Part shown: positions 1 through 64,000 of the stretch, in pieces | Position numbering within the stretch: the stretch's first letter is position 1 | How the letters are laid out: each line of letters begins with the position of its first letter | Assembly: GCA_027621365.1 (NCBI GenBank) | Contig: JAQCBH010000005.1 | Span: forward strand, 54,658 to 118,657 | Origin: Bacteroidota bacterium | GTDB taxonomy: Bacteria; Bacteroidota; Bacteroidia; NS11-12g; UBA955 | Length of the DNA stretch: 64,000 bases | Reading direction: 5' to 3' | Position numbers and translations under genes: made by a program | Notes under the pieces: model-generated | Told to the model about the DNA's origin: nothing | Seen by the model: the letters and a program-made list of their open reading frames with translations, nothing else | Database searches by the model: none

Positions 1-887
1 GGATCAATCAGCTGATGGCAATAACGGCCTTGGCAATCGGCGATGCGCTCCATTCCGGGCAATGGGTAATCTCGACCCAAAACGTTGTGAGGGTATTTGT
101 AGGCCCAGAGCCAATCGGGCAAACCGGGATTGGGCTTGAGGTTGGTTACCCCCCAATCTCCGTCACCTGAAAAGTGGCATCCGAAGCGACCCACGCCGTA
201 GGCCAACATCATGGCAGGCCCACCCGCATCTAGCACATAGCGCCAGTTCAATCCCTTGCGGTTTGAGTACACCAAAACAGCGGCAGCGCCACCGATGAGG
301 CCCCCGTAAAAGGTCCATCCGCCGGAGGTGAACAAGTCAACCAAGAGCGTGTCCAAGCGAAACGTATCCAAGTTTTCCAACAGGTGGAACACCTTGGCTC
401 CCAAAAAGCCAAAGAGCAAGGCAGCCGTAGTAATAGCCCCCATGTGGTAGGAAGCGTCTTCCTGAGAAATGCGTTCAACCGGCTTAGGCAAACGCTGTTT
501 TTTGTCTTCTCGGTAACGCCAGGCCAGAAAAGCGGCCGCACAAACCAGACCCCAGAGCAGACTGCCCTCGCTGGTGGCCAAATGCTCTTGAGGCACAAAG
601 CCTTCGCCCGACTGCGTCATGACCCACAACACTTTGTAGCCAAACAGGAAGGCAAACAAGCCATTAAGGGCGTAGTCAGAGGCGGGATACGCCTGGCCGG
701 ATACCGTTTTCACGGCGACAGTGGGCATTTGACCCAAAGCCGTGCGACGCTTGAACTCGGCCGCCATGACCGCGAATGCCGCGCCGATGGCCAAGGCCAC
801 GAAAAAGCCAAAGGTGTTGACCATTTCCAGGGCGTGAATATTCAAGCCCAACAGGTCTTTCAATGCATGGTACAGGGTCGGAAACAC
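1..887 (-). CDS. lgt: Prolipoprotein diacylglyceryl transferase (Lgt). The 3' end (C-terminus) runs off the window edge, and the start is probably a GTG/TTG near 887-911 because no in-frame ATG exists before the ATG at 824.
   Basis: I translated the third minus frame by hand and it is an uninterrupted polytopic membrane protein. It contains FTSGGWTFYGGLIGGAAAV and YGVGRFGCHFSGDGDWG, which resemble the Lgt G-rich signature and GRxGNFxNGE motifs. It sits in the same frame directly after the mtaB stop at 933-935. The ORF track omits it because it is edge-truncated. Confidence 0.5.
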   Translation of the reverse strand, partial: MFPTLYHALKDLLGLNIHALEMVNTFGFFVALAIGAAFAVMAAEFKRRTALGQMPTVAVKTVSGQAYPASDYALNGLFAFLFGYKVLWVMTQSGEGFVPQEHLATSEGSLLWGLVCAAAFLAWRYREDKKQRLPKPVERISQEDASYHMGAITTAALLFGFLGAKVFHLLENLDTFRLDTLLVDLFTSGGWTFYGGLIGGAAAVLVYSNRKGLNWRYVLDAGGPAMMLAYGVGRFGCHFSGDGDWGVTNLKPNPGLPDWLWAYKYPHNVLGRDYPLPGMERIADCQGRYCHQLID

Positions 888-932
888 GCTGCAAATTACA
901 ACCCGGTGCACGGGCCACAAAACCTCAGGAGG

Positions 933-2225
933 TTAATTTACAATCAAGCCACTGGCGTTCGTTTCGGCGTCGAGCCGTTCGAGTTGGACCGGCACAACCG
1001 TATTGACCAACAAGGGATCATAGGCGGCTTGCACTTTGACATAATTCTCGGTAAAACCCTGCATGATGCCTTTTCGGTCTTCGGTTTCGAACAGCACATT
1101 CAAGGTCTTTCCCAATTGAGATTCGGCAAATTGACGGCGCTTTTTCTCGCTCAAACTGCGCAGCTGAGTGACCCTGTCTTGCCGAACACCCAAAGGAACC
1201 CGACCGGCCATTTTCCGCGCGGTGGTATTTGGGCGCTCGCTGTATGGGAACACATGGAAATAGGATACGTCTAGGTCGTGAACGAAGTCGAACGTGTCCT
1301 GGAAATGCTCGTCGGTTTCTCCGGGAAAGCCCACAATGATGTCTACCCCAATACAGGCCTGAGGCATGAGTTCTTTGATCAGGGCTACCCGAGAGGCGTA
1401 TACATGGCGCAGGTATTTGCGGCGCATGCGCTGCAGTATCTCATCGTTTCCACTTTGCAGCGGAATGTGAAAATGCGGCACAAATTTTTGGCTTTGGGCC
1501 ACGAATCGAATGATCTCATCACTCAAGAGATTGGGTTCAATGCTCGATATGCGAAAGCGCTCGATTCCGTCGATTTTGTCCAATTCTTGAACCAACTCGT
1601 AAAAGGTCTGACCGTGACCCACACCGAAATCACCCAAATTCACGCCGGTCAACACCACTTCTTTGGCCCCACTTAGAGCGGCTTCTTCTACCTTCTTGAC
1701 AGTTTCAGCAATGTCAGCACTGCGGCTGCGACCGCGGGCCAGCGGAATGGTGCAAAAGGTGCAGAAATAATCGCAGCCATCTTGAACCTTCAGGAAACTG
1801 CGGGTGCGATCGCCTTCTGAGAATCCGGGCACGAATTCGCGGGTTTCTTTGATGGGTTGGTTGTAGGTGCGGGCTTTCTCTTCTTTGCTCAAACTGTGCA
1901 AATGATCCAGCAACTGAAACTTTTCAGCAGCGCCCAACACCAAGTCAACACCCGGTATCTCGGCGATCTCTTGGGGCTTCAACTGAGCGTAACAACCCAC
2001 GACAACCACATAGGCCTGTGGGTTGTAGCGCAGGGCCTCAGCCACAACCTTTTTGCATTTGCGATCAGCGTGATCGGTCACGCTGCAGGTATTGATCACA
2101 TACAAGTCGGCAGCATCTTGAAATTCCTTTCGCTCAAATCCCTTTTCAGCCAACTGCTTGGCCATGGTAGAACTCTCTGAAAAATTGAGTTTGCAACCGA
2201 GGGTGTAAAAGGCGACGCTGGGCAT
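933..2225 (-). CDS. mtaB: MiaB-family radical-SAM methylthiotransferase (MtaB-like tRNA t6A37 methylthiotransferase).
   Basis: N-terminal YTLGCKLNFSE (MTTase domain). CDYFCTFCTIPLARGRSRS (CxxxCxxC radical-SAM motif). TRAM-like C-terminus. 430 aa. Confidence 0.85.
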   Translation of the reverse strand: MPSVAFYTLGCKLNFSESSTMAKQLAEKGFERKEFQDAADLYVINTCSVTDHADRKCKKVVAEALRYNPQAYVVVVGCYAQLKPQEIAEIPGVDLVLGAAEKFQLLDHLHSLSKEEKARTYNQPIKETREFVPGFSEGDRTRSFLKVQDGCDYFCTFCTIPLARGRSRSADIAETVKKVEEAALSGAKEVVLTGVNLGDFGVGHGQTFYELVQELDKIDGIERFRISSIEPNLLSDEIIRFVAQSQKFVPHFHIPLQSGNDEILQRMRRKYLRHVYASRVALIKELMPQACIGVDIIVGFPGETDEHFQDTFDFVHDLDVSYFHVFPYSERPNTTARKMAGRVPLGVRQDRVTQLRSLSEKKRRQFAESQLGKTLNVLFETEDRKGIMQGFTENYVKVQAAYDPLLVNTVVPVQLERLDAETNASGLIVN

Positions 2226-2258
2226 GTTTGATCCGAACAGGATGTTGGCAGCGCAAAG

Positions 2259-2960
2259 TTAAAACAGCAACCCGAACTGCAAGGCCCAGGTTGAAATGCG
2301 CAGCCCATTACCTGTCACGGGCGCCAAACCTTCTAAGGCAAAATTGTCATTCAAGTCGTTGATGCCCACGTTTAGGGACCATTGAATTCCTGTTGAATTC
2401 CCGCGGGTTTGGTAGCCCAAATGCAGGGCGGTTTCTATGGGCTTTAAGGGAAGGTTTTCCCACTGGTCTAGAAAGATATCGGCTTGAGCAGGTATGCGGT
2501 TGGGGCCTTTGAAAATCACAGAGCGGAAATTCAATGAGGTTACCGCCCCCACCTGGAAGCATCGGTACTGGTCCTTGACCTTGGGCTTCAAGCGAATGTT
2601 TATCAATACGGGGGCATCCAAACTGATAAGGGAGATACGGGTGTACGCCGAATTGATGACGGTATCGGTGGGGCGGGCATTGGCAAAATTGCTACCTCGA
2701 AGGCGCAGGTCAAGGCCCAATTGGGGGTCCCACTTGCGCTTCAGCGTGGCATCACCGTGCCAAAAAAAGCCGGTTTGGTAACCGAGCAAGGGCCTGGGGT
2801 TGCGCAACTCCCCTCCATACATGCTGTTGAGGCCAATGCCCATCTTGAGTCCAAAATTTTGGCGCTTTTCCCATTCTCGGTCCACACTGGCATCTTGGGC
2901 GAGCCCGAGGCGGCAGCCGAGGGCGCTCCATGCGATCAGTATGACGAGGCGTAGGTTCAT
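2259..2960 (-). CDS. Outer-membrane beta-barrel protein (PorT/OmpA-like small barrel family). The start was re-placed at MNLRLVILIAW.
   Basis: Signal peptide MNLRLVILIAWSALGCRLGLAQ. Alternating amphipathic beta-strands rich in G/Y/N. The C-terminal aromatic residue (…FGLLF) is typical of OM barrels. Confidence 0.6.
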   Translation of the reverse strand: MNLRLVILIAWSALGCRLGLAQDASVDREWEKRQNFGLKMGIGLNSMYGGELRNPRPLLGYQTGFFWHGDATLKRKWDPQLGLDLRLRGSNFANARPTDTVINSAYTRISLISLDAPVLINIRLKPKVKDQYRCFQVGAVTSLNFRSVIFKGPNRIPAQADIFLDQWENLPLKPIETALHLGYQTRGNSTGIQWSLNVGINDLNDNFALEGLAPVTGNGLRISTWALQFGLLF

Positions 2961-2961
2961 G

Positions 2962-4800
2962 CTACAGTTTTTTTCCTTTGAGGGCTTCAGAAACCGCGAT
3001 GTCCATGATGCGCTCGGCAAATGGCTTAGTCACCTCATTCAAAGCCTCAATGGAAGCTAGCAATCGGTTGCGATCTCCTTGTGACAATAGACCCCTTAAC
3101 TCATCGCATCGTTGCCGCGTGACCTGAATTTCTTCAGTCGACAAATGTTGATCATGCTTTTCCAAGAAGCGCTCGGTGGCATACAAAATTTGTTGAGCTT
3201 CGTTTTGAGCCTCTGTCAGCATGCGTTCTTCCAAATCGCTTTGAGCATGTTGCATGCTCTCCAACAAACGCTTTTCGACTTCTGAATCGGTCAATCCGTA
3301 TTGGGACTTGACTTCAATACTTTGCTCCATTCCACTTCGCAATTCTTTGGCACTCACTTGGAGCAAACCGTTGGCATCGATGGCAAAACTGATTTGAATT
3401 TTGGGCAAACCGGCGGGCATGGCTGGAATTCCAGAGAGAACAAACTCTCCCAACTTCCGGTTGTGTAGCACCGATTCGCGTTCGCCTTGGAATACGGCAA
3501 TTTTCAGGTTCACCTGACCGTCGACCGAAGTAGTGTATTCCCGGGCCAAACGGGTCGGGATCTTGCTGTTTCGGGGAATGATGACATCCATCAAATTTCC
3601 AGCTGTCTCAATTCCCAATGACAAAGGCGTAACATCCAGAAGAAGGACATCGGTTCTATTTCCGGCCAACACATCGGCTTCGATGGCTGCCCCTAGAGCG
3701 ACTACCTCATCGGGATTCACTTCGCTGTTCACTCGGCAGTGATCAAATCGCTTTGCCAATTGGCGGGCAATTTCCGGGAATCGAGTACTTCCACCAACCA
3801 AAACGACTTCATCGATATCGGTTTCAACCAGTTCACTCAAGGACAAGGCTTTGTCTACCGATTTCCAGGTGGTTTGCATCCACGGTTCTGCCAGTTCACA
3901 CAACTGGGCGTAATTCAGCTCCAAGCTGACATCGGCATTGAATTCTGCCGAAAAAAGACTTTCTGCATCTCGACTCAACTGCATTTTGGCTCGTTCGGCT
4001 ATGTGTTGCAAGCGTATGCCATTGTCTATGCCCTGAAGAGAATGTTCTGCCATCCACCATTGAGCAATTCGAAGATCCAAATCATCTCCGCCCAATGCAG
4101 TATCTCCGTGAGTAGCCAGCACTTCAAACACCCCATCTTCCAAGTGGAGTATGCTCACATCAAAGGTTCCACCCCCTAAGTCATAGACCAATATGGTGCG
4201 GGATTCGGTACCGATATTCAACCCGTAAGCCAAACTTGCCGCGGTTGGCTCATTCACTATGCGCAAAACCTCCAAGCCAGCCAATTTTCCGGCATCCCGA
4301 GTGGCTTGACGCTGGGAATCATTGAAGTAGGCAGGCACCGTGATCACTGCCTTACTGACCGACTGACCCAAAGCCCCTTCGGCCTTTCGCTTGAGTTCTT
4401 TCAAAATCAAGGAAGACAGGTGAATGGGATCGTAGTAGCGACCATCGACCTCTACTTGAACCAAGGCTTCTTCACTGGTTTCCACCAAGCGGTAACCCCA
4501 GTATTTTTGAACATCTTGAGCGCTCTTTCCAAGCAATCGCTTCACGCTTCGCACGCAGCGCTCAGGCTGGGACTCCAAAGCTTCCCAGGCCCTTTTACCT
4601 ACCAATGGTTCTGCCCCGTTTTCGGGGAAAAACAAAACCGAGGGGGTTAATCGACCCTCAGCAGATTCCAAAATTTGGGGATCCCGCTCTCCCGATGGCA
4701 CCCAAGCCACCAAACTGTTGGTAGTTCCCAAATCAATCCCCAAAACCGGTTCCGACTTCGACAACGACCCTTGCTTGATATTAATGCTTATTTTGGCCAT
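2962..4800 (-). CDS. Hsp70-family chaperone (DnaK/HscA-like). The start was placed at MAKISINIK.
   Basis: IDLGTTNS (phosphate-1 motif). [12 protein letters not shown] (phosphate-2 motif). Substrate-binding and lid domains. About 612 aa. Confidence 0.85.
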
Positions 4801-4804
4801 GACG

Positions 4805-4812
4805 CAAAGGTA
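4805..4812 (-). promoter_or_regulatory. Putative Bacteroidota sigma-A -7 box (TACCTTTG) 4 nt upstream of the Hsp70 start. It is the left arm of an 11-bp inverted repeat.
   Basis: The minus strand reads GAGTACCTTTGcgtcATG. This matches the TAnnTTTG consensus established for Bacteroides promoters. Confidence 0.3.
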
Positions 4813-4911
4813 CTCCAGGCAAACGGAACCCACGAATGCAGAACCCGAAACCCCACGGGGCGTTTGACAATTTTATGACGAGTCAAAAACGAGCCTGCCC
4901 GAGGCCTAGAG

Positions 4912-4919
4912 TACCTTTG
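4912..4919 (+). promoter_or_regulatory. Putative -7 box (TACCTTTG) 7 nt upstream of the ATG at 4927. It is the right arm of the inverted repeat.
   Basis: GAGTACCTTTGtagcgccATG. Matches TAnnTTTG. Confidence 0.3.
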
Positions 4920-4926
4920 TAGCGCC

Positions 4927-6219
4927 ATGAGTCGCAGCCTAAATAAAATCGCTAAACTTCTTTTTTTCATATCCATAATAGCCTCACAAACAAAGGCTTA
5001 TGGGCAGTTGATCGTCGACAGCGTTACGTTGGGCTTGAATTTTTCCAATGAAGTTTTCTATTCCTTGAGCAAAGGCGAAACCAAAGCAAGTGGAATCTCA
5101 GATTGGGACATGGCTCATACGACGGTATCGCGAGACAATTGCTTGCGCTTGAATCACGTGAAAGGCTGGGAGCTTCGCCAATACCCCAATGGAAGCATTG
5201 CCGATTGGTCAAGCATGGACACCAGCAATTGGAAGTCTTGGCCCATGTATTTCAATTCGCCTGAAAACCATCTATTGGGCGCCTTCAATCGCACCAAAAA
5301 CAGCAAAAACGTATGGGACTTTTCTTGGGGAGTCTACAACCCCAATACCCATGAGGTGGTGGGTGACTCTTTGTTCCTATTGATTAAGGATGGCCAACCC
5401 GTCATGAAATTCTGGCCGGTCGTCCAAAAAATCAATGGCGACCTGATCTTTCAAACCCAAACCTTTGATGGTAGACCCGCCAAGAAAGACACCCTTTTGC
5501 AGAGCGTGGCAGGAAAACGCCACCACAAGTACCATTCCTTTGTTCAAGGCCAATTCAATGTGGAGCCTTTAAAAGATGAATGGGACTTGCGGTTCACCCA
5601 GTATGCCGAACCCCGGTGGGATGCGACCCAGAATGTTTGGTATCCCAACATCGTTGTCGGGGTGCAGTCCTCGCCAAGTTTACGGGTGAAGCCGATTGAG
5701 AATCACTCTTGGCAATGGGCCTTGGATTCTTCTTGGTCTTACCAGGGTGCGACTTTCTTTGATCTGAATTCCATTGGATCGAACTGGAAGGCATTGGATA
5801 GCCAATCTCAAACTTGGTCGGTGAAACCCGAGTTGAGTTATTGGTTGGACAACGACAGCACCCAGGCGATTTTTCATTTCCTCAAGTTCGAGGGCGAAAA
5901 CACAGGCAAGATTGTCTTTGAGTTTTGGCCATTGGCCCAGACCTTGAACCTTATTGAACCCAAAACTCTAGACATGGCCAAGGCCTTCCCTAACCCAGTT
6001 TTGGATCAATTGATCGTTCCTATTTCTTCCCTTGAAGCGGCCGAATTGACCCTTTTCAACAGCCAAGGCCAATGCGTTGCGCGTTCCGGACAAATCACTC
6101 TTAAAAATGGCTCAGCTCCCATCATTGCTATGCCTATCCAGCACCTACCGAGTGGTAGGTATGTGCTAAAAATTGCCCAAAACGGTCAAGTTTACAGCCA
6201 AACCATCATCAAGCTTTGA
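4927..6219 (+). CDS. Secreted HmuY-like protein carrying a T9SS C-terminal sorting domain.
   Basis: Sec signal KLLFFISIIASQTKAYGQ. WDMAH and WDLRF motifs. The C-terminal ~80 aa (…RYVLKIAQNGQVYSQTIIKL) is a typical Por-secretion tail. The stop overlaps the receptor's start by 4 bp. Confidence 0.7.
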   Translation: MSRSLNKIAKLLFFISIIASQTKAYGQLIVDSVTLGLNFSNEVFYSLSKGETKASGISDWDMAHTTVSRDNCLRLNHVKGWELRQYPNGSIADWSSMDTSNWKSWPMYFNSPENHLLGAFNRTKNSKNVWDFSWGVYNPNTHEVVGDSLFLLIKDGQPVMKFWPVVQKINGDLIFQTQTFDGRPAKKDTLLQSVAGKRHHKYHSFVQGQFNVEPLKDEWDLRFTQYAEPRWDATQNVWYPNIVVGVQSSPSLRVKPIENHSWQWALDSSWSYQGATFFDLNSIGSNWKALDSQSQTWSVKPELSYWLDNDSTQAIFHFLKFEGENTGKIVFEFWPLAQTLNLIEPKTLDMAKAFPNPVLDQLIVPISSLEAAELTLFNSQGQCVARSGQITLKNGSAPIIAMPIQHLPSGRYVLKIAQNGQVYSQTIIKL

Positions 6220-8510
6220 GACGCCTTCGATTGCTTTTGCTTCTGACGGCCTTGGGGCTGCCCTTGGCCATTTTTGGACAACCCAAATTTGTGGAGAAGC
6301 GCGCGGCCAGTGACAGCAGCTTGCAATTGAACATCGTCAATTCTCAAGGGCAAGTTGTGGGTCTTTGCCAAGTAACGGTTCATCCCCTGGGCAACCCACA
6401 GAGTTATTGGTTTCAAACCGACAGCTTGAGCCAGGTTCGCATTCCCCATATGCTGCCTAGCGAGATTGAAGTCGTTCCTCAGAATCTAGCCTATCTCAAT
6501 CAGCTTTTTACGGTAGAAACCGTTCCAGCAGAGGGCGAGATTACCCTGACCTTAACCAAAAGAGACGAACGCATTGACCCCATTTCCATCACAGGGGCCG
6601 TCAACCCGCAGGCCATCAGCAAAACCCTGTATTCGGTCGAGGTCATCTCCTCCAAGAAAATTGCCGCTATGGGCGCCCAGAGCGTGGATGCAGTTCTCCA
6701 AAATCAATCCAACATCAACATTACACAAGATGCTGTACTAGGCAGCAGGGTTCAGTTGCAGGGCATGAGCGGAGCAGACGTCAAAATTCTCATTGACGGC
6801 GTCCCCATGATTGGCCGATTGAACGGCAACATCGATTTGTCTCAAATCCCCACCCACCAAATCGATCGCATTGAAATCGTCGAAGGCCCCATGAGTGTCA
6901 TTTACGGATCAGATGCCATCGGCGGTTTGATCAACATCATTTCCAAAAAGCCCGATCAACCCGGTCTGCATTTGGACGCCCACGCCTATGGCAATAGCGT
7001 CGGATGGAGAAACTTTGATGCGAGTGGGCAATGGAGGTACAAGAATTGGGGCATTTCTGGATTTGCGGGACGTCAGTTTTCGTATGGTTATGATATGGAC
7101 CCTAGTACCCGATTGATAGACTGGAGACCCAAGACTAAAATTTTCAGCGGGGCCCAGCTCCAATACCGAGCCGACAAGGCCGAACACCAATGGAAAGTTC
7201 AGCATTTCTATGAAAAGTTGACCGACCGCAGCAATGCTGAATCCAATTTGACCTCGGTTGGCGGCTACACCAACTACTACTACACTGAACGACTGGATTT
7301 CAGTCACAACAGCTTGATTCACTTGGGCCCAAACTGCGATTTGAATTGGCAAAACAGCGCCAATTTTTACAACCGCGACAAGGTTTCTTATTGGAGAAAT
7401 TTGGTGACAGGAAAACAAAACCTAACAGGCCCAGAAGACCAGGACACTACCCTTAACAGGCAGTTGAATAGCCGTGCCATCTTAGGTTCAAGAGGCAGCC
7501 ACCGATTGAATTGGCTTACCGGGTATGAGGCCAATGCTGAGACCTTGAGCAGCCACCGCATCAAAGGCCTTTCGCCGCTTTATTCCATAGCCCTGTTTGC
7601 CAGTGCAGAATGGCACATTCGCTCTTGGTGGCAAATTCGACCATCTGCCCGATGGGCACTCAACAATCAATTTGGCCGAGCCCTATCCAGCGAATCTCCG
7701 TGGAACATCTCCCCGTTCATCCCTTCTATTCAAAGCAAATGGCAAATCAGTCCCCATTTGACCTTGCGAGGATCAGCTGCCAAAGCTTTCCGAGCTCCCA
7801 GTTTGAAAGAGTTGTACTTCTTGTTTGTCGACATCAACCATAACATTCACGGCAACACTCAACTTCAACCCGAGTTGAGCGACAATTACACGGCCACCAT
7901 CGAATACCGCCATTCTTTTGCCAGTGGCTTAGGGGCCGTTTTCAAGACCAACTGGTTCTACAACAACGTAGACAATCGCATTGAACTGGCGCTCTTGGAC
8001 CAGCGATACAACTATTACCAGTACATCAACATAGGCAAACTTCAAACCCAGGGTCTCACTCCTCAATTTGAATACTACGGAGCAAATTGGAGCACCAAGT
8101 TGTCCGGCACTTGGGTGAGGTCGCAGATTCAAATAGATACCAGTAGCCAGCAACAGGGCTGGAATTCTGTTCAGGCCGTTTGGAACCTGGAGTACAATTG
8201 GCCTTCGCCAGACATTAGTGCCAACGTCTACACCAAATTCAATGGCCAACAACGCGGATTTTACTCCAACGGCAGCACCTACTCTATTGAGCAATTCTCC
8301 ATGGTCGATGTTGTCTTGGCCAAAACTTGGCAATGGCAAGCAGGTCAACAGCTTATTCCCATTTCCGTGCAACTGGGCTGCAACAACGCTCTAGGTGTTC
8401 GCCGAATTGGCGCGGTAGGCCTATTCAGCACTCCTCACAATACTGCGTCACAAAATCTCAATATTTCTCCTGGCCGCTCTCTCTTCTTGGCCCTTAAGGT
8501 AACTTTGTAA
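6216..8510 (+). CDS. TonB-dependent outer-membrane receptor (plug plus barrel), possibly heme-type.
   Basis: Signal peptide. Plug motif DRIEIVEGPMSVIYGSDAIGGLINIISKK. About 760 aa, rich in beta-strands. Ends in an aromatic-rich barrel (…LALKVTL). Confidence 0.9.
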   Translation: MRRLRLLLLLTALGLPLAIFGQPKFVEKRAASDSSLQLNIVNSQGQVVGLCQVTVHPLGNPQSYWFQTDSLSQVRIPHMLPSEIEVVPQNLAYLNQLFTVETVPAEGEITLTLTKRDERIDPISITGAVNPQAISKTLYSVEVISSKKIAAMGAQSVDAVLQNQSNINITQDAVLGSRVQLQGMSGADVKILIDGVPMIGRLNGNIDLSQIPTHQIDRIEIVEGPMSVIYGSDAIGGLINIISKKPDQPGLHLDAHAYGNSVGWRNFDASGQWRYKNWGISGFAGRQFSYGYDMDPSTRLIDWRPKTKIFSGAQLQYRADKAEHQWKVQHFYEKLTDRSNAESNLTSVGGYTNYYYTERLDFSHNSLIHLGPNCDLNWQNSANFYNRDKVSYWRNLVTGKQNLTGPEDQDTTLNRQLNSRAILGSRGSHRLNWLTGYEANAETLSSHRIKGLSPLYSIALFASAEWHIRSWWQIRPSARWALNNQFGRALSSESPWNISPFIPSIQSKWQISPHLTLRGSAAKAFRAPSLKELYFLFVDINHNIHGNTQLQPELSDNYTATIEYRHSFASGLGAVFKTNWFYNNVDNRIELALLDQRYNYYQYINIGKLQTQGLTPQFEYYGANWSTKLSGTWVRSQIQIDTSSQQQGWNSVQAVWNLEYNWPSPDISANVYTKFNGQQRGFYSNGSTYSIEQFSMVDVVLAKTWQWQAGQQLIPISVQLGCNNALGVRRIGAVGLFSTPHNTASQNLNISPGRSLFLALKVTL

Positions 8511-8517
8511 GCCCATT

Positions 8518-9555
8518 GTGAAGCGCACATCCCTATTCATTTTCTGGAGTTTTTTAAGCCTAGTTTCATGGTCCCTGACCGCCTGTGAAAAAGAGGAACC
8601 CCTGTATCCTCAACCTCAGGTTCCTGCTGGCCTGCAAACCCGTGAATTTGCGATGGGTGAAAATTATGAAAACCAGATTTGGTTTCATTTTGGCTCTCAA
8701 ACGGGCAGCAGCAATGCCTTCGGCTTGTGGGACATCGCCTTTGCTTGCGATTCCAAACCCCACCTCATCATCAACGGCGGCAAAAACCAGGCCTTTAGCT
8801 TGGCCTCTTTCCCCAATCTGGAATACGGTCAAGTGGACCAGGACCAACTGACCAATGCGAATTGGGCCATCGACGTGCTCAATGGCAACCAAGATTCCCT
8901 CGCCTTCGGCGATCCCTTCCAATACGAATCTCCGGGGCATTACTCGGCTCAATCAGCTGTCTATGTATTGGATCGTGGCGATGATAGCTTGGGCACCCAA
9001 CGATACATTAAAATTCAATTGACGGGCTACAGAGCCGGTGTTTACAGCTTTCGCTGGGGCTACCTCCAAGAAACTACTCCCCGGTTCACCACCTACATGA
9101 AGGTGAATGAGGAAAAAAACTACGTTTACTACTCGTTCGCCAAGAAAAACGACGTGCAAAACGAGCCCCTCCACAAGTCGGCTTGGGATATCGTCTTTAC
9201 GACTTACAAAGAACCTGTACCCGAACCCGGAACTGGCATTTTGTATCCCTATGTTTTGCGCGGGGTTCTGATCAACCCCACCCATTTGCAAGTGTGCGAA
9301 GTAGGACCAGAAACCCCCTTTGAAGCCATGAATTTGGACAAAGCCAAATCCTTGAACTTCAGCCGCAAGTTGAATGAAATTGGTTACGATTGGAAAGCAT
9401 ATGACCAAGGCACCAACCAGTACACCATCGTGCCCAACAAGTACTTTGTCATTCGCGACGTCACTGGCAACTACTTTAAAATTAAATTTGTGAGCTTTTA
9501 TAACGACCAGGGCATCAAGGGTTTTCCGAAAATGGCCTGGGAATATTTAAAATGA
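8518..9555 (+). CDS. HmuY-like lipoprotein.
   Basis: Lipobox LTAC. WDIAF and WDIVF motifs. C-terminal YFKIKFVSFY. Lies immediately downstream of the TonB-dependent receptor. Confidence 0.6.
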   Translation: MKRTSLFIFWSFLSLVSWSLTACEKEEPLYPQPQVPAGLQTREFAMGENYENQIWFHFGSQTGSSNAFGLWDIAFACDSKPHLIINGGKNQAFSLASFPNLEYGQVDQDQLTNANWAIDVLNGNQDSLAFGDPFQYESPGHYSAQSAVYVLDRGDDSLGTQRYIKIQLTGYRAGVYSFRWGYLQETTPRFTTYMKVNEEKNYVYYSFAKKNDVQNEPLHKSAWDIVFTTYKEPVPEPGTGILYPYVLRGVLINPTHLQVCEVGPETPFEAMNLDKAKSLNFSRKLNEIGYDWKAYDQGTNQYTIVPNKYFVIRDVTGNYFKIKFVSFYNDQGIKGFPKMAWEYLK

Positions 9556-10634
9556 AACATTCCATCCTTTCCATCTTGAGCTTGTTGGGCATCACTGCCC
9601 TATCGGCCCAAAGCGCTGCGGTAAACGAAGGCCAGCATTTGAAAAACTTGCGCCAACTCACATTGGGCGGCGACAATGCTGAAGCCTATTTCAGTTTCGA
9701 CGGCCAAAAGCTTGTCTTTCAAAGCAATTACAAGGAATGGGGCTTAGAATGCGACCAAATTTTTTACAGCCCTATTGAATCTTTGGGGCTGCACACTGAT
9801 GAGAGCACTGGGCAATCAGTCGGCCCTGAGAAGCCCATGATGGTTTCTACTGGCATGGGACGCACCACTTGCTCCTATTTCATGCCCGGAGATGAGCTCA
9901 TGCTGTATGCCTCTACCCATGAGGGCGGCAGAGACTGTCCTCCTGTGCCTGAATCACACGGTCGCTACGTATGGCCTGTTTACGAAACCTTTGATATCTA
10001 TGTGACCGACGTTCAGGGCAACATTGTCAAAAAACTCACCGATGAGCCCGGTTACGACGCCGAGGCGACAGTTTCTCCAGACGGCCAGTCGATCGTCTTC
10101 ACTTCTACGCGAAGTGGCGATTTGGAACTTTGGATCATGGACATCGACGGTTCCAATCTGCGTCAAATCACCTCCGGCTTGGGCTATGATGGCGGGGCCT
10201 TCTTCTCTCCCGATTCCAAGCAGTTGGTATTCCGTGCTTCACGCCCCAACACGCCCGAAGACAGCGCCCATTACGTCGACCTATTGAAACAAGGTCTTGT
10301 TGAGCCCACCAACATGGAAATCTATACGGTGAATGTAGACGGATCTGATTTGAAGCAAATCACCCATTTGGGCAAAGCCAACTGGGCTCCTTTCTTCCAC
10401 CCTTCGCAAGAGAAAATTATTTTCTCATCGAATCACCATAGCGACCGAGGATACGACTTTCAGTTGTACATGATTGGTACAGATGGAACGGGTTTGGAGC
10501 AAATCACGGGTGAGAGCATTTTTAACGCATTCCCGATGTTCTCCCCCGACGGAACAAAATTGGTATTTTCGAGCAACCGCAACAACGGTGGAACCCGCGA
10601 TACCAATCTGTTCATTGCCGATTGGGTTGACTAA
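9552..10634 (+). CDS. Periplasmic PD40/TolB-like WD40-type beta-propeller protein.
   Basis: Signal peptide. Repeated PDG-x-x-[IL]-[VA]F-x-S motifs (SPDGQSIVFTSTRSGDLELW, SPDSKQLVF, SPDGTKLVFSS). 4-bp overlap with the upstream gene. Confidence 0.8.
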   Translation: MKHSILSILSLLGITALSAQSAAVNEGQHLKNLRQLTLGGDNAEAYFSFDGQKLVFQSNYKEWGLECDQIFYSPIESLGLHTDESTGQSVGPEKPMMVSTGMGRTTCSYFMPGDELMLYASTHEGGRDCPPVPESHGRYVWPVYETFDIYVTDVQGNIVKKLTDEPGYDAEATVSPDGQSIVFTSTRSGDLELWIMDIDGSNLRQITSGLGYDGGAFFSPDSKQLVFRASRPNTPEDSAHYVDLLKQGLVEPTNMEIYTVNVDGSDLKQITHLGKANWAPFFHPSQEKIIFSSNHHSDRGYDFQLYMIGTDGTGLEQITGESIFNAFPMFSPDGTKLVFSSNRNNGGTRDTNLFIADWVD

Positions 10635-10659
10635 TTCCTAGCTTGGGCGGGGCCCTGCC

Positions 10660-11379
10660 ATGCTCATCAAAACCGAAGCCCTCGTCTTGCACAAAGTGCC
10701 GCACAGCGATCACTCTGCGGTGGTTAAGCTATTCACCAAAGAATGCGGACTTCTTTCCTTTCTGGTTCAAGGTCTACACGGCAAACAAAACAAAAACGCT
10801 TATTACCAGCCGGGTCAATTCTTGGAGATTATTTTTCACCGCAAAGCGGGACAAGGGTTGAACCGCATTCGAGAAGTGCAGGCCCTTCATACCGAGTTCA
10901 CCGCTCAAAGTCCGGCCGATCAATTTTGGAGGCAGCAATTGCTTTCTTTCGCTGTTGAGCTGACCAACTTCTGCCTGAGTGAGGAACACTCTGAACCTGA
11001 ATTGTTCGACACCCTATCCTCCAACATTCGATCCTTGGTGCAAGGCGAGATCAACTTGAGTTGGTTCCCCTTGCAACTGTGCCTGGATGTCAGTGAATGT
11101 TTGGGCCAAGGCCTTCCCCTGCGCGAAGCTCAACGAAAAGGGGGACTCGACGTTTGGAACGGACATTTTGGCCAAGCCAATAGTCTCCCGCATCAATGGC
11201 TCAGCGAACGTGATTGTGCCTTGCTATGGGATGCTCAACGCAGCGGTATTTGGGAAGCTCCAAGAGCCGAACGAATAGGAGTGCTAGACAAACTCGTCCT
11301 GCACCTGACGGTTTCCTTTTTCCCTGGAAAAACCTTGAAATCCATTTCCATCATTCGGGAAATGGCCTCGATTCATTAA
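10660..11379 (+). CDS. recO: DNA repair protein RecO.
   Basis: MLIKTEALVLHKVPHSDHSAVVKLFTKECGLLSF matches the RecO N-terminal OB fold. 239 aa. Confidence 0.8.
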   Translation: MLIKTEALVLHKVPHSDHSAVVKLFTKECGLLSFLVQGLHGKQNKNAYYQPGQFLEIIFHRKAGQGLNRIREVQALHTEFTAQSPADQFWRQQLLSFAVELTNFCLSEEHSEPELFDTLSSNIRSLVQGEINLSWFPLQLCLDVSECLGQGLPLREAQRKGGLDVWNGHFGQANSLPHQWLSERDCALLWDAQRSGIWEAPRAERIGVLDKLVLHLTVSFFPGKTLKSISIIREMASIH

Positions 11380-12392
11380 GCGTCTTGCAAGCTGTTCTCA
11401 GCAATGAATTCCAGCACCTTATTGACCATATTCTTGGAGCCCATGATCACGGGAACTCGCTGATGCAATTCAGTGGGCGTCACTTGCAGAATGCGTTCAA
11501 AGCCCGAATGGGCGGATCCGCCGGCTTGCTCAACCAAAAACGACATCGGGTTGCACTCGTACATCAATCGCAACTTACCGTTGGGTGCCGACTCAGTGGG
11601 AGGATACAAAAATACCCCACCTTTGAGAAGGTTGCGATGAAAATCAGCAATCAAACTTCCAATGTATCGGGCCGAATAAGGGCGATGACTCGCCGTGTCT
11701 TTTTCCTTGCAATAGGCCAAATAGCGCTGGTACGCCGCAGGGAACGAATCGGTATTCCCCTCATTAACACTATAAATCTCACCCTCTTCAGGAATTTCAA
11801 TATTTGGATGCGACAGGCAAAATTCATGGATATTATCGTCAAGTGTAAAACCGTTGACCCCTACACCCGTAGTGTACACGAGCATGGTTGAAGACCCATA
11901 GATGAAATACCCGGCAGCCACTTGGTGTTTGCCTTTTTGCAAACAGTCTTCAAGGGTGGGGTCTTTTTGTGCGTTGGGCCTTCGGAAAATGCTAAAAATG
12001 GTGCCAATGCTGGCGTTTACATCGATGTTGCTGCTGCCATCCAATGGATCGATGGCCACTACATATTTCTCGTTCTCGCATCCTGGAACAAAGCAGGCAT
12101 CGTCATTCTCTTCTGATATGATGATACTCACTTCCCCACTGCGAGACAAGGTCTGCAGGAAAATTTCATTGGCGATGACGTCCAACTTCTTTTGCTCCTC
12201 GCCCTGAACATTGGTAGATCCCTGATTCCCCAATATATCGACCAAGCCCGCCTTGCGAACGTCACGGTTGACCATTTTAGCGGCAAGCTCTAGAGAGCGA
12301 AAAATCTTGGAGAGGGAGCCACCTGCATCCTTATACAAAGACTGTTGATCTACGATAAACTGTTCGAGGGTGATGAGACCGTTATAAGGCAT
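11376..12392 (-). CDS. fbp: Fructose-1,6-bisphosphatase, class I.
   Basis: TLEQFIV…GEEQKKLDVIANE…DPLDGSSNID…GYFIYGSSTMLVYT are FBPase class 1 signatures. The start was placed at MPYNGLITLEQF. Confidence 0.9.
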   Translation of the reverse strand: MPYNGLITLEQFIVDQQSLYKDAGGSLSKIFRSLELAAKMVNRDVRKAGLVDILGNQGSTNVQGEEQKKLDVIANEIFLQTLSRSGEVSIIISEENDDACFVPGCENEKYVVAIDPLDGSSNIDVNASIGTIFSIFRRPNAQKDPTLEDCLQKGKHQVAAGYFIYGSSTMLVYTTGVGVNGFTLDDNIHEFCLSHPNIEIPEEGEIYSVNEGNTDSFPAAYQRYLAYCKEKDTASHRPYSARYIGSLIADFHRNLLKGGVFLYPPTESAPNGKLRLMYECNPMSFLVEQAGGSAHSGFERILQVTPTELHQRVPVIMGSKNMVNKVLEFIAENSLQDA

Positions 12393-12480
12393 AGTCAAAG
12401 AACCAAAATCGTTTTTACCTTTGCAAATCAACGAAAAAGAGGTCAGACCATCTGCCTCCCTCGTGGAACATTTGACAAAG

Positions 12481-13746
12481 ATGCAGATATTTAAGTTTGG
12501 TGGGGCATCCGTGAAGGATGCTGAAGGTGTTCGAAACGTAGCTCAAATCATTGAGAATTATAGCCAATCGAATGTATTGGTGGTGATTTCTGCGATGGGA
12601 AAGAGCACCAATGCGCTCGAAAAAATCATTCATGCCTCTTTCTATAATGATGGAAAATTGGCGACCTATGTTACCGAATTTAAACAATACCACGACCAGA
12701 TATTGAGCGATTTGTTTCCCGCCGAACATTTGTTTGGCCGCATCGACGTTCAAAATCTCTATTTGGAATTGGAATGCGCCATCGACAATGCCAACTTGAA
12801 GCACGACTATGACTTCTACTATGACCAAATCATAGGCTTCGGGGAATTGATATCCACTCGCATCGTGTCGGCCTATTTGCTATTCAGCGGATTGAGAAAT
12901 CAGTGGGTTGACTCCCGCAACTTCATTTTGACAGACGATCGCTACCGCGATGCGAAAGTCATGTGGGAACAAACCTCGACCGTGATCGGCAACCGCCTAA
13001 AACCACTGTCGGAAAAGAATTTGGTTATTGCTCAGGGATTCATAGGAAAAGGTCCAAATGGAGAAAACACTACCTTGGGTAGAGAAGGCTCCGATTACAG
13101 TGCTGCCATCTTTGCCAGACTTTTGGAGGCCCAATCGGTTACCATTTGGAAAGATGTTCCAGGTGTGATGAATGCCGATCCCAAGAAATTTGCCCATCCC
13201 GTCTTGCTCAAGGAACTTTCCTACGAGGACGCAATTGAACTGGCGTACTATGGAGCTTCCGTCATTCACCCAAAGACCATTCAACCGCTTCAAGCGGCCG
13301 GTATACCCTTGTATGTGAGAAGTTTCTCCCACCCAGAAATGGAGGGCACACGAGTCACTCGAGAATCAACTGGTCTGACCCAGGCCTGCTTGATTCACAA
13401 ATCGAACCAAACGCTCCTGCAGTTTTCTACCCGCAATTTGACTTTCATCGCTGAAACCCAGTTGATGCAATTATTCACTTTGTTCAACGCCCTGAAGATT
13501 CGTTTGAATTTGATGCAAAATTCGGCAACCCATTTTACCTGCGTGATCGATTTTCAAGAATCTCGTTTGGAGAGCTTGAAAGCCGAATTGGATAGTCTAG
13601 AGATGGAGCTCTCTGTTCAGCCAGAATTAGAAATGATCAGCATTTACCAACCTGAGCCTGGAATTGAGGCTCAACTTCCGGACGCAAGTACGTGGGTGCT
13701 CAAGCAGCAAACCGATCGCTCCACCCATTACGTGATCCGACCTTAA
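12481..13746 (+). CDS. lysC: Aspartate kinase.
   Basis: MQIFKFGGASVKDAEG…VLVVISAMGKSTNAL is the amino-acid kinase fold. C-terminal ACT domains. 421 aa. Confidence 0.85.
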   Translation: MQIFKFGGASVKDAEGVRNVAQIIENYSQSNVLVVISAMGKSTNALEKIIHASFYNDGKLATYVTEFKQYHDQILSDLFPAEHLFGRIDVQNLYLELECAIDNANLKHDYDFYYDQIIGFGELISTRIVSAYLLFSGLRNQWVDSRNFILTDDRYRDAKVMWEQTSTVIGNRLKPLSEKNLVIAQGFIGKGPNGENTTLGREGSDYSAAIFARLLEAQSVTIWKDVPGVMNADPKKFAHPVLLKELSYEDAIELAYYGASVIHPKTIQPLQAAGIPLYVRSFSHPEMEGTRVTRESTGLTQACLIHKSNQTLLQFSTRNLTFIAETQLMQLFTLFNALKIRLNLMQNSATHFTCVIDFQESRLESLKAELDSLEMELSVQPELEMISIYQPEPGIEAQLPDASTWVLKQQTDRSTHYVIRP

Positions 13747-13760
13747 ATTCATCAGGCATA

Positions 13761-13793
13761 AAAAAAGGGCTCCTTCGGGAGCCCTTTTTTATT
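13761..13793. terminator. Bidirectional rho-independent terminator between convergent lysC and the giant adhesin gene.
   Basis: AAAAAAAGGGCTCC-TTCG-GGAGCCCTTTTTTAT is a perfect 8-bp GC stem with a tetraloop, an A-tract on one side and a T-tract on the other. Confidence 0.8.
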
Positions 13794-13808
13794 TCATCAT
13801 TGATTCAA

Positions 13809-16800
13809 TCAACGATTGATGATCAATTTTTGTGTTTGTACTTCGGTTCCTTGGATTACACGCACAGTGTACATTCCAGGAGCAACCTGAGACAAGTCAA
13901 GGGTTTGACGACCAAAGCCGTTTTCTACACCGTTCAACTGGTACACTACTGCACCCAAAGCATTGATGACGGAAATGTCGGCTTTTTGCTGAGCAATGCC
14001 CTTCCACACCAAGGTAACCTCACCTCGTGTTGGGTTGGGCTGAACAGTCAAATGACCTTTCGCGTTAGCCTCTTCAACTCCCATGTAAGTATTGAAACAG
14101 TTGGGGGGGTATTCCACGTACACCTCACGTACCACCAAGTTCGATTGGTTGCCGCTAGGATCAGTCACTTGATAAGTGATGCTGTACACTCCGCTCTGCC
14201 AAATGTTTACATTGTGGGTAACCACCTCAACCAAAGGCATCAAATCGGTAGCCGAATAGTAGTTGTCGCGAACCTGAATACCACTAATGGCCCAGAAAGG
14301 TGTACCTACACAAGCACTCACAACAGGAGCTACGAGCTCAGGCGCTTTGCGGTCTACTACCTTTACGAAACGTGATTTGGTGGTTGAATTTCCACTCTCG
14401 TCAATGGCGGTATAAGACTCTTCATACATACCCAAAGTGTAAACATCAACAGAACCTGACTTGGTCACAGAAATCTGAGACAAGGGGTAGTAGTTGTCGC
14501 TCACCGTCACGCTGCGAGAAGAGTACGGAGTCATGACATCGTGCAAAATGGTATCGCTGGTGTTCAACTCGATGTTGGGGGCGATGAAATCATCAACGCG
14601 GTAATTGATCGTATAGCCATCTTCATCGGCTGCGTTTCCGCTAGGATCTTTGGCCTTGTAAGTGATGGGGTAAGTTGCGCGAATCTGCGTATTTACCTGA
14701 CCATTGAATCCTGGGTTCTTGCTCAAGAAGATGGAACCATTGCAGTCGTCCATGGCGTAAACCTCATCAACAAAAGGAGACTTGATCTGCACATCGATGG
14801 TAGCTCCATCGGTGATGCGCTGATTCAAACGGTAAATACCGGGCTTCTTGGTGTCGCGCACTTGAACCAAACGAGTGGCGGTTGCGGTGTTTCCTTGAGC
14901 ATCCTTCACGGTATATACCAAGGTATAATCACCCACAGTGCTAGCATCAACACTACCAGAAATTTGAATGGCCGAGGTCAAGTTGCCATCTACGGCATCG
15001 TTGGCCACTGCACCCAATTCGCTGTAGGTATCGCATTGCTCCATGGTAATGGTGGTATTTCCATTCAAAGTCAACACAGGAGCGGTACGGTCGAGAACGA
15101 CGATTACGGTACGAGTGCGTTGCTCTGCTTTGTTACCAGAAGCGTCTTCTACATCGAAGGTGATGCTGTACACACCTGGAACCGTGCAATCCAAATCGCT
15201 ATTCACTACCACCAATGAAGTCATATCGCCTTCGGTAGGATCATTAGCAGAGTACGTAGAATTGGCCACTTCGGCATAGCAAGAAGTCTTGCTGGAACCG
15301 CGCTCCACACGAATCGTATCGCTTCCCACCAAACGGAAAGTAGGCACAGTCATGTCGTTGGCCAATTTCAGCAAATAATCTTCGTACTCACCTACTTGGT
15401 TGACACCACATGGCGTATTTGAGAAATTCGAGAATGAAGCAGCCACACGCAAGCGGGTCAAACCTTCAAAACTCTGGCTCAATTTGGGAACCTTAACGGA
15501 AGCGCTCGCGCTAGTACCCGTCATGCTTCCAGTGCTCATCACTTCCTCACCTGCATCGTTGAAATCACCATCAATGTTCCAGTCAACCCAAGCTTTGTAA
15601 TTCACAGGGTTAGAGTTCGACAAGCGAGTAACAGTCAAATCATAAGTAGAACCAAAGGTCAATACAGCGGGGTATTTGGTTTCAGCATAGCTGGTGTAAG
15701 CCGCTTGACCACCATCTGTATTGCTGTTGATCAACTTCACGCCATTGCTATTTTCCAAGGTCACTGTATTGATCGCCACGTCGGCTGACATCATGCTAAC
15801 CAAAGGTGTGCAGTAATCCAGCACAATCACATACTTGTTCTTGATCAACTTCTTCTGAGTAGCAGAATCGCCACCTACAGAATTCCAAGCCTTCAAGGTA
15901 AAGGTGTACGCACCGCCCTTCAAGAACTTGATCTGAGGGTTCTGGCTAGAAGCGCTAGTACCATTCATGTAAGTGAACGAAGTGGGGAAAATGTTTGACT
16001 CGAATTTGTTGGCGTAGTCAGTCTTTGTCGTAAAGCTCACAACATCCAACACATTGGGGCGCACATTGTCAGCCGTGTAATCCAGTGCACCGGGCTTAGT
16101 TGGCGTCAAGATGGTCACATTGTCGCAGAAGGTATCGTTGCCGTTACAGGTCTGGGCCACCAAACAAACCTCGTAAGTTCCGTCTGTTGAGAAGAACTCC
16201 GTGTAAGATTCGCCGGTACCTGCAACGTTCTGATCCACCCACCACTCGTAGGTAGGAGCTCCTTCGGTTTGAGTCGAAGCGTTGGCAAAGGTCACGGCCA
16301 TGCTATTGGCAGCAGGATTGTAATCAGTTGTCCACTTTGCATTGGGAGGCAAGGCAGGGCCCAATTTGCTCTTCCAATTCAAAATGAATCCTTTGTCGTT
16401 GCCAGAACCGTTGGTTTCGAACGTGATGTAACCCGCACCGCTGGTCAACACGATATCAGTTGTATCCCAGTAAGCCTGGTTGGTGGAAGTGATACCTTCT
16501 GTTGGAGTTACTTCCTTTGAAGGATCAGCTTCAGTAGCATCGTAGATGCGAATTTTATCACCGGCATCCTTCAATACCAATTCCTCAAAACTCAAGGTGA
16601 TTTTCTCAGCACCGCAAGGAAGAATTTTGAAGTAGTCAATAGAGGGCTTACGGTTATCGCCGTAATTGGCGGTTGGACCTCCATTATCAAACAAAGTACC
16701 GTTTTTGCTGTTGCCTTCTTTGCTGGGGCCCATGTAGAACTCAGTAGCTGAGGTACATTCGATGTATTTGCTCTTGCAAGTAGTGGTAGAGGGCCCGATA

Positions 16801-17840
16801 TCGTTTTCAGAAGTCAAGCAGACCTTGTACCATCCAAATTCATTCAGAGTGAAAATGGGATTCTGATCAGTGGCCGTTTGGTCGTCTGCCCCTGTGGGAG
16901 AGTACAATTCCCAACTCCATTTGTAGGCGCCGTTGTCGCTCAAATCAAACAACTGTACATTGTAGTATTGCTCTACTTCATTCAAATCAGAAATAAAATC
17001 AGCATTAGGAGCAGCCGTAGGAGCCACAATTTTCACTGTATTTACAGCAGAATCTTTGTCTCCACAGTAGTCAACCATCAACTTTACATCATAAGTTCCC
17101 GCATTATTCCATGAGGCAATGCCCTTAACGGCATTATTGGAAACGATGGTTGACGCCTGGTCGAAGGTCCAATTGTAGGTCCAGTTTCCGCCGCCGCCTG
17201 CTGTGAAGACAGTAGGAGACTTTACATAACTGGTACCCGTAGGAACAGAAAAAGTCGCGGTTGGCTTGGTGACATTCAAGATATTCACCTCAAAGTCCAT
17301 GATGTTACCATAATTGTTCAGTGTTCCACAACCCTGTGAGGTCGAGAACGTGCTATACAAGCAACGAACACGCAAAATGGCAGTACCCGCGCTCTGATTG
17401 CCACAGGGAATTTTAATTTTCACCGTCTTGTTTTGGTAGGCAGCAATCCGTCCAAATGGGCCTGAAGGACCTGAAATACACTCGGTGGTTTGAAAGTTAT
17501 TGTCGCGATTCAAATCCAACCATACTCCGGCCCATTCCGCATAGGAACAACCGTTGGAGATGTACATTTCAATCTCCTCGCCTGGAGTGATGTCGATGCA
17601 GGGACCGCTGGTCATCAATTTGTTGGTTGCGCCAGTGTTGCCACAGGTCAAACCCGAGAAGGAGGCTACCTGCCCCTTGCTGTTTTTGATGGTCACGGCA
17701 TCGAACCAGTCGATGCTGCAACCGTAGGAGTTCGTTGCCGCGCAAATTTGAGCCTGAGCAGCATGCCCGAATCCCCAGGTGGAGGCCAACAAAAGCCCAG
17801 CCTTCCAACCCAAGTTTTTAAGCGTTTTAGTGAATTTCAT
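13809..17840 (-). CDS. Giant secreted adhesin-like protein (about 1343 aa). It has an N-terminal Cys-rich GEVED-like domain, PKD/Ig-like and multiple HYR-like repeats, and a T9SS C-terminal sorting domain.
   Basis: Signal peptide. N-terminal region has 10 or more Cys and YGNIMDFEV. Repeated D-x-x-GN-x-A-x-x-x-R-x-V-x-V-x-D-x-x-x-P units (ASGNKAEQRTRTVIVVLDRTAPV, AQGNTATATRLVQVRDTKKP, ESGNSTTKSRFVKVVDRKAPE). C-terminus …YTVRVIQGTEVQTQKLIINR. Confidence 0.8.
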   Translation of the reverse strand: MKFTKTLKNLGWKAGLLLASTWGFGHAAQAQICAATNSYGCSIDWFDAVTIKNSKGQVASFSGLTCGNTGATNKLMTSGPCIDITPGEEIEMYISNGCSYAEWAGVWLDLNRDNNFQTTECISGPSGPFGRIAAYQNKTVKIKIPCGNQSAGTAILRVRCLYSTFSTSQGCGTLNNYGNIMDFEVNILNVTKPTATFSVPTGTSYVKSPTVFTAGGGGNWTYNWTFDQASTIVSNNAVKGIASWNNAGTYDVKLMVDYCGDKDSAVNTVKIVAPTAAPNADFISDLNEVEQYYNVQLFDLSDNGAYKWSWELYSPTGADDQTATDQNPIFTLNEFGWYKVCLTSENDIGPSTTTCKSKYIECTSATEFYMGPSKEGNSKNGTLFDNGGPTANYGDNRKPSIDYFKILPCGAEKITLSFEELVLKDAGDKIRIYDATEADPSKEVTPTEGITSTNQAYWDTTDIVLTSGAGYITFETNGSGNDKGFILNWKSKLGPALPPNAKWTTDYNPAANSMAVTFANASTQTEGAPTYEWWVDQNVAGTGESYTEFFSTDGTYEVCLVAQTCNGNDTFCDNVTILTPTKPGALDYTADNVRPNVLDVVSFTTKTDYANKFESNIFPTSFTYMNGTSASSQNPQIKFLKGGAYTFTLKAWNSVGGDSATQKKLIKNKYVIVLDYCTPLVSMMSADVAINTVTLENSNGVKLINSNTDGGQAAYTSYAETKYPAVLTFGSTYDLTVTRLSNSNPVNYKAWVDWNIDGDFNDAGEEVMSTGSMTGTSASASVKVPKLSQSFEGLTRLRVAASFSNFSNTPCGVNQVGEYEDYLLKLANDMTVPTFRLVGSDTIRVERGSSKTSCYAEVANSTYSANDPTEGDMTSLVVVNSDLDCTVPGVYSITFDVEDASGNKAEQRTRTVIVVLDRTAPVLTLNGNTTITMEQCDTYSELGAVANDAVDGNLTSAIQISGSVDASTVGDYTLVYTVKDAQGNTATATRLVQVRDTKKPGIYRLNQRITDGATIDVQIKSPFVDEVYAMDDCNGSIFLSKNPGFNGQVNTQIRATYPITYKAKDPSGNAADEDGYTINYRVDDFIAPNIELNTSDTILHDVMTPYSSRSVTVSDNYYPLSQISVTKSGSVDVYTLGMYEESYTAIDESGNSTTKSRFVKVVDRKAPELVAPVVSACVGTPFWAISGIQVRDNYYSATDLMPLVEVVTHNVNIWQSGVYSITYQVTDPSGNQSNLVVREVYVEYPPNCFNTYMGVEEANAKGHLTVQPNPTRGEVTLVWKGIAQQKADISVINALGAVVYQLNGVENGFGRQTLDLSQVAPGMYTVRVIQGTEVQTQKLIINR

Positions 17841-17988
17841 GTAAATGAGTGGTTAAATAGGGACTTAATCTAGCAAGTCCCCGTGAAACCCTTTTTTACA
17901 AAAAAACCGAGGTTCAAAAACGCAATCATCGCGCTCTTGATTATTTGCGCCTGCAATGCAAAATTTACAAATGTCAGATAATCAGTCG

Positions 17989-19602
17989 CTAAGGAATCAC
18001 CAAGCGATCGCCCACTTTGATTTGAGAATGGCTCAACTCATTTTTCGTCATGATATCGTTGACGCTTACCCCATACAATTGGGAGATTCGAAACAGGGTC
18101 TCCCCCGGTTTCACGAAGTGAACTCTGGACGTCGACGGAGCCGCTTCGCTTCGCGCTTCAGATGGAACCAACCACAACCATTGACCCGCTTGTATATGAC
18201 CCGAGGTAGTAAGATCATTGTACCCCATCAAGTCCTCTACTGACAAGCGGTACATTCGAGCAATTGACCATAGGGTCTCCCCCGTTTGTACCTGGTGCTT
18301 CTCAACCAGTCGAGTGGCTGAAGATCCTTCTGTGCTTGATTGCATACCGCTTCTCAAACCAGGATGAAGGATCAAAACCTGACCTGGAGATAGCTCCATT
18401 GATTCCAAGTTGTTCCAGCGAAACAAATCCACTCGGTCCAATCCGTAGCGCAGGGCAACAGCATCCAAGGTTTCTCCTCGGCGAACAACGTGATAAGCCT
18501 TATTGCCATCACGGCTGTAGACAGTATCCTGCACAGAGGTCGAAGGCAACACATAGGTACTAGGCTTATCGTTTCTCGAACCTTGCAAGACCAATTCCTC
18601 ACCGGGTGATACCTGTTCTTGTGACTCGTAATCCAAGAGGTTCATTTTGTACAGGGCTCGGGTGCGAATGCCATATTGCTGGGCAATGTCACGGATGTGC
18701 TCGCCTTGTTTGACGGTGTGAGAACTCGCCAAATTCGATTCCCGGCGTTTGGGCTTTAGGTACAAAATATCGCCGGGATTCACCGGTGCACCGGGTTGCA
18801 AATCGTTGTATTTGTAGAGCTTTGAAACGGGAACTCCACCCTGCTCCGAAATGGTTCCCACTCCCTGGCCTTGGCGAACGGCAGCCGCTGGAAGTCCATT
18901 GATCTCCATGGCAAGCAAAGTATCGGCTCGACCCGTAAAATACTCGGGGCCTAGCACCACCAAGCTGTCGTAATACCCCAGCCGATACCGCTTGATCACG
19001 CCAATGAGTATATCACCATAGGCCGGATTGGTCGCATAACCTGCCAATCGCAATCCATGGGCCCAATTCACATAATCAGCAGCGGGAAGCTCAAACAGGG
19101 AGGCATAGCGCTTGCTGTTTTTTAAAAACAGGCTATGGTCCCGATAGGAATCCATGGCCGACGGATAGCTGCGAAAACACTCGTCCTTGGCATCATCATC
19201 AGCCAAACAAGTACCACCCGTCCAGGTGCTTCGGCATTTGATTCCAAAATGGTTGTTGCATTCAACGGCCAATTTACTGTTCCCTGATGCACTCTCCAAT
19301 ATGCCTTGACCCAAGGTGATACTGGCAGGTACACCGTAGGTCTGCATTTCTACCATGGCTGCTCGAGAGAAGCTATCGATGTATTGCTTTGCGCTCTTCA
19401 CCTGAGCCGATAGACTCAACGCTCCAAAGGCCGCAGCCAAGCAAACTCCACGTCGAAACACGGGATCAAACTTAGCCCCAAGCCCATTCGGGCACAAACG
19501 GGCTTCTGCACGGCCCTGCCGCTTGCCCACAAAGCAGTACACCAACTTGCGGTTAATCCAATCCTTTGGCCGAAATTTGTGGGACATGCAAAAACGCATC
19601 AT
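17989..19602 (-). CDS. Peptidoglycan hydrolase with an N-terminal glucosaminidase (FlgJ-like) domain and four LysM repeats. The start is uncertain.
   Basis: TLGQGILESASGNSKLAVECNNHFGIK (glucosaminidase). Four LysM units (HTVKQGEHIRDIAQQYG, HVVRRGETLDAVALRYG, HQVQTGETLWSIARMYR, HFVKPGETLFRISQLYG). Confidence 0.8.
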   Translation of the reverse strand: MMRFCMSHKFRPKDWINRKLVYCFVGKRQGRAEARLCPNGLGAKFDPVFRRGVCLAAAFGALSLSAQVKSAKQYIDSFSRAAMVEMQTYGVPASITLGQGILESASGNSKLAVECNNHFGIKCRSTWTGGTCLADDDAKDECFRSYPSAMDSYRDHSLFLKNSKRYASLFELPAADYVNWAHGLRLAGYATNPAYGDILIGVIKRYRLGYYDSLVVLGPEYFTGRADTLLAMEINGLPAAAVRQGQGVGTISEQGGVPVSKLYKYNDLQPGAPVNPGDILYLKPKRRESNLASSHTVKQGEHIRDIAQQYGIRTRALYKMNLLDYESQEQVSPGEELVLQGSRNDKPSTYVLPSTSVQDTVYSRDGNKAYHVVRRGETLDAVALRYGLDRVDLFRWNNLESMELSPGQVLILHPGLRSGMQSSTEGSSATRLVEKHQVQTGETLWSIARMYRLSVEDLMGYNDLTTSGHIQAGQWLWLVPSEARSEAAPSTSRVHFVKPGETLFRISQLYGVSVNDIMTKNELSHSQIKVGDRLVIP

Positions 19603-21694
19603 TCTCTTATCGATTGTTTTGGGGGCCGCGTTCCACGTCTTCGCACAGGGTAGCTTCCCAAAACCTCAATTCAAGGCCACCTATTCAAACACCAAGCCAA
19701 AAGCGGGAGAAACGCTGGAGCTTTCCTTGAAATTTGATGTCGCGCCAGGCTTTCACGTATACAGTGAAAAAAGTGATTGTTCCGAGTATGATGGACCCAT
19801 TCGAGCCAGCCTGGATTTTCCCAAAGTCGCGAGCCTGGAATGGATAGGCAGCTTTCGCGGCGTCGGCGATCACATGGTCAAAGAGACGGAAATTTGGAAC
19901 TGCTCAACTGGTGAGTTTACCGGCAAAGGAGAATTTCGTCAATCGCTGAAAGCCTTAAAGAACATTCCCGCTTACCAGGTGGTATTCAATGGCCAAATCT
20001 GCAACGAAAGCGGCTGTGAGAATATTCGCGACATGGTCATTTCCGTTCCTGCTTTGGCCGTTCTGGGAGAAGAAAAACCCAGCGCTCCTGTTCAAGACCA
20101 ACCTGAAGAAACTCAAGAGACCGTCGATACAGCAGCGGCTCTCGCTGACCCCTCTGTTTCGGCGACAACCCCATCTTCTAAAGGATACATTTCCAGCAAC
20201 GGCCAAATGGAGCCTTGCGAAACCAAGACCTTCAATGGCCAAGCGGCCGAAGAAAGCCGCAGCGGCGCATGGGGCTTGTTTTTGTTGGCCTTGCTCAGTG
20301 GCTTTACCGCTTTGATTACCCCCTGTGTGTTCCCAATGATCCCGATGACCGTATCGTTTTTCATCAAGAATCATTCAAGGGCTAAAGCCATACGGGATTC
20401 CTTGATATTCTCGGTTTCCATCATAGCCTTGTACACCATCATTGGAACCATTGTTGCCGCTAGCTTTGGGGCTCAAGCCGCCAACTGGTTGAGCACACAT
20501 TGGGTACCTAATGTATTCTTCACCGTTATCTTCTTGGTGTTTGCCGCCAGTTTCTTTGGCGCTTTTGAGATTACCCTACCCTCTTGGATCGTCAACAAGG
20601 TAGACCAACAGGCCGACAAGGGCGGTTTCTTGGGACCCGTTTTCATGGCGGTAACCATCGCCTTGGTTTCTTTCTCATGCACAGGCCCCATTGTGGGTAC
20701 CGTTCTGGTCGAAGCCGTAACGGGCCAAGATTTCATGCGCCCCATTGTGGCCATGTTTGGATTCTCATTGGCCTTTGCCCTTCCCTTTGGATTGTTGGCC
20801 TTGTTCCCCAGCTGGTTGAACAACTTGCCCAAAAGCGGCGGATGGTTGAACAGTGTCAAGGTGGTACTCGGATTTGTAGAGGTAGCCTTTGCTTTGAAGT
20901 TTTTGAGCATTCCTGATCAGACCTACCACTGGGGCTTGTTGGATCGCGAGATCTATCTAGCCATTTGGATCGTCGTATTCACTCTGCTCGGCTTTTATTT
21001 GCTCGGAAAACTCAAATTTTCGCACGACAGCGAACTGCCCTATTTAGGAGTGGGTCGACTGGCCTTGGCCGTGGTGAGTTTCACCTTTGTGGTATACATG
21101 ATACCCGGTATGTGGGGAGCACCTTTGAAGGGTCTCGCCGGATACCTTCCTCCCATGAGCACCCAAGACTTTCGCTTGGGCGGCCCTGAACACGGAGAGG
21201 GCAACGTCATTGGCACGCCGAAGTACAGCGACCAACTGCACATCCCCCACGGCATTGCCGGATATTACGACTACGACGAAGCCCTGCAAGCGGCTCGTAC
21301 CTTGGGCAAACCATTGTTCATCGACTTCACCGGTCACGGCTGTGTAAACTGCCGCAAAATGGAGGAAAAAGTATGGTCAGACGAGTCTGTACTGAAGATA
21401 TTGAAAAACAACTATGTGGTGGTTTCTCTCTATGTGGATGACAAGAAAATCGTACTTCCTGAAGCCGAGCAGTTCATTGGCAAAGCCACAGGAAAACGCG
21501 TTAAAACCCTTGGTGACAAAAACGCAGAAATCGAACAGTGTTATTTTGGCAAAACCACACAGCCTTTGTACTGCCTATTGGATGCCGATGAAAATTTGCT
21601 CCAACCCGCTTTGGGCGCTGATTATTTCCAATTCAATGTTGAACCCTTTGTCCGCTTCTTGAAAGACGGGCTGACCCAATTCAAAGAACGATGA
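19586..21694 (+). CDS. dsbD: Thiol:disulfide interchange protein DsbD. The start was placed at MQKRIILLS.
   Basis: Signal peptide and N-terminal periplasmic domain. Multi-TM core with CVFPMIP and SCTGP. C-terminal thioredoxin domain [16 protein letters not shown]. Confidence 0.85.
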
Positions 21695-22266
21695 GTCGCG
21701 TACGCAGCCATTTTGAGCAAGCCCAGCAAATCCTGAATCAGTTTCTGTCTGATGAGGAGCAATTGAAACACATTGACCAAGCGGTAGAAGCCATGGCCCA
21801 TTGCCTTAGCAGCGGCCACAAAATCATCGCCTGTGGTAACGGTGGCAGCCATTGCGACGCCATGCACTTTGCGGAAGAATTGAGCGGTCGCTACCGCAAC
21901 AATCGAAAAGCCTTGGCCGCGATGGCCATCTCCGACCCCAGTCACCTGTCTTGCGTGGGCAATGACTACGGGTACGATTATGTTTTCTCTCGTTACGTCG
22001 AAGCCTTGGGGCGACCCGGTGACATTCTGCTCGGAATTTCCACCAGCGGCAATAGCACCAATGTTTTGAATGCCATCGCAGCAGCCAAAGATCTCGGCAT
22101 GACTTGCATAGGGTTAACTGGAAAAGACGGCGGCAAAATGAAAGATGCCTTGGACATCGAAATTCGAGCCCCGCATAGCGAATTTGCCGACCGGGCTCAG
22201 GAGATTCACATCAAGGCCATTCACGCCATGATCGATGGCATCGAAATAAGCCTTGCGCTTTCCTAA
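21691..22266 (+). CDS. gmhA: SIS-domain phosphoheptose isomerase (GmhA/DiaA family).
   Basis: [21 protein letters not shown]…[14 protein letters not shown]. 191 aa. 4-bp overlap with dsbD. Confidence 0.75.
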
Positions 22267-22306
22267 AAAAAAGCGATTTTCGACCCTCATTTAACCTCTC
22301 CCACTT

Positions 22307-23542
22307 GTGATTCGCTTTCGCTTAACCCTTATGAGTTTTCTCCAGTTTTTTGTCTGGGGATGTTGGCTCATTACCATAGGAGCATACTGGTTTACCACCA
22401 AAAAATGGGACTCTCAAGACTTCGGAGTCATCTTCTCCACCATGGGAATTGCGGCTTTGTTCATGCCCGCTATATCGGGAATCATTGCTGACCGATTCTT
22501 GTCGGCTCAGAAACTCTATGGTCTGTATCACATTTTAGCGGGTATCGGTTTGTACTATGTTCCTAGCGCGACCAGTCCAGCAGACATGTTTTGGCGCATT
22601 CTGCTGACCATGATCTTTTATATGCCCACGCTTTCGCTGTCCAATACCGTGAGTTATCATCTGCTCAGCAGCAAAGGCGAAGATGTGGTCAAGGCCTTCC
22701 CTCCCATTCGCGTGTGGGGTACGGTTGGTTTTATCGTCGCCTTATGGACCGTTAGTCTCACTCACAATGAAACTTCAGCCAACCAGTTTTACTTGGGGGC
22801 CGCAGTGAGCATATTGTTGGGCTTGTACGCCTTTACCTTTCCTGATTGCCCCCCATTGGGCAAAGAAACCCGCAAAAAGGGTCTTTGGTCGGCATTGGGA
22901 CTTGACTCCTTCGCCTTGCTCAAGGAAAAGCGTTACGCGGTCTTTTTCTTGTTTTCCATGTTGTTGGGCGCTGCTTTGCAGTTGACCAATGCCTATGGCG
23001 ATACCTTTTTGCACGGCTTTGACGGCCAGCCCGAATACGCCAAATCACTGGCGGTTCAATACCCGGCCATGATCATGAGCATCTCGCAGATCAGCGAAAC
23101 CCTGTTCATTTTAGCCATTCCTTTCTTCATGCGTCGATTTGGCATCAAACAAGTGATGTTGATCAGCATGATAGCCTGGGTCTTGCGTTTCGGTTTGCTG
23201 GCTTACGGAAACCCTGGTCCCGGATTGTGGATGATCGTAACCTCCTGCATCATCTACGGCATGGCCTTCGATTTCTTCAATGTGTCGGGGAGCTTGTACA
23301 TCGAAAAAAGTGCAGATCCCAGTATTCGTTCCCGCGCCCAAGGCCTGTTCACCATGATGGTCAACGGTTTTGGTGCCGTTTTGGGTAGCCTTAGCAGCGG
23401 ATGGGTGATCAGCCGTTTCTTTGAAGACGCCAATGGCAACAAGGACTGGCAGGGCATCTGGCTGGCTTTTGCCGCCTATTCATTGGCCGTGGCCATTGCC
23501 TTCCTGTTCTTATTCGAAGAGCCCGAAGAAGCTCAAAGCTGA
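22307..23542 (+). CDS. nupG: MFS nucleoside:H+ symporter (NupG/XapB family).
   Basis: N-terminus LMSFLQFFVWGCWLITIGAYW is characteristic of NupG. 12 predicted TM helices. Confidence 0.75.
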   Translation: MIRFRLTLMSFLQFFVWGCWLITIGAYWFTTKKWDSQDFGVIFSTMGIAALFMPAISGIIADRFLSAQKLYGLYHILAGIGLYYVPSATSPADMFWRILLTMIFYMPTLSLSNTVSYHLLSSKGEDVVKAFPPIRVWGTVGFIVALWTVSLTHNETSANQFYLGAAVSILLGLYAFTFPDCPPLGKETRKKGLWSALGLDSFALLKEKRYAVFFLFSMLLGAALQLTNAYGDTFLHGFDGQPEYAKSLAVQYPAMIMSISQISETLFILAIPFFMRRFGIKQVMLISMIAWVLRFGLLAYGNPGPGLWMIVTSCIIYGMAFDFFNVSGSLYIEKSADPSIRSRAQGLFTMMVNGFGAVLGSLSSGWVISRFFEDANGNKDWQGIWLAFAAYSLAVAIAFLFLFEEPEEAQS

Positions 23543-24150
23543 TCGTAAGGGTTTTCCTCCTCCTCTGACCCTTCCAATCCATCAATGGTAACCGAATGAA
23601 GGGCCTGGCTTTGCATGGACTTGCGGAACACCCCTAGATAAAGGAGCCCAGAGACAGCCCCCGACAAGTGCCCTTCCCAACTCACATTCTCTGGTACCAA
23701 AAGAGGAATCATGCCTTGCCACATGTTGCCGTACCACAATACCGCAGCGAAGGCCATACGGCGATAAAGCGCATGAGAGTAAAACAAGCCTTGAAACATC
23801 AGGAAAAAGCCCAATGAGTATACCCAGGTAGAAGCCCCTATGTGTCGGCTTCCTGGTTGACCTATCATAAACAATAGAAGGGAGCTCAGTATCCATGACC
23901 ACAACAACAATCTAAGAGATTGGCGAGGCCATGTGAAATAAACGCCGAATAACAGGGCGTTGATGGAAATCAAATTCCCAAATAAGTGCTCTGTATCGGC
24001 ATGAAACCATGAACCGGTCAACAGGGTCCAAGCCGATGACATCATCCTTGGAGTCAATCCCCAATCATGCGGCGGAGGCCCGTAAGCAAATACTATTAGG
24101 AGAGCCGCGTTTAGCAATCCCAGGATCCAAACGAATACCCTTAGAGTCAT
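23533..24150 (-). CDS. Rhomboid-family intramembrane serine protease. The start was placed at MTLRVF.
   Basis: Polytopic membrane protein. GASTWVYSLGFF (Ser-containing helix). HLSGAVSGLLYL (His helix). Confidence 0.7.
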   Translation of the reverse strand: MTLRVFVWILGLLNAALLIVFAYGPPPHDWGLTPRMMSSAWTLLTGSWFHADTEHLFGNLISINALLFGVYFTWPRQSLRLLLWSWILSSLLLFMIGQPGSRHIGASTWVYSLGFFLMFQGLFYSHALYRRMAFAAVLWYGNMWQGMIPLLVPENVSWEGHLSGAVSGLLYLGVFRKSMQSQALHSVTIDGLEGSEEEENPYDQL

Positions 24151-24605
24151 GTAGATAAATCTATACCCGCATTCCACCAGCCGGCATCAAACCAAGCACC
24201 ATATCGCTGATAAAAACGATGAGCCTCTTGGTTCCAATCCAATACTTGCCAGACCATTCTGCTAATGTTCTTTTCTCGGGCAAAATCCAAACAGGTTTCA
24301 AACAACGCGCCCCCAATACCCTGAGATCGATGAGATTCTCGAACCACAAAATCTTCTAAGTACAGGACCGGTCCCTTCCACGTGGAATACCTGCGATAGA
24401 CAATAGCAGTGCCCACTACTTCTTCATTCACCTCTGCCACCCAGGCCCATACCCACGGCTCGCTGCCAAATAACACATCCGACAAAGTCTCTGTTGTAGC
24501 GACGAATTCATGTGGAGCTTTTTCAAATTCGGCCAATTCCGCAATTAAACGGTGAATAGCGGGAACATCTAGAGGACTAGCAGGACGAACGGAAAAGGAG
24601 GGCAT
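24147..24605 (-). CDS. GNAT-family N-acetyltransferase.
   Basis: RSQGIGGALFE is the acetyl-CoA binding motif (Q/RxxGxG/A). 152 aa. The TAATG stop/start overlap with the upstream gene is at 24603-24607. Confidence 0.8.
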   Translation of the reverse strand: MPSFSVRPASPLDVPAIHRLIAELAEFEKAPHEFVATTETLSDVLFGSEPWVWAWVAEVNEEVVGTAIVYRRYSTWKGPVLYLEDFVVRESHRSQGIGGALFETCLDFAREKNISRMVWQVLDWNQEAHRFYQRYGAWFDAGWWNAGIDLST

Positions 24606-25006
24606 TAACGAATAGCCAATTTCAGGGTGCGGGTATTGTCACCGCTTTTCACCTGAACAAAGTACACACCGTTTTGAATCATGGCGTCTACGGTGCTGAT
24701 GCGCACCTTTCCAGCGGAAAAATCAGCAGATTTAATACTCTGAACATATACCGCTTTACCCAACACATCATTGATGATGATGACCGCGTTCGGGTATTCT
24801 ATTTCTGAAAACATCAAGTTCACATAGAAATAAGACCCCGTGACGGGATTGGGATTGAGAGTGAATTCAGGACCACCAGTTACCGTCACGGGGGGTTCCG
24901 TCACGGGTGTCGCATGAGCGGCAGCAATGCCGGCCATGGCAACGATTAGTATAACCCAAATATTCTTCACTGTTACAAAAATAAAAAAAAAGGCGTTTGA
25001 TACCAA
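24605..25006 (-). CDS. Mini T9SS substrate made of a signal peptide, about 35 aa, and a C-terminal sorting domain. The start is probably an internal GTG/ATG.
   Basis: Hydrophobic signal VILIVAMAGIAAAHA. The C-terminal ~80 aa (YPNAVIIINDVLGKAVYVQS…YFVQVKSGDNTRTLKLAIR) resembles a T9SS CTD. Confidence 0.5.
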   Translation of the reverse strand: MVSNAFFFIFVTVKNIWVILIVAMAGIAAAHATPVTEPPVTVTGGPEFTLNPNPVTGSYFYVNLMFSEIEYPNAVIIINDVLGKAVYVQSIKSADFSAGKVRISTVDAMIQNGVYFVQVKSGDNTRTLKLAIR

Positions 25007-25038
25007 ACGCCTTAGATTTTAATGTGGATAACTGTAAA

Positions 25039-25227
25039 TTATTCGCCAATGCCTTGATCAGCAGCAGAAGAATCAGTTGTAGAAGCAGCAGTAGTGTCTA
25101 CATTGGTTTCCTCTACAGTTGTTTCAACAGTAGAATCAACAGTTTCTTCAGCAGCGGCATCGTTGCCACCGCAAGCAGCGAACACAAACAAAGTGCAAGC
25201 AGCAATTACAAAAGAGATTTTTTTCAT
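25039..25227 (-). CDS. Small acidic lipoprotein (62 aa).
   Basis: MKKISFVIAACTLFVFAACGG is a lipoprotein signal with a lipobox. It is followed by an E/T/D-rich low-complexity tail. Confidence 0.4.
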   Translation of the reverse strand: MKKISFVIAACTLFVFAACGGNDAAAEETVDSTVETTVEETNVDTTAASTTDSSAADQGIGE

Positions 25228-25473
25228 TTTTTCCTATTTAAGTGTGGTGCAAAAATATAGGCGCGGGCAATATTTGCAAAAAAAATTTTTTTTTTATTCA
25301 AACATTTTTGTGCTCTCAGACTCCTTGACAAATAATGGATTCGAATATTCTATCAATATTTCAACTAAAACGTACAGACCTTAGAAACGATGTTGGTTCT
25401 TTGAACTTACTACAATTGAAAATTTGTGCTCCTAGCGAATAAAGCGGAGATTTGCCCCAAGTTCCATTTTCGT

Positions 25474-26109
25474 ATGAACCGCGTAGAAAATCGATTCATT
25501 GCCGCCATTTGCCTAATTTATGCCATAGGTCTGGCGGGCTTTATCATTCCGGCTGCGCGCCCTTTGTTCATGTGGCTTACCCCCTACAACATTGCCGGTG
25601 CCTTTGCGGTAGCTTGGCTCTTTCATCCCAAGTGGACACTGGCACACGTCGCTACCTTACTGGCTATAGGTTTGCTCGGATTTGGTGTAGAGGTCTTAGG
25701 CGTCCAGACTGGCGCCATTTTTGGTTCCTATTATTACGGAAAGACCCTGGGCCAGGGATGGAATCAGGTTCCTTTTTTGATTGGATTGAATTGGGCCGCC
25801 ATGGTCTTTTACACCTCCAGTCTACTAGCAGGACGCAGCCAGAACAATTTCCTGCTGTCCCTGGGAGGTGCCTCTATGATGACGCTGTACGACTTTTTCT
25901 TGGAACCCGTAGCCGTGCGTTTTGACTTTTGGCATTGGAGAGGCCCCATTCCCATGCAGAACTACATCGCCTGGTTCGCTCTTTCTTTTGTCTTTCTGTA
26001 TTTGCTATTCAGCAGCAGCAAGCCCAGCCACAATCGAGTGGCCGGCACCATCTACTTCATTCAGTTGGGCTTTTTCATGGCCCTGTTCGCTTGGATGAAG
26101 CTGTTTTAA
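25474..26109 (+). CDS. Polytopic membrane protein of the 'carotenoid biosynthesis protein' (DUF422/CruF-like) family. The start was placed at MNRVENRF.
   Basis: Six or more TM helices. W/F-rich motifs FDFWHWRG. Lies 5 kb from the crt operon. The family assignment is from memory, not from a search. Confidence 0.5.
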   Translation: MNRVENRFIAAICLIYAIGLAGFIIPAARPLFMWLTPYNIAGAFAVAWLFHPKWTLAHVATLLAIGLLGFGVEVLGVQTGAIFGSYYYGKTLGQGWNQVPFLIGLNWAAMVFYTSSLLAGRSQNNFLLSLGGASMMTLYDFFLEPVAVRFDFWHWRGPIPMQNYIAWFALSFVFLYLLFSSSKPSHNRVAGTIYFIQLGFFMALFAWMKLF

Positions 26110-28025
26110 ATCTTGGTCATGAACGTACAGGTATCGTCGTACATTCCTTCGACCGCGTCGGCGTAATTCTCTAAAACCACTTTTCGCTTCACCTTGAGGG
26201 TGATGGTCATCTCTCCGCTTTCAATGGTAAAGGGCTCGCGTTTGACCACAAACTTTTTCAATCGCTCGAACTTGGCCAATTCGTTACTCAAACGCTTGAT
26301 GTCTTTGGCCATCCATGCCGCTAACTCGGCATCGTCTAAGAATACGGCATCCTGCTTCAAACAATCTTGTTTAGCAGGCATTTGCTCCGCAATCGCATCA
26401 GGAGAAGGCACCACAATGGCAGTCAAATACTCTCGCTTATCGCCAATGATGAACACCTGATCAATCTTTTCGCTCTTGAGCAAGACATTTTCAATTTGCG
26501 TCGGATAAATATTTTTACCCAAGGAGGTCTTCAACATGTTCTTCAGGCGATCGGTGATCTTCAAATATCCCAGCTCGAATCGGCCTATGTCACCGGTGTG
26601 AAACCATCCGTCGGCGTCGAATACAATATCGGTCTCAACCTTATTCTGCCAATAACCCTGCATGACGTTGGGACCCTTGACCAATATCTCCCCTTCTGCG
26701 CTTTTGAAATCGGGCTGGAAACTGTTGTAGTCCTGAACCGTGATCATCTCCATGGTTTCAATGTTTTGAATGGCCACTTGCTGACGAGGTGCCACACGAC
26801 CGGTCGTTCCGTACACCTGACGGTGAAATTCATTGACGGTCACCAAGGGCGAAGTCTCGGTCAATCCATAACCTTCTTGAACCTTCAATCCTAAGTAGGA
26901 GAAAAATTCACCAACATGAGGAGGCAGAGCACCTGCACCGCTCACAAACAATTTGAGGCGACCGCCCATTTTGGCCTTGATCTTGGAATACACCAATTTT
27001 TCAGCAATGGCACTTTGGATGGACAAGCCCAAACCCGGTTTGCGACCGGCCATATCAGCAGCGCGAACCTGTTTACCAGTGTTCAACGCCCACCAGAAAA
27101 TCTTGGCCTTGACGCCTCCACTCTCGGTGGCATTTTTGACCACCTTATCGTGCACACGCTCCAACAAACGAGGAACCGTGGCCATCAAGGTGGGACGCAC
27201 TTCGGTGATGTTCTGAGCCACTTTGTCAATGTTCTCAGCGAAGGCAACTTCCGCACCGATGTAAGTACTCAGGTACATGGTAGCCAAACGCTCATACACG
27301 TGACTCAGAGGCAAAAAACTCAAATAGACGTCATTGGGTCCAATGCTCGGAACCAGGTCTTTGGCATCAAAACAGTTGCTCATGAAGTTCCAGTGCGTCA
27401 ACATGGCGCCTTTGGGAACCCCAGTAGTGCCAGACGTATAAATCAATGTTGAAAGGTCATCTCTCGTCACCGATGCATATCGATCAGCAATGGCAGAATT
27501 GTGCTGACTCAACAGCTCGGAACCTTTGGCCATGGCCTGGTCATAATTCGAAACCATTCCAGAACCATCGGCATCGTTGGGCAAGTGAACGACACCTTGA
27601 ACGGTAGAACATTTGTCCTGGACTTTTTGGAATTTTTTCAGCAGAAAGGCGTTGCCGGTAAACAGCAATTTGGCACCACTGTCGTTCAAAATGAAGGCCG
27701 TCTCATCGGCAGTCAAGGTCGAGTAGATGGAGACGTTGACCAAACCCATTTTTTGCAAGGACTGATCAATGGAATAGTATTCGGGGCAATTGTCCATGCA
27801 CAAGGCTACCCGATCTCCTTTTTCCAAACCAATGGATAAATAGTAGGAACTCAGGGCCTGAATATCAGTTAAAATGCTTTTGTAACTAATGTCTTTCCAT
27901 TCGCCTTCTACTTTGTGCTTGAGAAAAACCGAATCAACGGTATTGAGGGTATAGGCCGCATGTTCAAACATGGTGTGCAAGGATGCAAAACCGGGGTCAT
28001 TCAGAGTCATGGTGGTGTTAGGCAT
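26106..28025 (-). CDS. Long-chain fatty-acid--CoA ligase (AMP-binding superfamily).
   Basis: LIYTSGTTGVPKGAMLTHWNF (AMP-binding motif I). GYGLTETS. The track start at 28082 is a GTG inside the terminator hairpin, so the start was re-placed at ATG 28025. Confidence 0.85.
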   Translation of the reverse strand: MPNTTMTLNDPGFASLHTMFEHAAYTLNTVDSVFLKHKVEGEWKDISYKSILTDIQALSSYYLSIGLEKGDRVALCMDNCPEYYSIDQSLQKMGLVNVSIYSTLTADETAFILNDSGAKLLFTGNAFLLKKFQKVQDKCSTVQGVVHLPNDADGSGMVSNYDQAMAKGSELLSQHNSAIADRYASVTRDDLSTLIYTSGTTGVPKGAMLTHWNFMSNCFDAKDLVPSIGPNDVYLSFLPLSHVYERLATMYLSTYIGAEVAFAENIDKVAQNITEVRPTLMATVPRLLERVHDKVVKNATESGGVKAKIFWWALNTGKQVRAADMAGRKPGLGLSIQSAIAEKLVYSKIKAKMGGRLKLFVSGAGALPPHVGEFFSYLGLKVQEGYGLTETSPLVTVNEFHRQVYGTTGRVAPRQQVAIQNIETMEMITVQDYNSFQPDFKSAEGEILVKGPNVMQGYWQNKVETDIVFDADGWFHTGDIGRFELGYLKITDRLKNMLKTSLGKNIYPTQIENVLLKSEKIDQVFIIGDKREYLTAIVVPSPDAIAEQMPAKQDCLKQDAVFLDDAELAAWMAKDIKRLSNELAKFERLKKFVVKREPFTIESGEMTITLKVKRKVVLENYADAVEGMYDDTCTFMTKI

Positions 28026-28062
28026 TATTTCCAGAATGAACAAATATGGGTCAAATGGCGCC

Positions 28063-28100
28063 AAAATAAAAGGGCGACCCACTGGGTCGCCCTTTTCAAT
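28063..28100. terminator. Rho-independent terminator downstream of nifU.
   Basis: AAAATAAAA-GGGCGACCC-ACT-GGGTCGCCC-TTTTC is a 9-bp GC-rich stem. Confidence 0.7.
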
Positions 28101-28115
28101 CGAGTTCTTTGAAGT

Positions 28116-28685
28116 TTAACCCGCTTCTGCTTCAACAGAAACCACCTCAGGCACCATGCGCTTGAGCAAGTTTTCAATGCCCGCTTTCAGGGTCATGGTT
28201 GAAGAAGGACAACCGCTGCAGGAACCTTTCATTTCAACAGTGACAATTCCGTCTTTGAAGGATTTGAAATCAATGGCACCGCCATCCATTTCTACGGCGG
28301 GTCGCACGTGATCTTCCAGCAACTGTTTGATTTTGCGCTCAATGGCCGTTTCCTCTTCCGGATTTAATTCTTTTTTGGGAGCCACAATTTCTTTGCCGTC
28401 TTGGATCCACTCGGTGAAGAAATTGCGCAAATCAGGGATCAGGTCGAACCATTCGTAATCGTTGTTCTTGGTGATGCTCACAAAGTTGTTCATGATGAAC
28501 ACGCCGCGAACAAAAGGCATCTCAAACAAAGCCTTGGCCAAGGCGCTGCGATCGGTTTGATCGGCATGGCGAAAATCAGCACTGTCGTTGGGCAACAACA
28601 TCTTGTTGGCCACGAACTTCATGCTCTCAGGGTTGGGTGTAGCTTCGGCGTAAACCGTTACAACATCTTGCAAATCGTTTGACAT
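28116..28685 (-). CDS. NifU/Nfu-type Fe-S cluster scaffold protein.
   Basis: Nfu N-domain plus C-terminal MKGSCSGCPSSTMTLKAGIENLL (CxxC). Confidence 0.8.
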   Translation of the reverse strand: MSNDLQDVVTVYAEATPNPESMKFVANKMLLPNDSADFRHADQTDRSALAKALFEMPFVRGVFIMNNFVSITKNNDYEWFDLIPDLRNFFTEWIQDGKEIVAPKKELNPEEETAIERKIKQLLEDHVRPAVEMDGGAIDFKSFKDGIVTVEMKGSCSGCPSSTMTLKAGIENLLKRMVPEVVSVEAEAG

Positions 28686-28805
28686 GGTGGAATGGTTCTA
28701 CAAAATTACGGCGTTTTTGTTCAGAACTGCGAGTACAGGAAGCGATTAATTGCGCTTTCTTCGACAAGTTTCTGTCGGATTTTCCGACCTTTGGAATTCA
28801 CCAGT

Positions 28806-30161
28806 ATGGCCAAAACGAAAACTGCTTTTTTCTGCCGCAGCTGCGGGTATGAGAGCCCCAAGTGGGTGGGCAAATGCCCAGGATGCGAGTCCTGGAACAG
28901 CTTTGCCGAAGAAATCAAACCCACTCAGCAAGTGCAGGTATGGAAACGCAGCCATGCCAAAACCGTCCAAGCCCGCACCCTGAGCGAAATCGAGACTGAA
29001 AATCAAATTCGCCTCGAATTGCCCGATGCCGAATTGAATTTGGTTTTAGGCGGAGGGCTGGTGCCCGGTGCGGTGATCTTGCTCGGCGGTGAACCCGGCA
29101 TAGGGAAAAGTACCCTGCTGCTTCAAATGGCCTTGACGCTCAAAGCCAATACACTGTACATCAGCGGGGAAGAAAGCGAAACCCAAATCAAAATGCGGGC
29201 GGAACGCTTGGGCGAACTCGACAGCTCCTGCCGAGTCTTGACCGAAACCATGCTAGAAAACATCCTCAAGTGGGTCGATCCTGAGCCCCCTGAGGTGCTG
29301 ATCATAGACTCCATTCAAACCCTGTACAGCGATGCACTGGAGGCCACTCCGGGCAGCATCAGCCAAATTCGCGAATGTACAGGGAGGCTGCTTCAATACG
29401 CCAAAGAAACCGGAATTCCCGTATTCCTGGTAGGCCACATCACCAAAGACGGCAGCATTGCAGGTCCTAAGATTTTGGAACACATGGTTGACACCGTGCT
29501 TCAATTTGAAGGCGACCGTCACCACAACTACCGCATTTTGCGCACCCTGAAAAACCGCTTCGGAAGCACCCATGAATTGGGCATTTACGAGATGAGTGGG
29601 CAGGGTCTTCGGGGGGTTAAAAACCCCTCAGAAATATGGTTGAGCCAGCGAGAGGAAAAACTCAGCGGCGTAGGCATTGCAGCTGTTTTAGAAGGAATTC
29701 GCCCCTTGCTATTGGAAACCCAAGCACTGGTCAGTTCAGCGGTTTATGGAACCCCTCAGCGATCGGCTACGGGGTTTGATCTGCGACGACTGAACATGTT
29801 ATTGGCCGTATTGGAAAAGCGCTGCGGGTTCCGTTTGGGGGCTCAAGACGTTTTCGTGAATCTCGCCGGCGGATTGCGCCTAGAAGACCCCGCGATCGAT
29901 TTGGCCTTGATGGCGGCCATCATGAGCAGTTATCACTCCGAGCCCATACCTGCGGGCTGTGTATTCAGTGCCGAAATCGGATTGTCTGGAGAAGTAAGGG
30001 CTGTTCAACGCGTCGAACAACGAATTGTGGAGGCCGAAAAGTTGGGATTCACGGACATCATCATTTCCAAATACAACAAGTACCAAGCCGATCCAAAATG
30101 GGGCATCAAAGTGCACAGTTTTGGACGAGTGGACGAGGTCTTCTCCTGGCTCTTTGCTTAA
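28806..30161 (+). CDS. radA: DNA repair protein RadA (Sms).
   Basis: N-terminal zinc ribbon CRSCGYESPKWVGKCPGCESWNSF. Walker A GGEPGIGKSTLLLQ. KNRFG motif. Lon-like C-domain. The start was placed at MAKTKTAFF. Confidence 0.9.
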   Translation: MAKTKTAFFCRSCGYESPKWVGKCPGCESWNSFAEEIKPTQQVQVWKRSHAKTVQARTLSEIETENQIRLELPDAELNLVLGGGLVPGAVILLGGEPGIGKSTLLLQMALTLKANTLYISGEESETQIKMRAERLGELDSSCRVLTETMLENILKWVDPEPPEVLIIDSIQTLYSDALEATPGSISQIRECTGRLLQYAKETGIPVFLVGHITKDGSIAGPKILEHMVDTVLQFEGDRHHNYRILRTLKNRFGSTHELGIYEMSGQGLRGVKNPSEIWLSQREEKLSGVGIAAVLEGIRPLLLETQALVSSAVYGTPQRSATGFDLRRLNMLLAVLEKRCGFRLGAQDVFVNLAGGLRLEDPAIDLALMAAIMSSYHSEPIPAGCVFSAEIGLSGEVRAVQRVEQRIVEAEKLGFTDIIISKYNKYQADPKWGIKVHSFGRVDEVFSWLFA

Positions 30162-31006
30162 TAACTAGGTGCAGCCATCGTACGTTCGCGCAGAACCGAC
30201 TTGGCCAACAAGACCATTTTCTGAGAATTGGGAATGCGAATGCGTGCTTCTAGAATTTGCTGCGCTGTGGTGCGCTCGATTTTCTCTAGCAACTTCAAAT
30301 AATACACGTAGGCGGTATAAACACCCAATCGGCATCCTACGGGCAGAGCCACAATGCCTTTGTAGGCATGTTCAAAGTCTTTCTTCACCTCTTGAATAAT
30401 GGTCATCTTGTCCATGTCGGTGAAGCAATCGAAATCAACCCCAGGGAAATACACCCTTCCTCTGTCTTCTACATCGCTTTTGATGTCTCGAAGAAAATTG
30501 ACCTTTTGAAAGGCTGCTCCTAAACTCTGAGCGTGAGGCTTCAATCTCTCGTAGGCCTTCTGATCGCCGTTGCAGAAAATGCGCAAACACATCAGACCCA
30601 CCACCTCAGCACTACCGTATATATAAGTATCATAACTGTGACGGTTGTGCTCAGTGGTTCCCAAATCTTCTTCCATGCTTTGAAAAAAGGGCTCTATCAA
30701 TTCATAACCGATGCCGTATTGATTAGCCGCCAATTGGAAGGAGTGCAAAACGGGATTAGTAGAAATGCCATCTTCCAACGCCTGATAGGTCTGTTGCTTC
30801 AATTGAGCCAGCAAGCGTTCCTTGTCATACCCGTGAAAGGTATCGACCACTTCATCGGCCAATCTCACAAAACCATAAGTAGCAAACACCGCCCAGCGGT
30901 ACTCGTTGGCCAATAAGCGAATTCCCAGCGAAAAACTGGTGCTGTAATTCAAAGCGATTCTCTTGGAAATCGCGTGGGAAGTCTGATTAAACAATTGAAT
31001 GCTCAT
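30158..31006 (-). CDS. crtB: Phytoene synthase.
   Basis: Squalene/phytoene synthase family: YGFVRLADEVVD (D-rich motif 1), DLGTTEH…YIYGSAEVVG. Confidence 0.85.
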   Translation of the reverse strand: MSIQLFNQTSHAISKRIALNYSTSFSLGIRLLANEYRWAVFATYGFVRLADEVVDTFHGYDKERLLAQLKQQTYQALEDGISTNPVLHSFQLAANQYGIGYELIEPFFQSMEEDLGTTEHNRHSYDTYIYGSAEVVGLMCLRIFCNGDQKAYERLKPHAQSLGAAFQKVNFLRDIKSDVEDRGRVYFPGVDFDCFTDMDKMTIIQEVKKDFEHAYKGIVALPVGCRLGVYTAYVYYLKLLEKIERTTAQQILEARIRIPNSQKMVLLAKSVLRERTMAAPSY

Positions 31007-32468
31007 CTTGAATGCGTTCTGTTACCAAACGGGAACCAATGACAACAATGGGCAGACCGGTTCCCGGTACGGTCGAAGCCCCGACGTAATAAACATTGTT
31101 CAATTCTTCGTCCTTGTTGGCCGGACGAAAAGCCCCGATTTGGTTCATGCCATGAGCCAAACCCAATCCGCTGCCACGGTAGAGATTGAACATGGAGGCC
31201 CAATCGACGGGCGTATAGATGGTCTTGGACTCGATGTTGGAGGCAATGTCGTACCCCACTCGCTCGCCCAAGTCTTCAATGATGCCTTGGGCCAAGGTCT
31301 CTGCATCGCTCCAATCAGGCTTCACCCTCATGTCCGGAACAGGACAGAGAATGAACAAATTCTCGCAGCCCTCAGGAGCGCAATTCGGATTGCTCTTGCT
31401 GGCTACGTTGACATAGTAATAGGGTTTTTCTGGGGCTACCGATGAACGGAATATCGTATCGGCATAGTCCCTAAAATTGTTGCCCAAGAAATAGTTGTGG
31501 TGATGAATTCCAGGGATTTTGCCCTTGACGCCCAAGTAGATAGTGAAAGGAGCCAAGGTCCAATCCATCACATCCAATTTGGCTTCTGAAAATTTCTTGC
31601 GGCCCAAAAACTGACCTCGGAACGAAGCGGCATCTGCGTTGATGACGTACAAGTCAGCCGTGTGCAGGTTGCCCGCAGCATCGCGAAGTCCGGTCATTTT
31701 TTTACCGGAATACTCAGCGGCTACAATCTCACAGTTGTACTGAAATTGAACCCCGCGAGCCTCCAACAAGGGCAACATACCCTTGACAATGTTGTACATC
31801 CCGCCTTTTACGTTCCAATAACCATCGTATTGAAGTTCGGTGTAGTTCAACAGGTTGTAAACCGAAGGCGTATTGAAAGGAGTCGCTCCCAAGAAAAAGG
31901 CCACCAAGGAGAAAATGATTTTTACTTCCTCGCTTTCGAAATGGCGCTCTAGTTCAGCCCAGAAGCTTCTGAACATCTTGGGCAAGTGCTTGATGGGCAC
32001 CTTGGCCATTCCTAGTAAATAGTGAAGAATGGAATCAAAGTTCTTTTTAACCACTCGGTATTCCGTATCGTGAAAAATCGACTTCGCACCAGCCAAGTAT
32101 CCTCTGGCCTTGGCTTCGAAATCATCTTCAATGCCTTCAAACTCCTTGGCCAACTTGGTCAAGTCCTTGTGCATTTGGAACACCCGATCTTGGCCGGCGA
32201 TGTTCACCGTATACAAGGGGTTCAACTCGTTCAATTCAAAAGGAATGGGTTCCCCGACGCTTTCAAACAACTCCTTGAACTCGTAGCTCATGGAGAAGAA
32301 ACTGGGCCCCACATCAAAGGTGTAGCCATCTTTCTCCAAAATATGCAATCGACCTCCAGCGCGGGATTGCTTTTCAACAATCTTAACTGCATAGCCTTTG
32401 TCACTCAAACGTAGGGCCGTCGATAGGGCACCCAAGCCTGAACCGAGTATCAATACGGACTTAGCCAC
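30987..32468 (-). CDS. crtI: Phytoene desaturase.
   Basis: N-terminal FAD fold VLILGSGLGALSTALRLSDKGYAVKIVEKQSRAGGR. 493 aa. 20-bp overlap with crtB. Confidence 0.9.
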   Translation of the reverse strand: MAKSVLILGSGLGALSTALRLSDKGYAVKIVEKQSRAGGRLHILEKDGYTFDVGPSFFSMSYEFKELFESVGEPIPFELNELNPLYTVNIAGQDRVFQMHKDLTKLAKEFEGIEDDFEAKARGYLAGAKSIFHDTEYRVVKKNFDSILHYLLGMAKVPIKHLPKMFRSFWAELERHFESEEVKIIFSLVAFFLGATPFNTPSVYNLLNYTELQYDGYWNVKGGMYNIVKGMLPLLEARGVQFQYNCEIVAAEYSGKKMTGLRDAAGNLHTADLYVINADAASFRGQFLGRKKFSEAKLDVMDWTLAPFTIYLGVKGKIPGIHHHNYFLGNNFRDYADTIFRSSVAPEKPYYYVNVASKSNPNCAPEGCENLFILCPVPDMRVKPDWSDAETLAQGIIEDLGERVGYDIASNIESKTIYTPVDWASMFNLYRGSGLGLAHGMNQIGAFRPANKDEELNNVYYVGASTVPGTGLPIVVIGSRLVTERIQDEHSIV

Positions 32469-32913
32469 GGAACCTCCTCAAATACTTTTTGGGAACAAAA
32501 AGGAATCCAAAAGCTTCCGCACCCTCTTTGGTATGCACCGCATGGTGCAAATGATGCGTAGCGCGCATGGCTTTGAAATAGCCACCCTTGGCTTTTTTCA
32601 AGGCCGAAATGCGCTGGTGCACAAAAACATCGTGAACCAGAAAATAGGCCACTCCGTACAAGGCGATGCCGAATCCAGCAAACATTCGCCAATCTTGGTC
32701 AGCGGCACCCAAAACAATCAACACCATTGAGGGCAAGGCGAACATAAATCCAAATAGATCATTGCGTTCCAGCACCCCATGACGCGGGTGATGGTGGCTT
32801 TTGTGCCACACCCATAAAAACCCGTGCATGATGTATTTGTGGGAGAACCAAGCAACGCCTTCCATCAAGACAAAGAATCCCAATAAAACGCCAATGTTGA
32901 GTACGGTAGTCAT
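32461..32913 (-). CDS. crtZ: Beta-carotene hydroxylase.
   Basis: His-box motifs HKSHHHPRHG and HHLHHAV. Four TM helices. 150 aa. 8-bp overlap with crtI. Confidence 0.85.
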   Translation of the reverse strand: MTTVLNIGVLLGFFVLMEGVAWFSHKYIMHGFLWVWHKSHHHPRHGVLERNDLFGFMFALPSMVLIVLGAADQDWRMFAGFGIALYGVAYFLVHDVFVHQRISALKKAKGGYFKAMRATHHLHHAVHTKEGAEAFGFLFVPKKYLRRFRG

Positions 32914-33068
32914 TCGAAATAGTAAACCAACAGACAGGCAAATGGTTTGAAATTGTTTACGAATTCTATCAAAAAACTACACAAGCACCGTGCTTTTTGT
33001 TAAACGTTGTTCTCTCAGGTCGAAAAATTCCACTCTTTCGAGCTGCCAATCGGCCGTAAATTGCACTT

Positions 33069-34076
33069 GTGTCTATCTCATCCTTGCAATCTTTTAACAC
33101 CTTTGGACTGGACGTAAAAGCCGAAGAATTGGTCTCGATTGCCAGTACCGATGAGCTAAAAAAATTGCACGAATCCCAAGCTTGGGCCCATCGCGAGCTG
33201 CACATTCTGGGTGGGGGCAGCAACGTTCTTCTCACTCAGGATCTTTCGGGACTCGTGTTGTTGAATCGCATTCACGGCAAAAAGGAAGTATTCCGCGACG
33301 AACAAGTCGTTCACATCGAGTTTGGAGGCGGCGAAATTTGGCACGAGGCCGTAACATGGGCCGTTGATCAGGGTTTTGGAGGCCTGGAAAACATGAGTTT
33401 GATTCCCGGCACGGTGGGAGCTGCTCCCATTCAAAACATAGGCGCCTACGGGGTAGAATTGAAAGACCGCTTTGTCTACCTCGATGCCTTTGATTTGGGC
33501 AGCGGTGAAACCAGGCGTTTCCTGAAAAACGAATGCGAATTCGGCTACCGGGACAGCATTTTCAAAGGATGGGCTAAAGGCCGCTTTTTCATCACCCAGG
33601 TCTGCCTGGAATTGCAGCTCCATCCCGAGGTCAACCTTCGGTACGGAGACATTGCGGGAACATTGGAGCAATGGGGCGTAACCGATCCCAACATTGCCGA
33701 CGTGAGCCGAGCGGTCATTCACATTCGCCAAAGCAAACTACCCGACCCTGCGGTTTTGGGCAACTGCGGATCCTTCTTCAAGAATCCCGTCATCCCTGAA
33801 TCCCAATTCGAAGAACTAAAAACACGGTATCCGGAGGCAAAATCTTTTCCCGCTGGAGAAGGCTATATCAAAGTGCCTGCGGGATGGTTAATCGAACACG
33901 CCGGATGGAAAGGCCGTCGAGCCGGAGCCGTTGGAGTTCACGAAAAACAAGCCTTGGTCTTGGTCAATTACGGTGGAGCAAAGGGCAGCGAGGTATTGCA
34001 GTTGGCGCGAGACATCCAAGCCGATATTTTGGATCGATACGGCATCGCTTTGGAAATGGAAGTCAACGCCTGGTAG
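33069..34076 (+). CDS. murB: UDP-N-acetylenolpyruvoylglucosamine reductase.
   Basis: FAD-binding HILGGGSNVLL. C-terminal MurB domain. 335 aa. Confidence 0.85.
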   Translation: MSISSLQSFNTFGLDVKAEELVSIASTDELKKLHESQAWAHRELHILGGGSNVLLTQDLSGLVLLNRIHGKKEVFRDEQVVHIEFGGGEIWHEAVTWAVDQGFGGLENMSLIPGTVGAAPIQNIGAYGVELKDRFVYLDAFDLGSGETRRFLKNECEFGYRDSIFKGWAKGRFFITQVCLELQLHPEVNLRYGDIAGTLEQWGVTDPNIADVSRAVIHIRQSKLPDPAVLGNCGSFFKNPVIPESQFEELKTRYPEAKSFPAGEGYIKVPAGWLIEHAGWKGRRAGAVGVHEKQALVLVNYGGAKGSEVLQLARDIQADILDRYGIALEMEVNAW

Positions 34077-34109
34077 CCAAGAATCACGCCCAGCCCTTAA
34101 CTTTGGAAC

Positions 34110-36071
34110 ATGGCCTCGCTCCTTTCCGTTTTGCATCGCCGCCTCGCTGCGCTCGGCGTCACCGCCCTTCTGTTCAGCACCGCCTTTTCCCAAACCTATA
34201 AACTAGGCACTCAAAAAGCCGACCGCGACCCCATCCCTGCGATTCAGGTTGAGCATCCCGAAGTGGACATTGTGCGCGATTTGCAAACGCCCTTGTGGCA
34301 TGTGTTTGACCCCCGCTTGGCCCCCGATGCATTTTTGGAACCCCAAGGCAAAGAAGGCGAAATGCCTCTACCCGAAGGCATCAACGAGGAGCTGCGAAAG
34401 AAAATTGACGCCCGCCGAGAAGCCAGCCTTCGCGGCCGCGAACTCTACAACCAAGACCCCACTCCAGCCGCCGACATTGCCCCCGTTGAACTCGAAGGTT
34501 TCGAGACAGGCGGCGGTGGAGGGACTCCCAATGACAACCACGTAGCAGTCGGCAAGGACGGCTCATTTGTGAGCGTCATGAACACCGTGATTCGCGTCTG
34601 GTCACCCGATGGCACTCTGAAAAAAGCATGGACTCTGATCAACTACAGCAAGGTCAACCCCAATGTAGACGATATTCCTACCCTGACTCGCGTTTATGAC
34701 CCACGGGTGATGTACGACCCTGAAGCCGATCGCTGGATGATCGTGTACATGCACGGCACCACCGACGTCAGCAGTTTCATTGTGGTGGGTTTCAGTACCA
34801 GTTCTGACCCTACCCAACCCTGGAACGTTTACAAAATCGACGGCAGCCCTACCGCTGATACTGCTTGGAGCGATTACCCGATCGTTTCTCAGACCTCCAA
34901 AGACTTATTTTTCACGGTCAACCTGTTGCTCAACGGTACTTCTTGGGAAGAAGGATTTCGCGAAGCAGTCATCTGGCAACTCAACAAGGCCGATGGTTAC
35001 GCCGGCAAGCCCCTGAACCAAAACCTGTTCAGAGGCATCAAATACGAGGGTGTGAGCATTTGGAGCATTTGCGCCATTCAGAACGGCCCTCAACCCACAG
35101 GCACTGACAATTATTTCATGAGCGTTCGCCCATACAGCGAACAAAACGACACTGTGTTTTTGCACCGCATCACCAACTCTTGGGAAAGCGGAAAGGCCGA
35201 ATACGAACTGCAGGTCATGCGCAGCGATCTCCCCTACGGATTTCCGCCTTCAGCCCTGCAACCCCAAGACGGCTTCAAACTCAGAACCAACGACGCCCGG
35301 GTGCTATCTGGAGTTCGCATCGGCAACCAGATTCACTACGGTCAAAACTGCATGAACTTCCAAACCCAGCAGGCACACCTCTTGCACGGAGTGATTTACG
35401 GACTGGATGAAACCCCCTTCATTCAAGCTCGACTGGTCACCCACGATAGCTTGGAATTCGGTTATCCTGCCTTCGCGGCCGCTGGAGATTCGGACCAGGA
35501 TCCCTCGGTTGCCATTTCTTTGGTATACAGCAGCCAATGGCACTTTCCCGGTGCTGGATTCTTGTACTGCAACCGCACCGGTGAATACAGCGATTACACC
35601 GTACTTAGAGCCGGAGAATCCATCATCAACTACACCTATATCGCTCCCAATGAACAACGCTGGGGCGATTACGAAGGTCTTCAAATGCAGTACAACAGTC
35701 CCCGCGAGTTTTACTCGGTGGGTTCCTACGGAAAGAAGAACCAAATGCTGGCCTACGTGGCTCGAGTCAATCTGATCGATAAAGTATTGGACCAGCCCGT
35801 TGCCGAGGTGCGTGTTTTCCCCGTTCCCAGTCAAGACCGAAGCCTGCAAATTGAAATCAAAGCCGACAAGCCTGGCCACTACGAGGCTTGGCTTGTGAAT
35901 GCCATTGGCCAAAGTTGGCACAACACCGACATCACCCAAGTTCAATTGGATCTCCCTGCTGGTACTCACCGCTACAAACTCAACACAGAAAACCTTTCAG
36001 CCGGAGTGTACACCCTGCAAATCGAAGGTCCTGAAGGCCCTTTGTACAGCCAAAAAATCGTATTGGAATGA
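34110..36071 (+). CDS. Secreted 653-aa protein of unknown function with a T9SS C-terminal sorting domain.
   Basis: Signal peptide. GGGGG linker. C-terminal ~80 aa (…LSAGVYTLQIEGPEGPLYSQKIVLE) is CTD-like. 4-bp overlap with truB. Confidence 0.7.
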   Translation: MASLLSVLHRRLAALGVTALLFSTAFSQTYKLGTQKADRDPIPAIQVEHPEVDIVRDLQTPLWHVFDPRLAPDAFLEPQGKEGEMPLPEGINEELRKKIDARREASLRGRELYNQDPTPAADIAPVELEGFETGGGGGTPNDNHVAVGKDGSFVSVMNTVIRVWSPDGTLKKAWTLINYSKVNPNVDDIPTLTRVYDPRVMYDPEADRWMIVYMHGTTDVSSFIVVGFSTSSDPTQPWNVYKIDGSPTADTAWSDYPIVSQTSKDLFFTVNLLLNGTSWEEGFREAVIWQLNKADGYAGKPLNQNLFRGIKYEGVSIWSICAIQNGPQPTGTDNYFMSVRPYSEQNDTVFLHRITNSWESGKAEYELQVMRSDLPYGFPPSALQPQDGFKLRTNDARVLSGVRIGNQIHYGQNCMNFQTQQAHLLHGVIYGLDETPFIQARLVTHDSLEFGYPAFAAAGDSDQDPSVAISLVYSSQWHFPGAGFLYCNRTGEYSDYTVLRAGESIINYTYIAPNEQRWGDYEGLQMQYNSPREFYSVGSYGKKNQMLAYVARVNLIDKVLDQPVAEVRVFPVPSQDRSLQIEIKADKPGHYEAWLVNAIGQSWHNTDITQVQLDLPAGTHRYKLNTENLSAGVYTLQIEGPEGPLYSQKIVLE

Positions 36072-36757
36072 GCGACCCAAACGCGGCTCCCCAAGAGGAA
36101 GGGCAAGTTTTCTTGTTCGACAAACCACTGGGATGGACCTCTTTTCAAGCGGTCAAAAAACTCAAATACTTGACCAAGTCCAAAAAGATCGGACATGCCG
36201 GGACCTTGGACCCCTTGGCTACCGGTTTGCTCATCATCTGCAGCGGCAAGAAAACCAAAACCATCGAAGGCATCCAGGCCCAACCCAAAGAATACGAAGC
36301 CACCATTCGACTGGGCGCCAGTACCCCGAGTTACGACTTGGAAACCGAGCCGGAAGAACATTGCGCTTGGGAGCACATCACAAGCTCTGACATCGAGAAA
36401 GCGCTGGAACAATTCAGAGGAGAAATCATGCAGACTCCGCCTTTGTTTTCTGCCATCAAGGTAGATGGAAAGCGGGCTTATGACATGGCGCGAGCGGGCA
36501 GCGACCACCAATTGAAGTCTCGCCCGGTGACCATTTACGCCTTTGATGTATTGGAGCAAGAGGGGCCTGACTTGAAGGTGCGCATTGCATGTTCCAAGGG
36601 TACCTACATTCGGAGCTTGGCCCATGACTTGGGTTTGAGTTTGGGCATTCGCTCACACCTAGCGGCTCTTCGACGCACCAAAATTGGCGATTTCGATGTT
36701 TCCCAAGCCCTGACTCCAGAGGGTTGGCAAGAACTTTTGCGTCCTGAAACTCATTGA
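36068..36757 (+). CDS. truB: tRNA pseudouridine(55) synthase.
   Basis: LFDKPLGWTSFQAVKKLK…GHAGTLDPLATGLL contains the catalytic Asp motif. Confidence 0.85.
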   Translation: MSDPNAAPQEEGQVFLFDKPLGWTSFQAVKKLKYLTKSKKIGHAGTLDPLATGLLIICSGKKTKTIEGIQAQPKEYEATIRLGASTPSYDLETEPEEHCAWEHITSSDIEKALEQFRGEIMQTPPLFSAIKVDGKRAYDMARAGSDHQLKSRPVTIYAFDVLEQEGPDLKVRIACSKGTYIRSLAHDLGLSLGIRSHLAALRRTKIGDFDVSQALTPEGWQELLRPETH

Positions 36758-36827
36758 TTCCCATACGCATTTCAGCGAACGGCTCCTGAACAAAAGTTTG
36801 GGCCGGTATTTGCTATCTTTGACTTCT

Positions 36828-38045
36828 ATGTTGAAAAAGGCCGTTTTAACCCCCATGGGGCTGCTTGCCATCGTGAGTATGGGTTTCTCCAGCTGCGCGG
36901 AACTGAGTGCTGAGTCTATCGAAAGTCAAGCCAAAACTTGGCTCGAAACCTTGACCACTCCCCAAAACAGCACCTTGCAAAAAGTAGAGAATGGGTTTAG
37001 CGTCAGTGGTCAAGTGGCCAACCGACCCAACTCCATGGTGAGTTTGTGGGAAATGACCCCCTCACAATTGGTCTTCATGGATTCGGTTAGAACCGACGCC
37101 ATTGGCAAATTTCAAATCACCGGCCAAACCCAAGATTTTGTGTTTTGCATGGTGCAGGTCGACGATCAGCAGGCCGTATTCCTTGGATTGGAAAAGCAAA
37201 GTCGCGTTCAGGTTCAGATTGACCCTAGCACCCAACCCATGGCCTACACCCTCAAAGGAGATCAGATAGAAGCCAGCCAAGATTTGCAAAAGTTGATCGA
37301 TTTGAACCAAGGCTACATCCGAACCTTGAGTGCCATCGAAAAGGAGGCCCAAACCCTGACCAATGACGAGGCTGGCATGGCGCGCAGCCAAGAATTGCAA
37401 GGCAAATATTACCAAACGCTTGAGTCACGCGAAGCGGCCATCACCGAATTTGCCATGGAGCGCAGCAGTGGGTTTCTCCCCTTTTTCATCATTCAATTTG
37501 GGGTATTGCCAGAACCCTCTTACGAATTGTTTCAGCACGCGGTAAAAGCGGCCAGCAATTACAGCGCAGAGGCAGCCTATACCCAGTTGCTCAAATCTCG
37601 TTTTGAGTCTGAAGCCAAGCTCATGATCGGTGCCGTAGCACCCGACTTGAGCTTCCCCACACCCACGGGTGAATCCCTGTCCTTGAGTTCATTGAGAGGC
37701 CAATACGTCATGCTCGATTTTTGGGCCTCTTGGTGCGGTCCTTGCCGCAAGGAGAACCCGAATGTGGTGCGTTTGTACGCCCAATACCACAGCAAGGGTT
37801 TCGAAATCTTAGGCGTGAGTTTGGACCAAGATCCCAATCGCTGGAAACAAGCCATTGGAGCCGATGGCCTCACTTGGCCGCACATCAGCGATCTCAAAGG
37901 ATGGGGCAGTGAAGCCGCCCAAATCTACCAAGTTCGCAGCATTCCACAGACCTTCCTGTTGGATCCCGAAGGGCGCATCATTGCCAAAGGTTTGCGAGGC
38001 GAAGAACTGGAAAACAAACTGGCCGAATTGCTCGGACAACCCTAG
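36828..38045 (+). CDS. TlpA-like thiol:disulfide oxidoreductase lipoprotein (redoxin domain).
   Basis: Lipobox SSCAE. C-terminal thioredoxin fold LDFWASWCGPCRKENP. The start was placed at MLKKAVL. Confidence 0.8.
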   Translation: MLKKAVLTPMGLLAIVSMGFSSCAELSAESIESQAKTWLETLTTPQNSTLQKVENGFSVSGQVANRPNSMVSLWEMTPSQLVFMDSVRTDAIGKFQITGQTQDFVFCMVQVDDQQAVFLGLEKQSRVQVQIDPSTQPMAYTLKGDQIEASQDLQKLIDLNQGYIRTLSAIEKEAQTLTNDEAGMARSQELQGKYYQTLESREAAITEFAMERSSGFLPFFIIQFGVLPEPSYELFQHAVKAASNYSAEAAYTQLLKSRFESEAKLMIGAVAPDLSFPTPTGESLSLSSLRGQYVMLDFWASWCGPCRKENPNVVRLYAQYHSKGFEILGVSLDQDPNRWKQAIGADGLTWPHISDLKGWGSEAAQIYQVRSIPQTFLLDPEGRIIAKGLRGEELENKLAELLGQP

Positions 38046-38134
38046 TTCTCAGCGAGGCTGTGCCTCAAGATTTAGTGATTCCATAACATAGCGATAACAA
38101 CAGCATGACTTCTTCAGAATTATTTCGCAGTGAT

Positions 38135-38833
38135 ATGGCAAAGCAAGATGCGAAAATCCTCGTAGCCGATGACGAACTGGATATTCTGGATTTGATTCGC
38201 CACTCCTTGAACAAAGAGGGATTTGACGTCCATATAGCTTCGAATGGAGCTCAAGCCGTAGAAGTCGCTAATGCTATCATCCCCGATCTGATCATCTTGG
38301 ATGTCATGATGCCCGTAATGGACGGCATGGAAGCCTGCCGACAATTGAAGGAATCTCCCAAAACCGCCAATATTCCCGTAGTCTTTCTCACTGCCCGAAG
38401 CGAGGAATTTGCTGAGTTGGCTGGCTTTGAGGCTGGAGCCGATGATTACATGGCCAAGCCCATACGACCAAGGGTTCTGATGAGCCGAGTGAAAGCTTTG
38501 TTGCGCCGCAACAAGTCGTACAACATGCCCGAACCTGAGCGCTACGATTTCGGTGTTATCAACATTGACCGTGAGCGCTTTCAAGTAGAGTACGACGGTC
38601 AAAATCTTCAATTGCCACGAAAAGAATTCGAACTTCTCGCCTTTTTGGCATCCAAACCCGGACGCGTGTTCACCCGTGACGAAATATTGGAAAATGTGTG
38701 GGGCAATGAGGTCTTAGTCGTTGACCGTACCATTGATGTCCATGTTCGAAAAATCAGGGAAAAATTGAACAATCAGTTCATTTACACGGTCAAAGGCGTA
38801 GGCTACAAATTTGACCTACCCCAACAAGACTAG
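38135..38833 (+). CDS. OmpR/PhoB-family response regulator (receiver plus winged helix). No cognate kinase is adjacent.
   Basis: KILVADDE…DLIILDVMMPVMDG (receiver Asp). C-terminal trans_reg_C VLVVDRTIDVHVRKIR…VKGVGYKF. Confidence 0.8.
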   Translation: MAKQDAKILVADDELDILDLIRHSLNKEGFDVHIASNGAQAVEVANAIIPDLIILDVMMPVMDGMEACRQLKESPKTANIPVVFLTARSEEFAELAGFEAGADDYMAKPIRPRVLMSRVKALLRRNKSYNMPEPERYDFGVINIDRERFQVEYDGQNLQLPRKEFELLAFLASKPGRVFTRDEILENVWGNEVLVVDRTIDVHVRKIREKLNNQFIYTVKGVGYKFDLPQQD

Positions 38834-38834
38834 A

Positions 38835-40043
38835 TTATAGCCCCAAAGCCCGGCGAATGCCGGCGGCTTTGTCCAAACATTCTTGGTATTCAGCCTGCGG
38901 GCTTGAATCAAAGGTGATGGCCCCTCCCACCTGGTAACCCAATAGCTGCGATGAGGCATCGAATTGAAGGGCGCGAATGACCACATTGAAATCGAAGTCA
39001 TCGCCCCACATCCATCCCACTGATCCCGAATAGAGCCCACGGGCAAAATCTTCGTAACGATCGATGTGTTCCATCACCGTTTTCTTAGGTGCTCCCGTCA
39101 TAGATCCCATGGGAAAAGTGGCCTTCCAGATGTCTTGCAAACCCACAGAGTCCTGCAATTCACCCCGAACCGTAGAGATCATTTGATGCACATGCTCAAA
39201 GCTGTACACCTTGCACAACTCTTCCACCTTCACGGTTCCCGCTTTGCAGACTCGAGACAAATCGTTGCGCACCAAGTCCACAATCATGATGTTTTCGGCC
39301 CGGTCTTTTTCTGACTGCTCTAATTTGCGAGCTTCTATTTCCGATTGCTCGGCTGTTCGCTTCTGTGTCCCCTTAATGGGCTGCGACCGAAGAGTGGAAC
39401 CTCTTTTTTGCAAGAAGCGCTCTGGGCTGGAGCTCATGAGGTACAAATCGCCACGCTTTACAAAGCAGGCAAATGGCGCAGGAGAAACCCTCACCAAATC
39501 TGCAAACACCGACTGTGGGTCCAATTGGGCGCTCGCCTCAAACGCTACACAATAGTTGAGCTCATAGAAGTCGCCGTCAACGATGTGCTGGCGCAAACGG
39601 TTCACCACCTCTTTGTAAGACTCTGGACGGCTGCTTTGTTCCCAATGGCCCAAACTAGGCTCCGAGGGCTCTGCGAGCTCCGACAACTGGCTCAGCGCTT
39701 GTCCGTGCCATTTTCCCTGCCTATCCAATCCTTGCCACAACTGCGGCTCGAACATCCAGCAATCAGGCCAGGCAAAACGAGGCTGATGACGGCTTGAAAG
39801 TCCATGCAATTCGCTCTTCCACTCGTAGCTGGTCAGACCCAACAAAAGACGGTCAAGCGGCAAATCTGATAATCGATGATACTCAGCTTTGGCCCCAAAA
39901 CCGGCCAAGCCCAACCAGCGACCGTGGGCATCATCAAGTCCTGAAGACCAGAGCACACAGGCTTCATTGTGCCGCCTACTTTCCTCCAACCAATCCAGCA
40001 ATAAGGCGGGATCAGAGCCCTTATGAATCGGCGTCGCTTGCAT
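38835..40043 (-). CDS. pabB: Aminodeoxychorismate/anthranilate synthase component I (chorismate-binding enzyme).
   Basis: PMGSMTGAPKKTVMEHIDRYE…RGLYSGSVGW is the chorismate-binding signature. 402 aa. Confidence 0.75.
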   Translation of the reverse strand: MQATPIHKGSDPALLLDWLEESRRHNEACVLWSSGLDDAHGRWLGLAGFGAKAEYHRLSDLPLDRLLLGLTSYEWKSELHGLSSRHQPRFAWPDCWMFEPQLWQGLDRQGKWHGQALSQLSELAEPSEPSLGHWEQSSRPESYKEVVNRLRQHIVDGDFYELNYCVAFEASAQLDPQSVFADLVRVSPAPFACFVKRGDLYLMSSSPERFLQKRGSTLRSQPIKGTQKRTAEQSEIEARKLEQSEKDRAENIMIVDLVRNDLSRVCKAGTVKVEELCKVYSFEHVHQMISTVRGELQDSVGLQDIWKATFPMGSMTGAPKKTVMEHIDRYEDFARGLYSGSVGWMWGDDFDFNVVIRALQFDASSQLLGYQVGGAITFDSSPQAEYQECLDKAAGIRRALGL

Positions 40044-40057
40044 GGCACGAAGTTAAT

Positions 40058-41854
40058 TTAGGCCTTGTAGAAATCGGCAATTTTCTGGGCTTTGGCCTTG
40101 CCCACTACCGGGGTCAATGTTTCGACCGAAGCCGTCTGTATGCGCTTGATCGACTTGAATTCTTTGAGCAGCATGCGCGCCGTCTCTTCTCCAATTCCTG
40201 GAATTTCGGTCAGGGCTGTCTTTAAGGTACCCTTGTCTCGGCGACTGCGGTGGTGGGTAATGCCGAATCGATGAGCCTCATCGCGCATGTGTTGAATGAC
40301 CTTCAGCGTTTCTGATTTTTTGTCAATGTACAAGGGCAGTGGGTCTTCCGGGTAATAGATTTCTTCCAATCGCTTGGCGATGCCCACCACGGCAAGTTTG
40401 CCGTATACCCCCACTGATTTGAGGGCTGACACCGCTGAGCTCAATTGCCCTTTGCCTCCGTCAACCACAATGAGTTGGGGCAGTTCTTTGCCCTCCTCCA
40501 CCAATCGAGAATAGCGCCGGCTGATCACCTCTTTCATGGTATCAAAATCGTTGGGGCCCTCTACCGTTTTGACATTGAAGTGCCGGTATTCCTGCTTGGC
40601 GGGTTTGCCATTTTTGAATACCACACAGGCACTCACCGGATAAGCCCCTTGAAAATTCGAATTGTCAAAACACTCGATGTGTCGGGGCAAGTCTCGCAAG
40701 CGCAAATCGCTTTTCATCTGCTCCATGAGTCGATCGACGCGCACATCGGGATTGAGCTTCTCGTATTGCAAGAGTTTCTCCTGTTTGTACAGCAAGGCAT
40801 TTTTCAAGGACAGCTCCAACAGCTTGCGTTTGTCCCCAATTTTCGGAATGGTAATGCGCGCGGCATCGCTATCCAGATCAACCGGTTCCGGCAATACCAA
40901 TTCGCTGCCGAAATCGCCGTAAGAGGCTCTCATTTCAGAGATGGCGTGCAGGAGCAATTCGGCATTGGGTTCTTCCAATTTTTTCCGAATCTCCAAGTTG
41001 CGCGAGATAATCACCATGCCCTGGCTCACGCGCAGAAAATTGACAAAGGCCAATTTCTCCGTGCTTGAAATGCCAAACACTTCCAAGTCTCCCAGCGATG
41101 GATTGACCACCGTACTGCGGCTTTGGTACTTGTCAAGCATATCCAAACGCTCTTTGTAGCCTTGGGCTTCTTCAAAATGCAACGATTCGGCAGCTTGCGT
41201 CATTTGGGCTTTCAAATGGGCCCTGACCTGAGACAAATTTCCTTTGAGCAGGTGGCGAATATGGGCGATGCTCTCTCGGTAATCAACGGCACTTTGATGC
41301 CCTTCACAAGGACCCAAACAGTTGCCAATTTGGTAATCCAGACAAATCTTGAACTTACCTGCGGCAATGCTAGCTTCGCTCATCACCAAGTTGCAACTCC
41401 TCGTCGGATACAAGCGCTTGACCGTATCCAAGACACTGTGCATGACGCGCGGCGAAGCATAGGGACCGAAGTACTCACTGCCATCGTCCAAGCGATTGCG
41501 CATCGCATACACTTTGGGGAAGGGTTCTCGGGTAATCTTGATGTAGGGATAGCTCTTGTCGTCTTTGAGATTGATGTTGTAGCGAGGCTGGAACTCTTTG
41601 ATTAAGCTGTTTTCCAGCAACAAGGCATCCATCTCTGTATCGACCACTGTAAACTCAATGCGCTGAATTTTGCTGACCAAGACAGCGGTTTTGCGGTTTT
41701 CGTGCTGCTGCTTATTGAAGTACGAAGAGACCCTCTTTTTCAAGCTCTTGGCTTTCCCCACATAAATGATGCGGTCCTGATCATCAAAATACTTGTACAC
41801 CCCGGGTTTGTCGGGCAGCATGGACAAGGTTTTCTTTAGGGATTCAGGAGCCAT
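40058..41854 (-). CDS. uvrC: Excinuclease ABC subunit C.
   Basis: N-terminal GIY-YIG domain PGVYKYFDDQDRIIYVGKAKSLKKR. UvrBC domain. C-terminal HhH domain. 598 aa. Confidence 0.9.
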   Translation of the reverse strand: MAPESLKKTLSMLPDKPGVYKYFDDQDRIIYVGKAKSLKKRVSSYFNKQQHENRKTAVLVSKIQRIEFTVVDTEMDALLLENSLIKEFQPRYNINLKDDKSYPYIKITREPFPKVYAMRNRLDDGSEYFGPYASPRVMHSVLDTVKRLYPTRSCNLVMSEASIAAGKFKICLDYQIGNCLGPCEGHQSAVDYRESIAHIRHLLKGNLSQVRAHLKAQMTQAAESLHFEEAQGYKERLDMLDKYQSRSTVVNPSLGDLEVFGISSTEKLAFVNFLRVSQGMVIISRNLEIRKKLEEPNAELLLHAISEMRASYGDFGSELVLPEPVDLDSDAARITIPKIGDKRKLLELSLKNALLYKQEKLLQYEKLNPDVRVDRLMEQMKSDLRLRDLPRHIECFDNSNFQGAYPVSACVVFKNGKPAKQEYRHFNVKTVEGPNDFDTMKEVISRRYSRLVEEGKELPQLIVVDGGKGQLSSAVSALKSVGVYGKLAVVGIAKRLEEIYYPEDPLPLYIDKKSETLKVIQHMRDEAHRFGITHHRSRRDKGTLKTALTEIPGIGEETARMLLKEFKSIKRIQTASVETLTPVVGKAKAQKIADFYKA

Positions 41855-41915
41855 GGAAAGCAGCAGTCAAAGTTCGCACAAATTGTGCAAAGCCCTCGCA
41901 AGCCTTGATTCAGAC

Positions 41916-42737
41916 TTAGCCGATGTGGACCGTTTCAGCCAGGACCTCCTGTCCAAAAAAGACCTGAGCTCGGCTTCGAAATTGCTGAGCATCACCGGTG
42001 GTATAAAACGACAATTGGGACCTTTGATCCAGTTGACTGGCAAATGCAGAATGCCGCTTCAAATAATCTTCCAGTCGTTCAGCCACCAAGTCACCTTGAG
42101 ACAGCAGTCGCATTCCCGGAGCCGCGTGTTTTTCCAACAAGGGCAACAACAAGGGGTAATGGGTACAGGCCAATAGAAGGGTATCGATTTGGTCGTCTTT
42201 GGCCATCAATGCATCCAAACGCTCTTGAATAACGGCATGGGCTTCAGGCTCTTGCAAGCGACCCTCCTCCACCAAGGGTACCCACAGAGGGCATGCCTCT
42301 TGGCTCACGAATAGTTCAGGAAAGAATTTGGCCAATTCTATGGGATAGGATTGGGAATCTACCGTTCCCTGTGTACCCAAGATTCCAACGTGACCCGAAC
42401 TCGTGTAGGCTCCCAATTGTTCAGTGGTAGGGCGAATGACCCCAAGCAGGCGTTTCGGCGTAGAACGCAGCGGCAAATCACACTGCTGAATTTGACGAAG
42501 GGCTTTGGCTGAGGCTGTGTTGCAAGCCAAAATGACCAGGTCACAATCGGCCTGGTCGAACAACCAATTTACGCACTGGAGGGTGTATTCGTATACCGTT
42601 TCAAAACTGCGATTCCCGTAAGGGGCCCGAGCATTGTCGCCTAGGTATACAAAATCAAATTGGGGCAATCGATCCAAGAGCGAGCGCAACACGGTGAGCC
42701 CGCCGTAGCCCGAATCGAATACCCCAATCTTAGGCAA
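41916..42737 (-). CDS. murI: Glutamate racemase.
   Basis: IGVFDSGYGGLTVL…YLGDNARAPYG…ACNTAS. Confidence 0.9.
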   Translation of the reverse strand: MPKIGVFDSGYGGLTVLRSLLDRLPQFDFVYLGDNARAPYGNRSFETVYEYTLQCVNWLFDQADCDLVILACNTASAKALRQIQQCDLPLRSTPKRLLGVIRPTTEQLGAYTSSGHVGILGTQGTVDSQSYPIELAKFFPELFVSQEACPLWVPLVEEGRLQEPEAHAVIQERLDALMAKDDQIDTLLLACTHYPLLLPLLEKHAAPGMRLLSQGDLVAERLEDYLKRHSAFASQLDQRSQLSFYTTGDAQQFRSRAQVFFGQEVLAETVHIG

Positions 42738-42744
42738 AGCGAAA

Positions 42745-43257
42745 TTAGTTTTTCAGCATGTGTGCGATGATGGCACCGGTGATATCGTCACCCGTATTGG
42801 CACTCCACAACACAATGCCTGCTGAGTTATCAAGCACGTGAGCGTAACCTTTGGCTTTGGCTACTTCACCGCTGGCCTTTTTGATATCCTCTACGATGGG
42901 CTCCAACAACATGGCACGCTGGTATTGCATGTCTTGCTCACCGGCGGCTTGGGTTTCCTGGTACTGCTGAACCAAACGCTGGTAATTCTTTTGGATCAAC
43001 TCCAATTGAGCTTGGGTAGCTCCATTTTTGGCTTTGGTCTCGTATGCAATTTGCTCGTTCTGAATTTCGGCTTCCAAAATGCGCAAGTCTTCGTCGTAGC
43101 TAGCCGCAATCTTCTGCAATTTCAATTCGGCAGAATCTTTGGAGGGCAAGGTGTCGATCAAGGTTTGGATGTTTACGTAAGCCACTTTTTGGGCCTGAAC
43201 GGCTGAACCCATGGCCACCAAAACGGCCAACAGGCTAAGGGTAATGAATTTTTTCAT
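42745..43257 (-). CDS. OmpH/Skp-family periplasmic chaperone.
   Basis: Signal peptide followed by a coiled-coil-rich ~150-aa body. KVAYVNIQTLIDTLP is typical of OmpH. Confidence 0.85.
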   Translation of the reverse strand: MKKFITLSLLAVLVAMGSAVQAQKVAYVNIQTLIDTLPSKDSAELKLQKIAASYDEDLRILEAEIQNEQIAYETKAKNGATQAQLELIQKNYQRLVQQYQETQAAGEQDMQYQRAMLLEPIVEDIKKASGEVAKAKGYAHVLDNSAGIVLWSANTGDDITGAIIAHMLKN

Positions 43258-43281
43258 GTATTCGTCGTGTGTTTAATTGAT

Positions 43282-43824
43282 TTAATTTCTGGGGCTATTG
43301 CCTTCTTCTTCGATGGGAACACCCAGTTCGATGAGTACCTCATAGGTCTTGTCAAATCGAGCATCGGCGTACAGCATTTGCACTCCTGAGGCTTTGTCAA
43401 ATATGAAGCTATAACCTTCTGATTTCGCCACTTTTTGAATGGCATCAAAGACTTTGTCTTGCAAGGGTTTGACCAATTCTTCGCGCTTTTTCACAAGCGC
43501 TCCATTCGGGCCAAACTTGTCGGTACGGAATTTCAAAAGATCCTCCTCCACTTTGGCAATGGCCTCCTGTTTTTGGCGCTTTTGATCAGCGGTCAACCAA
43601 ACTTCTTCGGCCTGCAAATCGCTGCGCAACTGATCCAATTGAGCTTGCATCTGTTGAGCATCAGCCTGCCACTGAACGGCCATGTCATCCAACTGAGATT
43701 GGGCTGAACGAAACTCAGGCATGCGCTCCAAAATCAATTCAGTATCGACATACGCGAGTTTCTGGTTCTGGGCATTCAAGATTCCCAAAACCGAGAACAA
43801 AGCCATCAACAGGGATTTTTTCAT
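43282..43824 (-). CDS. OmpH/Skp-family periplasmic chaperone (second copy).
   Basis: Signal peptide. KLAYVDTELILERMPE. Coiled-coil body. Confidence 0.85.
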   Translation of the reverse strand: MKKSLLMALFSVLGILNAQNQKLAYVDTELILERMPEFRSAQSQLDDMAVQWQADAQQMQAQLDQLRSDLQAEEVWLTADQKRQKQEAIAKVEEDLLKFRTDKFGPNGALVKKREELVKPLQDKVFDAIQKVAKSEGYSFIFDKASGVQMLYADARFDKTYEVLIELGVPIEEEGNSPRN

Positions 43825-43962
43825 GTGGGGGCGATTTCAAGTTTCGTGCCAATTCGCACGAAGTCACGAATTTATTGAATTTTCACGGATTGTCGCAGGC
43901 TTAAACGTGTATTTTCAGCAGTTTAGCAGCAGGGTTAGTCGCAGTAGCCAGAGTCGTTTGCC

Positions 43963-44481
43963 TTAGCGCAATCGCAGCACCACCAAATCAGTCAAAATCC
44001 AGGGGCTTTCGTGTAAGGCTCGATCAACCAATCGGCATTCGTAACGCACGGAATCGCCTTCATACAGGTAGGGCTTTGCGGGCAATCGAAGGGTCAAATT
44101 CCCCTTGATGCTTTTGTGTTTACCCGTAGGCGTCAAATTGGGCAAACGCTCGGACAAATCGAGGGTATCACTGGGCTGCAGCGGATTCAAAGGCCTCACC
44201 CATTGACCATCAATGCAATGCCAATAGCGAACTTGCAGGTTGTAAAAAAACGGATCCCCGTAAGCGAAGGGATAAGCCGTATCGGAAGGCTCTAGCCCCA
44301 CATCTCCGTCTCCATCTTCGTAGCGAAATTCGACCAGCACCAAGCTGTCGCGTTGATCGTCAGCAGCCACTACGGTATTGGAAACCCATTGAAGTTTGGG
44401 CTCGACAGAAGGCGTATCTTCGCCTTTGCAAGTCAACAGCAGCAATCCTGCCCCTATGGCCCAAACTCTGGAAAAACGCAT
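43963..44481 (-). CDS. Hypothetical lipoprotein. The start is uncertain and conflicts with the luxE-like start.
   Basis: Signal peptide with lipobox LLLLTCKG. No recognisable domain. Confidence 0.45.
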   Translation of the reverse strand: MRFSRVWAIGAGLLLLTCKGEDTPSVEPKLQWVSNTVVAADDQRDSLVLVEFRYEDGDGDVGLEPSDTAYPFAYGDPFFYNLQVRYWHCIDGQWVRPLNPLQPSDTLDLSERLPNLTPTGKHKSIKGNLTLRLPAKPYLYEGDSVRYECRLVDRALHESPWILTDLVVLRLR

Positions 44482-45445
44482 ATTTGAAATCCGTGAGCCC
44501 AAAAATAGCCAATTTTGGCGGGAGCTCTTTGACTTTCAACGGGAGCACAACCCGGTTTATGCCCAGTGGTGCGAATTGATGGGGTTTCCTTCTCACAAGC
44601 CGGCCCCCGAACATTGGACCCAAATCCCGTTCTTGCCCATTTCCTTTTTCAAGAACCAGCGCGTTTATGCCTCAAGCGAGCCTGCTGAACTGCAGTTCCT
44701 GAGTTCCTCCACGACCGGCCAGGGCCAAAGTCGCCACGAAGTGGCCAAAGCTGAGGTTTACCGCCAGGCATTTATCAGCGGGTTCCACAATGCTTGGGGC
44801 CCACCCGAAGATTGGTCCATGATGGCCTTGTTGCCCAGCTATTTGGAGCGGGAAGGAAGCAGCTTGGTCTACATGGTGGAACAACTGATGGAGCCTGCCA
44901 TGGAACCCAAGGGCTTTTTCTTGAATGATCGAGGGGCTTTGTTGGAGAGAGTGGCCGAGGCCGAAGGCCGAGGCCTCCAAACCATGTTGTGGGGAGTGAG
45001 TTTTGCTCTCTTGCAATTGGCTGATGAGTACAAGGGACCAGCCTTGAAGCACACCCAAATCATCGAAACGGGTGGAATGAAAGGAAGAGGCCCCGAACTG
45101 ACCCGAGCCGAGCTTCACCAGCGTCTTCAATTGGCCTTCGGCCCCCAGCCCATTGCCAGCGAATACGGAATGACCGAGATGCTTTCCCAGGCTTATTCCA
45201 AGGGAAATGGCCTGTTCGAATGCAGCCCTACCTTGGAAATCGGCGTCCAAGACCCCAGCGATCCCCAATCTTGGCTAGGGCCCAACCGCAGCGGCAGGCT
45301 CTGCATCATCGATTATGCGAATCTGTACAGCTGCAGCTTCATTGCTAGCGATGATTTGGGTCGCTTGCACGCTGACGGGCGATTTGAAGTGCTGGGCCGA
45401 ATGGACCAAGCCGAAATCAGAGGCTGCAACCAGCTGGCCTTGTAA
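44456..45445 (+). CDS. LuxE-like acyl-protein synthetase (adenylate-forming acyltransferase family).
   Basis: N-terminus IFEIREPKNSQFWRELFDFQREHNPVYAQWCEL and the overall ~330-aa architecture resemble Bacteroidota LuxE-family proteins. The assignment is from memory, not from a search. Confidence 0.6.
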   Translation: MAQTLEKRIFEIREPKNSQFWRELFDFQREHNPVYAQWCELMGFPSHKPAPEHWTQIPFLPISFFKNQRVYASSEPAELQFLSSSTTGQGQSRHEVAKAEVYRQAFISGFHNAWGPPEDWSMMALLPSYLEREGSSLVYMVEQLMEPAMEPKGFFLNDRGALLERVAEAEGRGLQTMLWGVSFALLQLADEYKGPALKHTQIIETGGMKGRGPELTRAELHQRLQLAFGPQPIASEYGMTEMLSQAYSKGNGLFECSPTLEIGVQDPSDPQSWLGPNRSGRLCIIDYANLYSCSFIASDDLGRLHADGRFEVLGRMDQAEIRGCNQLAL

Positions 45446-45481
45446 ATAGGAATTTGGTCAATATACGCAGGCGGAAAACGA

Positions 45482-47833
45482 TCAATCTTCGTCTTCGTCG
45501 GGCAAGTCCAACACGGTTTCTTTGAGTTCCATGCGGGCATTGATCCAGTTTTCAAAACTGAGAATCAAGGCAGGAAGCAAGAACAAATTCGCCGCCATAC
45601 CCGCGAACAAAGTCAAACCAGTCAACCAACCCAGTGCCTGGGTTCCTTGGAAATTGGAGAAGGTGAAAATCATGAAGCCCGAGCAAACGGCCACCATGCT
45701 GTAAACCATGCTCACCCCTACCTCAGAAATGGTGTGGTTGAGCGAATCTCTCAAGCTGCGGTTGTTCTTGATGAGCTCGCGCCTGAAAGTGGTCATGAAG
45801 TGAATGGTCGCATCGACGGTGATACCAAAGGCGATGGAAAACACCAAAATCGTACTTGGCTTCAAGGGAACATTGAAATAACCCATGGTTCCGGCCGTAA
45901 TCAATAGCGGCACCAAATTCGGTATGATGGCAATCATCACCATGCGAATGCTGGGGAACAGCAAGCCCATGGTCAAGGAGATGATGAGCAAGGACCAGAA
46001 AGTCGCTTTCTTCAAACTGTCGAAGAGGTAGCTGTTGCCTTTGAGGAAAATGGCCGAAGTACCAGTGATCTTTATGCTGTACTCTTCAACAGGGAAGATT
46101 TTGTGAACCAATGCTTCTACCTGTTCAGACAAGCTGTCCAAACGCACAGATCCAACATCTTTGATTTGGTAAGATATGCGTATTGTGGTCTGTGTGCTAT
46201 CGATCAAACCGCGAATCAGAGCGTCGTGACCCGGCTGAGGTGCGGGCATGCGCATGGCAATTTCACCCAAATCAAAGGAATTGGGAACGCGGTAGAAGCG
46301 CGGATCGCCCTGGTTGTAGACCTGATTGGCAAAAGAAACGACTTCCACCACACTCAAGGGCTTGGACAACTCGGGGAATCGGCGCAAGCGCTTTTGCAAG
46401 CTCTGGGCCTTGTTCAGCATGGCCGCTGAAGTGGCACCCCCTTCATCATCGGCGGTGACCAATATCTCATAGGGCATCACCCCTTTGAAGTGGCCTTGGA
46501 AGAACTCCAAATCTTGGTAGAGTTTGGACTCGTGTGGGATATCGTCCACCATGTAAGCCAAGGGCTTCAGGCGAAGCATGAATACGGCAGAGAAGGTCAC
46601 CAACAAGATGGACCAGAAGTAGATGCGGCGCTTGTGGTTGAAAGCCATGTAACGCACCCAAGACAAGAAGTTATTGACGTTTTTGGCATCCAGGTGCGCG
46701 GTTTGGCGGTCGCTGGGAACCGGCAAAAAGCTGTACAAGGCAGGAATACCGATGATGTTGATGAAGAAGACCGTGTTGATGGTCAAGAAGGCAACCAAAC
46801 CAAACTGCTCCAACATGGTCGTTTTGGTGAAATAGAAGGTACCAAAACCAATGGCCGTTGTGAAGTTGATCAAGAAGGTCGCTACACCAATGCGCGAGAT
46901 GATTCGCGCCAAGGCCTTGGCCTTGTTGTTGTGGCGGCGGTACTCTTCGTGGTATTTGTTGATCAGGTAAATGGTGTTCTGCACCCCGACTACCACCAAT
47001 AAAGGCGGCAAGGTACCGGTCAACAGGGTCAGTTTGTAGCCCAAGATGCTCGAAAATCCGAGCATGGTCAACACCCCAATGGCAATGAACAACAGGCTAA
47101 TGGCCAAAGTGCTGATCGAGCGGAAGAACAACAAGATCAGCAAGGCCGTCATGACAAAGGCCACACCCGTAAACAGGATGATCTCGTCTTTCACGGTGGT
47201 TGCCAATGCTGTACGCACATAGGGCAAGCCCGAAATGTGCATTTCTATACCCTGCCGTTCGGCAAAGGCCTCAAATTGCTTTTCAATGCCCTGAATGGTA
47301 GGAATGCGGTACTTGCTATCCAGGATGGAATCTTTAACCACGACCAAGGTCAGGGCCACATTCGACTGACGGTTGTACAACAAGCCGTCGTAAAATTTCA
47401 AATTGATGAAAAGGTCGCGTAGGCTGTCCAGCTCGGCTTGGGACGAAACCGGCCCTGAGCACAGAGGCTGCATGCGAAACATATCGCTGCTGTCCATCAC
47501 CAAGGTCGAGGTGCGGGCAGGCGAAATGACTTCTATAATGGAAGAGTTTTGGGCGATGCTATCGCAAAGGGTTTGGTAGTCGTTGAAAAAGTCCTTCTTC
47601 CACAACTTATCGGTCTGAAAACCAACCACCAGTTTGTTGCCATCTTCTCCAAAGGTTTTCTTGAATTGGATGTAATCAACGAAGTCAGGATCGTTCTTCG
47701 GCACCAACTTTTGCATGCCGTAATCCATGTCCACCTTGGTGGCGTAAAATCCCATCACACCGGTAAAAGCCAAGATGGCCAGAATGAAATACCAGCGTTT
47801 TTTGAGAATAAAGGTGGCTATGCTATCCCACAT
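45482..47833 (-). CDS. MMPL/RND-superfamily exporter with two 6-TM bundles and two periplasmic domains.
   Basis: 783 aa. Twelve hydrophobic segments in a 1+5 / 1+5 arrangement, typical of SSD/MMPL transporters. Confidence 0.8.
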   Translation of the reverse strand: MWDSIATFILKKRWYFILAILAFTGVMGFYATKVDMDYGMQKLVPKNDPDFVDYIQFKKTFGEDGNKLVVGFQTDKLWKKDFFNDYQTLCDSIAQNSSIIEVISPARTSTLVMDSSDMFRMQPLCSGPVSSQAELDSLRDLFINLKFYDGLLYNRQSNVALTLVVVKDSILDSKYRIPTIQGIEKQFEAFAERQGIEMHISGLPYVRTALATTVKDEIILFTGVAFVMTALLILLFFRSISTLAISLLFIAIGVLTMLGFSSILGYKLTLLTGTLPPLLVVVGVQNTIYLINKYHEEYRRHNNKAKALARIISRIGVATFLINFTTAIGFGTFYFTKTTMLEQFGLVAFLTINTVFFINIIGIPALYSFLPVPSDRQTAHLDAKNVNNFLSWVRYMAFNHKRRIYFWSILLVTFSAVFMLRLKPLAYMVDDIPHESKLYQDLEFFQGHFKGVMPYEILVTADDEGGATSAAMLNKAQSLQKRLRRFPELSKPLSVVEVVSFANQVYNQGDPRFYRVPNSFDLGEIAMRMPAPQPGHDALIRGLIDSTQTTIRISYQIKDVGSVRLDSLSEQVEALVHKIFPVEEYSIKITGTSAIFLKGNSYLFDSLKKATFWSLLIISLTMGLLFPSIRMVMIAIIPNLVPLLITAGTMGYFNVPLKPSTILVFSIAFGITVDATIHFMTTFRRELIKNNRSLRDSLNHTISEVGVSMVYSMVAVCSGFMIFTFSNFQGTQALGWLTGLTLFAGMAANLFLLPALILSFENWINARMELKETVLDLPDEDED

Positions 47834-47837
47834 GCTG

Positions 47838-47845
47838 CAAAGGTA
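47838..47845 (-). promoter_or_regulatory. Putative -7 box TACCTTTG 4 nt upstream of the MMPL start codon.
   Basis: The minus strand reads cGTACCTTTGCAGCATG. This matches TAnnTTTG and is almost identical to the Hsp70 upstream sequence GTACCTTTGCGTCATG. Confidence 0.3.
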
Positions 47846-47860
47846 CGATTATAAGGGGGC

Positions 47861-47893
47861 TAAATGAAAACCGCCGGCCACAGGCCGGCGGTT
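47861..47893 (-). terminator. Rho-independent terminator after rplI.
   Basis: AACCGCCGGCC-ACA-GGCCGGCGGTT is an 11-bp stem. A T-rich run follows on the minus strand. Confidence 0.7.
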
Positions 47894-47937
47894 ACAAACA
47901 ACAACAATAACCATTGCGACGATTGATGTTTCGCTGA

Positions 47938-48378
47938 TTACTCAGCTACTACTTCAACCTTAACAGTCGCTCTGATATCTTTAAACAAGTTCACAGTGGC
48001 TTCGTAGCTACCCAAAGTCTTCACGTCGTCCAACATGATTTTGCGACGATCGACTTCGTAACCCTGATCTTTCAGCATATTGGCAACCTGCAAAGCAGTG
48101 ATGCTACCGAAGATTTTACCGCTGGCTCCTGTTTTGGCAGCCAGAGTCAACGACACACCATTCAATTTGGCGGCCACTGCTTCGGCGTCCTTACGAATTT
48201 TATCGAGCTTGAATTCACGCTGGCGAATGTCTTCGGCCAACATTTTCATTGCTCCTTCTGTAGCCAATTTGGCTTTTCCCTGGGGGATCAAGTAGTTGCG
48301 GCCGTAACCAGCCTTTACTTCAACTACATCATCCTTGTAACCCAAGTTCTTGATGTCTTCTGTCAGAATGATTTTCAT
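47938..48378 (-). CDS. rplI: 50S ribosomal protein L9.
   Basis: MKIILTEDIKNLGYKDDVVEVKAGYGRNYLIPQGKA. Confidence 0.95.
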   Translation of the reverse strand: MKIILTEDIKNLGYKDDVVEVKAGYGRNYLIPQGKAKLATEGAMKMLAEDIRQREFKLDKIRKDAEAVAAKLNGVSLTLAAKTGASGKIFGSITALQVANMLKDQGYEVDRRKIMLDDVKTLGSYEATVNLFKDIRATVKVEVVAE

Positions 48379-48395
48379 TGCTTGGTCCTCCTGAT

Positions 48396-48659
48396 TTATT
48401 TCAAACCGTCAGCTACGAAGGGCAACAAGGCCAAATGACGAGCGCGCTTGATGGCCTCAGACATTTTGCGTTGGTACTTCAACGAGGTTCCAGTAATGCG
48501 GCGGGGCAAAATGCGGCCCTGCTCATTCACAAACTTCAACAAGAAATCCTTGTCTTTATAATCAATGTACTTGATGCCGTGCTTCTTGAAGCGGCAGTAC
48601 TTCTTCTGTTGCAACACCTGAGGTGTTTGGTTGAAGATGAAATTTGAATCTTTACTCAT
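48396..48659 (-). CDS. rpsR: 30S ribosomal protein S18.
   Basis: [35 protein letters not shown]. Confidence 0.9.
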
Positions 48660-49062
48660 CGTCTTCGTCCTCCATTTCTACTTTTTTCTTAGCAGCAGCT
48701 TTGGCAGCCGCTTCCATTTTCTGGCCGTGCAATTCGCCGTTGCGCTTCTTCTGGTTGAACTCAATGGCCCACTTGTCCAACTTCACAGTCAGATAACGCA
48801 TCAAGCGCTCGTCGCGGCGAAAGGCGATTTCCAATGTTTTGATGAACTGCGAGTCAGCTTTGTACTCGAACAGGTGATAGAACCCGGTTCCTTTTTTGTC
48901 GATGGGATAGGCTAGTTTGGTGAGACCCCAGTTTTCTTCATGGACGATCTCCCCACCATTGTCTGTAATCAACCCTCTGTAGCCTGCAACAGCTTCTTGC
49001 ATCTGTTGCTCAGAGAGTACGGGTGTTAAAATGATTACAGTTTCATACGTTTTGGTATTCAT
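48652..49062 (-). CDS. rpsF: 30S ribosomal protein S6. The start was placed at [10 protein letters not shown].
   Basis: YETVIILTP…[18 protein letters not shown]. Acidic C-terminal tail. Confidence 0.9.
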
Positions 49063-49083
49063 ACTGATTGTATTTTGGGGCTG

Positions 49084-49091
49084 CAAAGATA
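49084..49091 (-). promoter_or_regulatory. Putative -7 box TATCTTTG for rpsF-rpsR-rplI.
   Basis: The minus strand reads TATCTTTGCAGCCCcaaaatacaatcagtATG. Confidence 0.35.
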
Positions 49092-49138
49092 GCACTTTAT
49101 CCACATCGTGCAAAGTGTTTTCCAAACAAAACAAGCCC

Positions 49139-49366
49139 CTAGGGAACGGGGTCGTATCCGCTGCCACCCCAAGGGTGACAAGATCCTATTCGCTTAGCCG
49201 TCAATTTGAAGGCTTTCCAGAAGGAATGCTTCTGAAAGGCCTCGACGCCGTATTGGCTACAGGTCGGCGTGTAGCGGCAACTATTGGGCAACAGGGGCGA
49301 CAACATGCCTTGGTACAGGCGTATGATCAGGATGGCTACTTTTCTCACGAGGCCTTCTCCTTCCAT
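49139..49366 (-). CDS. yidD: Membrane protein insertion efficiency factor YidD.
   Basis: [33 protein letters not shown]…[12 protein letters not shown]. Confidence 0.75.
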
Positions 49367-49776
49367 TCGGCTAGAACGGGCAACCAGCGCTGCATGAGTT
49401 TGTCAAAGGCCTTTTCCATGGCGGCGTGATCGATCATTTCGCTACCTGTATAAATCAGCGCTACGGCCAAGTGCATATCCAAGCGATCCAACTCCGCATA
49501 CAACTCGTGTTTGCGCATTCGATAAACCTCGCGCATCAGCCGTTTGAGGCGATTGCGATCGACCGCTCGCTTGAAACGGCGCTTGGGGGCTGACAACAAA
49601 ATTTGAATGCGGGGACCCGGCGTGCCAGCAGGCAAAACCATGGCATTAGCCCGAAAAGGGTATTTGGAAACAAAAATGCCGGACTGAAACAGACCGGCAA
49701 CTATCTTGTCGCTGCACAGCCGCTCGTCTTTGCGGAACGTGTACCGCAGGGAGCTGGAGTGCTGCAGATTCGTCAT
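49345..49776 (-). CDS. rnpA: Ribonuclease P protein component.
   Basis: Basic ~140-aa protein. [11 protein letters not shown]. Lies directly after rpmH, which is the conserved gene order. Confidence 0.8.
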
Positions 49777-49803
49777 GCTAGGGCAGAAACCCGAACCGCG
49801 AGA

Positions 49804-49965
49804 TTAGCCTTTGTGGCTGCGCTCGTCAGATACGGTCAATTTCTTGCGACCACGCGCACGACGGGCTGCCAATACACGGCGGCCGTTGGCTGTAGCCATA
49901 CGCTCACGGAAGCCGTGGCGGTTTTTGCGTTTACGATTCGAAGGCTGGTACGTACGTTTGGTCAT
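49804..49965 (-). CDS. rpmH: 50S ribosomal protein L34 (53 aa). It is not in the ORF track.
   Basis: My minus-strand translation is [53 protein letters not shown], a textbook L34 sequence. Confidence 0.9.
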
Positions 49966-49989
49966 CGCTTTAAATTTTCAAATGGGCTG

Positions 49990-49997
49990 CAAAGTTA
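49990..49997 (-). promoter_or_regulatory. Putative -7 box TAACTTTG for rpmH-rnpA-yidD.
   Basis: The minus strand reads TAACTTTGCAGCCCatttgaaaatttaaagcgATG. It shares CTTTGCAGCCC with the rpsF promoter. Confidence 0.35.
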
Positions 49998-50055
49998 ACT
50001 CAAGCATTTTTCAAATGCAATGCATACTGTCCAAATTTTCAGAGAACTTTGAAGC

Positions 50056-50631
50056 ATGGAAGGTTCTCAGCTCTTTCAACACCGCTCCAGTTTGTTTTCT
50101 GGAAAATTGTGGATGATCACCCTAATCCCCATGATAGCATCGTTGACGCCCCTCATCTTGACGGCCCACGAGCGCCAACCCATTGAGGTCATCCCTCCCA
50201 TCATCATCTTAGCATTGGCCTTCGGTTTGATTGCTTTCATACAACTCGAATACCGCCTGCATTTTGCTGAAATCAAATTCCGCTTTCGCCCCTTTGTTCG
50301 CTGGAAAACCGCGGCATTGAACGACTATTCTGAAGTTCAGATATTGAAGATTAGCCCCATGAAAGAATTCGGCGGATGGGGACTTCGCTACGGCAGTCGA
50401 CTGGGGAAAGCCTATACCAGCCACGGGAAACACATCTTGCATTTTGTGCCAAAAGACGGCCAAAAACCCAAACTCATGAGCAGTTGGAAACCGGGTCAGC
50501 CTTTCAACCTGAGTATCAAGGAATCAGAATTGGACGCCGTCGAGCAAGCTTTGAAGGCTACAGGCATTAAGGTCACTCGTCAAACGGATTGTGTGGATGG
50601 CCATCGGCGACTAGCCCTAAGCAAACGTTGA
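50056..50631 (+). CDS. Hypothetical membrane protein with two N-terminal TM helices and a ~100-aa soluble domain. The start may be at the internal MITLIP.
   Basis: Hydrophobic helices LIPMIASLTPLILTA and IIILALAFGLIAFIQL. No recognisable motif. Confidence 0.45.
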   Translation: MEGSQLFQHRSSLFSGKLWMITLIPMIASLTPLILTAHERQPIEVIPPIIILALAFGLIAFIQLEYRLHFAEIKFRFRPFVRWKTAALNDYSEVQILKISPMKEFGGWGLRYGSRLGKAYTSHGKHILHFVPKDGQKPKLMSSWKPGQPFNLSIKESELDAVEQALKATGIKVTRQTDCVDGHRRLALSKR

Positions 50632-50745
50632 CCGGCCATAAAGATGACGCGTCGAGCAAGCTTTGAAGGCTACAGGCATTAAGGTCACTCGTCAAACGGA
50701 TTGTGTGGATGGCCATCGGCGACTAGCCCTAAGCAAACGTTGACC
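50534..50745. repeat. Near-perfect tandem duplication. A 95-bp unit at 50539-50633 is repeated at 50651-50745, and the copies are separated by 17 bp.
   Basis: Copy 1 covers the last ~31 codons plus the TGA stop of the 50056-50631 ORF. Copy 2 is identical downstream. The only difference is a 1-nt indel in the 5-nt lead-in (GACGCC versus GACGC). Confidence 0.85.
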
Positions 50746-50799
50746 ACCTTACAATCTCTTGGCTTGTAGAATGCTTGACCCAATTAACAGGCCTGCGTC

Positions 50800-52875
50800 T
50801 TAAGCAACACCAGCACCGCTATTGACGGCTTGGTCAGGGCACATGAAATGCAGCTTGCCTTCGGCATCTTCGGCCATCAAGATCATGCCTTGACTTTCGA
50901 TGCCGCGCATGACGCGCGGCGCCAAATTCGCCAAATACAGCACTTGCTTTCCAACAACAGCCTCGGGCTCGAAGTGCTGGGCAATTCCACTCAATACCGT
51001 GCGTATCTCTTCGCCTACTTGCAACTCCAACTTGAGCAGTTTATCAGCTTTGGGAACGCGCTCGCAGTGGTTTACGGTGGCCACGCGCAAATCGAGTTTG
51101 GCAAAATCGTCGTATTGAATCATGGGTTTGAAAGCGGGGGTTGCGGGTTGGGCTGAGGCGGCCGGAGCGGCAGCGGAGGCCGCCAAAGAGGCTTGCAATT
51201 TGGCCATTTGTTGCTCGACCAGCTCGTCTTCGACTCGCTGGAACAACAAAGAAGGCTGAGCAATGCTATGACCAGCCGCCAAGGTTTGGGCCTGGCTCAA
51301 CCAAAACGCCTTTTTGCTCTCAGCCGATGGCTGGGCATTCAGCTGATCGAGCAGGCGCTGTGAGGCAAAGGGCATGAAGGGTTCCATGGCCAAGGCGGTA
51401 TTGTACAAGATCTGAACAGCGCGAGCCAAAACAGCCGAAGCCGCTTCAGGGTCTTCTTTGACCTTTTTCCAGGGCTCCAAATCGGCCAAAAACTTGTTTC
51501 CGTAACGGGCCAATTCCATCATAGCAAACTGGGCGTCGCGGAATCGGTATTCTTGGATCGATTGAGCAATGGGAGCAATGCGCTTGGACCACAGGTCTTC
51601 TATTGACCAGCTGTAATTGCTGGCATCCATCCAAGCTTGCGCTTGATCGGAGACCTCGGGTATGACCCCATTGTTGTATTTCTGAAGCAGTACCAAGACA
51701 CGGTTGGCGAAATTGCCCAAAATGCCGACCAACTCGGAATTCACACGGGTTTGATAATCCTTCCATGTAAACTCAGAATCTTTGGTTTCGGGAGCGATGG
51801 CCGTGAGTACATAGCGCAATTCGTCCTGCCTGTTTGGCAGTTCTTGCAAATATTCGTGCAACCACACCGCCCAATTGCGGCTGGTGCTGATCTTTTGTCC
51901 CTCTAAATTCAAAAATTCATTGGCGGGTACCTGGCTGGGCACGCAGTAGTTATCGCCGCGCAGGTGCAACATGGCCGGGAAAATGATGCAGTGAAAAACG
52001 ATGTTGTCTTTGCCGATGAAGTGAATCACTTCAGAATCGCCCGTCCACCAAAACTCCCAATCGTCGGGGCGCAACTCGCGGGTAGCCGAGATGTACCCAA
52101 TGGGAGCTTCGAACCACACATACAAAACCTTGCCATCGGCGCCCTCTACCGGAACAGGAATACCCCATTCCAAATCTCGGGTCATGGCGCGGGGTTTCAA
52201 ACCGTCATTCAACCAACTCTTGCACTGACCTAGAACATTGGACTTCCAATTCTGGCGGCTGCCTATGTACTCGTTCAAGAATTCGCTTTGCAAGCGATCC
52301 AGGGGCAAGTACCAATTTCGGGTTTCCTTTTTGATGGGCTCAGCCCCGCTCAATGCACTTTTGGGGTTGACTAATTCATCGGGACTCAAGGTAGATCCGC
52401 ATTTCTCGCACTGATCACCATAAGCCCCTTCGGCCGAACATTTGGGACAGGAGCCCACGATGTAGCGGTCGGCCAGAAACTGCTGGGTTTCAGGGTCGAA
52501 ATATTGCTCAGACACCTGAACATCAAAGGCCCCTTTTTCGAGCAAATTGGAAAAGAATTCCTGTGAGGTTTGTTTGTGAGCCGCCGAGGTGGTGCGGCTG
52601 TAGGTATCAAACGATATGCCCAAATCTTGGAAGGAGTCACCGATGGTTTTGTGGTAGCGATCGACCACATCTTGTGGGGTGATACCCTCCTTGCGAGCCC
52701 TAAGAGTAATGGGCACTCCATGCTCATCGCTTCCGCATATAAACAAGAGCTCCTCCCCCATCATGCGCAGCGTACGGGCATATATATCAGCGGGTACGTA
52801 AACGCCAGCCAAATGGCCAATGTGTACCGGACCGTTGGCATAAGGCAGGGCTGCGGTGATGGTTTTGCGACTCAT
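50800..52875 (-). CDS. metG: Methionine--tRNA ligase with a C-terminal tRNA-binding domain.
   Basis: ITAALPYANGPVHIGHLAG (HIGH motif). KISTSRN-type KMSKS region. Zinc knuckle CPKC…CEKC. Confidence 0.9.
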   Translation of the reverse strand: MSRKTITAALPYANGPVHIGHLAGVYVPADIYARTLRMMGEELLFICGSDEHGVPITLRARKEGITPQDVVDRYHKTIGDSFQDLGISFDTYSRTTSAAHKQTSQEFFSNLLEKGAFDVQVSEQYFDPETQQFLADRYIVGSCPKCSAEGAYGDQCEKCGSTLSPDELVNPKSALSGAEPIKKETRNWYLPLDRLQSEFLNEYIGSRQNWKSNVLGQCKSWLNDGLKPRAMTRDLEWGIPVPVEGADGKVLYVWFEAPIGYISATRELRPDDWEFWWTGDSEVIHFIGKDNIVFHCIIFPAMLHLRGDNYCVPSQVPANEFLNLEGQKISTSRNWAVWLHEYLQELPNRQDELRYVLTAIAPETKDSEFTWKDYQTRVNSELVGILGNFANRVLVLLQKYNNGVIPEVSDQAQAWMDASNYSWSIEDLWSKRIAPIAQSIQEYRFRDAQFAMMELARYGNKFLADLEPWKKVKEDPEAASAVLARAVQILYNTALAMEPFMPFASQRLLDQLNAQPSAESKKAFWLSQAQTLAAGHSIAQPSLLFQRVEDELVEQQMAKLQASLAASAAAPAASAQPATPAFKPMIQYDDFAKLDLRVATVNHCERVPKADKLLKLELQVGEEIRTVLSGIAQHFEPEAVVGKQVLYLANLAPRVMRGIESQGMILMAEDAEGKLHFMCPDQAVNSGAGVA

Positions 52876-52889
52876 GCCGCAAAGGTACA

Positions 52890-53222
52890 TCAATTGGGCA
52901 GTTCGCAGGCCCTTGAACCGAAGAGCCTGTATCGGTTTCTAGCCACCCATTTGTAGACGGCATCGCGAATCGGTGTGGGGAATAGAAACAGCAACTTCCA
53001 CAAGGGACCTCGGCAGCTGACCATGGCGCGAATCACTGCCGTAGAATAGATGTATGTTCGACCCTCTTCTATCCAGATCAGGCTATCCACACCGCTTTGC
53101 ATCCGATCTTGATTCTCTTGAATGGGCAGAAAGCGTACGTTTTTAGCCCGTTTGCCGCGTTGAATGAACGCCACGCAGCGGCTACAAAAACTGCAATCCC
53201 GATCAAAGTACAATTCTGGCAT
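52890..53222 (-). CDS. DCC-family thiol-disulfide oxidoreductase (DUF393).
   Basis: MPELYFDRDCSFCSRCVAFIQ contains the DxxCxxC motif. The start ATG shares one nucleotide with the upstream stop (TAATG). Confidence 0.7.
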   Translation of the reverse strand: MPELYFDRDCSFCSRCVAFIQRGKRAKNVRFLPIQENQDRMQSGVDSLIWIEEGRTYIYSTAVIRAMVSCRGPLWKLLFLFPTPIRDAVYKWVARNRYRLFGSRACELPN

Positions 53223-56200
53223 TAGGGCAATCGATTGAGGTATTGATCTACGGCTTGTTGATAGGGCCAACTTAAGGGTACCGCCGCGCGGTGCAAGGCC
53301 TCGGCTTCTTCCAATTTTTTTCGGATGGGCAAGGCCCATTCTTCGGGTATCTCTGAGGCCTGGCCCTGAGATTGCTCACCCCTTCTCTGCTCGTCTTGCT
53401 GTTGCTTTCGCTCTCCTTTTTCGTGCTCCAATAAACGCGTCAAGATCTCCTGTTGACGGAATTGCAACTGCGGCCCTAGTTGGCCGTTGATCAAATCCCG
53501 CTCCTGCTGCTCCATCAATTGCTCGGCCTCGTGCAGCAAATGCGCTGCACCTGGATCCCCCGCCTCGGCTGCCGCCTGTTTGAGCTTTTGAATTTCCCGC
53601 CTCAATTGCTCCTGCATGAGGGCCATTTGCCCCAATTCTTGGCTGAGTTGACGCTGTTGGCCTTGACTTCCACTTTGCCCGGATTGCCCTTGTGATTGCA
53701 TTTGCTGCAATTTTTCTCCCAAGGCTTTTTGGCTTTGGGACAAGCCTTGACCCGGCTTGGGTTTTCCCTGCTGACCGGGACCTTGTTTGTTGGGATTGTT
53801 GCAACTCTGGGAACCGCTTTTTTTCTGCTGAGCCGAGAGTTGTTGCTGCATGTTTTGCATGCTCTCCATCAAGAGAGCCGCCAAGGTATTGTAGGAGGTC
53901 ATGACGAATTGTTCGTGCATAGCTGCCGTGCGCAAATCCCTCTTCTTTAGTGATTGCAAGCCTTGCTCCATGCGGCGATTTACTTTGCTCATCTCACCCG
54001 TTACGATGCTGCTGATCATGGGCTGTCGGCGGGCCAAAGCCATGAGCGAATCTTCAACCGCCGTGCTCAATTCCCGAATTTCCATTTGCTGCTTGTTCAA
54101 GGCCAACACCCGCGGATTCTCGCCCGACAAGCTTTGCAACTCGGTAAACACGGCCTCTTGCCTCTTGCTCAAATCAATCAAATTGGCCAGCAAACGCCTC
54201 AAGGTTTCATAGTCTTCTTCCATGCGCTCTTCTTGGGCTTGATCCATGCTTTTCTGCAACTTTTCAGCCGCTTTTTTCATTTGATCAGCCGCTGACTTCT
54301 GTTGTTCAGAAGCTGCCTTTTGCTCGCCCTTTTCCAAGCTCTGCTGGGCTTGTTCGGCTTGACTCTGGGCTTGTGACTGTTCCGACTTGGGCACATCCAA
54401 TCCTAGAGGCTTTTCCAGGTCGGCATCGCGTTTTTCTATTTCTTGGCTGCGCTCGAGAATAGACTCCAACTGCTCCAATTGCTTTTCATGAGCCTGTTCC
54501 AAAGCCTGTTTTTCCGCCTCGGTCTTGGCCTGTTTGGAGGCCTCTGATAAAGCCTCCTCTTGCTCGGCCCAATCCTGCATCTGCTGCACTTGCTGATCGA
54601 GTAGTCGCTCGAGTTGCAGCTCTTTGATCTGCTCTTGCACATTGTCCAATTGCTTTTGGATGTCTTGGCGCATTCGGCTGATTTCTTGCATCTTTTGCCT
54701 AACCTCATCGGGCTCAGCCTTCTGGTTCAGCAAGTCTTGCAATTCTTTCATCAGCTTTTCGAGCTCGGCATTTTGCTTGAGCTCATTCAAACTTTCTTCC
54801 ACCTGCTTTTCCCTAAGGCTCTGCTCCTTTTGGCTGGGGTCCAATTCCAATTTCTTTTGGCTTTCGGCCAATTTCTGGGTCTGCGCTTGAAGTTGCTTTT
54901 GCTCGTTCAACCACTGCTGTACCGACTGTTTTTTATCGGCATCAAAACCCGATTCTTGCAGCAAACTTCGCTGCAAATCGCTGGCCCGTTTTTGCAAGTC
55001 TTGCTGGGCCTTGCTCGCTTTGCTCAGACCCGACTCCACTTGGTTCTGTTTGTCCAATTGCCACTGTTGCAATTCCCGCTGATCAGGCATTCGCAGCACT
55101 TGAGTCAAAGATTGAGCACACTGAGAACCCAATACCGCATTGTTGTCACAAGCGCGGCTGTAAACCAATATTTCTTCTCCGGGATTGGCCCCGTAATCTT
55201 GGGCTCGCAAATCTGCGACAAATGCAGCGCTGTGTTCGCGGTATTCAACCGGAACCGTCAACCGGGTAAACTGCGTTTGCCTTGGCCCTTTTACCCAGCA
55301 ATCCAAGGTTTGCAAACCGTGATCATCGATGGCCAATGATCGCAAGTACCAATGACCAGACTGACTGCTATCGGCCTGGGCCTCCAGCTCTACTTGAGGA
55401 GGGGCGTCGGCGACTACTTCAATGTGCAAGCACAAGGAATCTCCCCAAGCTGGCAAGCCCTTTCTTGGCTGACTGGAGCGAAGGGCGTAGACCCAATCTT
55501 CGCTGCTTCTCAGGTTCCGGGAAAAGCGCAATTGACCCTTTTTGATCTCTTTGGCCAGGTGAAAACTGCCAGAAAATTCGAGCAAATCGGCATGCGCAGC
55601 TTCCATCACCAAAGTCAATTCCGTGCCTGCCGGTACGATGACCGTACCCTGAGTTGGCCACTGAAGGGGCGCCTGGGAGTGCAGGTAAGAGGGGTATCGA
55701 GCCTCCAATCGAAGCGAAACAAAGCGGGGTGGTGCCCAAACGGGAAGCTCAAAAGGCTGAGAAACGAACTCGCCAGCCGCAAATCGCAGTTGCTTTCCTT
55801 GAGCAGCTCCCGACAATCGAAACGAGAAGGAATCGGGCCCCACCGACTGCATCAAATACTCCCCATCACCCCACAGACAGCGAACCGTAGAGGGAATTTC
55901 CCTGCCCTTGAGCTTGAGGGAAACTACGTATTCTCTGCCTTCTATCCAGGGCTCATTCGAGGGGTAAAAACAAAACTCAAAGGGGGCCGGCTTGGAAAAT
56001 TCTTGATCGTGCTGCCAGAGGCGTTGGGCTCCGCTCATCAAGCGCGAGGCATCCAAAACAAACCACAAACCAACCAATCCCAGCCCTACCGATAAACGGA
56101 TGGCCAGTTTCCGAAATGCTGCTGGATCCAGGGCCTGCCAAAAGGAAATGGGAGTCAAAGCCATAGACCGCTGCTCAATGGCGGCTTCCACCCAGACATC

Positions 56201-56572
56201 GGCCGCTTGGGCTTGCTTCAATTGCAGCAGGTTGATCAGCTTATCCTGGACTTCAGGAAAATGTTCGCCGATTTGCAGCGCTGCCTCTTCTCGAGTCAAG
56301 CGAGGCAACCAGGCACGGTATTGGGCAAAGGGCCGAATGACCAGCAACAAAGCAGATAGGCCCGAGGCCGTCAATAGCAAATAATATCCCCCGGTACGCA
56401 GCGAAGTGGACATCCACAGCCAATGTTCACCATAGGCCAATAGGAGCAACAAGAGCCCCGAACCCAGGCCCCAGAACAACAAACCGCGCAGAAATCGATG
56501 CCAATGGTATTGGTCGATGTAGGCGTCTAATTTGCGCTCAATGCTGCTCAAAGGAGTGGAAGGCTCCATCAT
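53222..56572 (-). CDS. Large (1116 aa) membrane-anchored protein with a long Q/E/K-rich coiled coil. It is possibly a member of the Bacteroidota DUF4175-like family.
   Basis: Two N-terminal TM helices (GLLFWGLGSGLLLLLLAYG, GGYYLLLTASGLSALLLVI). A ~350-aa mixed domain. About 450 aa of heptad-like Q/E/K/L repeats. Q/G/S low-complexity tracts (QGQSGQSGSQGQQRQ). Confidence 0.8.
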   Translation of the reverse strand: MMEPSTPLSSIERKLDAYIDQYHWHRFLRGLLFWGLGSGLLLLLLAYGEHWLWMSTSLRTGGYYLLLTASGLSALLLVIRPFAQYRAWLPRLTREEAALQIGEHFPEVQDKLINLLQLKQAQAADVWVEAAIEQRSMALTPISFWQALDPAAFRKLAIRLSVGLGLVGLWFVLDASRLMSGAQRLWQHDQEFSKPAPFEFCFYPSNEPWIEGREYVVSLKLKGREIPSTVRCLWGDGEYLMQSVGPDSFSFRLSGAAQGKQLRFAAGEFVSQPFELPVWAPPRFVSLRLEARYPSYLHSQAPLQWPTQGTVIVPAGTELTLVMEAAHADLLEFSGSFHLAKEIKKGQLRFSRNLRSSEDWVYALRSSQPRKGLPAWGDSLCLHIEVVADAPPQVELEAQADSSQSGHWYLRSLAIDDHGLQTLDCWVKGPRQTQFTRLTVPVEYREHSAAFVADLRAQDYGANPGEEILVYSRACDNNAVLGSQCAQSLTQVLRMPDQRELQQWQLDKQNQVESGLSKASKAQQDLQKRASDLQRSLLQESGFDADKKQSVQQWLNEQKQLQAQTQKLAESQKKLELDPSQKEQSLREKQVEESLNELKQNAELEKLMKELQDLLNQKAEPDEVRQKMQEISRMRQDIQKQLDNVQEQIKELQLERLLDQQVQQMQDWAEQEEALSEASKQAKTEAEKQALEQAHEKQLEQLESILERSQEIEKRDADLEKPLGLDVPKSEQSQAQSQAEQAQQSLEKGEQKAASEQQKSAADQMKKAAEKLQKSMDQAQEERMEEDYETLRRLLANLIDLSKRQEAVFTELQSLSGENPRVLALNKQQMEIRELSTAVEDSLMALARRQPMISSIVTGEMSKVNRRMEQGLQSLKKRDLRTAAMHEQFVMTSYNTLAALLMESMQNMQQQLSAQQKKSGSQSCNNPNKQGPGQQGKPKPGQGLSQSQKALGEKLQQMQSQGQSGQSGSQGQQRQLSQELGQMALMQEQLRREIQKLKQAAAEAGDPGAAHLLHEAEQLMEQQERDLINGQLGPQLQFRQQEILTRLLEHEKGERKQQQDEQRRGEQSQGQASEIPEEWALPIRKKLEEAEALHRAAVPLSWPYQQAVDQYLNRLP

Positions 56573-57330
56573 TTATCGAAAGGTAACGCAAATTCTGCGA
56601 CACCCCGTTCACGCAGTCGACGAACGGCATTGTCTAGCGATATACCCGCCGCCATAGCCGCGTTCAAACTCTCGGCTTGGCCCAAACGGGGAATGGTAAA
56701 TCGATGCAAATTCTCCAGCTCTTCGCCCATGCGAATGCCGTGCGACTCGCTGCCAATCAACAGCACGGACGGGGCCTCAAAGGGGGCATCATACAGAGAA
56801 GTCCCTTCCAAATAGGCACCAAAAACTCGCTTGTTTTTCAGGGCTTCAGCCAAATTGACGTAGACCACCTGCACCCTCAAAAAGGAGCCCATGCTCGCAG
56901 CCAGGCACTTGGGGTTGTATTGATCAACTGTGTCTTCAGAGGCCAAAACTTGGGTCATTCCGTACCAGTCGGCCAAACGAATCAGGGTTCCGAGATTGCC
57001 GGGATCGGCCAATCCATCAACAGCCAAGGTCAAAGGAGCTTGGTCTTGCCAAGTCTGCGCCGCAGGCATGATGACCACCGCCATAATACCCGGCGCCGTT
57101 TCGAATTGGCTCAGGCGCTTCATGTCGGCATCGCTGATGATTTCGCAAGTTTCGGGCAAGGCCTGCTTGGAAGCGTAGGATTCACTGGCCATAACCGCTT
57201 CTAGCTTCGCCCCTCTGTGGATTACTTCGTCTACGACCTTGCGCCCCTCAACTGTGAATAGCCCATATTTTTGTCGATACTTGGGCATTCGCAGAGAAGC
57301 GTATTGTTTCAATTTCGCAGCAGATGGCAT
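56569..57330 (-). CDS. TrmH/SpoU-family RNA 2'-O-methyltransferase (RlmB-like).
   Basis: SpoU substrate-binding N-domain. DPGNLGTLIRLADWYG. LIGSESHGI. ESLNAAMAAGISL. Confidence 0.85.
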   Translation of the reverse strand: MPSAAKLKQYASLRMPKYRQKYGLFTVEGRKVVDEVIHRGAKLEAVMASESYASKQALPETCEIISDADMKRLSQFETAPGIMAVVIMPAAQTWQDQAPLTLAVDGLADPGNLGTLIRLADWYGMTQVLASEDTVDQYNPKCLAASMGSFLRVQVVYVNLAEALKNKRVFGAYLEGTSLYDAPFEAPSVLLIGSESHGIRMGEELENLHRFTIPRLGQAESLNAAMAAGISLDNAVRRLRERGVAEFALPFDK

Positions 57331-57371
57331 GGCAGAGACACAAATATCATAGAAATAAAGCCTTCCTGCTA

Positions 57372-59705
57372 ATGGCTCTGCTGTTGTTCCTCTCCAGCTG
57401 CGGGGTAAAACGCTGCATTCCCGAGGGTCGCTTGTTGCTCAAACAAAACAGCATCACCCTGGTGGAGACCGAATCGGTCCCCTTTCGACCCAACAGAGAC
57501 GAGCTGCAAGCACAAATTTTGCATAGACCCAATAAGCGGGTTTTGTTCAACAAGTTGCCCATTTACCTGTGGTTCTATGCCCTGGGTTATGACGCCAAAG
57601 ACACCAGCAAAATCAGCCAAAGTGCGTTTCGCAGCCGATTGGTGAAACAAATGGGGGAAGAACCCATGCTCGTTGACAAGAGCTTGGCTCAACTCTCAGC
57701 CAACAACATTCGCAATTACCTGTTCAACAAAGGGTTTTTTGATGCCGAAGTGGGCTATTCCATCGAGGTACACGGTCACAAGGGAGCTGTGCGCTACCAC
57801 GTGTACTCGGGCCTGCCTTACCGCATCAACTCGGTCTTCAAAAACACCGCTGATTCTGGAATGGCCACATTGGTCGACAGCCTAACCAAATCGATGAATA
57901 CCTTTCGTCTCTGGTGGCCCAGCGACTTGAATCGATTCAAAACTGCCCGGGAAGAATTGACCAGCCAGCTGAGAGACTTGGGCTATTACGGCCTGCAACC
58001 CAGCGTATTTCACTACGACATCGACACCTTGTTCGCCAAAAAGGAGGCCCAAATCACCCTGTACATGGATGGCCAAGCCGATGGGGAGCCCTATCAAGTC
58101 TGGAAATTTGGCAGCGTGTACATGGACATTCAGTGCCCCGATGACTATGCCCTAAATCCCCTGTATCATGAATGGGCACACTTGGGAGCCCATCACTACA
58201 AAATGAATCATTATGCGCTGAAGCCCTTTGTACTTCGCAAGGTGATTTTGATCGACAGCGGGCAGCGTTATTCCCAGACCCGCATCAACCAGACCTACCG
58301 CGGATTGGTCGACATGGGCCTTTTTTCTTACGTAGAATTTCGTCTGGAGCCAGACTCCCAACAGCACGTGCTCAACGTTCGCATCCAAACCCAAGCCCTT
58401 CCGCGAATTCGCTGGATGGTCGAGCCCCAAATGCTCTATAGCCCCCAAGGAAGCAGCGGCACGAACTTCACTTCCAGCACCCAACGCAGTTTTGGCTTGG
58501 CCGGAATCATGTCCTTCAACAACTTGAACGCCATGGGCAACGGAGAACAGCTTCGACTCTCCGCCCTGACTTCGTTCGAAGCCATTTTCAAACGCAATGA
58601 CCTCGGCAATTTCGCCTACGGCTTGCAACAAGGATTCTCGGCCAGCATGACCGTTCCCAGCTTTCGCCTGCTGGATAAAATGGATGCCAAAAACCAGTAC
58701 GAGCGCAAAAACACCGTCTTCAGTTTGAGCTACCAAACCGAGAGCAACCCCAACTTTTTGCGCACCTCCCTGCCCGCCTCCTTCTCCCTGCAGTTCATTC
58801 GCCCCAACTTCAGCTGGTACTACACCCCGCTCGAATTCAGCTACAACCAAAACGAATTGGACCCCGCTTTCCTACCCCAGCTCAGCACCCTAGACCAGGA
58901 GTTTGTTCGCCGCGTATTCACCGACCAATTGATCACCGCCGCCAAAGTGGGCATGGTATACTCCAACAACCAAGACAAGCCCGGACAGAGCTACTTCTTC
59001 TCTCGCTTAGGTTTGGAAACCAGTGGCAACATGCACCGCCTGGGACGCTACTTGTTCGAACCCAATTACAACCCCGATTCCAATTACCAATTCTTTGGTG
59101 TGAACTACTTCCAGTACGCCAAATTGGGAGCCGAAATTCGGGTGCGTCACCACATCGACGAATTGAACACCATCGCCGTGCGATTGAATTCGGGCCTGGC
59201 CCTACCCTACTGGAACAGCGATGTGGTGCCCTACGACAAACGCTATTTCATCGGGGGTTCCAACAGCCTGCGGGCTTGGCAGCCCCGCCGCTTGGGTCCC
59301 GGAGCCACGCCAGAATCGGTGGGCAGCTTGATTGACCGATCGGGCGAGTTGCTGCTGGAAGCTTCGATTGAATACCGCTTTGGGGTGATCAAGAATTTCT
59401 TGGAAAGTGCCCTGTTTTTGGATGCCGGAAACATCTGGAACCTGAGTGTAGCCGGAGTCTCCAATCCCGATTACGGCGTATTCAACCGCAATACGTTCTT
59501 GTCGGAAGTAGCGCTCAACACCGGCATAGGTTTTCGATTCGATGTCGAAATCTTCATGTTCCGAGTCGACTGGGGAATTCCCATTCGAGACCCCAGTAAG
59601 CCCCTTGACCAGCGCTGGGTCATGAAGCAAATTCCGAGCACAGGTTTGGCCAATTGGACCTTCAAGGAGACGGCCGTGGCCATCGGCATAGGCTACCCAT
59701 TTTAA
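57372..59705 (+). CDS. Omp85-family (BamA/TamA-like) outer-membrane protein. The start was placed at MALLLFLSSCG; 57324 is the alternative.
   Basis: N-terminal signal peptide with SSCG. POTRA-like region. C-terminal 16-strand barrel with GGSNSLRAW, ending …AIGIGYPF. Confidence 0.85.
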   Translation: MALLLFLSSCGVKRCIPEGRLLLKQNSITLVETESVPFRPNRDELQAQILHRPNKRVLFNKLPIYLWFYALGYDAKDTSKISQSAFRSRLVKQMGEEPMLVDKSLAQLSANNIRNYLFNKGFFDAEVGYSIEVHGHKGAVRYHVYSGLPYRINSVFKNTADSGMATLVDSLTKSMNTFRLWWPSDLNRFKTAREELTSQLRDLGYYGLQPSVFHYDIDTLFAKKEAQITLYMDGQADGEPYQVWKFGSVYMDIQCPDDYALNPLYHEWAHLGAHHYKMNHYALKPFVLRKVILIDSGQRYSQTRINQTYRGLVDMGLFSYVEFRLEPDSQQHVLNVRIQTQALPRIRWMVEPQMLYSPQGSSGTNFTSSTQRSFGLAGIMSFNNLNAMGNGEQLRLSALTSFEAIFKRNDLGNFAYGLQQGFSASMTVPSFRLLDKMDAKNQYERKNTVFSLSYQTESNPNFLRTSLPASFSLQFIRPNFSWYYTPLEFSYNQNELDPAFLPQLSTLDQEFVRRVFTDQLITAAKVGMVYSNNQDKPGQSYFFSRLGLETSGNMHRLGRYLFEPNYNPDSNYQFFGVNYFQYAKLGAEIRVRHHIDELNTIAVRLNSGLALPYWNSDVVPYDKRYFIGGSNSLRAWQPRRLGPGATPESVGSLIDRSGELLLEASIEYRFGVIKNFLESALFLDAGNIWNLSVAGVSNPDYGVFNRNTFLSEVALNTGIGFRFDVEIFMFRVDWGIPIRDPSKPLDQRWVMKQIPSTGLANWTFKETAVAIGIGYPF

Positions 59706-59711
59706 GCCTTT

Positions 59712-60512
59712 TTGCTGCTTATCTTTGTGTTCATGCGATTGCTGTTTTTACTGCCCTTGACGCTCTTGATGGATGCCTGTGCCAGCTTGGTTGGCAACCT
59801 CAATGTCTTCCCCGTTCAGTACGACAAAGATTTGGGGGCCCAGGTCGCCCGCAACATCGATTCCACGAACGCGGCCACCTTGTTGGATTCTGCTCAGCAC
59901 GTCGAGTTGTACGCCTACCTCTACGGCATTCGCGATTCCATTTTGAAAACCGGACAGCTCGAGCACAGCGCTGACTTTGCCTGGAGATTGCGCATACTCA
60001 ACGACAGCACCTTGAACGCTTTCTGCACCCCCGGCGGATACATTTATTTCTACACCGGATTGATGCGTTACCTGGAAAGCGAAGACCAACTCGCTGGTGT
60101 CATGGCCCATGAAATGGCTCATGCTGACAAGCGTCACTCCACCGATGCGTTGACCCGTCAATACGGAACTGAAATCCTCCTGACGCTAGCCTTGGGCGGC
60201 GCCCAACCTTCCATGCTTCTTCAAATTGCCGAAGGATTGACCCATCTATCGTACGGCCGCAGCGCCGAAACCGAGTCAGATTTGAGCAGCGTGGATTGGC
60301 TGTACAAAACCGCCTACAACCCCACTGGAGCTGCTGGCTTTTTCAAGAAAATGCTGGATAGCAAAGCCCAAGAACCTCCTCAATTTTTGAGCACTCACCC
60401 CAATTCCGACAACCGCGTAGAAGCCATGACTGAACATTGGCAGTCGCTAGGTGGCAAGACCGGCCAAACCTTTGAAGAGCGCTACAAAGCCAAACTCAAA
60501 CTCATACCTTGA
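59712..60512 (+). CDS. M48-family zinc metalloprotease, lipoprotein-type and without TPR repeats.
   Basis: Signal peptide with a Cys in LLMDAC. HEXXH motif in VMAHEMAHADKRH. 6-bp gap after the Omp85 gene. Confidence 0.8.
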   Translation: MLLIFVFMRLLFLLPLTLLMDACASLVGNLNVFPVQYDKDLGAQVARNIDSTNAATLLDSAQHVELYAYLYGIRDSILKTGQLEHSADFAWRLRILNDSTLNAFCTPGGYIYFYTGLMRYLESEDQLAGVMAHEMAHADKRHSTDALTRQYGTEILLTLALGGAQPSMLLQIAEGLTHLSYGRSAETESDLSSVDWLYKTAYNPTGAAGFFKKMLDSKAQEPPQFLSTHPNSDNRVEAMTEHWQSLGGKTGQTFEERYKAKLKLIP

Positions 60513-61009
60513 TGAACGCGGTGGTCCGAACCCTTGCCTTGTTGCTTCTGTTGATTAGCCAACCCTTGTTTGGCCAACAGGACAGCTTGCCGAGTCAGGG
60601 CCAAAGCGAAAACGTAGCCGCCGTTCAATCTCTGTTGAACGAAGCTTACACCCATTTGAGGGTTCGCTATGTCTATGGAGGCAAAAGCCCAGCCGGCTTT
60701 GACTGCTCGGGCTATGTGGGCTATTGTTTCGGCCAAAGCTTAGAAATGAGCATGCCCAACCGCTCGGCCGATTACCGGGATTTTGGCTCTGAAATTTCGC
60801 TATTGGAGTGCCGTCCAGGCGATGTCATTTGTTTCTCAGGCCGCAACATCAATCGAACCATTGGCCATGTGGGAATCGTCATTGATGGTCACAGCGAAAA
60901 CCCGCTGTTCATTCATGCGTCAACCTCACAAGGCGTTCGAGTAGATGCCTTGCGCTCCCCCTATTTCGAACCCCGCTTCATCGGGGTTCGTCGGGTCATT
61001 CAGCCTTAG
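60509..61009 (+). CDS. NlpC/P60 (C40) cell-wall peptidase.
   Basis: Signal peptide. Catalytic Cys in GFDCSGYVGYCF. Catalytic His in GHVGIVIDG. 4-bp overlap with the M48 gene. Confidence 0.85.
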   Translation: MMNAVVRTLALLLLLISQPLFGQQDSLPSQGQSENVAAVQSLLNEAYTHLRVRYVYGGKSPAGFDCSGYVGYCFGQSLEMSMPNRSADYRDFGSEISLLECRPGDVICFSGRNINRTIGHVGIVIDGHSENPLFIHASTSQGVRVDALRSPYFEPRFIGVRRVIQP

Positions 61010-63548
61010 TTTCGGAACTTCCGCCCTTTTTGGAGCGAGAAGCTTTGGGTTTCACGACTCCCAAAGTCAGCTCATCGGCATCAGCCTTGCGGTCGACCTT
61101 GATGGTATCGCCCTCCTTCAAGGATCCTTGCAATACCTGCTCAGCCAACGGCTCTTCGAGGTACTTCTGCAAAGCTCGCTGCAAGGGTCGTGCTCCAAAA
61201 TCAGGATCAAAGCCTTTGTCAGCCAAAAACTCTTTGGCCCCATCGGTCAAGGTAACGCTGTATCCCAAAGCAGAAATGCGCTTGAGCATCTTGGCCATGC
61301 GAACATCCAAAATTTGAACGATTTCTTTTTTCTCCAAAGAGTTGAAGATGATCAAATCGTCTATACGGTTCAAGAACTCGGGAGAGAAGAACTTGCGAAT
61401 CTGGCCTTCGATGACCATTTTGGATTCCTTCTCTTTGCTCTCCTGCTTGTTATGAGTGCCAAAGCCGACACCGGTACCGAAGTCTTTCAACTGGCGTGAG
61501 CCGATGTTGGAGGTCATGATGATGACCGTATTTCTGAAGTCGATTTTGCGGCCCAGCGAGTCGGTCATTTGACCTTCGTCTAGTGTTTGCAAGAGCAAGT
61601 TGAACACATCGGGGTGGGCTTTCTCCACCTCATCGAACAGGACTACGCTGTAGGGCTTGCGGCGCACCTTTTCAGTCAGCATACCCCCTTCTTCGTATCC
61701 GACGTAACCTGGAGGCGCTCCGACCAAACGGCTTACGGCAAACTTCTCCATGAACTCGCTCATATCAATGCGAATCATGGCATCGTCGCTGTCGAACAAG
61801 AATTCGCTCAGGGCTTTGGCCAGCTCGGTCTTACCTACACCAGTGGGGCCTAGGAAAATGAACGAACCTATGGGGCGATTGGGTTCTTTGAAACCGGCCC
61901 GCGTGCGCTGAATGGTCTTGGTCATTTTTTCAATGGCCTTGTCCTGACCCACCACACGAGCCTTGAGAATTTCGCTCATTTGCAACAAGCGCTTGCCCTC
62001 GCTCTCGGTCATTCGCTTGACGGGAATGCCGGTCATCATGGAAATGACAGCGGCTATGTCTTCCTCACCTACCGCAAATCGCTTGTCGCGTGAAGAGCTC
62101 TCCCATTCGGCTTTGGCCACATCGAGTTGCTCCAAGAATTTCTTCTCCTTGTCGCGAAGGCGAGCCGCTTCTTCGAAGTTTTGGCTCTTGACCACCTTGT
62201 TTTTCTCTTCCTTGACACCCTCGATTTGGGCTTCCAAGTCCAAGATTTCATTGGGGACGTGAATGTTGGAGATGTGAACACGGGCTCCCGCCTCGTCCAA
62301 AATATCAATGGCCTTATCGGGCAAGTGACGATCGCTCATGTAGCGAACGCTCAACTCCACACAGGCTTTGATGGCATCGTCGCTGTATTGAACGCTATGG
62401 TGATCTTCGTATCGGGCTTTGATGTTGTGCAAAATCTCAACGGTTTCTTCAGCTGAAGCAGGCTCGATCAAGACCATTTGGAAACGGCGTTCCAAGGCAC
62501 CGTCTTTCTCAATATACTGGCGGTATTCATCCAGAGTGGTAGCACCGATGCATTGAATTTCGCCACGGGCCAGAGCAGGTTTGAACATGTTGCTGGCATC
62601 CAGAGAGCCGGAAGCTCCTCCAGCCCCAACAATGGTATGAATCTCGTCGATGAACAAAATGACATCGTCGGCCTTTTCCAATTCCATCATCAAGGCCTTC
62701 ATGCGCTCTTCAAATTGACCGCGGTACTTGGTACCGGCCACCATAGAAGCGATGTCCAAGCTCACCACGCGCTTGTTGAACAAGACGCGGCTCACCTTTC
62801 TTTGTATAATGCGCAAGGCCAAGCCCTCCGCAATGGCCGTTTTACCGACACCGGGCTCACCAATGAGCACAGGGTTGTTCTTTTTGCGGCGGCTGAGAAC
62901 CTGAGACACGCGCTCAATTTCTTTCTCGCGGCCAACGATGGGATCCAATTTACCCTCTTCGGCGGCCTTGGTCAAATCGCGACCAAAGTTGTCCAACACG
63001 GGAGTCTTGGTCTTGCCTTTTCCTCCTCGGGTTTGGTCTTTTTGGCGCTGTTCCTCGCGGTAGAAATCTTCGGGAGTATCTTGATCGTCGTTAGGCAATT
63101 CTCCTTTGATGGTCTCTACTCCTTCTTCTAGGGCAGCTTTGAACACGTCGTAATTGACCCCGTATTGGTTGAGCACCTTGGAGGCCATGTTGTCCTCATC
63201 GCGCAATATAGACAAGAGCAAATGTTCGGTTCCTATTAGATCTGTTTTGAAAATCTTCGCTTCCAAATAGGTGATTTTCAGGGCTTTTTCGGCTTGCTTG
63301 GTCAAGGGAATGTTTCCCAAATTGGCTGTTTTGGAAGCCGTGGTCTTGATCGCATCTTCGATGCTTTTTTTCAAACGCAAGGTGTCGATGTCCAACATCT
63401 TTATGGTTTGAATGGCCTTCCCTTCGCCTTCGCGTATCAAGCCCAACAACAGGTGCTCACACCCAATGTAATCGTGGCCCAAACGAATGGCTTCCTCTCG
63501 GCTGAACTGGATCACTTCTTTGACCCTGGGAGAAAATTTAGCTTCCAT
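60996..63548 (-). CDS. clpC: ATP-dependent Clp protease ATP-binding subunit ClpC.
   Basis: Two Clp_N repeats. Walker A motifs VLIGEPGVGKTAIAEGLA and FLGPTGVGKTELAKAL. UVR-like linker. The start was placed at MEAKFSPRV. Confidence 0.9.
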   Translation of the reverse strand: MEAKFSPRVKEVIQFSREEAIRLGHDYIGCEHLLLGLIREGEGKAIQTIKMLDIDTLRLKKSIEDAIKTTASKTANLGNIPLTKQAEKALKITYLEAKIFKTDLIGTEHLLLSILRDEDNMASKVLNQYGVNYDVFKAALEEGVETIKGELPNDDQDTPEDFYREEQRQKDQTRGGKGKTKTPVLDNFGRDLTKAAEEGKLDPIVGREKEIERVSQVLSRRKKNNPVLIGEPGVGKTAIAEGLALRIIQRKVSRVLFNKRVVSLDIASMVAGTKYRGQFEERMKALMMELEKADDVILFIDEIHTIVGAGGASGSLDASNMFKPALARGEIQCIGATTLDEYRQYIEKDGALERRFQMVLIEPASAEETVEILHNIKARYEDHHSVQYSDDAIKACVELSVRYMSDRHLPDKAIDILDEAGARVHISNIHVPNEILDLEAQIEGVKEEKNKVVKSQNFEEAARLRDKEKKFLEQLDVAKAEWESSSRDKRFAVGEEDIAAVISMMTGIPVKRMTESEGKRLLQMSEILKARVVGQDKAIEKMTKTIQRTRAGFKEPNRPIGSFIFLGPTGVGKTELAKALSEFLFDSDDAMIRIDMSEFMEKFAVSRLVGAPPGYVGYEEGGMLTEKVRRKPYSVVLFDEVEKAHPDVFNLLLQTLDEGQMTDSLGRKIDFRNTVIIMTSNIGSRQLKDFGTGVGFGTHNKQESKEKESKMVIEGQIRKFFSPEFLNRIDDLIIFNSLEKKEIVQILDVRMAKMLKRISALGYSVTLTDGAKEFLADKGFDPDFGARPLQRALQKYLEEPLAEQVLQGSLKEGDTIKVDRKADADELTLGVVKPKASRSKKGGSSETKAE

Positions 63549-63556
63549 GCTTGCAT

Positions 63557-63564
63557 CAAATTTA
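63557..63564 (-). promoter_or_regulatory. Putative -7 box TAAATTTG 8 nt upstream of the clpC ATG.
   Basis: The minus strand reads gaTAAATTTGatgcaagcATGGAAGCT. Confidence 0.3.
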
Positions 63565-63741
63565 TCATCAACGGGCGTATTCGCGAACGACAGTAACGCA
63601 CATGCCGTCTGAATGTCCCGTGAACCACACAATGCCAAAGCCATGCCAACTTATGCACTTGTTCTTCACCGGCTCTGTGAACAATTTTTATACCTGACAT
63701 ACTGTCGCAATTCAGGCGCTATGTCATTACTTTGAAAGACT

Positions 63742-64000
63742 ATGGACAACCCAAGCATGAGCAAACGCAGTCGAACCCCTCAAGTGAACAAAGCACTTGT
63801 CGGAGACATGGCGGGCCGCACAGCCCCGCATTCTATCGAACTGGAAGAAGCCGTTCTGGGTGCCATTCTGTTGGAAAAAGAGGCCCTGAGCAAGGTGGTT
63901 GACATCTTGAGCAAGGATCACTTTTACAACGAGGCCAACGCCACCATTTTTGAATGCATTTTGCGCATTTACGCCGATGGGGGAACAGCCATTGATTTGC
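63742..64000 (+). CDS. dnaB: Replicative DNA helicase DnaB. This is a 5' fragment that continues beyond the window.
   Basis: My translation MDNPSMSKRSRTPQVNKALVGDMAGRTAPHSIELEEAVLGAILLEKEALSKVVDILSKDHFYNEANATIFECILRIY matches the DnaB N-domain (PHSIEAEQAVLG…F…H..IF.AI pattern). Confidence 0.65.
   Translation, partial: MDNPSMSKRSRTPQVNKALVGDMAGRTAPHSIELEEAVLGAILLEKEALSKVVDILSKDHFYNEANATIFECILRIYADGGTAIDL

Follow-up and report, generated by a model that had tools for sequence, protein, structure and literature searches.

To our knowledge, work on the HmuY family has been confined almost entirely to oral and gut anaerobes and has dealt with it solely as a single small lipoprotein. The Hmu system of P. 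gingivalis encodes an HmuY-fold surface lipoprotein beside a TonB-dependent receptor that carries FRAP, His and NxxL elements. In the HasA/HasR systems of Serratia and Pseudomonas, the cell secretes a haem carrier that passes its load to a TonB-dependent receptor dedicated to it. The surface lipoprotein BtuG of Bacteroides, which lies beside the receptor BtuB, is thought to capture its ligand and pass it to the barrel. [quoted passage not shown] In F. psychrophilum, the receptor HfpR is followed by the HmuY-like protein HfpY; the pair is induced when iron is scarce and is required for the use of haem, and HfpY, despite its strong divergence from HmuY, binds haem 1:1 (PMC9331221). The HmuR/HmuY tandem of Tenacibaculum maritimum is a related receptor and HmuY-like locus of the Flavobacteriia (PMC5561996).

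The window analysed here, a stretch of 64,000 nucleotides from an uncultured aquatic Bacteroidota bacterium, contains a locus that resembles these systems and differs from each of them. Four open reading frames, all on the + strand in the ORF listing of the window, were considered (g1 to g4). The first three, in the order paralogue, receptor, paralogue, are likely to form an outer-membrane unit for haem capture and import. As in the HfpR/HfpY and T. maritimum pairs, the receptor gene is followed by an HmuY-like gene, but the published descriptions of those pairs have a single HmuY-like gene and lack a T9SS-sorted paralogue. Unlike in P. gingivalis, there are two paralogues, each roughly double the size of HmuY and probably composed of two tandem domains, and one of them is predicted T9SS cargo. 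F. columnare HmuY has the same domain combination as g1, to which we liken it by domains, whereas the F. columnare gene was investigated by itself, with no paired receptor or lipoprotein paralogue described. HasA differs in its unrelated fold, in type I instead of type IX secretion and in having no second membrane-anchored paralogue. The earlier note had called a two-haemophore, T9SS-coupled system with a propeller partner undescribed. No paper describing the two-paralogue HmuY-like arrangement was found, and this part of the claim stands; a T9SS-secreted HmuY had already been reported in F. columnare (PMC9618737), and the propeller partner was not retained. The locus is probably an uncharacterised, widespread variant of an already known type of haem uptake, and its arrangement is common in Bacteroidota. 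Its features are as follows.

4912–4919, + strand: candidate −7 promoter element TAccTTTG, 7 nt 5' of the g1 ATG, matching TAnnTTTG
4927–6219, + strand: g1, 430 aa, start ATG
g1 residues ~1–26: signal peptide
g1 residues ~27–337 (5005–5937, + strand): predicted double HmuY-like body
g1 residues 338–349: linker, low-confidence
g1 residues 354–430 (5986–6216, + strand): type A T9SS C-terminal sorting domain
6216–8510, + strand: g2, TonB-dependent receptor, 764 aa, start TTG, with a signal peptide
g2 residues ~23–115: N-terminal extension
g2 residues 135–237 (6618–6926, + strand): plug (Pfam Plug, 81 bits)
g2 residues 270–764: barrel (Pfam TonB_dep_Rec_b-barrel, 84 bits)
g2 residues 525–553 (7788–7874, + strand): haem-receptor-type motif FRAPSLKELYFLFVDINHNIHGNTQLQPE with FRAP box, His542 and NxxL box
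8518–9555, + strand: g3, 345 aa, start GTG
8584–8586, + strand: Cys23 of the g3 lipobox LTAC, followed by E-K-E-E
g3 residues ~36–186 (8623–9075, + strand): N-terminal HmuY-like half
g3 residues ~187–345 (9076–9552, + strand): C-terminal HmuY domain
9552–10634, + strand: g4, PD40/TolB-propeller-like protein, 360 aa, start ATG, with a signal peptide and PD40 at 118 bits

Read from the sequence, the junctions comprise a 4-nt overlap of g1 with g2 (cTTTGA), a 7-nt gap between g2 and g3, and a second 4-nt overlap, of g3 with g4 (ATGA). Coordinates and junctions match exactly those of the earlier note, which had described four same-strand genes with two 4-nt overlaps and one 7-nt gap. NCBI places the g2 start five codons downstream (759 aa, MDA0685764.1), which turns the g1/g2 overlap into an 11-nt gap. 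The module genes would be co-transcribed, and g4 is probably co-transcribed with them. recO follows g4 on the same strand after 25 nt, with equally tight spacing. Since close same-strand spacing runs on to recO, spacing by itself is no proof of a functional unit.

The earlier note held that both accessory proteins are HmuY-like, and this was borne out by two different routes. Its proposed search against Pfam PF14064 succeeded for g3 (56.9 bits, cutoff 27) and failed for g1, which gave no match at E<0.1; an NCBIfam scan of g1 for HmuY likewise found none. The link of g1 to the family was therefore made via profiles and predicted fold. Some g1 homologues themselves pass PF14064, and the g1 family aligned to the g3 family in hhalign with an E of 9e-38. 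The predicted models have the all-beta HmuY fold and match the PDB set of HmuY-family structures. On profile-profile comparison and predicted fold, g1 is HmuY-like. The shared WD[IML]xF motifs that the note had pointed out occur twice in each protein, as W60-D-M-A-H and W219-D-L-R-F in g1 and as W71-D-I-A-F and W223-D-I-V-F in g3. The WD(I/M)A(F/L)xxY and C-terminal F(V/T)D(F/Y) strands align with P. gingivalis HmuY.

The two paralogues differ in their sorting signals, both of which had been correctly read before. The g1 C-terminal region scored above cutoff against PF18962 (32.5 bits, cutoff 27) and TIGR04183 (37.2 bits, cutoff 23) and gave fold matches to sorting domains. Together with the N-terminal Sec signal this is the make-up of type A T9SS cargo. 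Public annotation calls g1 merely "T9SS type A sorting domain-containing protein". The lipobox Cys23 of g3 is invariant across 38 homologues, and in 77/77 g3 orthologues a hydrophobic leader precedes an N-terminal Cys. Where a lipobox was matched automatically (65 orthologues), position +3 was K in 55, +4 was D/E in 48 and +5 was D/E in 62. In surface-exposed lipoproteins of Bacteroidota, the export signal is K-(D/E)-(D/E) within a few residues after the lipobox Cys, a consensus from work on Capnocytophaga. The g3 sequence C23-E-K-E-E fits this signal, and the Cys-x-K-(D/E)-(D/E) pattern suggests that g3 is located at the cell surface. PADLOC returned nothing for g1, g3 or g4.

The conserved haem-ligating His and Met residues of HmuY proteins, whose presence the note had proposed to check, appear from the family alignments not to be kept. 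Neither His134/His166 of P. gingivalis HmuY nor the Met/Met scheme of Tfo seems to be conserved here. In the g3 family no His or Met was conserved at ≥60% except Met46 in the N-terminal MGENY motif. The g1 family is mostly Met/Tyr in its MGxGY motif, and the g1 of the window has Leu35/Phe39 at these positions. Because the known His/His or Met/Met ligands appear not to be conserved, we infer haem binding from the other evidence. The same residues favour an alternative in which g1 and g3 kept the HmuY fold and lost ligand binding. They would then form a structural lid or plug on the receptor, or serve it as adhesins, and the duplication would be structural and not a relay. BfrC, a solved HmuY-family member that we take not to bind haem, is in the PDB set matched by both models. 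Deletion of hmuY in F. columnare caused no growth defect in iron-limited medium (PMC9618737). However, both paralogues are widely and strongly conserved beside a haem-type receptor and haem-handling genes, and other residues could ligate haem. Tyr residues 50, 230, 245, 302 and 328 of g3 are invariant or near-invariant, and the g1 family has conserved His at 64, 77, 115 and 142, all in the N-terminal half. HfpY binds haem, with a Soret peak at 398 nm, though it is <26% identical to other HmuY proteins. We therefore regard a loss of binding as very improbable and retain haem as the presumptive ligand.

Relatives were encoded in at least 547 stretches of a collection with one genome per species. 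The receptor gene was followed by g3 in 77/80 species-representative loci, and a g1-type paralogue lay upstream on the same strand in 58/60 loci that had room to see it. The conserved unit is thus the secreted paralogue, the TonB-dependent receptor and the lipoprotein paralogue, and this arrangement is far from chance. Other genes that recur nearby, for an HtrA-like protease, a sigma-70 factor, a DEAD helicase, SOD and an aldehyde dehydrogenase, were rejected as module genes, as they represent lineage-level housekeeping synteny.

The synteny check that the note had proposed in related genomes found the trio in physical linkage with genes of haem handling, namely HemS/ChuX, ChaN and a transporter of PBP, FecCD and ATPase, in 11 distinct genomic contexts. 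These were 10 of the 80 genome loci and Epilithonimonas, and no others were seen. In Acidiluteibacter ferrifornacis (L028) the genes are tightly packed on one strand in the order g1, Peripla_BP_2, FecCD, ABC ATPase, HemS/ChuX (PF05171, 260 bits), receptor, g3, ChaN. HemS was also found inside the cluster in L029, L030, L038, L056 and L078, and ChaN in L023, L041, L053 and L081. Epilithonimonas zeae links the same genes in a different, divergent order, which argues for functional linkage beyond mere inheritance of gene order. HemS/ChuX and ChaN were the sole substrate-informative genes that recurred within the cluster. The gene content differs from that of an hmuYRSTUV-type operon: no large CobN-like hmuS-type gene was found among the scanned ORFs near the module or among the recurrent neighbours in the 80 loci, and the accessory genes, where present, are Peripla_BP_2, FecCD, ABC ATPase, HemS/ChuX and ChaN instead of HmuSTUV. 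In tblastn searches with HemS, ChaN, PBP and ABC ATPase of L028, DUF6607 of L026 and M28 of L041, no match was obtained in the window or in a 21-kb stretch that overlaps the window start and reaches 7.6 kb upstream. A Peripla_BP_2-FecCD pair does occur upstream, outside the window, with its FecCD gene 5.7 kb upstream. This FecCD is 33% identical to the in-cluster one, so the pair was not counted in the module.

As the earlier note had stated, a TonB-dependent receptor lies between the accessory genes; it has Plug and barrel domains. It carries the haem-receptor motif (loop L7), which reads FRAPSLKELYFLFVDINH(542)NIHGNTQLQPE. The FRAP/His/NxxL motif is typical of haem and haemoglobin receptors (PMC9331221). 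His542 was present in 97% of 69 aligned receptor orthologues, in which the FRAP box and the GN(P)xL box were retained as well. The best NCBIfam match among 30 families was TonB-hemin TIGR01785, at 139.8 bits far below its cutoff of 316.85, and g2 scored far under every other NCBIfam cutoff as well. Such scores leave room for another cargo, in which case the HmuY-like proteins would be surface binders of a corrinoid (B12), another tetrapyrrole (protoporphyrin or a chlorophyll breakdown product) or an iron chelate. The B12 model gave 115 bits for g2 against 140 for the hemin model, and the L028 orthologue scored better on B12 (144 bits) than on hemin (114 bits). The best PDB sequence match of g2 was BtuB, the PBP/FecCD transporter type is common to haem, B12 and siderophores, the His/Met ligands are not conserved, and BfrB presumably prefers protoporphyrin. 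However, the BtuB match covers the plug region only, the haem-receptor signature is nearly universal among the orthologues, and the informative genes of the cluster belong to haem-specific families. Rfam gave no match in the whole window at the gathering threshold, nor in the g1 leader at E<1, and riboswitch control, including a B12/cobalamin riboswitch, was rejected on this basis. A cargo other than haem is therefore unlikely.

The earlier note had also included the PD40 propeller in the system, and the data did not support this. g4 scored 123 bits against TolB TIGR02800 (cutoff 343), and its PDB matches were to TolB propeller blades only. It was rejected as TolB on this score and because the protein, at 360 aa, is without the N-terminal alpha/beta domain. 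Its signal peptide is plain, without a lipobox, and in this and in not being a conserved member it differs from the propeller BtuG. As a dedicated periplasmic partner, g4 might receive or process the cargo of the haem receptor in a four-gene system. The 4-nt g3/g4 overlap agrees with this. So does the presence of g4 directly after g3 in 24/70 genomes, which include loci whose g3 is just 28–37% identical to that of the window (L019–L021, L034, L044, L055). Among 58 metagenome loci with close g4 relatives, the trio lay just upstream in 42 to 45, and an M28 peptidase followed g4 or g3 in 6 loci. On the other hand, g4 was missing after g3 in 46/70 genomes and lay on the opposite strand in L058. 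In 13/58 of the metagenome loci the close relatives (64–67% identity) had no trio within 7 kb; the two of these that were annotated had unrelated neighbours, MMPL and MeaB in one and adenine deaminase and UPF0047 in the other. The identity of g4 was 62–75%, against 25–50% for g1–g3, which points to a different, housekeeping-like constraint. recO followed g4 in 44/66 loci, and an argument from spacing would make recO a member too. A dedicated propeller partner is thus distinctly unlikely. g4 is an adjacent gene and not a conserved module member, and the module has three genes, not four, because of the limited adjacency, the high identity, the trio-less relatives and the equally tight recO.

Our preferred reading of the three-gene unit is as follows. 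g1 would be exported by Sec and then by the T9SS, to be released or held at the cell surface, where its double HmuY-like body would capture free haem or haem stripped from proteins. The lipid-anchored paralogue g3, once flipped to the cell surface, would sit on the receptor or next to it and would take haem directly or from g1. The BtuB-BtuG pair offers an analogy for g2 and g3, although BtuG is a B12-binding beta-propeller and not HmuY-like. The receptor g2, with its FRAP-His-NxxL signature, would import haem into the periplasm. From there a PBP/FecCD-type ABC transporter would take it further into the cell, where a cytoplasmic protein of HemS type would deal with it; the genes for both are inside the cluster in some relatives and not in this window. 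g4 would be a separately conserved periplasmic protein that stands beside the unit in this lineage and may share its transcript, as may recO.

More tentatively, and with some doubt, we propose that the paralogues form a two-tier haem relay of a sort not known to have been described. A T9SS-exported two-domain haemophore would scavenge away from the cell and deliver to the lipid-anchored paralogue on the receptor, with a novel ligand chemistry, probably Tyr- or His-based, unlike that of every characterised HmuY. Such a relay would operate in many non-Bacteroidales Bacteroidota, among them Flavobacteriales, Chitinophagales and related freshwater and marine lineages. The tandem-domain body could then hold two haems, or one domain could dock the receptor.

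Haem ranks among the major sources of iron, and in lakes, oceans and habitats associated with fish the Bacteroidota are dominant degraders. In at least several hundred species the double-size, duplicated HmuY form is the common one. [quoted passage not shown] The public annotation of g1 can be corrected on the evidence given here, and the PD40 gene should not travel along as a part of the system.

Regulatory signals were also searched. A sigma-70 promoter scan returned one promoter-like site against 6.3 expected, and a terminator scan between the module genes returned none that was convincing; both scans are uninformative for Bacteroidota. A Fur-box-like operator was not found in the window, where the palindrome of other loci scored just 11/16. 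The element upstream of g1 matches TAnnTTTG, which we take to be the Bacteroidota −7 promoter consensus, and TAnnTTTG was also present 5' of g1 orthologues at many loci.

The four ORFs of the module were found exactly where the earlier note had placed them, all on the + strand; the window is part of a metagenome scaffold from an uncultured Bacteroidota bacterium (ENA ERZ23495192, scaffold_54):

4927-6219, + strand: g1, ORF of 430 aa, HmuY-like with a T9SS sorting domain
6216-8510, + strand: g2, ORF, TonB-dependent receptor (TBDR)
8518-9555, + strand: g3, ORF of 345 aa, HmuY-family lipoprotein
9552-10634, + strand: g4, ORF, PD40 gene

The tight junctions from which a single transcript had been argued were confirmed in the sequence: a 4-nt overlap of g1 with g2, a 7-nt gap between g2 and g3, and an overlap of g3 with g4 at ATGA. 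With the start of g2 in the NCBI annotation of the identical contig, five codons later, the g1/g2 overlap becomes an 11-nt gap. recO is the next gene after g4, on the same strand and only 25 nt away, so reasoning from tight spacing to one unit would take in a DNA-repair gene too.

A search across genomes, one for each species, gave at least 547 stretches that encode relatives; 80 loci were kept. The TBDR gene was followed by g3 in 77 of the 80, and a g1-type gene lay upstream on the same strand in 58 of the 60 loci that extended far enough to show it (directly adjacent in 49); in L066, one of the two exceptions, it lay downstream. The trio of g1, g2 and g3 was carried by Flavobacteriales (Fluviicola, Crocinitomicaceae, Acidiluteibacter), Chitinophagales and many unclassified Bacteroidota. 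Synteny thus upheld the trio but not the propeller, which the earlier note had counted as a member of the system: g4 came after g3 in only 24 of 70 genomes, in one of these on the opposite strand.

As a reverse test, 80 metagenome loci were searched for g4 relatives, and 58 had enough upstream sequence. The trio was next door in 42 to 45 of the 58, and 13 had none within 7 kb. The neighbours of the two annotated among these 13 were unrelated (MMPL and MeaB in L162; adenine deaminase and UPF0047 in L134). The adjacency of g4 and the trio is real and lineage-wide, not obligatory. That g4 is a working partner of the trio would fit this adjacency but is improbable in view of the 24 of 70 genomes and the 13 trio-less relatives, and g4 was treated as a neighbour with its role unassigned. 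Its identity was 62-75% across loci where that of g1-g3 was 25-50%, which indicates a different, stronger constraint. It has a signal peptide and TolB-type propeller blades, lacks the TolB N-terminal domain and scored well under the TolB cutoff. recO followed g4 in 44 of 66 metagenome loci, and the two form a conserved pair (9552-11379 in the window; L085-L164 among the metagenome loci).

g3 scored above the Pfam HmuY cutoff (56.9 bits against 27), whereas g1 had no direct HmuY match in the Pfam scan. The proposal that both are HmuY-like was sustained for g1 through its relationship to g3: BLASTP aligned them at E 5e-10 across 138 residues, and profile-profile comparison of the families gave a probability of 99.95% (E 9e-38, 313 columns). 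Pfam HmuY and Por_Secre_tail occurred together in about 25 distant g1-family members. Judged from these alignments, g1 and g3 are paralogues across their whole bodies, despite the missing direct match.

The proposed sorting signals were also found. g1 passed the cutoff of both T9SS sorting-domain models; with its Sec leader and type A sorting domain it should be secreted or surface-attached via T9SS. The g3 lipobox is LTAC, with Cys23 invariant in 38 homologues, and an N-terminal Cys behind a hydrophobic leader was present in 77 of 77 orthologues. In the 65 of these whose lipobox was matched automatically by pattern, the Cys was followed by x-K-(D/E)-(D/E) (+3 K in 55, +4 D/E in 48, +5 D/E in 62). 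This matches the surface-export signal of Bacteroidota lipoproteins reported from work on Capnocytophaga; from this agreement g3 is predicted to be surface-exposed, as HmuY is.

Conserved haem-ligating residues were also sought. In the g3 family no His is conserved, and Met46, within an N-terminal MGENY motif, is the sole conserved Met; Y50, Y230, Y245, Y302 and Y328 show little or no variation. In the g1 family this motif reads MGPGY (LGLNF in the window's own g1), and His64, His77, His115 and His142 are conserved in the N-terminal half. Both the His/His and the Met/Met schemes of characterised HmuY proteins therefore appear not to be retained in the two families. The 398-nm/623-nm spectrum of HfpY from F. 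psychrophilum is suggestive of Tyr ligation. Although very divergent too, HfpY binds haem in a 1:1 ratio, giving a Soret peak at 398 nm and a further band at 623 nm (PMC9331221). Haem binding by g1 and g3 is plausible.

In the Pfam scan g2 comprised Plug and barrel domains. Its top NCBIfam match was a haem/haemoglobin receptor family (139.8 bits, under the cutoff of 316.85); a B12 model scored close behind and outscored the haem model for the orthologue of Acidiluteibacter ferrifornacis (L028), so family models leave the substrate unsettled. The haem type of the receptor was supported by a FRAP-x13-His-x4-N-x-x-L loop motif retained among 69 aligned orthologues, with the His in 97%. The FRAP/NxxL and His pattern has been described for haem/haemoglobin receptors (PMC9331221).

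The decisive evidence was synteny. In six loci a four-gene insert of Peripla_BP_2, FecCD, ABC ATPase and a HemS/ChuX protein (PF05171, 260 bits; PF06228, 191 bits) lay between g1 and the receptor, and a ChaN haem-binding protein was encoded immediately downstream in five loci. All eight genes lay on one strand, packed with overlaps, in the A. ferrifornacis isolate. The layout differed in Epilithonimonas zeae, where receptor, HmuY lipoprotein, PBP, FecCD, ATPase, methyltransferase and HemS genes shared one strand and the sorting-domain HmuY-like gene was on the opposite strand. That the linkage to haem genes outlasted this rearrangement is good evidence of shared function. Haem is the best-supported cargo because of the linkage to HemS/ChuX and ChaN, with no other substrate-informative gene recurring among the neighbours in the 80 loci and no riboswitch found in the window. 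HemS and ChaN were absent from the window. The nearest PBP-FecCD pair was in flanking sequence beyond the window, about 5.7 kb upstream of g1 (13024-15077 of the overlapping stretch L082). It had no ATPase gene beside it, five housekeeping genes on the other strand stood between it and the module, and its FecCD shared only 33% identity with the FecCD encoded in the L028 cluster.

Other families recurred inside or beside the haem cluster: DUF6607 (PF20311; L026 at 6335-7309, L035, L061) and DUF6686 (PF20391; L030 at 7412-7744, L035, L074, L044), mostly between the g1 and receptor orthologues, with DUF6686 after g3 in L044. Both may represent new accessory proteins of haem uptake. In L021, L041, L044, L053, L058 and L081 a gene directly past the module, downstream of g3 or g4, encodes an M28 peptidase that also has PA and PDZ domains and could possibly release haem from proteins.

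In public annotation g1 is named for its T9SS sorting domain alone, and g4 is labelled hypothetical. Literature on HmuY with T9SS, HemS or Flavobacterium covered the HfpR/HfpY haem system of F. psychrophilum (PMC9331221) and classical single-lipoprotein systems; neither a paralogue-receptor-paralogue trio nor the double-size body was found described there, and in a T9SS effector review HmuY appears only among the references. T9SS secretion of a HmuY-domain protein is known from F. columnare, where its deletion gave no iron phenotype (PMC9618737). The overall interpretation in the earlier note stands as regards the pair of HmuY-like proteins, how they are sorted and the haem type of the receptor; the propeller was wrongly included. 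The trio represents a widespread but uncharacterised variant within a known type of system, and its appeal lies mostly in its breadth, T9SS link and non-canonical ligand residues.

A 17-bp palindrome, TTTAGAATnATTCTAAA, was seen upstream of g1 orthologues, mostly 26-50 nt before the start codon. Matches reached at least 14 of its 16 scored positions in 12 of 60 loci (L002, L003, L026, L028, L030, L037, L038, L040, L056, L065, L073, L075; best in shuffled sequence, 13) and only 11 of 16 in the window's g1 leader. The palindrome may be the operator of a repressor, perhaps one of Fur type. TGAC(A/G) repeats at 4863-4895 of the window (TTGACAATTTTATGACGAGTCAA), with similar ones upstream of g1 in the closest clade (L002-L018), may be the site of a different regulator.

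Two further ORFs had no Pfam match at E<1e-5 (1116 aa, 53222-56572, - strand; 653 aa, 34110-36071, + strand). A 253-aa ORF at 2259-3020 (- strand), also without a Pfam match, was kept beside an HSP70-family gene in 12 related loci. The window encodes another T9SS cargo, of 1343 aa, at 13809-17840 (- strand); it has GEVED, PKD, bacterial Ig-like and Por_Secre_tail domains and looks like a large surface adhesin.

Follow-up and report, generated by a model that had tools for sequence, protein, structure and literature searches.

The 3' end of a protein-coding gene is present twice in the 64,000-nucleotide stretch of DNA that was analyzed (hereafter, the window), which belongs to an uncultured member of the Bacteroidota. 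The second copy was brought in by a real insertion of 112 bp that lies between this gene (the host gene) and the convergent metG; judged from alignments with relatives, the insertion is derived and specific to the lineage of the window. It is probably a scar left by a single event, either illegitimate recombination or template switching, and probably a neutral one. Two alleles of the duplicated region were found. The event is of an ordinary kind, namely a segmental duplication with filler DNA that was apparently followed by gene conversion, and it is documented here in unusual detail. As a natural example, the locus features a stop-loss, an imperfect duplication with filler, and an apparent short conversion tract together, in alleles that are otherwise identical over 8 kb. 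The coordinates of all features are collected in Table 1.

Table 1. The duplicated gene end and the features around it (positions are those of the window).
Feature	Position	Strand	Description
Host gene	50056..50631	+	191 aa (ORF table)
GACG lead-in of copy 1	50533..50536	+	read from the sequence
Repeat copy 1	50538..50633	+	96 nt: last base of codon 161, codons 162-191, TGA, 2 nt
Codon 179 (stop-loss site)	50590..50592	+	TGT (Cys); TGA in relatives (protein and DNA alignments)
C-terminal extension VDGHRRLALSKR and TGA	50593..50631	+	12 codons, lineage-specific
Polymorphic tract	50617..50626	+	tail of copy 1
Filler GGCCATAAAGATGACG	50634..50649	+	16 nt, novel junction
Repeat copy 2	50650..50745	+	96 nt, non-coding, behind the stop
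metG (methionyl-tRNA synthetase)	50800..52890	-	convergent; 696 aa from ATG; Pfam tRNA-synt_1g, E=2.6e-149

A repeat scan of the sequence returned an exact 96-nt direct repeat whose copies start 112 nt apart. The copies are not arranged head-to-tail, because the 16-nt filler sits between them; across the novel joint, the order is GTTGACC, then GGCCATAAAGATGACG, then CGTCGAGC. TRF placed a repeat at 50533-50745, with a period of 112, 1.9 copies, 99 % matches, and a score of 419. A scan of the whole 64-kb window returned no second direct repeat of at least 30 nt with high identity, and this uniqueness of the 96-nt repeat excludes chance as its source. Copy 2 is shifted in frame by +1 relative to copy 1 (112 = 3 × 37 + 1), and there is no downstream ORF. 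It runs directly into the ancestral spacer toward metG, and the 54 nt on its 3' side could be aligned with the spacer of relatives. The two copies are identical (in the window) or 96 % alike. The base composition of the region is unremarkable. The tetranucleotide GACG that leads into copy 1 also precedes copy 2 (50646-50649); it is offset by one base, however, and the match requires that C50537 be skipped. On the sequence, GACG may be a microhomology at the junction. Owing to the offset, the mechanism that acted at the junction cannot be reconstructed from it.

An earlier reading of the window, made from its letters alone (the sequence-only reading), had described a near-perfect duplication of the gene's 3' end at a distance of 112 bp, with a 1-nt indel in the lead-in, a second copy that is non-coding because it lies behind the stop, and a 168-bp spacer before the convergent metG. 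The exact 96-nt repeat, the skipped C50537, the ORF table, and a spacer of 168 nt that ends at the metG stop (50800) agree with it on these points. The description of the unit as the end of the gene holds only in part: 30 codons and the TGA are indeed repeated, but only codons 162-178 belong to the conserved reading frame (see below).

The same reading had raised the possibility of an assembly artefact. Under this explanation, the genome would be single-copy, and contig ends overlapping by k-1 = 96 would have been joined in series. The source of the window is a short-read MAG, and an assembler run at k=97 would give that overlap, although this value of k is speculative. Other assemblies of the locus make such an error very unlikely. 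An exact look-up of the 696-aa MetG product, which is recorded on five public contigs, led to an ENA scaffold of 190.6 kb (L028, ERZ23495192) that features the same two copies, filler, and junctions. This scaffold equals the window across 8,091 aligned bp save for four substitutions. It was built separately, and its exact repeat measures only 79 nt, unlike a k-mer overlap. In addition, Logan contigs were consulted. These are non-branching paths in a k=31 de Bruijn graph (PMC12424806), and their ends therefore mark branch points. One of them (L027, from run SRR2026986) matches the window at 100 % and ends at 50567; its terminal 31-mer (50537-50567) is the last one to contain the unique base 50537, and the next 31-mer occurs in both copies. 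Another (L029, from run SRR2027816) also matches at 100 % and starts at 50699, such that its first 31-mer ends at 50729, the first site at which the copies in L028 differ. The contigs of two runs thus stop exactly where both repeat contexts predict, which implies that the repeat is present in the reads and that its tail is of the L028 type. Furthermore, k-mers that span the junction and contain filler must exist in the reads if any de Bruijn assembler is to output them. The independence of the ENA scaffold, the Logan runs, and the MAG is one of assemblers and not necessarily of populations, as the samples may overlap. Because the duplication is real, this region of the MAG need not be flagged as misassembled; the importance of the result is mainly one of quality control.

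Comparison with relatives was used to establish the ancestral arrangement. The locus is single-copy in L001-L005, L007-L010, L016, L017, and L030-L034, i.e. all retrieved relatives align to the repeat once. In the nearest clades, 96-97 nt separate the TGA from the metG stop, versus 207 nt in the window, and 207-112 = 95. Taken together, the spacer arithmetic and the single-copy relatives indicate that the lineage of the window gained 112 bp, of which 96 are duplicated sequence and 16 are filler. Sister strains had been named in the sequence-only reading as a check on the duplication, and all relatives with 75-94 % identity are single-copy, with a spacer of 95-97 nt before metG.

No donor allele was found among the 35 loci compared or in viral contigs, and the junction string was likewise not found in viral contigs. 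Exact-protein look-ups with the 191-aa protein and with its DCC1-like neighbor returned no contigs from the contig collection. The filler had no counterpart in relatives, as judged from the alignments and the fetched loci: when it was compared in register with the sequence that follows GTTGACC in relatives, 4-7 of the 16 positions agreed, which is not significant, and 5 of 16 agreed with the 16 nt after copy 2. Within the window, the only look-alikes of the filler were two sequences with three mismatches each (50151-50166 on the - strand and 50872-50887 on the + strand), against an expectation of 0.42. This excess is borderline, and the two could be templates of the filler or chance matches.

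The gene that was partially duplicated encodes a protein without a match in a Pfam search, even at E<=10. An AlphaFold model built from 42 homologues had a pLDDT of 70; in it, residues 18-39 and 42-61 form two N-terminal helices, after which the chain folds into a beta-sandwich that has a C-terminal helix. The best Foldseek matches in the PDB were all PH-fold domains, among them SSRP1, Pob3, Spt16, and the dynamin PH domain. The protein is therefore predicted, on the strength of the model, to have two N-terminal transmembrane (TM) helices and a PH-like beta-sandwich domain. It is 100 % identical to P0045, a sequence recorded from three NCBI Bacteroidota MAGs. The family to which it belongs is uncharacterized and has no Pfam model; its invariant motif is EFGGWGLR.G..LGKAYT..G, and homologues at 25-40 % identity were found in MAGs labelled Flavobacteriales, Actinomycetes, Gemmatimonadales, and even Methanofollis.

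Close homologues of the host protein (75-93 % identity) terminate 13 residues earlier, at ...VTRQTD, and a TGA occupies the position of codon 179 in every close relative aligned. In the window, this codon is the sole Cys codon of the gene. The repeat consequently comprises conserved codons (162-178), the stop-loss codon, and 39 nt of the former 3' flank. The number of variable sites at the first, second, and third codon positions in relatives was 6/5/7 after the TGA, versus 6/2/20 before it; on these counts, the sequence 3' of the TGA evolves as non-coding DNA in the relatives. The last 12 codons of the host gene and their TGA accordingly read, in the alignments, as former intergenic DNA that came to be translated through a lineage-specific stop-loss. 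An open frame of 12 codons has a chance expectation of about 56 %. The extension was modelled as disordered (pLDDT <50 for residues 181-191). Hence, the 191-aa product should be regarded as a 178-aa protein lengthened by stop-loss, and the public annotation of P0045 at 191 aa overstates the conserved protein (178 aa).

A pairing of selenocysteine and cysteine was also considered, as relatives have TGA where the window has Cys and their frame is open to the same second TGA. This candidate, along with UGA read-through in general, was rejected: no hairpin is conserved 3' of the UGA, and no coding-type substitution pattern follows the TGA. The consensus fold of the relatives in this region amounts to -4.5 kcal/mol and lacks covariation. 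A tRNA search of the 64-kb window returned no tRNA, and hence no tRNA-Sec, there. Given that there is neither a third-position bias nor a conserved hairpin, the TGA can be taken as an ordinary stop in the relatives.

The four substitutions that distinguish L028 from the window all fall in the tail of copy 1, at 50617, 50620, 50622, and 50626. At these sites, the window has C, A, C, and C, while L028 has T, G, A, and A and the relatives have C, A, C, and A. Copy 1 of L028 thus features three derived bases and retains the ancestral A at 50626, where copy 2 has the derived C. Copy 2 is identical between the window and L028, and the copy-1 tail of the window is exactly that of copy 2. The encoded proteins end in LALSKR (window, P0045) and LALGKS (L028, P0053), respectively, and P0053 was found on four contigs of 50-200 kb. 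As a test for conversion, the placement of the differences was considered: they lie in one 10-nt tract of 8,091 bp, and the presumptively converted state is that of the paralogous copy in cis. The identity of the copies in the window is best explained as a short gene conversion, with copy 2 as the presumed donor and copy 1 as the recipient. The sequence-only reading had taken near-identity to imply a very recent duplication. The L028 allele, however, carries four clustered differences, and its base at one of these sites is ancestral, so perfect identity is poor evidence of extreme youth. It had also proposed that the repeat could swap C-termini. The alleles do differ by a conversion-like tract, but only three residues are affected, in a tail that is non-conserved and probably disordered.

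It must be asked whether the identity in the window is itself an error of consensus-building or polishing. In that case, the duplication would be real and the true genome of the L028 type, with reads from copy 2 having overwritten the tail of copy 1. All four long contigs with the locus in the contig collection are of the L028 type, and the window-type protein is absent from that collection. The graph of SRR2027816 is purely of the L028 type as well, for the 31-mer 50715-50745 would otherwise force a break at 50716. On the other hand, P0045 was deposited under three separate NCBI MAG accessions, and the recombinant k-mer CTAAGCAAACGTTGACCGGCCAT is not something that de Bruijn assemblers invent; some reads should hold CTAAGCAAACGTTGACCGGCCAT. 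An error of this kind is thus considered distinctly unlikely, and conversion remains the preferred reading of the window allele.

Simple replication slippage, the origin favored by the sequence-only reading, was weighed against this background. A plain and very recent tandem duplication by slippage, with the differences in L028 arising later, would be in keeping with the 96/96 identity in the window, the short GACG before both copies, and the confinement of the duplication to one narrow lineage. Slippage, however, duplicates a contiguous unit, and the filler matches neither the 16 nt after copy 2 nor the spacer of the relatives; the spacer arithmetic marks these 16 nt as extra DNA that was not part of the ancestral spacer. 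A slipped-strand product would have its whole period duplicated and contain no additional DNA, whereas here the period is 112 and the copies share 96 nt. The four later mutations, moreover, would all have had to hit the same 10 nt while the rest of the 8,091 bp stayed unchanged, and one of them would need to be a reversion to the ancestral A. Slippage is for these reasons unlikely.

The preferred origin is a single illegitimate-recombination or template-switch repair event that would have placed a second 96 nt behind the gene by way of the 16-nt filler. Because both copies carry TGT, the duplication would have occurred after the TGA-to-TGT stop-loss, or else the copies would have been homogenized afterwards. 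Near the junction, the copies would have been different at the outset or become so later, and L028 would preserve that state. In the lineage of the window, conversion from copy 2 to copy 1 would then have erased the differences and changed the protein end from GKS to SKR. Two sub-models of the event itself may be envisioned. In the first, which invokes break repair with template switching, the nascent end would have re-invaded 96 nt upstream after the 16-nt filler had been added; error-prone synthesis would account for the clustering of differences beside the joint. In the second, which is HFIR-like, two slightly different alleles would have been involved, and the copy-1 tail and the filler would be a remnant of the other allele's spacer. 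Both sub-models fit the data and neither is provable; an inter-strain origin is a possibility only. If a single-copy close relative with a spacer that reads GTTGACCGGCCATAAAGATGACG... were found, an inter-allelic origin would be favored.

A function for the duplicated segment was sought in several ways. The region 50400-50800 was scanned for terminators on both strands, and no GC-rich hairpin with a T-run was present. The folding energy did not stand out from that of shuffled sequences (z = -0.46 for the + strand and +1.10 for the - strand). A search of 49700-51100 against Rfam 15 at E<=1 gave two sub-threshold chance matches, neither of them within the repeat. The terminator that the sequence-only reading had suggested looking for in the repeat unit consequently finds no backing in either the hairpin scan or the z-scores. 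Rho-independent bidirectional terminators resemble the second copy in their position between convergent stops; they differ in having a GC-rich hairpin, a T-run, and a folding signal, which this region lacks. A specially conserved intergenic element was another candidate. When the divergent L010 is excluded, 6 of 36 sites are variable in the 3' flank, compared to 23 of 120 in the coding sequence. These rates are about the same, and the candidate was rejected.

These results bear on the idea that the duplication is functional, in that it would have restored a 3'-UTR, terminator, or sRNA lost to translation by the stop-loss, or would act as a bidirectional terminator for the host gene and metG. 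Two observations are in its favor: all 39 nt of the former 3' flank, which have been coding since the change from TGA to TGT, lie within the repeat, and the duplication has persisted long enough for two alleles to exist. Opposed to it are the missing hairpin and T-run on either strand, a fold no better than that of shuffled sequence, the lack of a consensus structure or covariation in the relatives' flank (the -4.5 kcal/mol fold given above), the variation of that flank at roughly the rate of the adjacent coding DNA, and the empty Rfam result within the repeat. A functional role is accordingly judged to be highly improbable. No sign of function was seen for copy 2, which is not translated, and from this absence of signals we infer that it is probably a neutral scar, tolerated between convergent genes.

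Integrases often target the 3' ends of genes and carry a replacement copy of the displaced end. The repeat might hence be viewed as the footprint of a mobile element, i.e. as attL/attR-like repeats at a gene 3' end or as the target duplication of a MITE or an IS. However, the repeats are just 16 nt apart, the neighborhood encodes neither an integrase nor a transposase, and terminal inverted repeats are absent. No further copy was found in the window, the fetched loci, or the viral contigs. Such a footprint is extremely improbable, and the illegitimate-recombination or template-switch scar is retained as the explanation.

The locus was compared to known systems. RecA-independent duplications by illegitimate recombination or template switching, with subsequent conversion, are alike in having adjacent direct copies that are single-copy in relatives, a motif such as GACG that resembles microhomology at the joint, a tolerant convergent intergenic site, and conversion-like homogenization. 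The present case differs in its 16-nt filler and in the clustering of differences at the joint, and it is not a clean slipped-strand product. HFIR (de Vries & Wackernagel 2002; Prudhomme et al. 2002; both as cited in PMC5361080) leaves scars that have an illegitimate joint on one side and in-register homologous DNA on the other, and these may entail partial duplication of a gene end, as here. What sets the locus apart is that neither a donor allele nor a foreign insert was found and that the copies are identical or nearly so. In a study of conjugation in E. coli, duplications of 109-950 bp of the lacZ end were recovered among recombinants (PMC3240628), and HFIR has also been put forward to explain the displaced 3' ends of toxin loci (PMC5361080). 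The C-terminal displacement of Rhs, CDI, and T6SS loci (PMC5361080) is similar insofar as recombination is possible between the expressed 3' end and a displaced copy that lies directly behind it. It differs in that, here, the copies encode the same sequence, a toxin domain and an immunity gene are absent, the host is a small two-TM protein with a PH-like domain, and the two alleles differ only in a non-conserved tail of three residues. Polymorphic-toxin C-terminal displacement was rejected for this locus on the grounds that the copies are identical or 96 % alike, that no downstream ORF exists, and that the fold is PH-like.

A second insertion was encountered at the same gene end in a different contig (L006; ENA ERZ27251833 k141_284977, 931-1016). 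It measures 43 nt and gives rise to a tandem-like duplicate of the last eight codons together with the stop and 17 flanking nt; the two units are about 67 % identical. The insert is missing from the nearest relatives (L030, L031, L033, and L034), in which the upstream flank is identical. Based on these alignments, L006 appears to carry another duplication, independent of the first, that was already diverged at its junction when it arose. From the two cases, a hotspot may be envisioned at which 3'-end duplications are already diverged around the joint when they are formed, through error-prone, break-induced switching of templates (MMBIR-like) or inter-strain HFIR in natural populations; this proposal is doubtful. 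Two cases among about a dozen lineages, in tolerant intergenic DNA, are suggestive of a hotspot and are statistically not compelling. If the hotspot is true, the locus could serve for the study of illegitimate recombination in uncultured populations, and later conversion within the locus would rewrite the C-terminus of the protein.

Several additional observations were made in the neighborhood. The genes that flank the locus are rpsR, rpsF, yidD, rnpA, rpmH, metG, a DCC1-like gene, and a DUF4175 gene. A public gene call of 175 aa in L030 (863-1390) runs antisense across rnpA and rpmH and is spurious, and the notion of an extra upstream gene in L030 was rejected on that account; the window carries the same antisense ORF (49603-49998). 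The DUF4175-like ORF (53222-56572 on the - strand) encodes 1,116 aa and features a very long, Q/E/K-rich central region of low complexity that is coiled-coil-like.

The host gene is also a mosaic between lineages, as comparisons with P0004 and P0066 (from L006 and L030) revealed. Over the two-helix region (residues 20-75, window 50113-50280), P0004 is identical to the window protein at only 18 of 56 positions (32 %), versus 99 of 103 (96 %) over the PH-like domain. This disparity in the alignments indicates a putative recombination breakpoint inside the gene. The region that codes for the first TM helix contains an imperfect 15-nt tandem repeat of 1.9 copies (50138-50167).

Follow-up and report, generated by a model that had tools for sequence, protein, structure and literature searches.

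The locus analysed here raises the question of what a protein of 1116 aa does in a compact row of housekeeping genes, and whether its position there says anything about that role. Within the window (the whole 64-kb stretch of DNA that was analysed), four co-directional ORFs, identified from the ORF list and from Pfam and NCBIfam matches, run on the minus strand in the order SpoU–giant–DCC–metG; "giant" is used below for the 1116-aa ORF at 53222..56572 (-), for which full-length homologues, a profile search and an AF2 model indicate a DUF4175-like protein.

It had to be considered whether this ORF might be spurious, arising from low complexity, or the product of a gene fusion or frameshift: long antisense ORFs and a strong AT skew result from its Q/E/K-rich composition, and its own Pfam match is sub-threshold. 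Word-index homologue searches with the giant protein returned 19-28 matches, swamped by low-complexity words, and yielded 19 full-length homologues at 24-96% identity; an exhaustive profile search was hence carried out, and 3,243 50%-identity clusters were obtained at E<=1e-30. In the best 150 of these clusters the length ranged from 1070 to 1324 aa with a median of 1118, and more than 150 representatives with <50% mutual identity aligned end to end at the same length. Furthermore, 54 invariant columns were spread along the entire protein (alignment A1), and an orthologue at 63% identity carried no frameshift. In the face of these homologues, invariant columns and profile matches the artefact reading is almost certainly wrong and was rejected. 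The comparison shows that the predicted protein is nothing unusual and belongs, at full length, to a Bacteroidota family that is very large and conserved in length; the earlier note had taken the ORF for a membrane-anchored, largely helical protein, which stands, and the artefact or frameshifts in relatives that it had allowed for were clearly not seen in the end-to-end, same-length alignment.

The same note had guessed at DUF4175 (PF13779), and this guess held for the family, all 15 of the 15 aligned members matching the model at E<=0.01, whereas the giant itself scored 17.7 bits over its full length, and aa 190-500 by themselves 21.8, both below the gathering cutoff of 27.3. Its match lay at aa 304-428 and covered about 120 of the 825 model positions. 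The cutoff was exceeded by both full-length homologues tested, P0014 (47.0) and P0007 (35.6), and assignment of the giant to DUF4175 is, as judged from sequence, a matter of transitive full-length homology and not of its own score. No NCBIfam family, TIGR02302 included, was matched at E<=0.01, and the name TIGR02302 family protein should not be given to the predicted product. By homology, the family belongs to the uncharacterised DUF4175/TIGR02302 superfamily, of which it forms a divergent branch in Bacteroidota.

The predicted anatomy was then followed along the chain. An N-terminal membrane hairpin is formed by TM helices 1 (aa 27-49) and 2 (aa 61-83) at 56324..56494 (-), as indicated by hydropathy and by AF2 helices at 7-52 and 56-85. 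It is followed by a helical linker (aa 86-154; 56111..56317 (-)) with the signature HFPEVQDKLLNxLQL, the best-conserved segment of the protein, which shares 38% identity with distant members and in alignment A1 has G102, D110, L112, N114, Q117 and L118 as invariant columns. TM helix 3 (aa 155-176; 56045..56110 (-)) was found by hydropathy together with an AF2 helix at 150-173, and the count of two N-terminal TM helices given before must consequently be raised, three hydrophobic segments being present. What had been described as a mixed domain of ~350 aa was resolved into three tandem Ig/FN3-like beta-sandwiches (aa 198-280, 283-387 and 393-494; 55091..55981 (-)), modelled by AF2 with pLDDT ~80-92 and recognised by Foldseek. 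This Ig-like region carries the motifs APFEF, YPxY, VPxGT, DDxGL and DN[DN]xV, and the Pfam DUF4175 match falls within it; in the PDB, Foldseek matched it (E 7e-7 to 1e-3) to nothing but surface proteins and ectodomains with Ig domains in tandem.

Beyond the sandwiches, a Q/E/K-rich helical region (aa 498-916; 53825..55081 (-)) with helices of 15-64 residues is predicted, and it varies hardly at all in length across the family (spacer IQR 316-318 aa). In fold searches with the whole model the predicted helices matched compact four-helix bundles, a Fourier test of heptad periodicity gave moderate support for a canonical coiled coil, and a PDB sequence search with the family profile retrieved designed coiled coils only. 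The Q/G/S low-complexity spacers reported earlier are real; they occupy aa 917-981 (53630..53824 (-)), are rich in Q, G, S and P, and are predicted to be disordered, with pLDDT <50 at 917-942 and 961-981. The chain ends in a helical tail (aa 982-1116; 53225..53629 (-)), seen in alignment A1 and in the AF2 model, with the conserved motif RQQxILTRLLExEK and a terminal Y-x3-V-x2-Y. The AF2 model had a mean pLDDT of 76.5 and a pTM of 0.41, the packing of the domains being uncertain. Segment-wise Pfam scans (E<=5) of the TM module and the C-terminal helices gave nothing meaningful, and no BatA_N match.

From these predictions we infer that the N-terminus and the linker would be cytoplasmic and everything after TM3 periplasmic. 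The positive-inside signal (K+R counts of 4.3, 1.3, 2.7 and 2.1 for successive loops) is weak, too weak to fix the topology, and the large domain could instead be cytoplasmic, the protein acting as a membrane-tethered cytoskeletal or division scaffold in the manner of EzrA or AdvA. A. baumannii needs AdvA for division; this essential protein has two TM helices and an N-terminal segment annotated as DUF4175, which, like both helices, lies upstream of residues 203-238 (PMC7481262). By this annotation AdvA would be a putative relative of the giant. However, the three hydrophobic segments and the K/R-rich N-tail favour an N-in/C-out arrangement, and Ig/FN3 domains in tandem, like Q/G/S linkers, are characteristic of proteins outside the cytoplasm. 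Nor was any division gene found as a neighbour in the 92 loci, 87 of Bacteroidota type; loci were sought with a 6-sequence alignment of the family. We consider a division scaffold very unlikely and lean towards a periplasmic placement of the large domain.

The gene junctions were examined with respect to the earlier statement that each of them overlaps. SpoU and the giant indeed overlap by 4 nt (ATGA), and at the giant/DCC junction (TAATG) the start ATG of DCC and the TAA stop of the giant have one base in common. DCC and metG are separated by 14 nt; the 4-bp overlap proposed for them needs a TTG start. DCC (52890..53222 (-)) encodes a DCC1-like thiol-disulfide oxidoreductase of 110 aa with a DxxCxxC motif (PF04134, 3.6e-20), and metG (50800..52875 (-)) a methionine--tRNA ligase of 691 aa when read from ATG 52875 (NF001100, 812 bits). 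The upstream TTG/ATG is thrown out of frame with metG by a 1-nt indel in L001, a relative at 63% identity, and the NF001100 alignment begins at residue 7 of the longest metG ORF; for these two reasons the real metG start is ATG 52875 (MSRKTI...), 14 nt past the DCC stop. Only 4 nt upstream of it stands TACCTTTG (52880..52887 (-)), a putative Bacteroidota -7-type promoter box (TAnnTTTG), which is kept in L001, L043 and L008. Seven or more further genes of the window also have such a box just before the ATG, and although overall TAnnTTTG is not enriched there (30 matches vs 32.5 expected), it is strongly concentrated directly upstream of start codons.

Overlapping genes are the norm in this genome. 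When starts were taken from the longest ORFs, 11 of the 32 co-directional adjacent pairs in the window overlapped, and in six of these the overlap was exactly 4 nt; because about one third of same-strand pairs overlap, the stop/start overlaps at this locus are no more than chance and the coupling is ordinary. Since, in addition, metG has its own start and a promoter-like box, the gene order is no evidence of a four-protein functional unit, and no support was obtained for the proposed obligate co-translation of the giant, trmH, the redox gene and metG. A scan for terminator-like hairpins gave none above chance, a sigma-70 promoter scan gave nothing beyond chance, as expected for Bacteroidota, and Rfam and tRNA scans of the window were both empty.

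The name trmH for the first gene (56569..57330 (-), 253 aa) also had to be withdrawn. Its product has a SpoU_methylase domain (PF00588, 7e-27) and an N-terminal MRM3-like substrate-binding domain (PF22435, 2e-11), and it stays under every NCBIfam equivalog cutoff, with 29.1 bits vs 227 for TrmH (NF008295), the tRNA Gm18 methyltransferase, and 74.6 bits vs 160 for RlmB (TIGR00186), its best match; RlmB-type rRNA methylases are thus the closest. The safe name from these profile scores would be SpoU/TrmH-family RNA methyltransferase (2'-O-methylating), and because the best match is RlmB, rRNA appears no less likely than tRNA as its substrate. A one-mismatch -7-type box read from the sequence, GATATTTG (57341..57348 (-)), stands 10 nt before the ATG of SpoU and might be the promoter of the SpoU-giant-DCC unit. 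The divergent neighbour is TamL (57324..59705 (+)), an Omp85-family lipoprotein (NF052279, 524 bits, aligned from residue 17), whose true start is likely ATG 57375, with the lipobox MALLLFLSSC.

Conservation of the four-gene linkage was assessed in the recovered loci, and the order was not found to be conserved. Besides the window, the full SpoU-giant-DCC-metG order was present only in L001 and L002 (63% identity), while L043, a 1.6-kb fragment at 99% identity, shows just giant-DCC-metG. DCC is found in these three and is missing from L008 and L009, in both of which SpoU and the giant do not overlap and in the latter of which metG is convergent; SpoU is upstream of the giant in the window, L001, L002, L008 and L009. 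Far more widespread is giant-ybeY-mnmG, seen in 67 of the 87 Bacteroidota-type loci, sometimes with a small kinase-like gene between giant and ybeY; by locus labels, the giant-ybeY linkage spans Flavobacteriaceae, Cyclobacteriaceae, Bacteroidales and Saprospiraceae, among others. Loci of this order often have a divergent gltX upstream of the giant (43 loci), and about 10 loci have giant-tsaB, where tsaB overlaps the giant stop codon and a divergent RlmD/TrmA-like methylase is added. The order in the window is therewith shown to be a lineage-specific packing of housekeeping genes, confined to the closest relatives, and the tightly coupled four-gene operon is in itself ordinary and of little weight.

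A different association was obtained from distant homologues in other phyla. In L088 the order is homologue-TPR/Peptidase_MA_2-MoxR-DUF58-BatA and in L091 DUF4159-MoxR-DUF58-BatA-homologue with overlapping junctions; L092 has DUF4159-homologue, with an RsmI-like methylase two genes upstream, and L090 homologue-GATase1_like. The homology of the MoxR-context proteins to the giant family had hhalign probabilities of 99.1 and 99.0, over an alignment covering only about half of the giant protein. Among the 87 Bacteroidota-type loci there is none with a MoxR, DUF58 or BatA gene adjoining the giant, and a Bat operon near the giant of the window was rejected, no such gene being present in the 64 kb; a partnership of the giant with Bat/MoxR would thus be extrapolated from its relatives elsewhere.

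In all three Bacteroidota contexts (SpoU; ybeY-mnmG; tsaB) a co-directional tRNA/rRNA modification or maturation gene adjoins the giant, the ybeY linkage is broad, and the methylase of L092 fits the same pattern. The giant might then be tied to translation and RNA maturation, either as a membrane platform for maturation enzymes or through an expression coupled to theirs, by which envelope growth would keep pace with translational capacity. The partner gene differs in each context, however, so that no specific interaction is conserved, and since translation-related genes are the commonest conserved housekeeping class, chance adjacency to them is not rare; in the same window an unrelated unknown protein of 653 aa overlaps truB, with murB before it. 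Besides, the Ig-like domains resemble extracytoplasmic proteins only, and outside Bacteroidota the homologues are found in MoxR/BatA operons and not with RNA genes. A tie to translation is for us unlikely, with a small residue of support, and the repeated adjacency to RNA-modification genes is left unaccounted for by the envelope-scaffold model.

The explanation towards which we lean, slightly, is that of a DUF4175-branch, inner-membrane-anchored periplasmic scaffold that works with the MoxR/Bat machinery and is encoded in an ordinary operon. Anchored in the inner membrane, the part after TM3 would serve as a periplasmic scaffold of fixed length, and because distant homologues are encoded within those operons, the protein probably acts with MoxR AAA+, DUF58, vWA (BatA) and DUF4159 proteins in envelope maintenance or stress tolerance. 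The envelope or stress role proposed in the earlier note is in this respect plausible. A version in which the helical segment, kept at 316-318 residues in thousands of diverged lineages, makes the giant a fixed-length periplasmic "ruler", with MoxR/DUF58/vWA as partner and the RNA-gene linkage as a selected co-regulation of envelope and translation, appears quite improbable. The DUF4175-like family, of ~1,100 aa, is large and uncharacterised; it is found in much of Bacteroidota, is annotated only as "hypothetical", and has an unusually rigid length and a clear domain plan. It offers a concrete, testable way into its own function and into the Bat/MoxR envelope-stress system, which is poorly understood. 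Flavobacterium johnsoniae and Bacteroides thetaiotaomicron, both genetically tractable, may have orthologues.

With regard to known systems, PF13779/TIGR02302 proteins are membrane proteins from Alphaproteobacteria, ~850 aa long, that have 2-3 TM helices at the N-terminus and stretches of low complexity rich in Gln and Gly. The giant resembles them in its N-terminal TM helices (three hydrophobic segments), in a central region with YPxY, DDxGL and DND motifs that matches the Pfam model, in a C-terminal half that is long and helical and includes Q/G-rich spacers (aa 917-981), and in being of uncharacterised function; it differs in its length, which exceeds theirs by ~250 aa and is very tightly conserved, and in its Bacteroidota-specific neighbours (ybeY-mnmG, tsaB, SpoU). 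With AdvA it shares N-terminal TM helices assigned, by the annotation of AdvA, to the same Pfam family, and AdvA belongs to an envelope/division context. TolA and TonB are inner-membrane anchors with a long helical or low-complexity segment spanning the periplasm, and by analogy only the giant has an inner-membrane anchor followed by a long helical/low-complexity segment that could cross the periplasm. Unlike in TolA and TonB, there are three TM helices, three Ig-like domains and four-helix-bundle-like helices in place of one extended helix; neither sequence nor fold revealed a relationship, and there are no TolQR/ExbBD partner genes near the giant.

The literature on DUF4175/TIGR02302 relatives points to a possible envelope role: the TIGR02302 gene RSP_0730 is in a table of binding sites of the envelope regulator CenR in R. 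sphaeroides (PMC9275681), and deletion of an A. caulinodans TIGR02302 gene, going by the title of Sato 2016 as given in the reference list of PMC6842974, leads to exopolysaccharide overproduction. The last comparison is with the Bat/MoxR-DUF58-vWA "aerotolerance" operons, such as Bat of B. fragilis, RL3499-RL3502 of R. leguminosarum and bb0170-bb0176 of Borrelia. The giant is none of the named Bat proteins, having no vWA, TPR or AAA domain, and, unlike its distant homologues, it adjoins no Bat operon in the Bacteroidota loci examined. Like the Bat/MoxR proteins it is membrane-anchored, and its distant homologues lie within such operons (L088, L091) or beside the accompanying DUF4159 and GATase1_like genes (L092, L090). 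Envelope and stress phenotypes are reported for these operons: RL3499-RL3502 affects envelope integrity, vWA proteins of the BatA type are exposed to the periplasm (PMC3893208, PMC5700661), and in a flavobacterium the survival of oxidative stress is influenced by the Bat operon (PMC11834572).

The giant gene (53222..56572, minus strand; 1116 aa) was found to be conserved. The first homologue search returned full-length matches of 96% to 24% identity, all 1050-1170 aa long, and an alignment of 15 sequences contained 54 invariant columns from residue 49 through residue 1111. When 1.84 billion representatives were searched exhaustively with a profile, 3,243 clusters passed E<=1e-30 and 10,264 passed 1e-10; all of the best 150 clusters aligned end to end, with a median length of 1118 aa (interquartile range 1110-1130). 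The earlier note had allowed for a low-complexity artefact with frameshifts in relatives; given the full-length homologues, the invariant columns and the constant length, this was rejected. Constancy of length was also observed within the protein. Among 80 sequences carrying both motifs and mutually <50% identical (P0004, P0030-P0178), the distance between DN[DN]xV, which closes the third beta domain, and LRxxLxxL was 316-318 residues in half, despite ~23% identity between distant members over this segment, and the conserved segment that follows was exactly 98 residues in 47/47 measured. Such length conservation is striking for a Q/E/K-rich region. Family members are labeled 'hypothetical' in database sources.

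The giant protein is a divergent member of a known, uncharacterised family. Its own match to Pfam DUF4175 was weak (17.7 bits; cutoff 27.3), and no NCBIfam model matched it. DUF4175 was nevertheless matched by 15/15 aligned family members (best E-value 1.4e-12), and P0014 (47 bits) and P0007 (35.6 bits) exceeded the cutoff, so that, judged from these profile matches, the family forms a divergent branch of DUF4175 within Bacteroidota. The earlier guess of DUF4175 was thus correct for the family.

Four ORFs follow one another on the minus strand at 50.8-57.3 kb. The first (56569..57330, 253 aa) carries SpoU_methylase and MRM3-like substrate-binding domains (Pfam 7e-27 and 2e-11); its top NCBIfam match was RlmB, yet it scored far under all equivalog cutoffs, and 'trmH' is therefore a family label only. 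Behind the giant gene come a 110-aa DCC1-like protein with a DxxCxxC motif (52890..53222, minus strand; Pfam 3.6e-20) and metG on the same strand (NF001100, 812 bits). The Bacteroidota lipoprotein TamL (NF052279, 524 bits) is the divergent neighbour of SpoU, with an M48 protease, an NlpC/P60 hydrolase and ClpC beyond it. Elsewhere in the window T9SS cargo proteins, a TonB-dependent receptor, DsbD, murB, truB, Skp/OmpH, uvrC and others were detected, and the remainder is a normal Bacteroidota chromosome segment; Rfam and tRNA scans found no RNA genes in the window. One T9SS cargo protein of 1343 aa (13809-17840, minus strand) combines GEVED, PKD, bacterial Ig-like, HYR and Por_Secre_tail domains. 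Convergent with metG lies a 191-aa ORF (50056-50631, plus strand) that had no Pfam or NCBIfam match; its place is taken by a 177-aa counterpart, also without Pfam matches, in two homologous loci, L001 and L002.

The reference neighbours were mapped at 87 homologous loci, of which GTDB species representatives supplied 80, and three arrangements were distinguished. In type A, TamL lies divergently from SpoU-giant-(DCC)-metG; this order was seen in the window, in L001 and L002 (63% identity), in the 1.6-kb fragment L043 (99% identity, giant-DCC-metG visible), in L008, where DCC is absent, and in L009, where DCC is absent and metG convergent. Type B, giant-(small HATPase_c_2 kinase-like gene)-ybeY-mnmG-(SAM methyltransferase), accounted for 67 loci (L003-L007, L015-L087; for example L004 8001-13733), of which 18 carry the kinase-like gene and 43 have gltX upstream in divergent orientation; their labels include Flavobacteriaceae, Cyclobacteriaceae, Bacteroidales and Saprospiraceae, and the order is unusually stable for Bacteroidota. 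In type C, at about 10 loci (L010-L014, L060, L075, L082; for example L012 4755-10980), RlmD/TrmA-like U5-methyltransferase and thioredoxin-like genes lie divergently upstream of the giant gene, whose stop codon is overlapped by the start of tsaB. Thioredoxin-like genes near a giant homologue were met again, at the type C loci and at two distant loci, L091 and L092. Conservation of the four-gene linkage, as proposed earlier, was thus not observed. Since the order differs in most relatives, and SpoU lies ~40-80 nt from the giant gene in L008 and L009, the four-gene operon is, on comparison of these loci, a recent and local arrangement. Between the giant gene and metG, the DCC1-like gene represents an insertion specific to the lineage, and no evidence was found that its product works with the giant protein.

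The SpoU/giant junction reads ...GATAAATGATGG, with ATG and TGA overlapping as ATGA, and the giant/DCC junction reads CCCTAATGCC, that is, TAATG; both overlaps described in the earlier note are therefore real. The 4-nt DCC/metG overlap, on the other hand, needs a TTG start at 52893, and we placed the metG start at the ATG at 52875. In L001 one extra base shifts the TTG/ATG out of the metG frame, so that its metG must begin at the downstream ATG (MTRKTI...), whose equivalent in the window is 52875 (MSRKTI...); the NCBIfam MetG alignment begins at residue 7 of the long ORF. The DCC-metG spacer holds TACCTTTG, 4 nt 5' of the metG ATG, a perfect match to TAnnTTTG, the Bacteroidota -7 promoter consensus, and this box is shared by L001 and L043 and also by L008, a far more distant relative. 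In the window, such a box precedes the ATG of at least eight real genes by 4-8 nt: DnaK (4805-4812, minus strand), a T9SS cargo protein (4912-4919, plus), a 653-aa protein (34098-34105, plus), an AhpC-like protein (36814-36821, plus), an MMPL transporter (47838-47845, minus), metG (52880-52887, minus), the M48 protease (59720-59727, plus) and ClpC (63557-63564, minus). An ATG opening >=80 codons was found within 15 nt downstream of 10/30 boxes in the window, as against 5.5% of random positions. From the conserved box just before its ATG and the like placement elsewhere, metG probably has its own promoter, and the short spacing suggests that mRNAs of the host organism are often leaderless or nearly so. 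Overlaps occur in 11/32 co-directional adjacent ORF pairs of the window (exactly 4 nt in six), so that the coupling reflects the genome's default behaviour. Overall, the earlier observation was confirmed in part and its interpretation supported in part, the operon being ordinary and not conserved.

At the other end of SpoU, the longest TamL ORF overlaps it head to head by 7 nt (57324-57330). A promoter-like TamL box, TATTTTTG (57266-57273, plus strand), falls within the SpoU coding sequence, and a near-consensus candidate SpoU box, GATATTTG (57341-57348, minus strand), within the TamL ORF extension; TamL probably starts at the ATG at 57375, immediately 5' of the lipobox.

In types A, B and C alike, the co-directional neighbour of the giant gene is a tRNA/rRNA modification or maturation gene. 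Among core housekeeping genes such adjacency could arise by chance, as murB, the 653-aa protein and truB are packed likewise in the window, and we consider a real functional link with RNA-modification genes quite unlikely. The 653-aa protein (34110-36071, plus strand), without a Pfam match at E<=1e-5, lies 3' of murB and overlaps truB (36068-36757, plus strand) by 4 nt, so that the window holds a second case of an uncharacterised protein packed against a tRNA-modification gene.

The domain plan of the giant protein, drawn from hydropathy and an AlphaFold model (mean pLDDT 76.5, pTM 0.41), was predicted with decent confidence. It comprises a TM hairpin (aa 27-49, 61-83), a helical linker (aa 86-154) with the signature HFPEVQDKLLNxLQL, which is better conserved than any other part (38% identity to distant members), a third TM helix (aa 155-176), three beta-sandwich domains (aa 198-280, 283-387, 393-494; pLDDT 80-92), about 11 helices of 15-64 residues each (aa 498-918), disordered Q/G/S/P segments (aa 917-942, 961-981) and a helical tail (aa 982-1116). 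Foldseek matches in the PDB were confined to tandem Ig/FN3 ectodomains and to surface proteins of bacteria. As heptad periodicity was only moderate, the '450-residue coiled coil' of the earlier note may be better seen as successive helical bundles whose combined length is fixed, their packing being uncertain at the low pTM. The three TM segments, the K/R-rich N-tail and the Ig-like domains point to a cytoplasmic N-terminus and linker, with the remainder in the periplasm, a topology that is inferred, since charge bias is weak.

Distant DUF4175-type homologues had a neighbourhood different from the Bacteroidota types and consistent among themselves: homologue-TPR/Peptidase_MA_2-MoxR(AAA_3)-DUF58-BatA(vWA) in L088 (8001-16741), DUF4159-MoxR-DUF58-BatA-homologue with overlapping junctions in L091 (162-8973), DUF4159-homologue in L092 (7339-11204) and homologue-GATase1_like in L090 (8001-13794). 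Two of them were verified as true homologues by profile comparison, the first with a probability of 99.1 over columns 282-889 and the second with 99.0 over columns 81-573, including YPxY, DDxGL and DND motifs. On the most likely reading, the giant protein is a periplasmic scaffold anchored in the inner membrane. Its Ig-like domains and fixed-length helical part would serve to maintain the envelope or to tolerate stress, either alongside the MoxR/DUF58/vWA machinery or as one of its clients, and regulation or partner binding would take place at the conserved linker on the cytoplasmic side. Nearly all the weight lies at the family level, with a very large family of fixed length, a MoxR/Bat neighbourhood in other phyla and RNA-modification genes that recur as neighbours, so far without explanation.

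No description of DUF4175 homologues associated with MoxR-DUF58-BatA operons, or with DUF4159 or GATase1_like genes, was found in the literature searched. From the title of a 2016 study by Sato, cited in PMC6842974, A. caulinodans with a TIGR02302 deletion reportedly overproduces exopolysaccharide. Operons of the MoxR-DUF58-vWA type (Bat, RL3499-RL3502) have effects on cell shape, on the integrity of the envelope and on tolerance of oxidative stress, and the vWA domain of BatA-type proteins is exposed to the periplasm (PMC3893208, PMC5700661, PMC11834572). AdvA, annotated as DUF4175, is a division protein essential in A. baumannii (PMC7481262), and the R. sphaeroides CenR binding-site table includes RSP_0730, a TIGR02302 gene (PMC9275681). 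The literature thus ties both gene sets, MoxR-DUF58-vWA and DUF4175/TIGR02302, to the envelope.

Follow-up and report, generated by a model that had tools for sequence, protein, structure and literature searches.

Omp85 barrel proteins referred to as TamL form a family of lipid-anchored proteins that has already been named and characterised (NCBIfam NF052279; Heinz 2015; Giovannercole 2025), and a signal peptide with a lipidated Cys is the trait that separates them from TamA. In Flavobacterium johnsoniae, TamL (Fjoh_1464) is essential, and the protein is detectable solely in exponential growth, apparently as a result of regulation at the protein level (PMC12045153).

M48 metalloproteases share the pattern H-E-x-x-H-x(30,140)-H-P-x(4)-R; E. 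coli YcaL reportedly acts on unfolded outer-membrane proteins engaged with BAM, and for BepA an action on BamA has been reported (PMC7950410). YcaL and LoiP are TPR-less lipoproteins of ~250 aa with a single M48 domain, while BepA is soluble in the periplasm and carries a C-terminal, BAM-binding TPR domain. E. coli MepS, a murein DD-endopeptidase / LD-carboxypeptidase of the NlpC/P60 fold, has a lipoprotein signal and is controlled by the NlpI-Prc protease system. A literature search for an M48 protease linked to tamL found no paper.

The window analysed here is a 64-kb stretch of DNA from a Bacteroidota bacterium known solely as a metagenome-assembled genome. A barrel gene, an M48 protease gene and an NlpC/P60 peptidase gene lie in it as three intact ORFs on the same strand (+; 57324-59705, 59733-60512 and 60512-61009), where the first-pass annotation had placed them. 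The reading that we favour, with a little better than an even chance of being right, is that three known kinds of gene stand in a lineage-specific envelope-maintenance neighbourhood, and that their adjacency to tamL was inherited within one uncultured Bacteroidota clade. The features of the locus are as follows.

56569..57330, minus strand: SpoU-class (RlmB/TrmH-like) RNA 2'-O-methyltransferase gene (Pfam SpoU_methylase and MRM3-like_sub_bind)
57266..57273, plus strand: candidate tamL -7 box TATTTTTG (TAnnTTTG pattern search)
57324..59705, plus strand: tamL (Omp85), 793 aa, ATG start (NCBIfam NF052279 lipo_TamL, Pfam Omp85, POTRA)
57324-57401, plus strand: tamL signal peptide and lipobox LSSC (Cys26 codon 57399-57401)
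59720..59727, plus strand: candidate internal -7 box TATCTTTG in the tamL-M48 gap (TAnnTTTG pattern search)
59733..60512, plus strand: M48 metalloprotease gene, 259 aa (266 aa from TTG 59712) (Pfam Peptidase_M48)
60512..61009, plus strand: NlpC/P60 (C40) endopeptidase gene, 165 aa (166 aa from 60509) (Pfam NLPC_P60)
60996..63644, minus strand: ClpC/ClpB-type AAA+ chaperone gene, convergent (Pfam Clp_N, AAA, AAA_2, AAA_lid_9, ClpB_D2-small, UVR)

The start at 57324 proposed earlier for the barrel gene is correct, as the N-terminal segment "MAxxx-KY" is conserved among homologues. For that reason the shorter public call (777 aa) is probably an error, and also because its start at Met17 would leave just 9 residues ahead of the lipobox Cys. 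The tamL stop codon (59703-59705) lies 6 bp from the M48 gene if the latter starts at TTG 59712, or 27 bp if it starts at ATG 59733. The product of 266 aa and the 6-bp gap described previously are thus valid from the TTG, but the ATG is the likelier start since it is used in public gene calls and fits the N-termini of homologues. At the next junction, the M48 stop codon (TGA, 60510-60512) overlaps the start of the NlpC/P60 gene by 4 bp for the TTG start, as first described, or by 1 bp for the ATG start (TGATG). Close spacing of same-strand genes is commonplace in bacteria, and alone is no evidence for a functional module.

On its upstream side tamL diverges from the SpoU-class (trmH-like) gene, as annotated. 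Depending on which start codons are taken (57288 is an alternative for SpoU), the two genes begin 35–83 bp apart or with an overlap of 7 bp, and the 41 bp given before is the distance in the gene call of NCBI (L083). The SpoU protein matches Pfam SpoU_methylase (94.7 bits) and MRM3-like_sub_bind (44.5 bits), with an NCBIfam RlmB score of 74.6 bits that is under the cut-off, and is a context gene that is not functionally implicated. Downstream, the 3' end of the ClpC/ClpB-type gene overlaps that of the NlpC/P60 gene by 14 bp, and the chaperone gene delimits the cluster. Between 47 and 64 kb, Rfam and tRNA scans returned no matches.

The 793-aa barrel protein is TamL. The first-pass annotation had called it BamA/TamA-like; the TamA-type Omp85 assignment stands, but the protein belongs specifically to TamL and is not uncharacterised, scoring 524.4 bits against the lipo_TamL model (cut-off 400) and covering model positions 2–747 of 747. 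Pfam Omp85 matches at 79.8 bits, and Pfam POTRA matches residues 116–160. In an AF2 model (pLDDT 85.5, pTM 0.75), 16 barrel strands occupy about residues 362–790, preceded by three POTRA-like beta-alpha-alpha-beta-beta units at ~38–161, 167–248 and 261–358 (boundaries approximate, from predicted secondary structure), of which POTRA1 bears an enlarged helical insertion. A 16-strand Omp85 barrel with three POTRA domains is also the plan of F. johnsoniae TamL and proteobacterial TamA, and TamA (8US1) is the top PDB fold match of the model (E 3.7e-27); the BamA fold was matched as well. In the N-terminus, MAWQRHKYHRNKAFLLMALLLFLSSC, a basic n-region is followed by a hydrophobic core and then by the lipobox LSSC, which predicts lipidation at Cys26, a residue kept in at least 90% of 61 homologues. 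F. johnsoniae TamL likewise has an N-terminal lipoprotein signal with a conserved Cys and passes the NCBIfam model. Differences from the TamL proteins of Flavobacteriales are nonetheless considerable, since identity to them is just ~25%, their length is ~850 aa versus 793 aa here, and the POTRA1 insertion is enlarged in the window protein.

No tamB was present among the large ORFs of the 64-kb window; an ORF of 1343 aa encodes a T9SS-sorted, adhesin-like protein and not TamB. The Flavobacterium tamL loci are similar in that tamB lies elsewhere and a SpoU methyltransferase gene diverges alongside tamL. Identity as TamL2 was ruled out, because SpoU and not tamB2 lies upstream, and because TamL2 falls in a separate clade. 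TamL2-type loci (L037, L053, L057, L064 and L066) have an ORF of 1650–1760 aa directly upstream, which in L057 is TamB (PF04357), and their barrel proteins cluster apart from TamL.

The second gene encodes a TPR-less lipoprotein zinc metalloprotease that, judged from its sequence, is of the YcaL/LoiP/3C37 type. It scores 94.7 bits against Pfam Peptidase_M48 (cut-off 20.3), and the lipoprotein character and HEMAH motif noted before are both confirmed. The lipobox Cys16 codon is at 59778-59780, HEMAH (H126-E127-M-A-H130) at 60108-60122, the zinc-ligand Glu179 at 60267-60269, and the HPx4R active-site plug (H222-P-N-S-D-N-R228) at 60396-60416. The catalytic and plug residues, the downstream Glu179 included, are invariant in an alignment of 16 orthologues. 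The sequence thus predicts an enzyme anchored in the outer membrane whose active site and plug (HEXXH…E…HPx4R) are complete.

The nearest solved structure is 3C37 from Geobacter sulfurreducens (120 bits, full length), and like 3C37, YcaL and LoiP, the protein combines a single M48 domain of ~250 aa with a lipoprotein signal, HEXXH, the downstream Glu and the HPx4R plug. The absence of TPRs had been put forward as a departure from Proteobacteria; this does not hold, as E. coli YcaL and LoiP share the architecture. Identity to these two is 24–26%, and in E. coli, in contrast to the window, ycaL and loiP do not adjoin bam or tam genes. Against the LoiP equivalog the protein falls far short of the curated cut-off (NCBIfam NF052399, 56 bits versus 365), while the lipobox Cys16 and the single-domain architecture are common to both; it probably works in the manner of this group and is at most a possible orthologue. 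The protease domain is homologous to that of BepA and shares its zinc ligands and plug (62 bits to 6AIT and 6SAR), but the window protein is a lipoprotein and lacks the TPR domain. Membership of BepA was ruled out accordingly (NCBIfam NF052400, 89.4 bits versus 570, matching profile positions 91–251 of 483).

The third gene product appears from its sequence to be a soluble periplasmic, MepS/Spr-like NlpC/P60 (C40) peptidoglycan endopeptidase. Its description as a secreted NlpC/P60 protein is borne out by a Pfam NLPC_P60 score of 81 bits (cut-off 23) and by an ordinary signal peptide of the signal-peptidase-I type (…PLFG|QQ) with no lipobox Cys. The catalytic triad comprises Cys65 (60704-60706), His119 (60866-60868) and His135 (60914-60916). 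In the PDB, E. coli MepS matches best (8XUD, 68 bits; also 2K1G), and the triad lines up with the MepS motifs DCSG, HVGI and HAS. The lipoprotein signal of MepS is missing here, however, and the MepS/Spr equivalog was ruled out (NCBIfam NF008096, 77.9 bits versus 186; no lipobox Cys). A homologue search returned near-identical proteins and then generic C40 peptidases alone, and the distribution of the gene was therefore read from the fetched tamL loci.

Gene order was compared in 80 species-representative TamL loci, with a neighbour-joining (NJ) tree of 90 TamL sequences, and the context on the M48 side was taken from exact-protein look-ups of 12 M48 proteins. Conservation of the three-gene order did not hold up: the complete trio occurs in 2/80 representative loci (L001 and L009), within a single clade that also shows losses, plus two metagenome loci (L087 and L094) and the window's own strain. 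An NlpC/P60 gene lies downstream of tamL in 3/80 loci. The M48 gene directly follows tamL in 7/80, all of which fall in one TamL clade of the NJ tree. Within that clade M48 was lost at least three separate times while tamL was retained (L002; L003–L006; L010, all without M48 after tamL). Elsewhere tamL is followed by fbaA-accD in Flavobacteriales, as opposed to M48 and NlpC/P60 here, by lysA in a sister subclade, or by a convergent clpC in some relatives; in L003–L006, which lack both M48 and NlpC/P60, clpC abuts tamL directly.

The adjacency of tamL and M48 has fared better than the trio, and recurs among relatives whose TamL is just ~30% identical. For all ten M48 orthologues of at least 51% identity that were looked up (10/10), tamL is the gene immediately before, also in cases in which the neighbour on the other side is now clpC, lysA or a T9SS cargo gene. 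The pattern may be described as "adjacent or absent", in that no sampled orthologue at this level of identity has relocated; M48 relatives at 45% and 39% identity are in unrelated contexts, not after tamL. Such retention is a counterpoint to an inherited order, as a functional partnership would produce the same result. One form of partnership would be a dedicated quality-control module for TAM (translocation and assembly module), in which, by analogy with BepA and YcaL at BAM, M48 would dock at TamL and degrade substrates stalled on TamL/TamB, while NlpC/P60 would trim peptidoglycan around the TamB bridge. The intact catalytic residues and the YcaL-like, TPR-less lipoprotein architecture would fit this proposal, given the reported action of YcaL on BAM-associated unfolded proteins (PMC7950410), as would adjacency that survives changing downstream neighbours. 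The distribution argues the other way. The linkage is missing in most Bacteroidota, including F. johnsoniae-type loci with an essential TamL, M48 has been lost repeatedly while tamL persists, and NlpC/P60 is rarely present. Moreover, the divergent SpoU-tamL pair is a deeply conserved feature of the locus, found in 53/80 TamL loci across Bacteroidota; this pair is kept even deeper although no function plausibly joins the two genes, and synteny by itself therefore says little in this phylum. We consider the module proposal doubtful on balance. Dedication to T9SS or large-barrel substrates, suggested earlier, found no backing, as the cluster is linked to neither; nothing beyond the ordinary T9SS cargo genes of such genomes points to T9SS.

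The location of the protease also bears on the matter. In the window protein, the residues after the lipobox Cys (C-ASLVGN) lack an acidic export signal as defined in PMC5080379, which is consistent with a periplasm-facing protein, and we infer that it sits on the periplasmic face. Most orthologues, on the other hand, have a motif resembling a surface-export signal at this position (C-KDDE, C-RDED; PMC5080379), which would put them on the cell exterior, remote from the POTRA domains. This runs counter to a TAM module and equally to a second proposal, that M48 sets TamL abundance by removing TamL on entry into stationary phase. The latter would draw on the growth-phase restriction of TamL in F. 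johnsoniae (PMC12045153), the reported action of BepA on BamA (PMC7950410) and the tamL-M48 adjacency, but that regulation was seen with loci of the F. johnsoniae type, in which no M48 adjoins tamL, and control of this kind seems improbable.

Transcription was considered through the Bacteroidota sigma-A -7 box, searched as the pattern TAnnTTTG, which spans -12 to -5 (PMC9723704). A box (TATTTTTG) falls within the coding sequence of the SpoU gene, 51 nt upstream of the ATG of tamL, and tamL probably has its own promoter within this divergent gene; since the motif occurs in the whole window at chance level (30 found versus 32 expected), the promoter is placed at this box by position only. The 27 bp between tamL and M48 contain a second box (TATCTTTG), 5 nt ahead of the M48 ATG, with a predicted transcription start at ~59732, 1 nt before that ATG. 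It is a candidate internal promoter that would yield a leaderless M48/NlpC-P60 mRNA. The same pattern occurs 5–17 nt ahead of the M48 start in L088, L008, L089, L093 and L087, and 36–45 nt before it, within the 3' end of tamL, in six loci of the sister subclade. Leaderless mRNAs make up ~4–5% of Bacteroidota transcripts (PMC7366714, PMC9723704), and given this scarcity the gap motif may have been misread as a promoter, in which case the genes would simply be co-transcribed with tamL. A sigma-70 promoter and terminator scan of 56400-61400 gave shuffle-level results, and such a scan is not applicable to Bacteroidota promoters. The trio had been termed co-operonic; the tight junctions stand, but with a -7 box so close to the M48 start co-transcription with tamL is not assured, and M48 and NlpC/P60 may form a separate transcription unit. 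A likely promoter in the gap is a further point against a TAM module.

In yet another reading, M48 and NlpC/P60 would be a functional pair of their own and tamL incidental. By analogy with NlpI-Prc and MepS, the protease would process or degrade the hydrolase. The candidate shared promoter before M48, the resemblance of NlpC/P60 to MepS, and the overlap of start and stop codons (TGATG/TTGA in the window, and again 4 bp in L094 with a different downstream gene) are in keeping with such a pair. Against it, M48 occurs without NlpC/P60 throughout the sister subclade and in L008 and L088, and NlpC/P60 without M48 in L002. Since each occurs without the other, neither depends on the other, and we regard this pairing as very improbable.

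Under the favoured reading of an inherited neighbourhood, TamL would be the Omp85 subunit of the Bacteroidota TAM, and M48 and NlpC/P60 a translationally coupled pair just downstream, most likely served by an additional promoter in the 27-bp gap and possibly by read-through from tamL as well. At the outer membrane's inner face, the protease would most likely break down envelope proteins that have stalled or misfolded; during growth, NlpC/P60 would cleave peptidoglycan cross-links. Adjacency to tamL may then mirror co-expression of growth-linked envelope functions. Another version of the TAM link, in which M48 is a dedicated accessory protease docked on TamL that clears stalled clients or TamL itself, with NlpC/P60 opening the sacculus for the TamB bridge, is in our view unlikely.

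That outer-membrane homeostasis in Bacteroidota depends essentially on TamL has been known only since 2025, and a protease gene kept beside tamL over a deep clade is a cheap lead, open to testing, to an accessory or regulatory factor of the TAM. The lead comes solely from synteny, which an inherited gene order explains equally, and the linkage is missing in the tractable models Flavobacterium, Bacteroides and Capnocytophaga. For now, the gain from the locus is mostly in annotation: tamL is called correctly and with the right start, the M48 protease is recognised as YcaL/LoiP-like and the hydrolase as MepS-like, and all belong to known families whose neighbourhood here is restricted to one lineage. 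A role for the protease in connection with the TAM is possible, and if true, a TAM-docked M48 would be the first quality-control factor associated with the TAM, a counterpart of BepA and YcaL at BAM.

Three consecutive same-strand genes, described in the first-pass annotation as an Omp85 barrel, an M48 metalloprotease and an NlpC/P60 peptidase, were confirmed by an ORF scan and by reading of the junctions. The features of the locus are as follows.

56569–57330, minus strand: SpoU-class methyltransferase gene, 253 aa, upstream of tamL and divergent from it
57266–57273: −7 box match TATTTTTG, 51 nt ahead of the tamL ATG, within SpoU coding sequence
57324–59705, plus strand: tamL, 793 aa from an ATG start
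59712–60512, plus strand: M48 gene, 266 aa from a TTG start, or 259 aa from the in-frame ATG at 59733
59720–59727: −7 box match TATCTTTG, in the 27 bp between tamL and M48, 5 nt upstream of the M48 ATG
60509–61009, plus strand: NlpC/P60 gene, 166 aa from a TTG start, or 165 aa from the ATG at 60512
60996–63644, minus strand: ClpC/ClpB-type AAA+ gene, downstream of the trio and convergent

The tamL stop codon lies 6 bp (TTG) or 27 bp (ATG) before the M48 start, and the M48 TGA shares 4 bp or 1 bp with the NlpC/P60 start (TTGATG). Public gene callers use the ATGs at 59733 and 60512 (GCA_027624215.1, a “Bacteroidetes bacterium” MAG of the same organism), and these starts also agree with homologue alignments. 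The long start, at 57324, is to be preferred for tamL, since an N-terminal “MAxxx-KY…” segment is kept in many homologues and a start at Met17 leaves just nine residues ahead of the lipobox cysteine. Base composition is flat over this region. The 3′ ends of the clpC-type and NlpC/P60 genes share 14 bp (60996–61009), leaving no space for a terminator between them.

The 793-aa protein is a bona fide TamL. It scores 524 bits with NCBIfam NF052279 (lipo_TamL; cut-off 400), covering the whole model, and falls far under the NCBIfam cut-offs for BamA and TamA. Its lipoprotein signal is MAWQRHKYHRNKAFLLMALLLFLSSC, with Cys26 kept in at least 90% of 61 aligned homologues. AlphaFold2 modelling from that alignment (pLDDT 85.5, pTM 0.75) gives 16 barrel strands (residues 362–790) preceded by three beta-alpha-alpha-beta-beta units (approximately residues 38–161, 167–248 and 261–358), a layout that matches the three POTRA domains and 16 strands reported for TamL (PMC12045153). 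In fold comparison, the top solved structure is Pseudomonas aeruginosa TamA (8US1, E = 3.7e-27), with BamA ranking behind. TamL2, a dispensable paralogue, was ruled out as an identity, as TamL2-type loci occupy a separate tree branch and carry a 1650–1760-aa tamB2 directly upstream (confirmed as PF04357 for the L057 locus). No tamB occurs anywhere in the 64-kb window, which agrees with the reported unlinkage of tamL and tamB in Bacteroidota (PMC12045153). In L057 (positions 3038–12648, from an uncultured Flavobacterium MAG), tamB2 (1655 aa, PF04357) and tamL2 are immediately followed by MlaE, ABC ATPase and MlaD genes, so that a TAM (translocation and assembly module) paralogue adjoins a phospholipid-transport system; this arrangement is absent from the other TamL2 loci examined.

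The second product, at 259 aa, is an M48 zinc protease. It is intact and carries a lipoprotein signal (MRLLFLLPLTLLMDAC; Cys16 invariant). Alignment of 16 orthologues (51–85% identity) shows invariant H126-E127-x-x-H130, a downstream E179, whose loss would have spoken against a functional protease, and the active-site plug H222-P-x4-R228. These residues fit the signature H-E-x-x-H-x(30,140)-H-P-x(4)-R that defines BepA, YcaL, LoiP and HtpX (PMC7950410). Among solved structures the nearest is that of the Geobacter M48 peptidase (3C37), which aligns over its full length with 120 bits. The protease domain of BepA matches at 62 bits. The window protein has no TPR domain and reaches only 89 bits against the NCBIfam BepA cut-off of 570; for LoiP it scores 56 bits against 365. 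When the protein is compared directly to YcaL and LoiP of E. coli, identity over the catalytic domain is 24–26%. On these grounds the protein appears to have the YcaL/LoiP architecture, that of a small TPR-less lipoprotein M48, and is not a demonstrable orthologue. Such an architecture is already known, and YcaL, although it lacks TPRs, reportedly targets unfolded substrates associated with BAM (PMC7950410). Clustered at 50%, the family numbers 93 representatives at E ≤1e-30 and 11,162 at E ≤1e-10.

The third product, of 165 aa, belongs to the NlpC/P60 (C40) peptidases; its signal peptide is of the ordinary kind (…QPLFG|QQ) and lacks a lipobox. Among solved structures it comes closest to E. 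coli MepS/Spr (68 bits); the motifs DCSG, HVGI and HAS align, placing the catalytic residues at Cys65, His119 and His135, while its score stays under the NCBIfam MepS equivalog cut-off. In both downstream enzymes the active site is complete and an export signal is present. A second peptidoglycan hydrolase, a 537-aa glucosaminidase-domain protein with three LysM repeats, is encoded at 17989–19602 (minus strand).

Conservation of the gene order was examined by scanning one genome per species with a diverse-TamL alignment and searching the window proteins in the 80 best loci (L001–L080; tamL at ~8001 in most). The deeply conserved feature is the divergent SpoU–tamL pair, found in 53 of the 80, including Flavobacteriales, Bacteroidales and others. 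M48 directly follows tamL in only seven (L001, L008, L009, L011–L014), and NlpC/P60 is present in three (L001, L002, L009). In a neighbour-joining tree of 90 TamL sequences, all M48-linked loci fall in one clade of two subclades, between which TamL is ~30% identical. The block in the window's subclade is MetRS, a 1116-aa coiled-coil protein, SpoU, divergent tamL, M48 and NlpC/P60 where present, and convergent clpC. Both enzymes are absent from L003–L006, where clpC adjoins tamL directly, whereas L002 has NlpC/P60 only, and L008 and L088 have M48 only. The sister subclade has tamL–M48 followed by lysA, or tamL–lysA without M48 (L010). Given this distribution, the simplest history is a single insertion of M48 beside tamL and gain of NlpC/P60 in one subclade, with repeated later loss of both.

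Viewed from the protease, all ten M48 orthologues looked up at ≥51% identity lie directly after tamL with a divergent SpoU gene upstream; in one of these, L094, a T9SS cargo gene replaces clpC downstream. Relatives at 45% and 39% identity sit in unrelated contexts, the former between uvrC and a thiL-like gene, the latter flanked by ammonium-transporter and SIMPL genes and, at its opposite side, by a trypsin-like gene. Within one orthogroup and lineage the tamL–M48 pair is therefore stable, and beyond it the pair is absent; gene order is conserved for this pair within the clade, but not for the trio or across Bacteroidota at large.

The 1116-aa protein (53222–56572, minus strand) combines transmembrane segments at its N-terminus with a very long coiled coil rich in Gln, Glu and Lys, with DUF4175 as its sole, weak family match. 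There is a 4-bp overlap between its start and the SpoU stop, and it is kept upstream of SpoU–tamL throughout the window's subclade at 32–36% identity. The longest reading of a DCC1-like thiol-disulfide oxidoreductase ORF (52890–53339, minus strand) overlaps the 3′ end of this gene, and its true start is probably internal (MPELYFDRDCSFC…). Titles such as “uncultured Bifidobacterium sp.”, “uncultured Rhizobium sp.” and “Chitinophaga pinensis” among L001, L003, L004, L007 and L009 are implausible; the loci show synteny with the window and clearly belong to Bacteroidota, and the source records are probably mislabelled.

Candidate promoters bear on whether the trio forms one operon. The sigma-A −7 box of Bacteroidota, TAnnTTTG, spans −12 to −5 (PMC9723704). 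The match at 57266–57273 is a plausible tamL promoter, and that at 59720–59727 would predict a transcript starting 1 nt before the M48 start codon, leaderless or nearly so. The motif also occurs 5–17 nt before the M48 start in L088, L008, L089, L093 and L087. In six sister-subclade loci it is found 36–45 nt ahead of the M48 start codon, within the 3′ end of tamL, as TAATTTTG exactly 27 nt before the tamL stop, where it may be constrained by coding. Background occurrence is about one per 640–4600 nt per strand and the whole-window count is at chance level, so the argument rests on recurrent position. Because leaderless mRNAs make up only 3.7–5.5% of Bacteroidota transcripts (PMC9723704, PMC7366714), the internal promoter stays a candidate. 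The candidate box in the gap leaves the inclusion of tamL in an operon insecure; M48 with NlpC/P60, whose stop and start codons overlap here as in L094, is the better-supported unit of transcription and translation. The TamL study calls tamL monocistronic and mentions no M48 neighbour (PMC12045153). In Flavobacteriales, fbaA and accD follow on the same strand 44–130 bp after tamL, so it may not be monocistronic there either.

The acidic surface-export signal of Bacteroidota lipoproteins is K-(D/E)2 after the cysteine (PMC5080379). The window M48 (59778–59800) reads C-ASLVGN, without this signal, as do its nearest relatives, and would on this basis be anchored at the inner face of the outer membrane. 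There it would most likely degrade misfolded envelope proteins, with the His-Pro plug regulating it by analogy with BepA, while the NlpC/P60 enzyme would cleave peptidoglycan peptides during growth. Most orthologues instead carry C-KDDE, C-RDED or C-KDKAGGGG (L011–L014, L084–L087, L089, L090, L093–L095), which resembles the export signal, so protease topology may differ between lineages. This bears on a genuine TAM-linked role for the protease, in client quality control or TamL turnover. Control of Flavobacterium johnsoniae TamL apparently at the protein level (PMC12045153) would suit such a role, and synteny in one lineage is its only support; yet the export-like motif would place most orthologues at the surface of the cell and at a distance from the POTRA domains, and SpoU–tamL synteny is deeper still with no plausible functional meaning. 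We consider a TAM-linked role unlikely overall, and a dedicated TAM accessory protease more improbable again.

A T9SS connection of the cluster, also suggested at first, found no support. A 1343-aa T9SS cargo protein (13809–17840, minus strand), which has a C-terminal Por_Secre_tail domain as well as surface domains of the GEVED, PKD and bacterial Ig-like types, shows a type IX secretion system to be present in the organism but is unrelated to the tamL locus. The original interpretation thus holds for the family assignments and the M48 active site, but not for conservation of the trio, a secure co-operon or the T9SS link.

Each gene is a further member of a known family: TamL, YcaL/LoiP/3C37-like M48 and MepS-like C40. 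With no M48 neighbour in PMC12045153 and no other paper found linking an M48 protease to tamL, the clade-specific tamL–M48 adjacency is undescribed but modest. By a slight preference, the locus would be an inherited neighbourhood whose envelope genes act independently and in which M48 and NlpC/P60 form a sub-unit.
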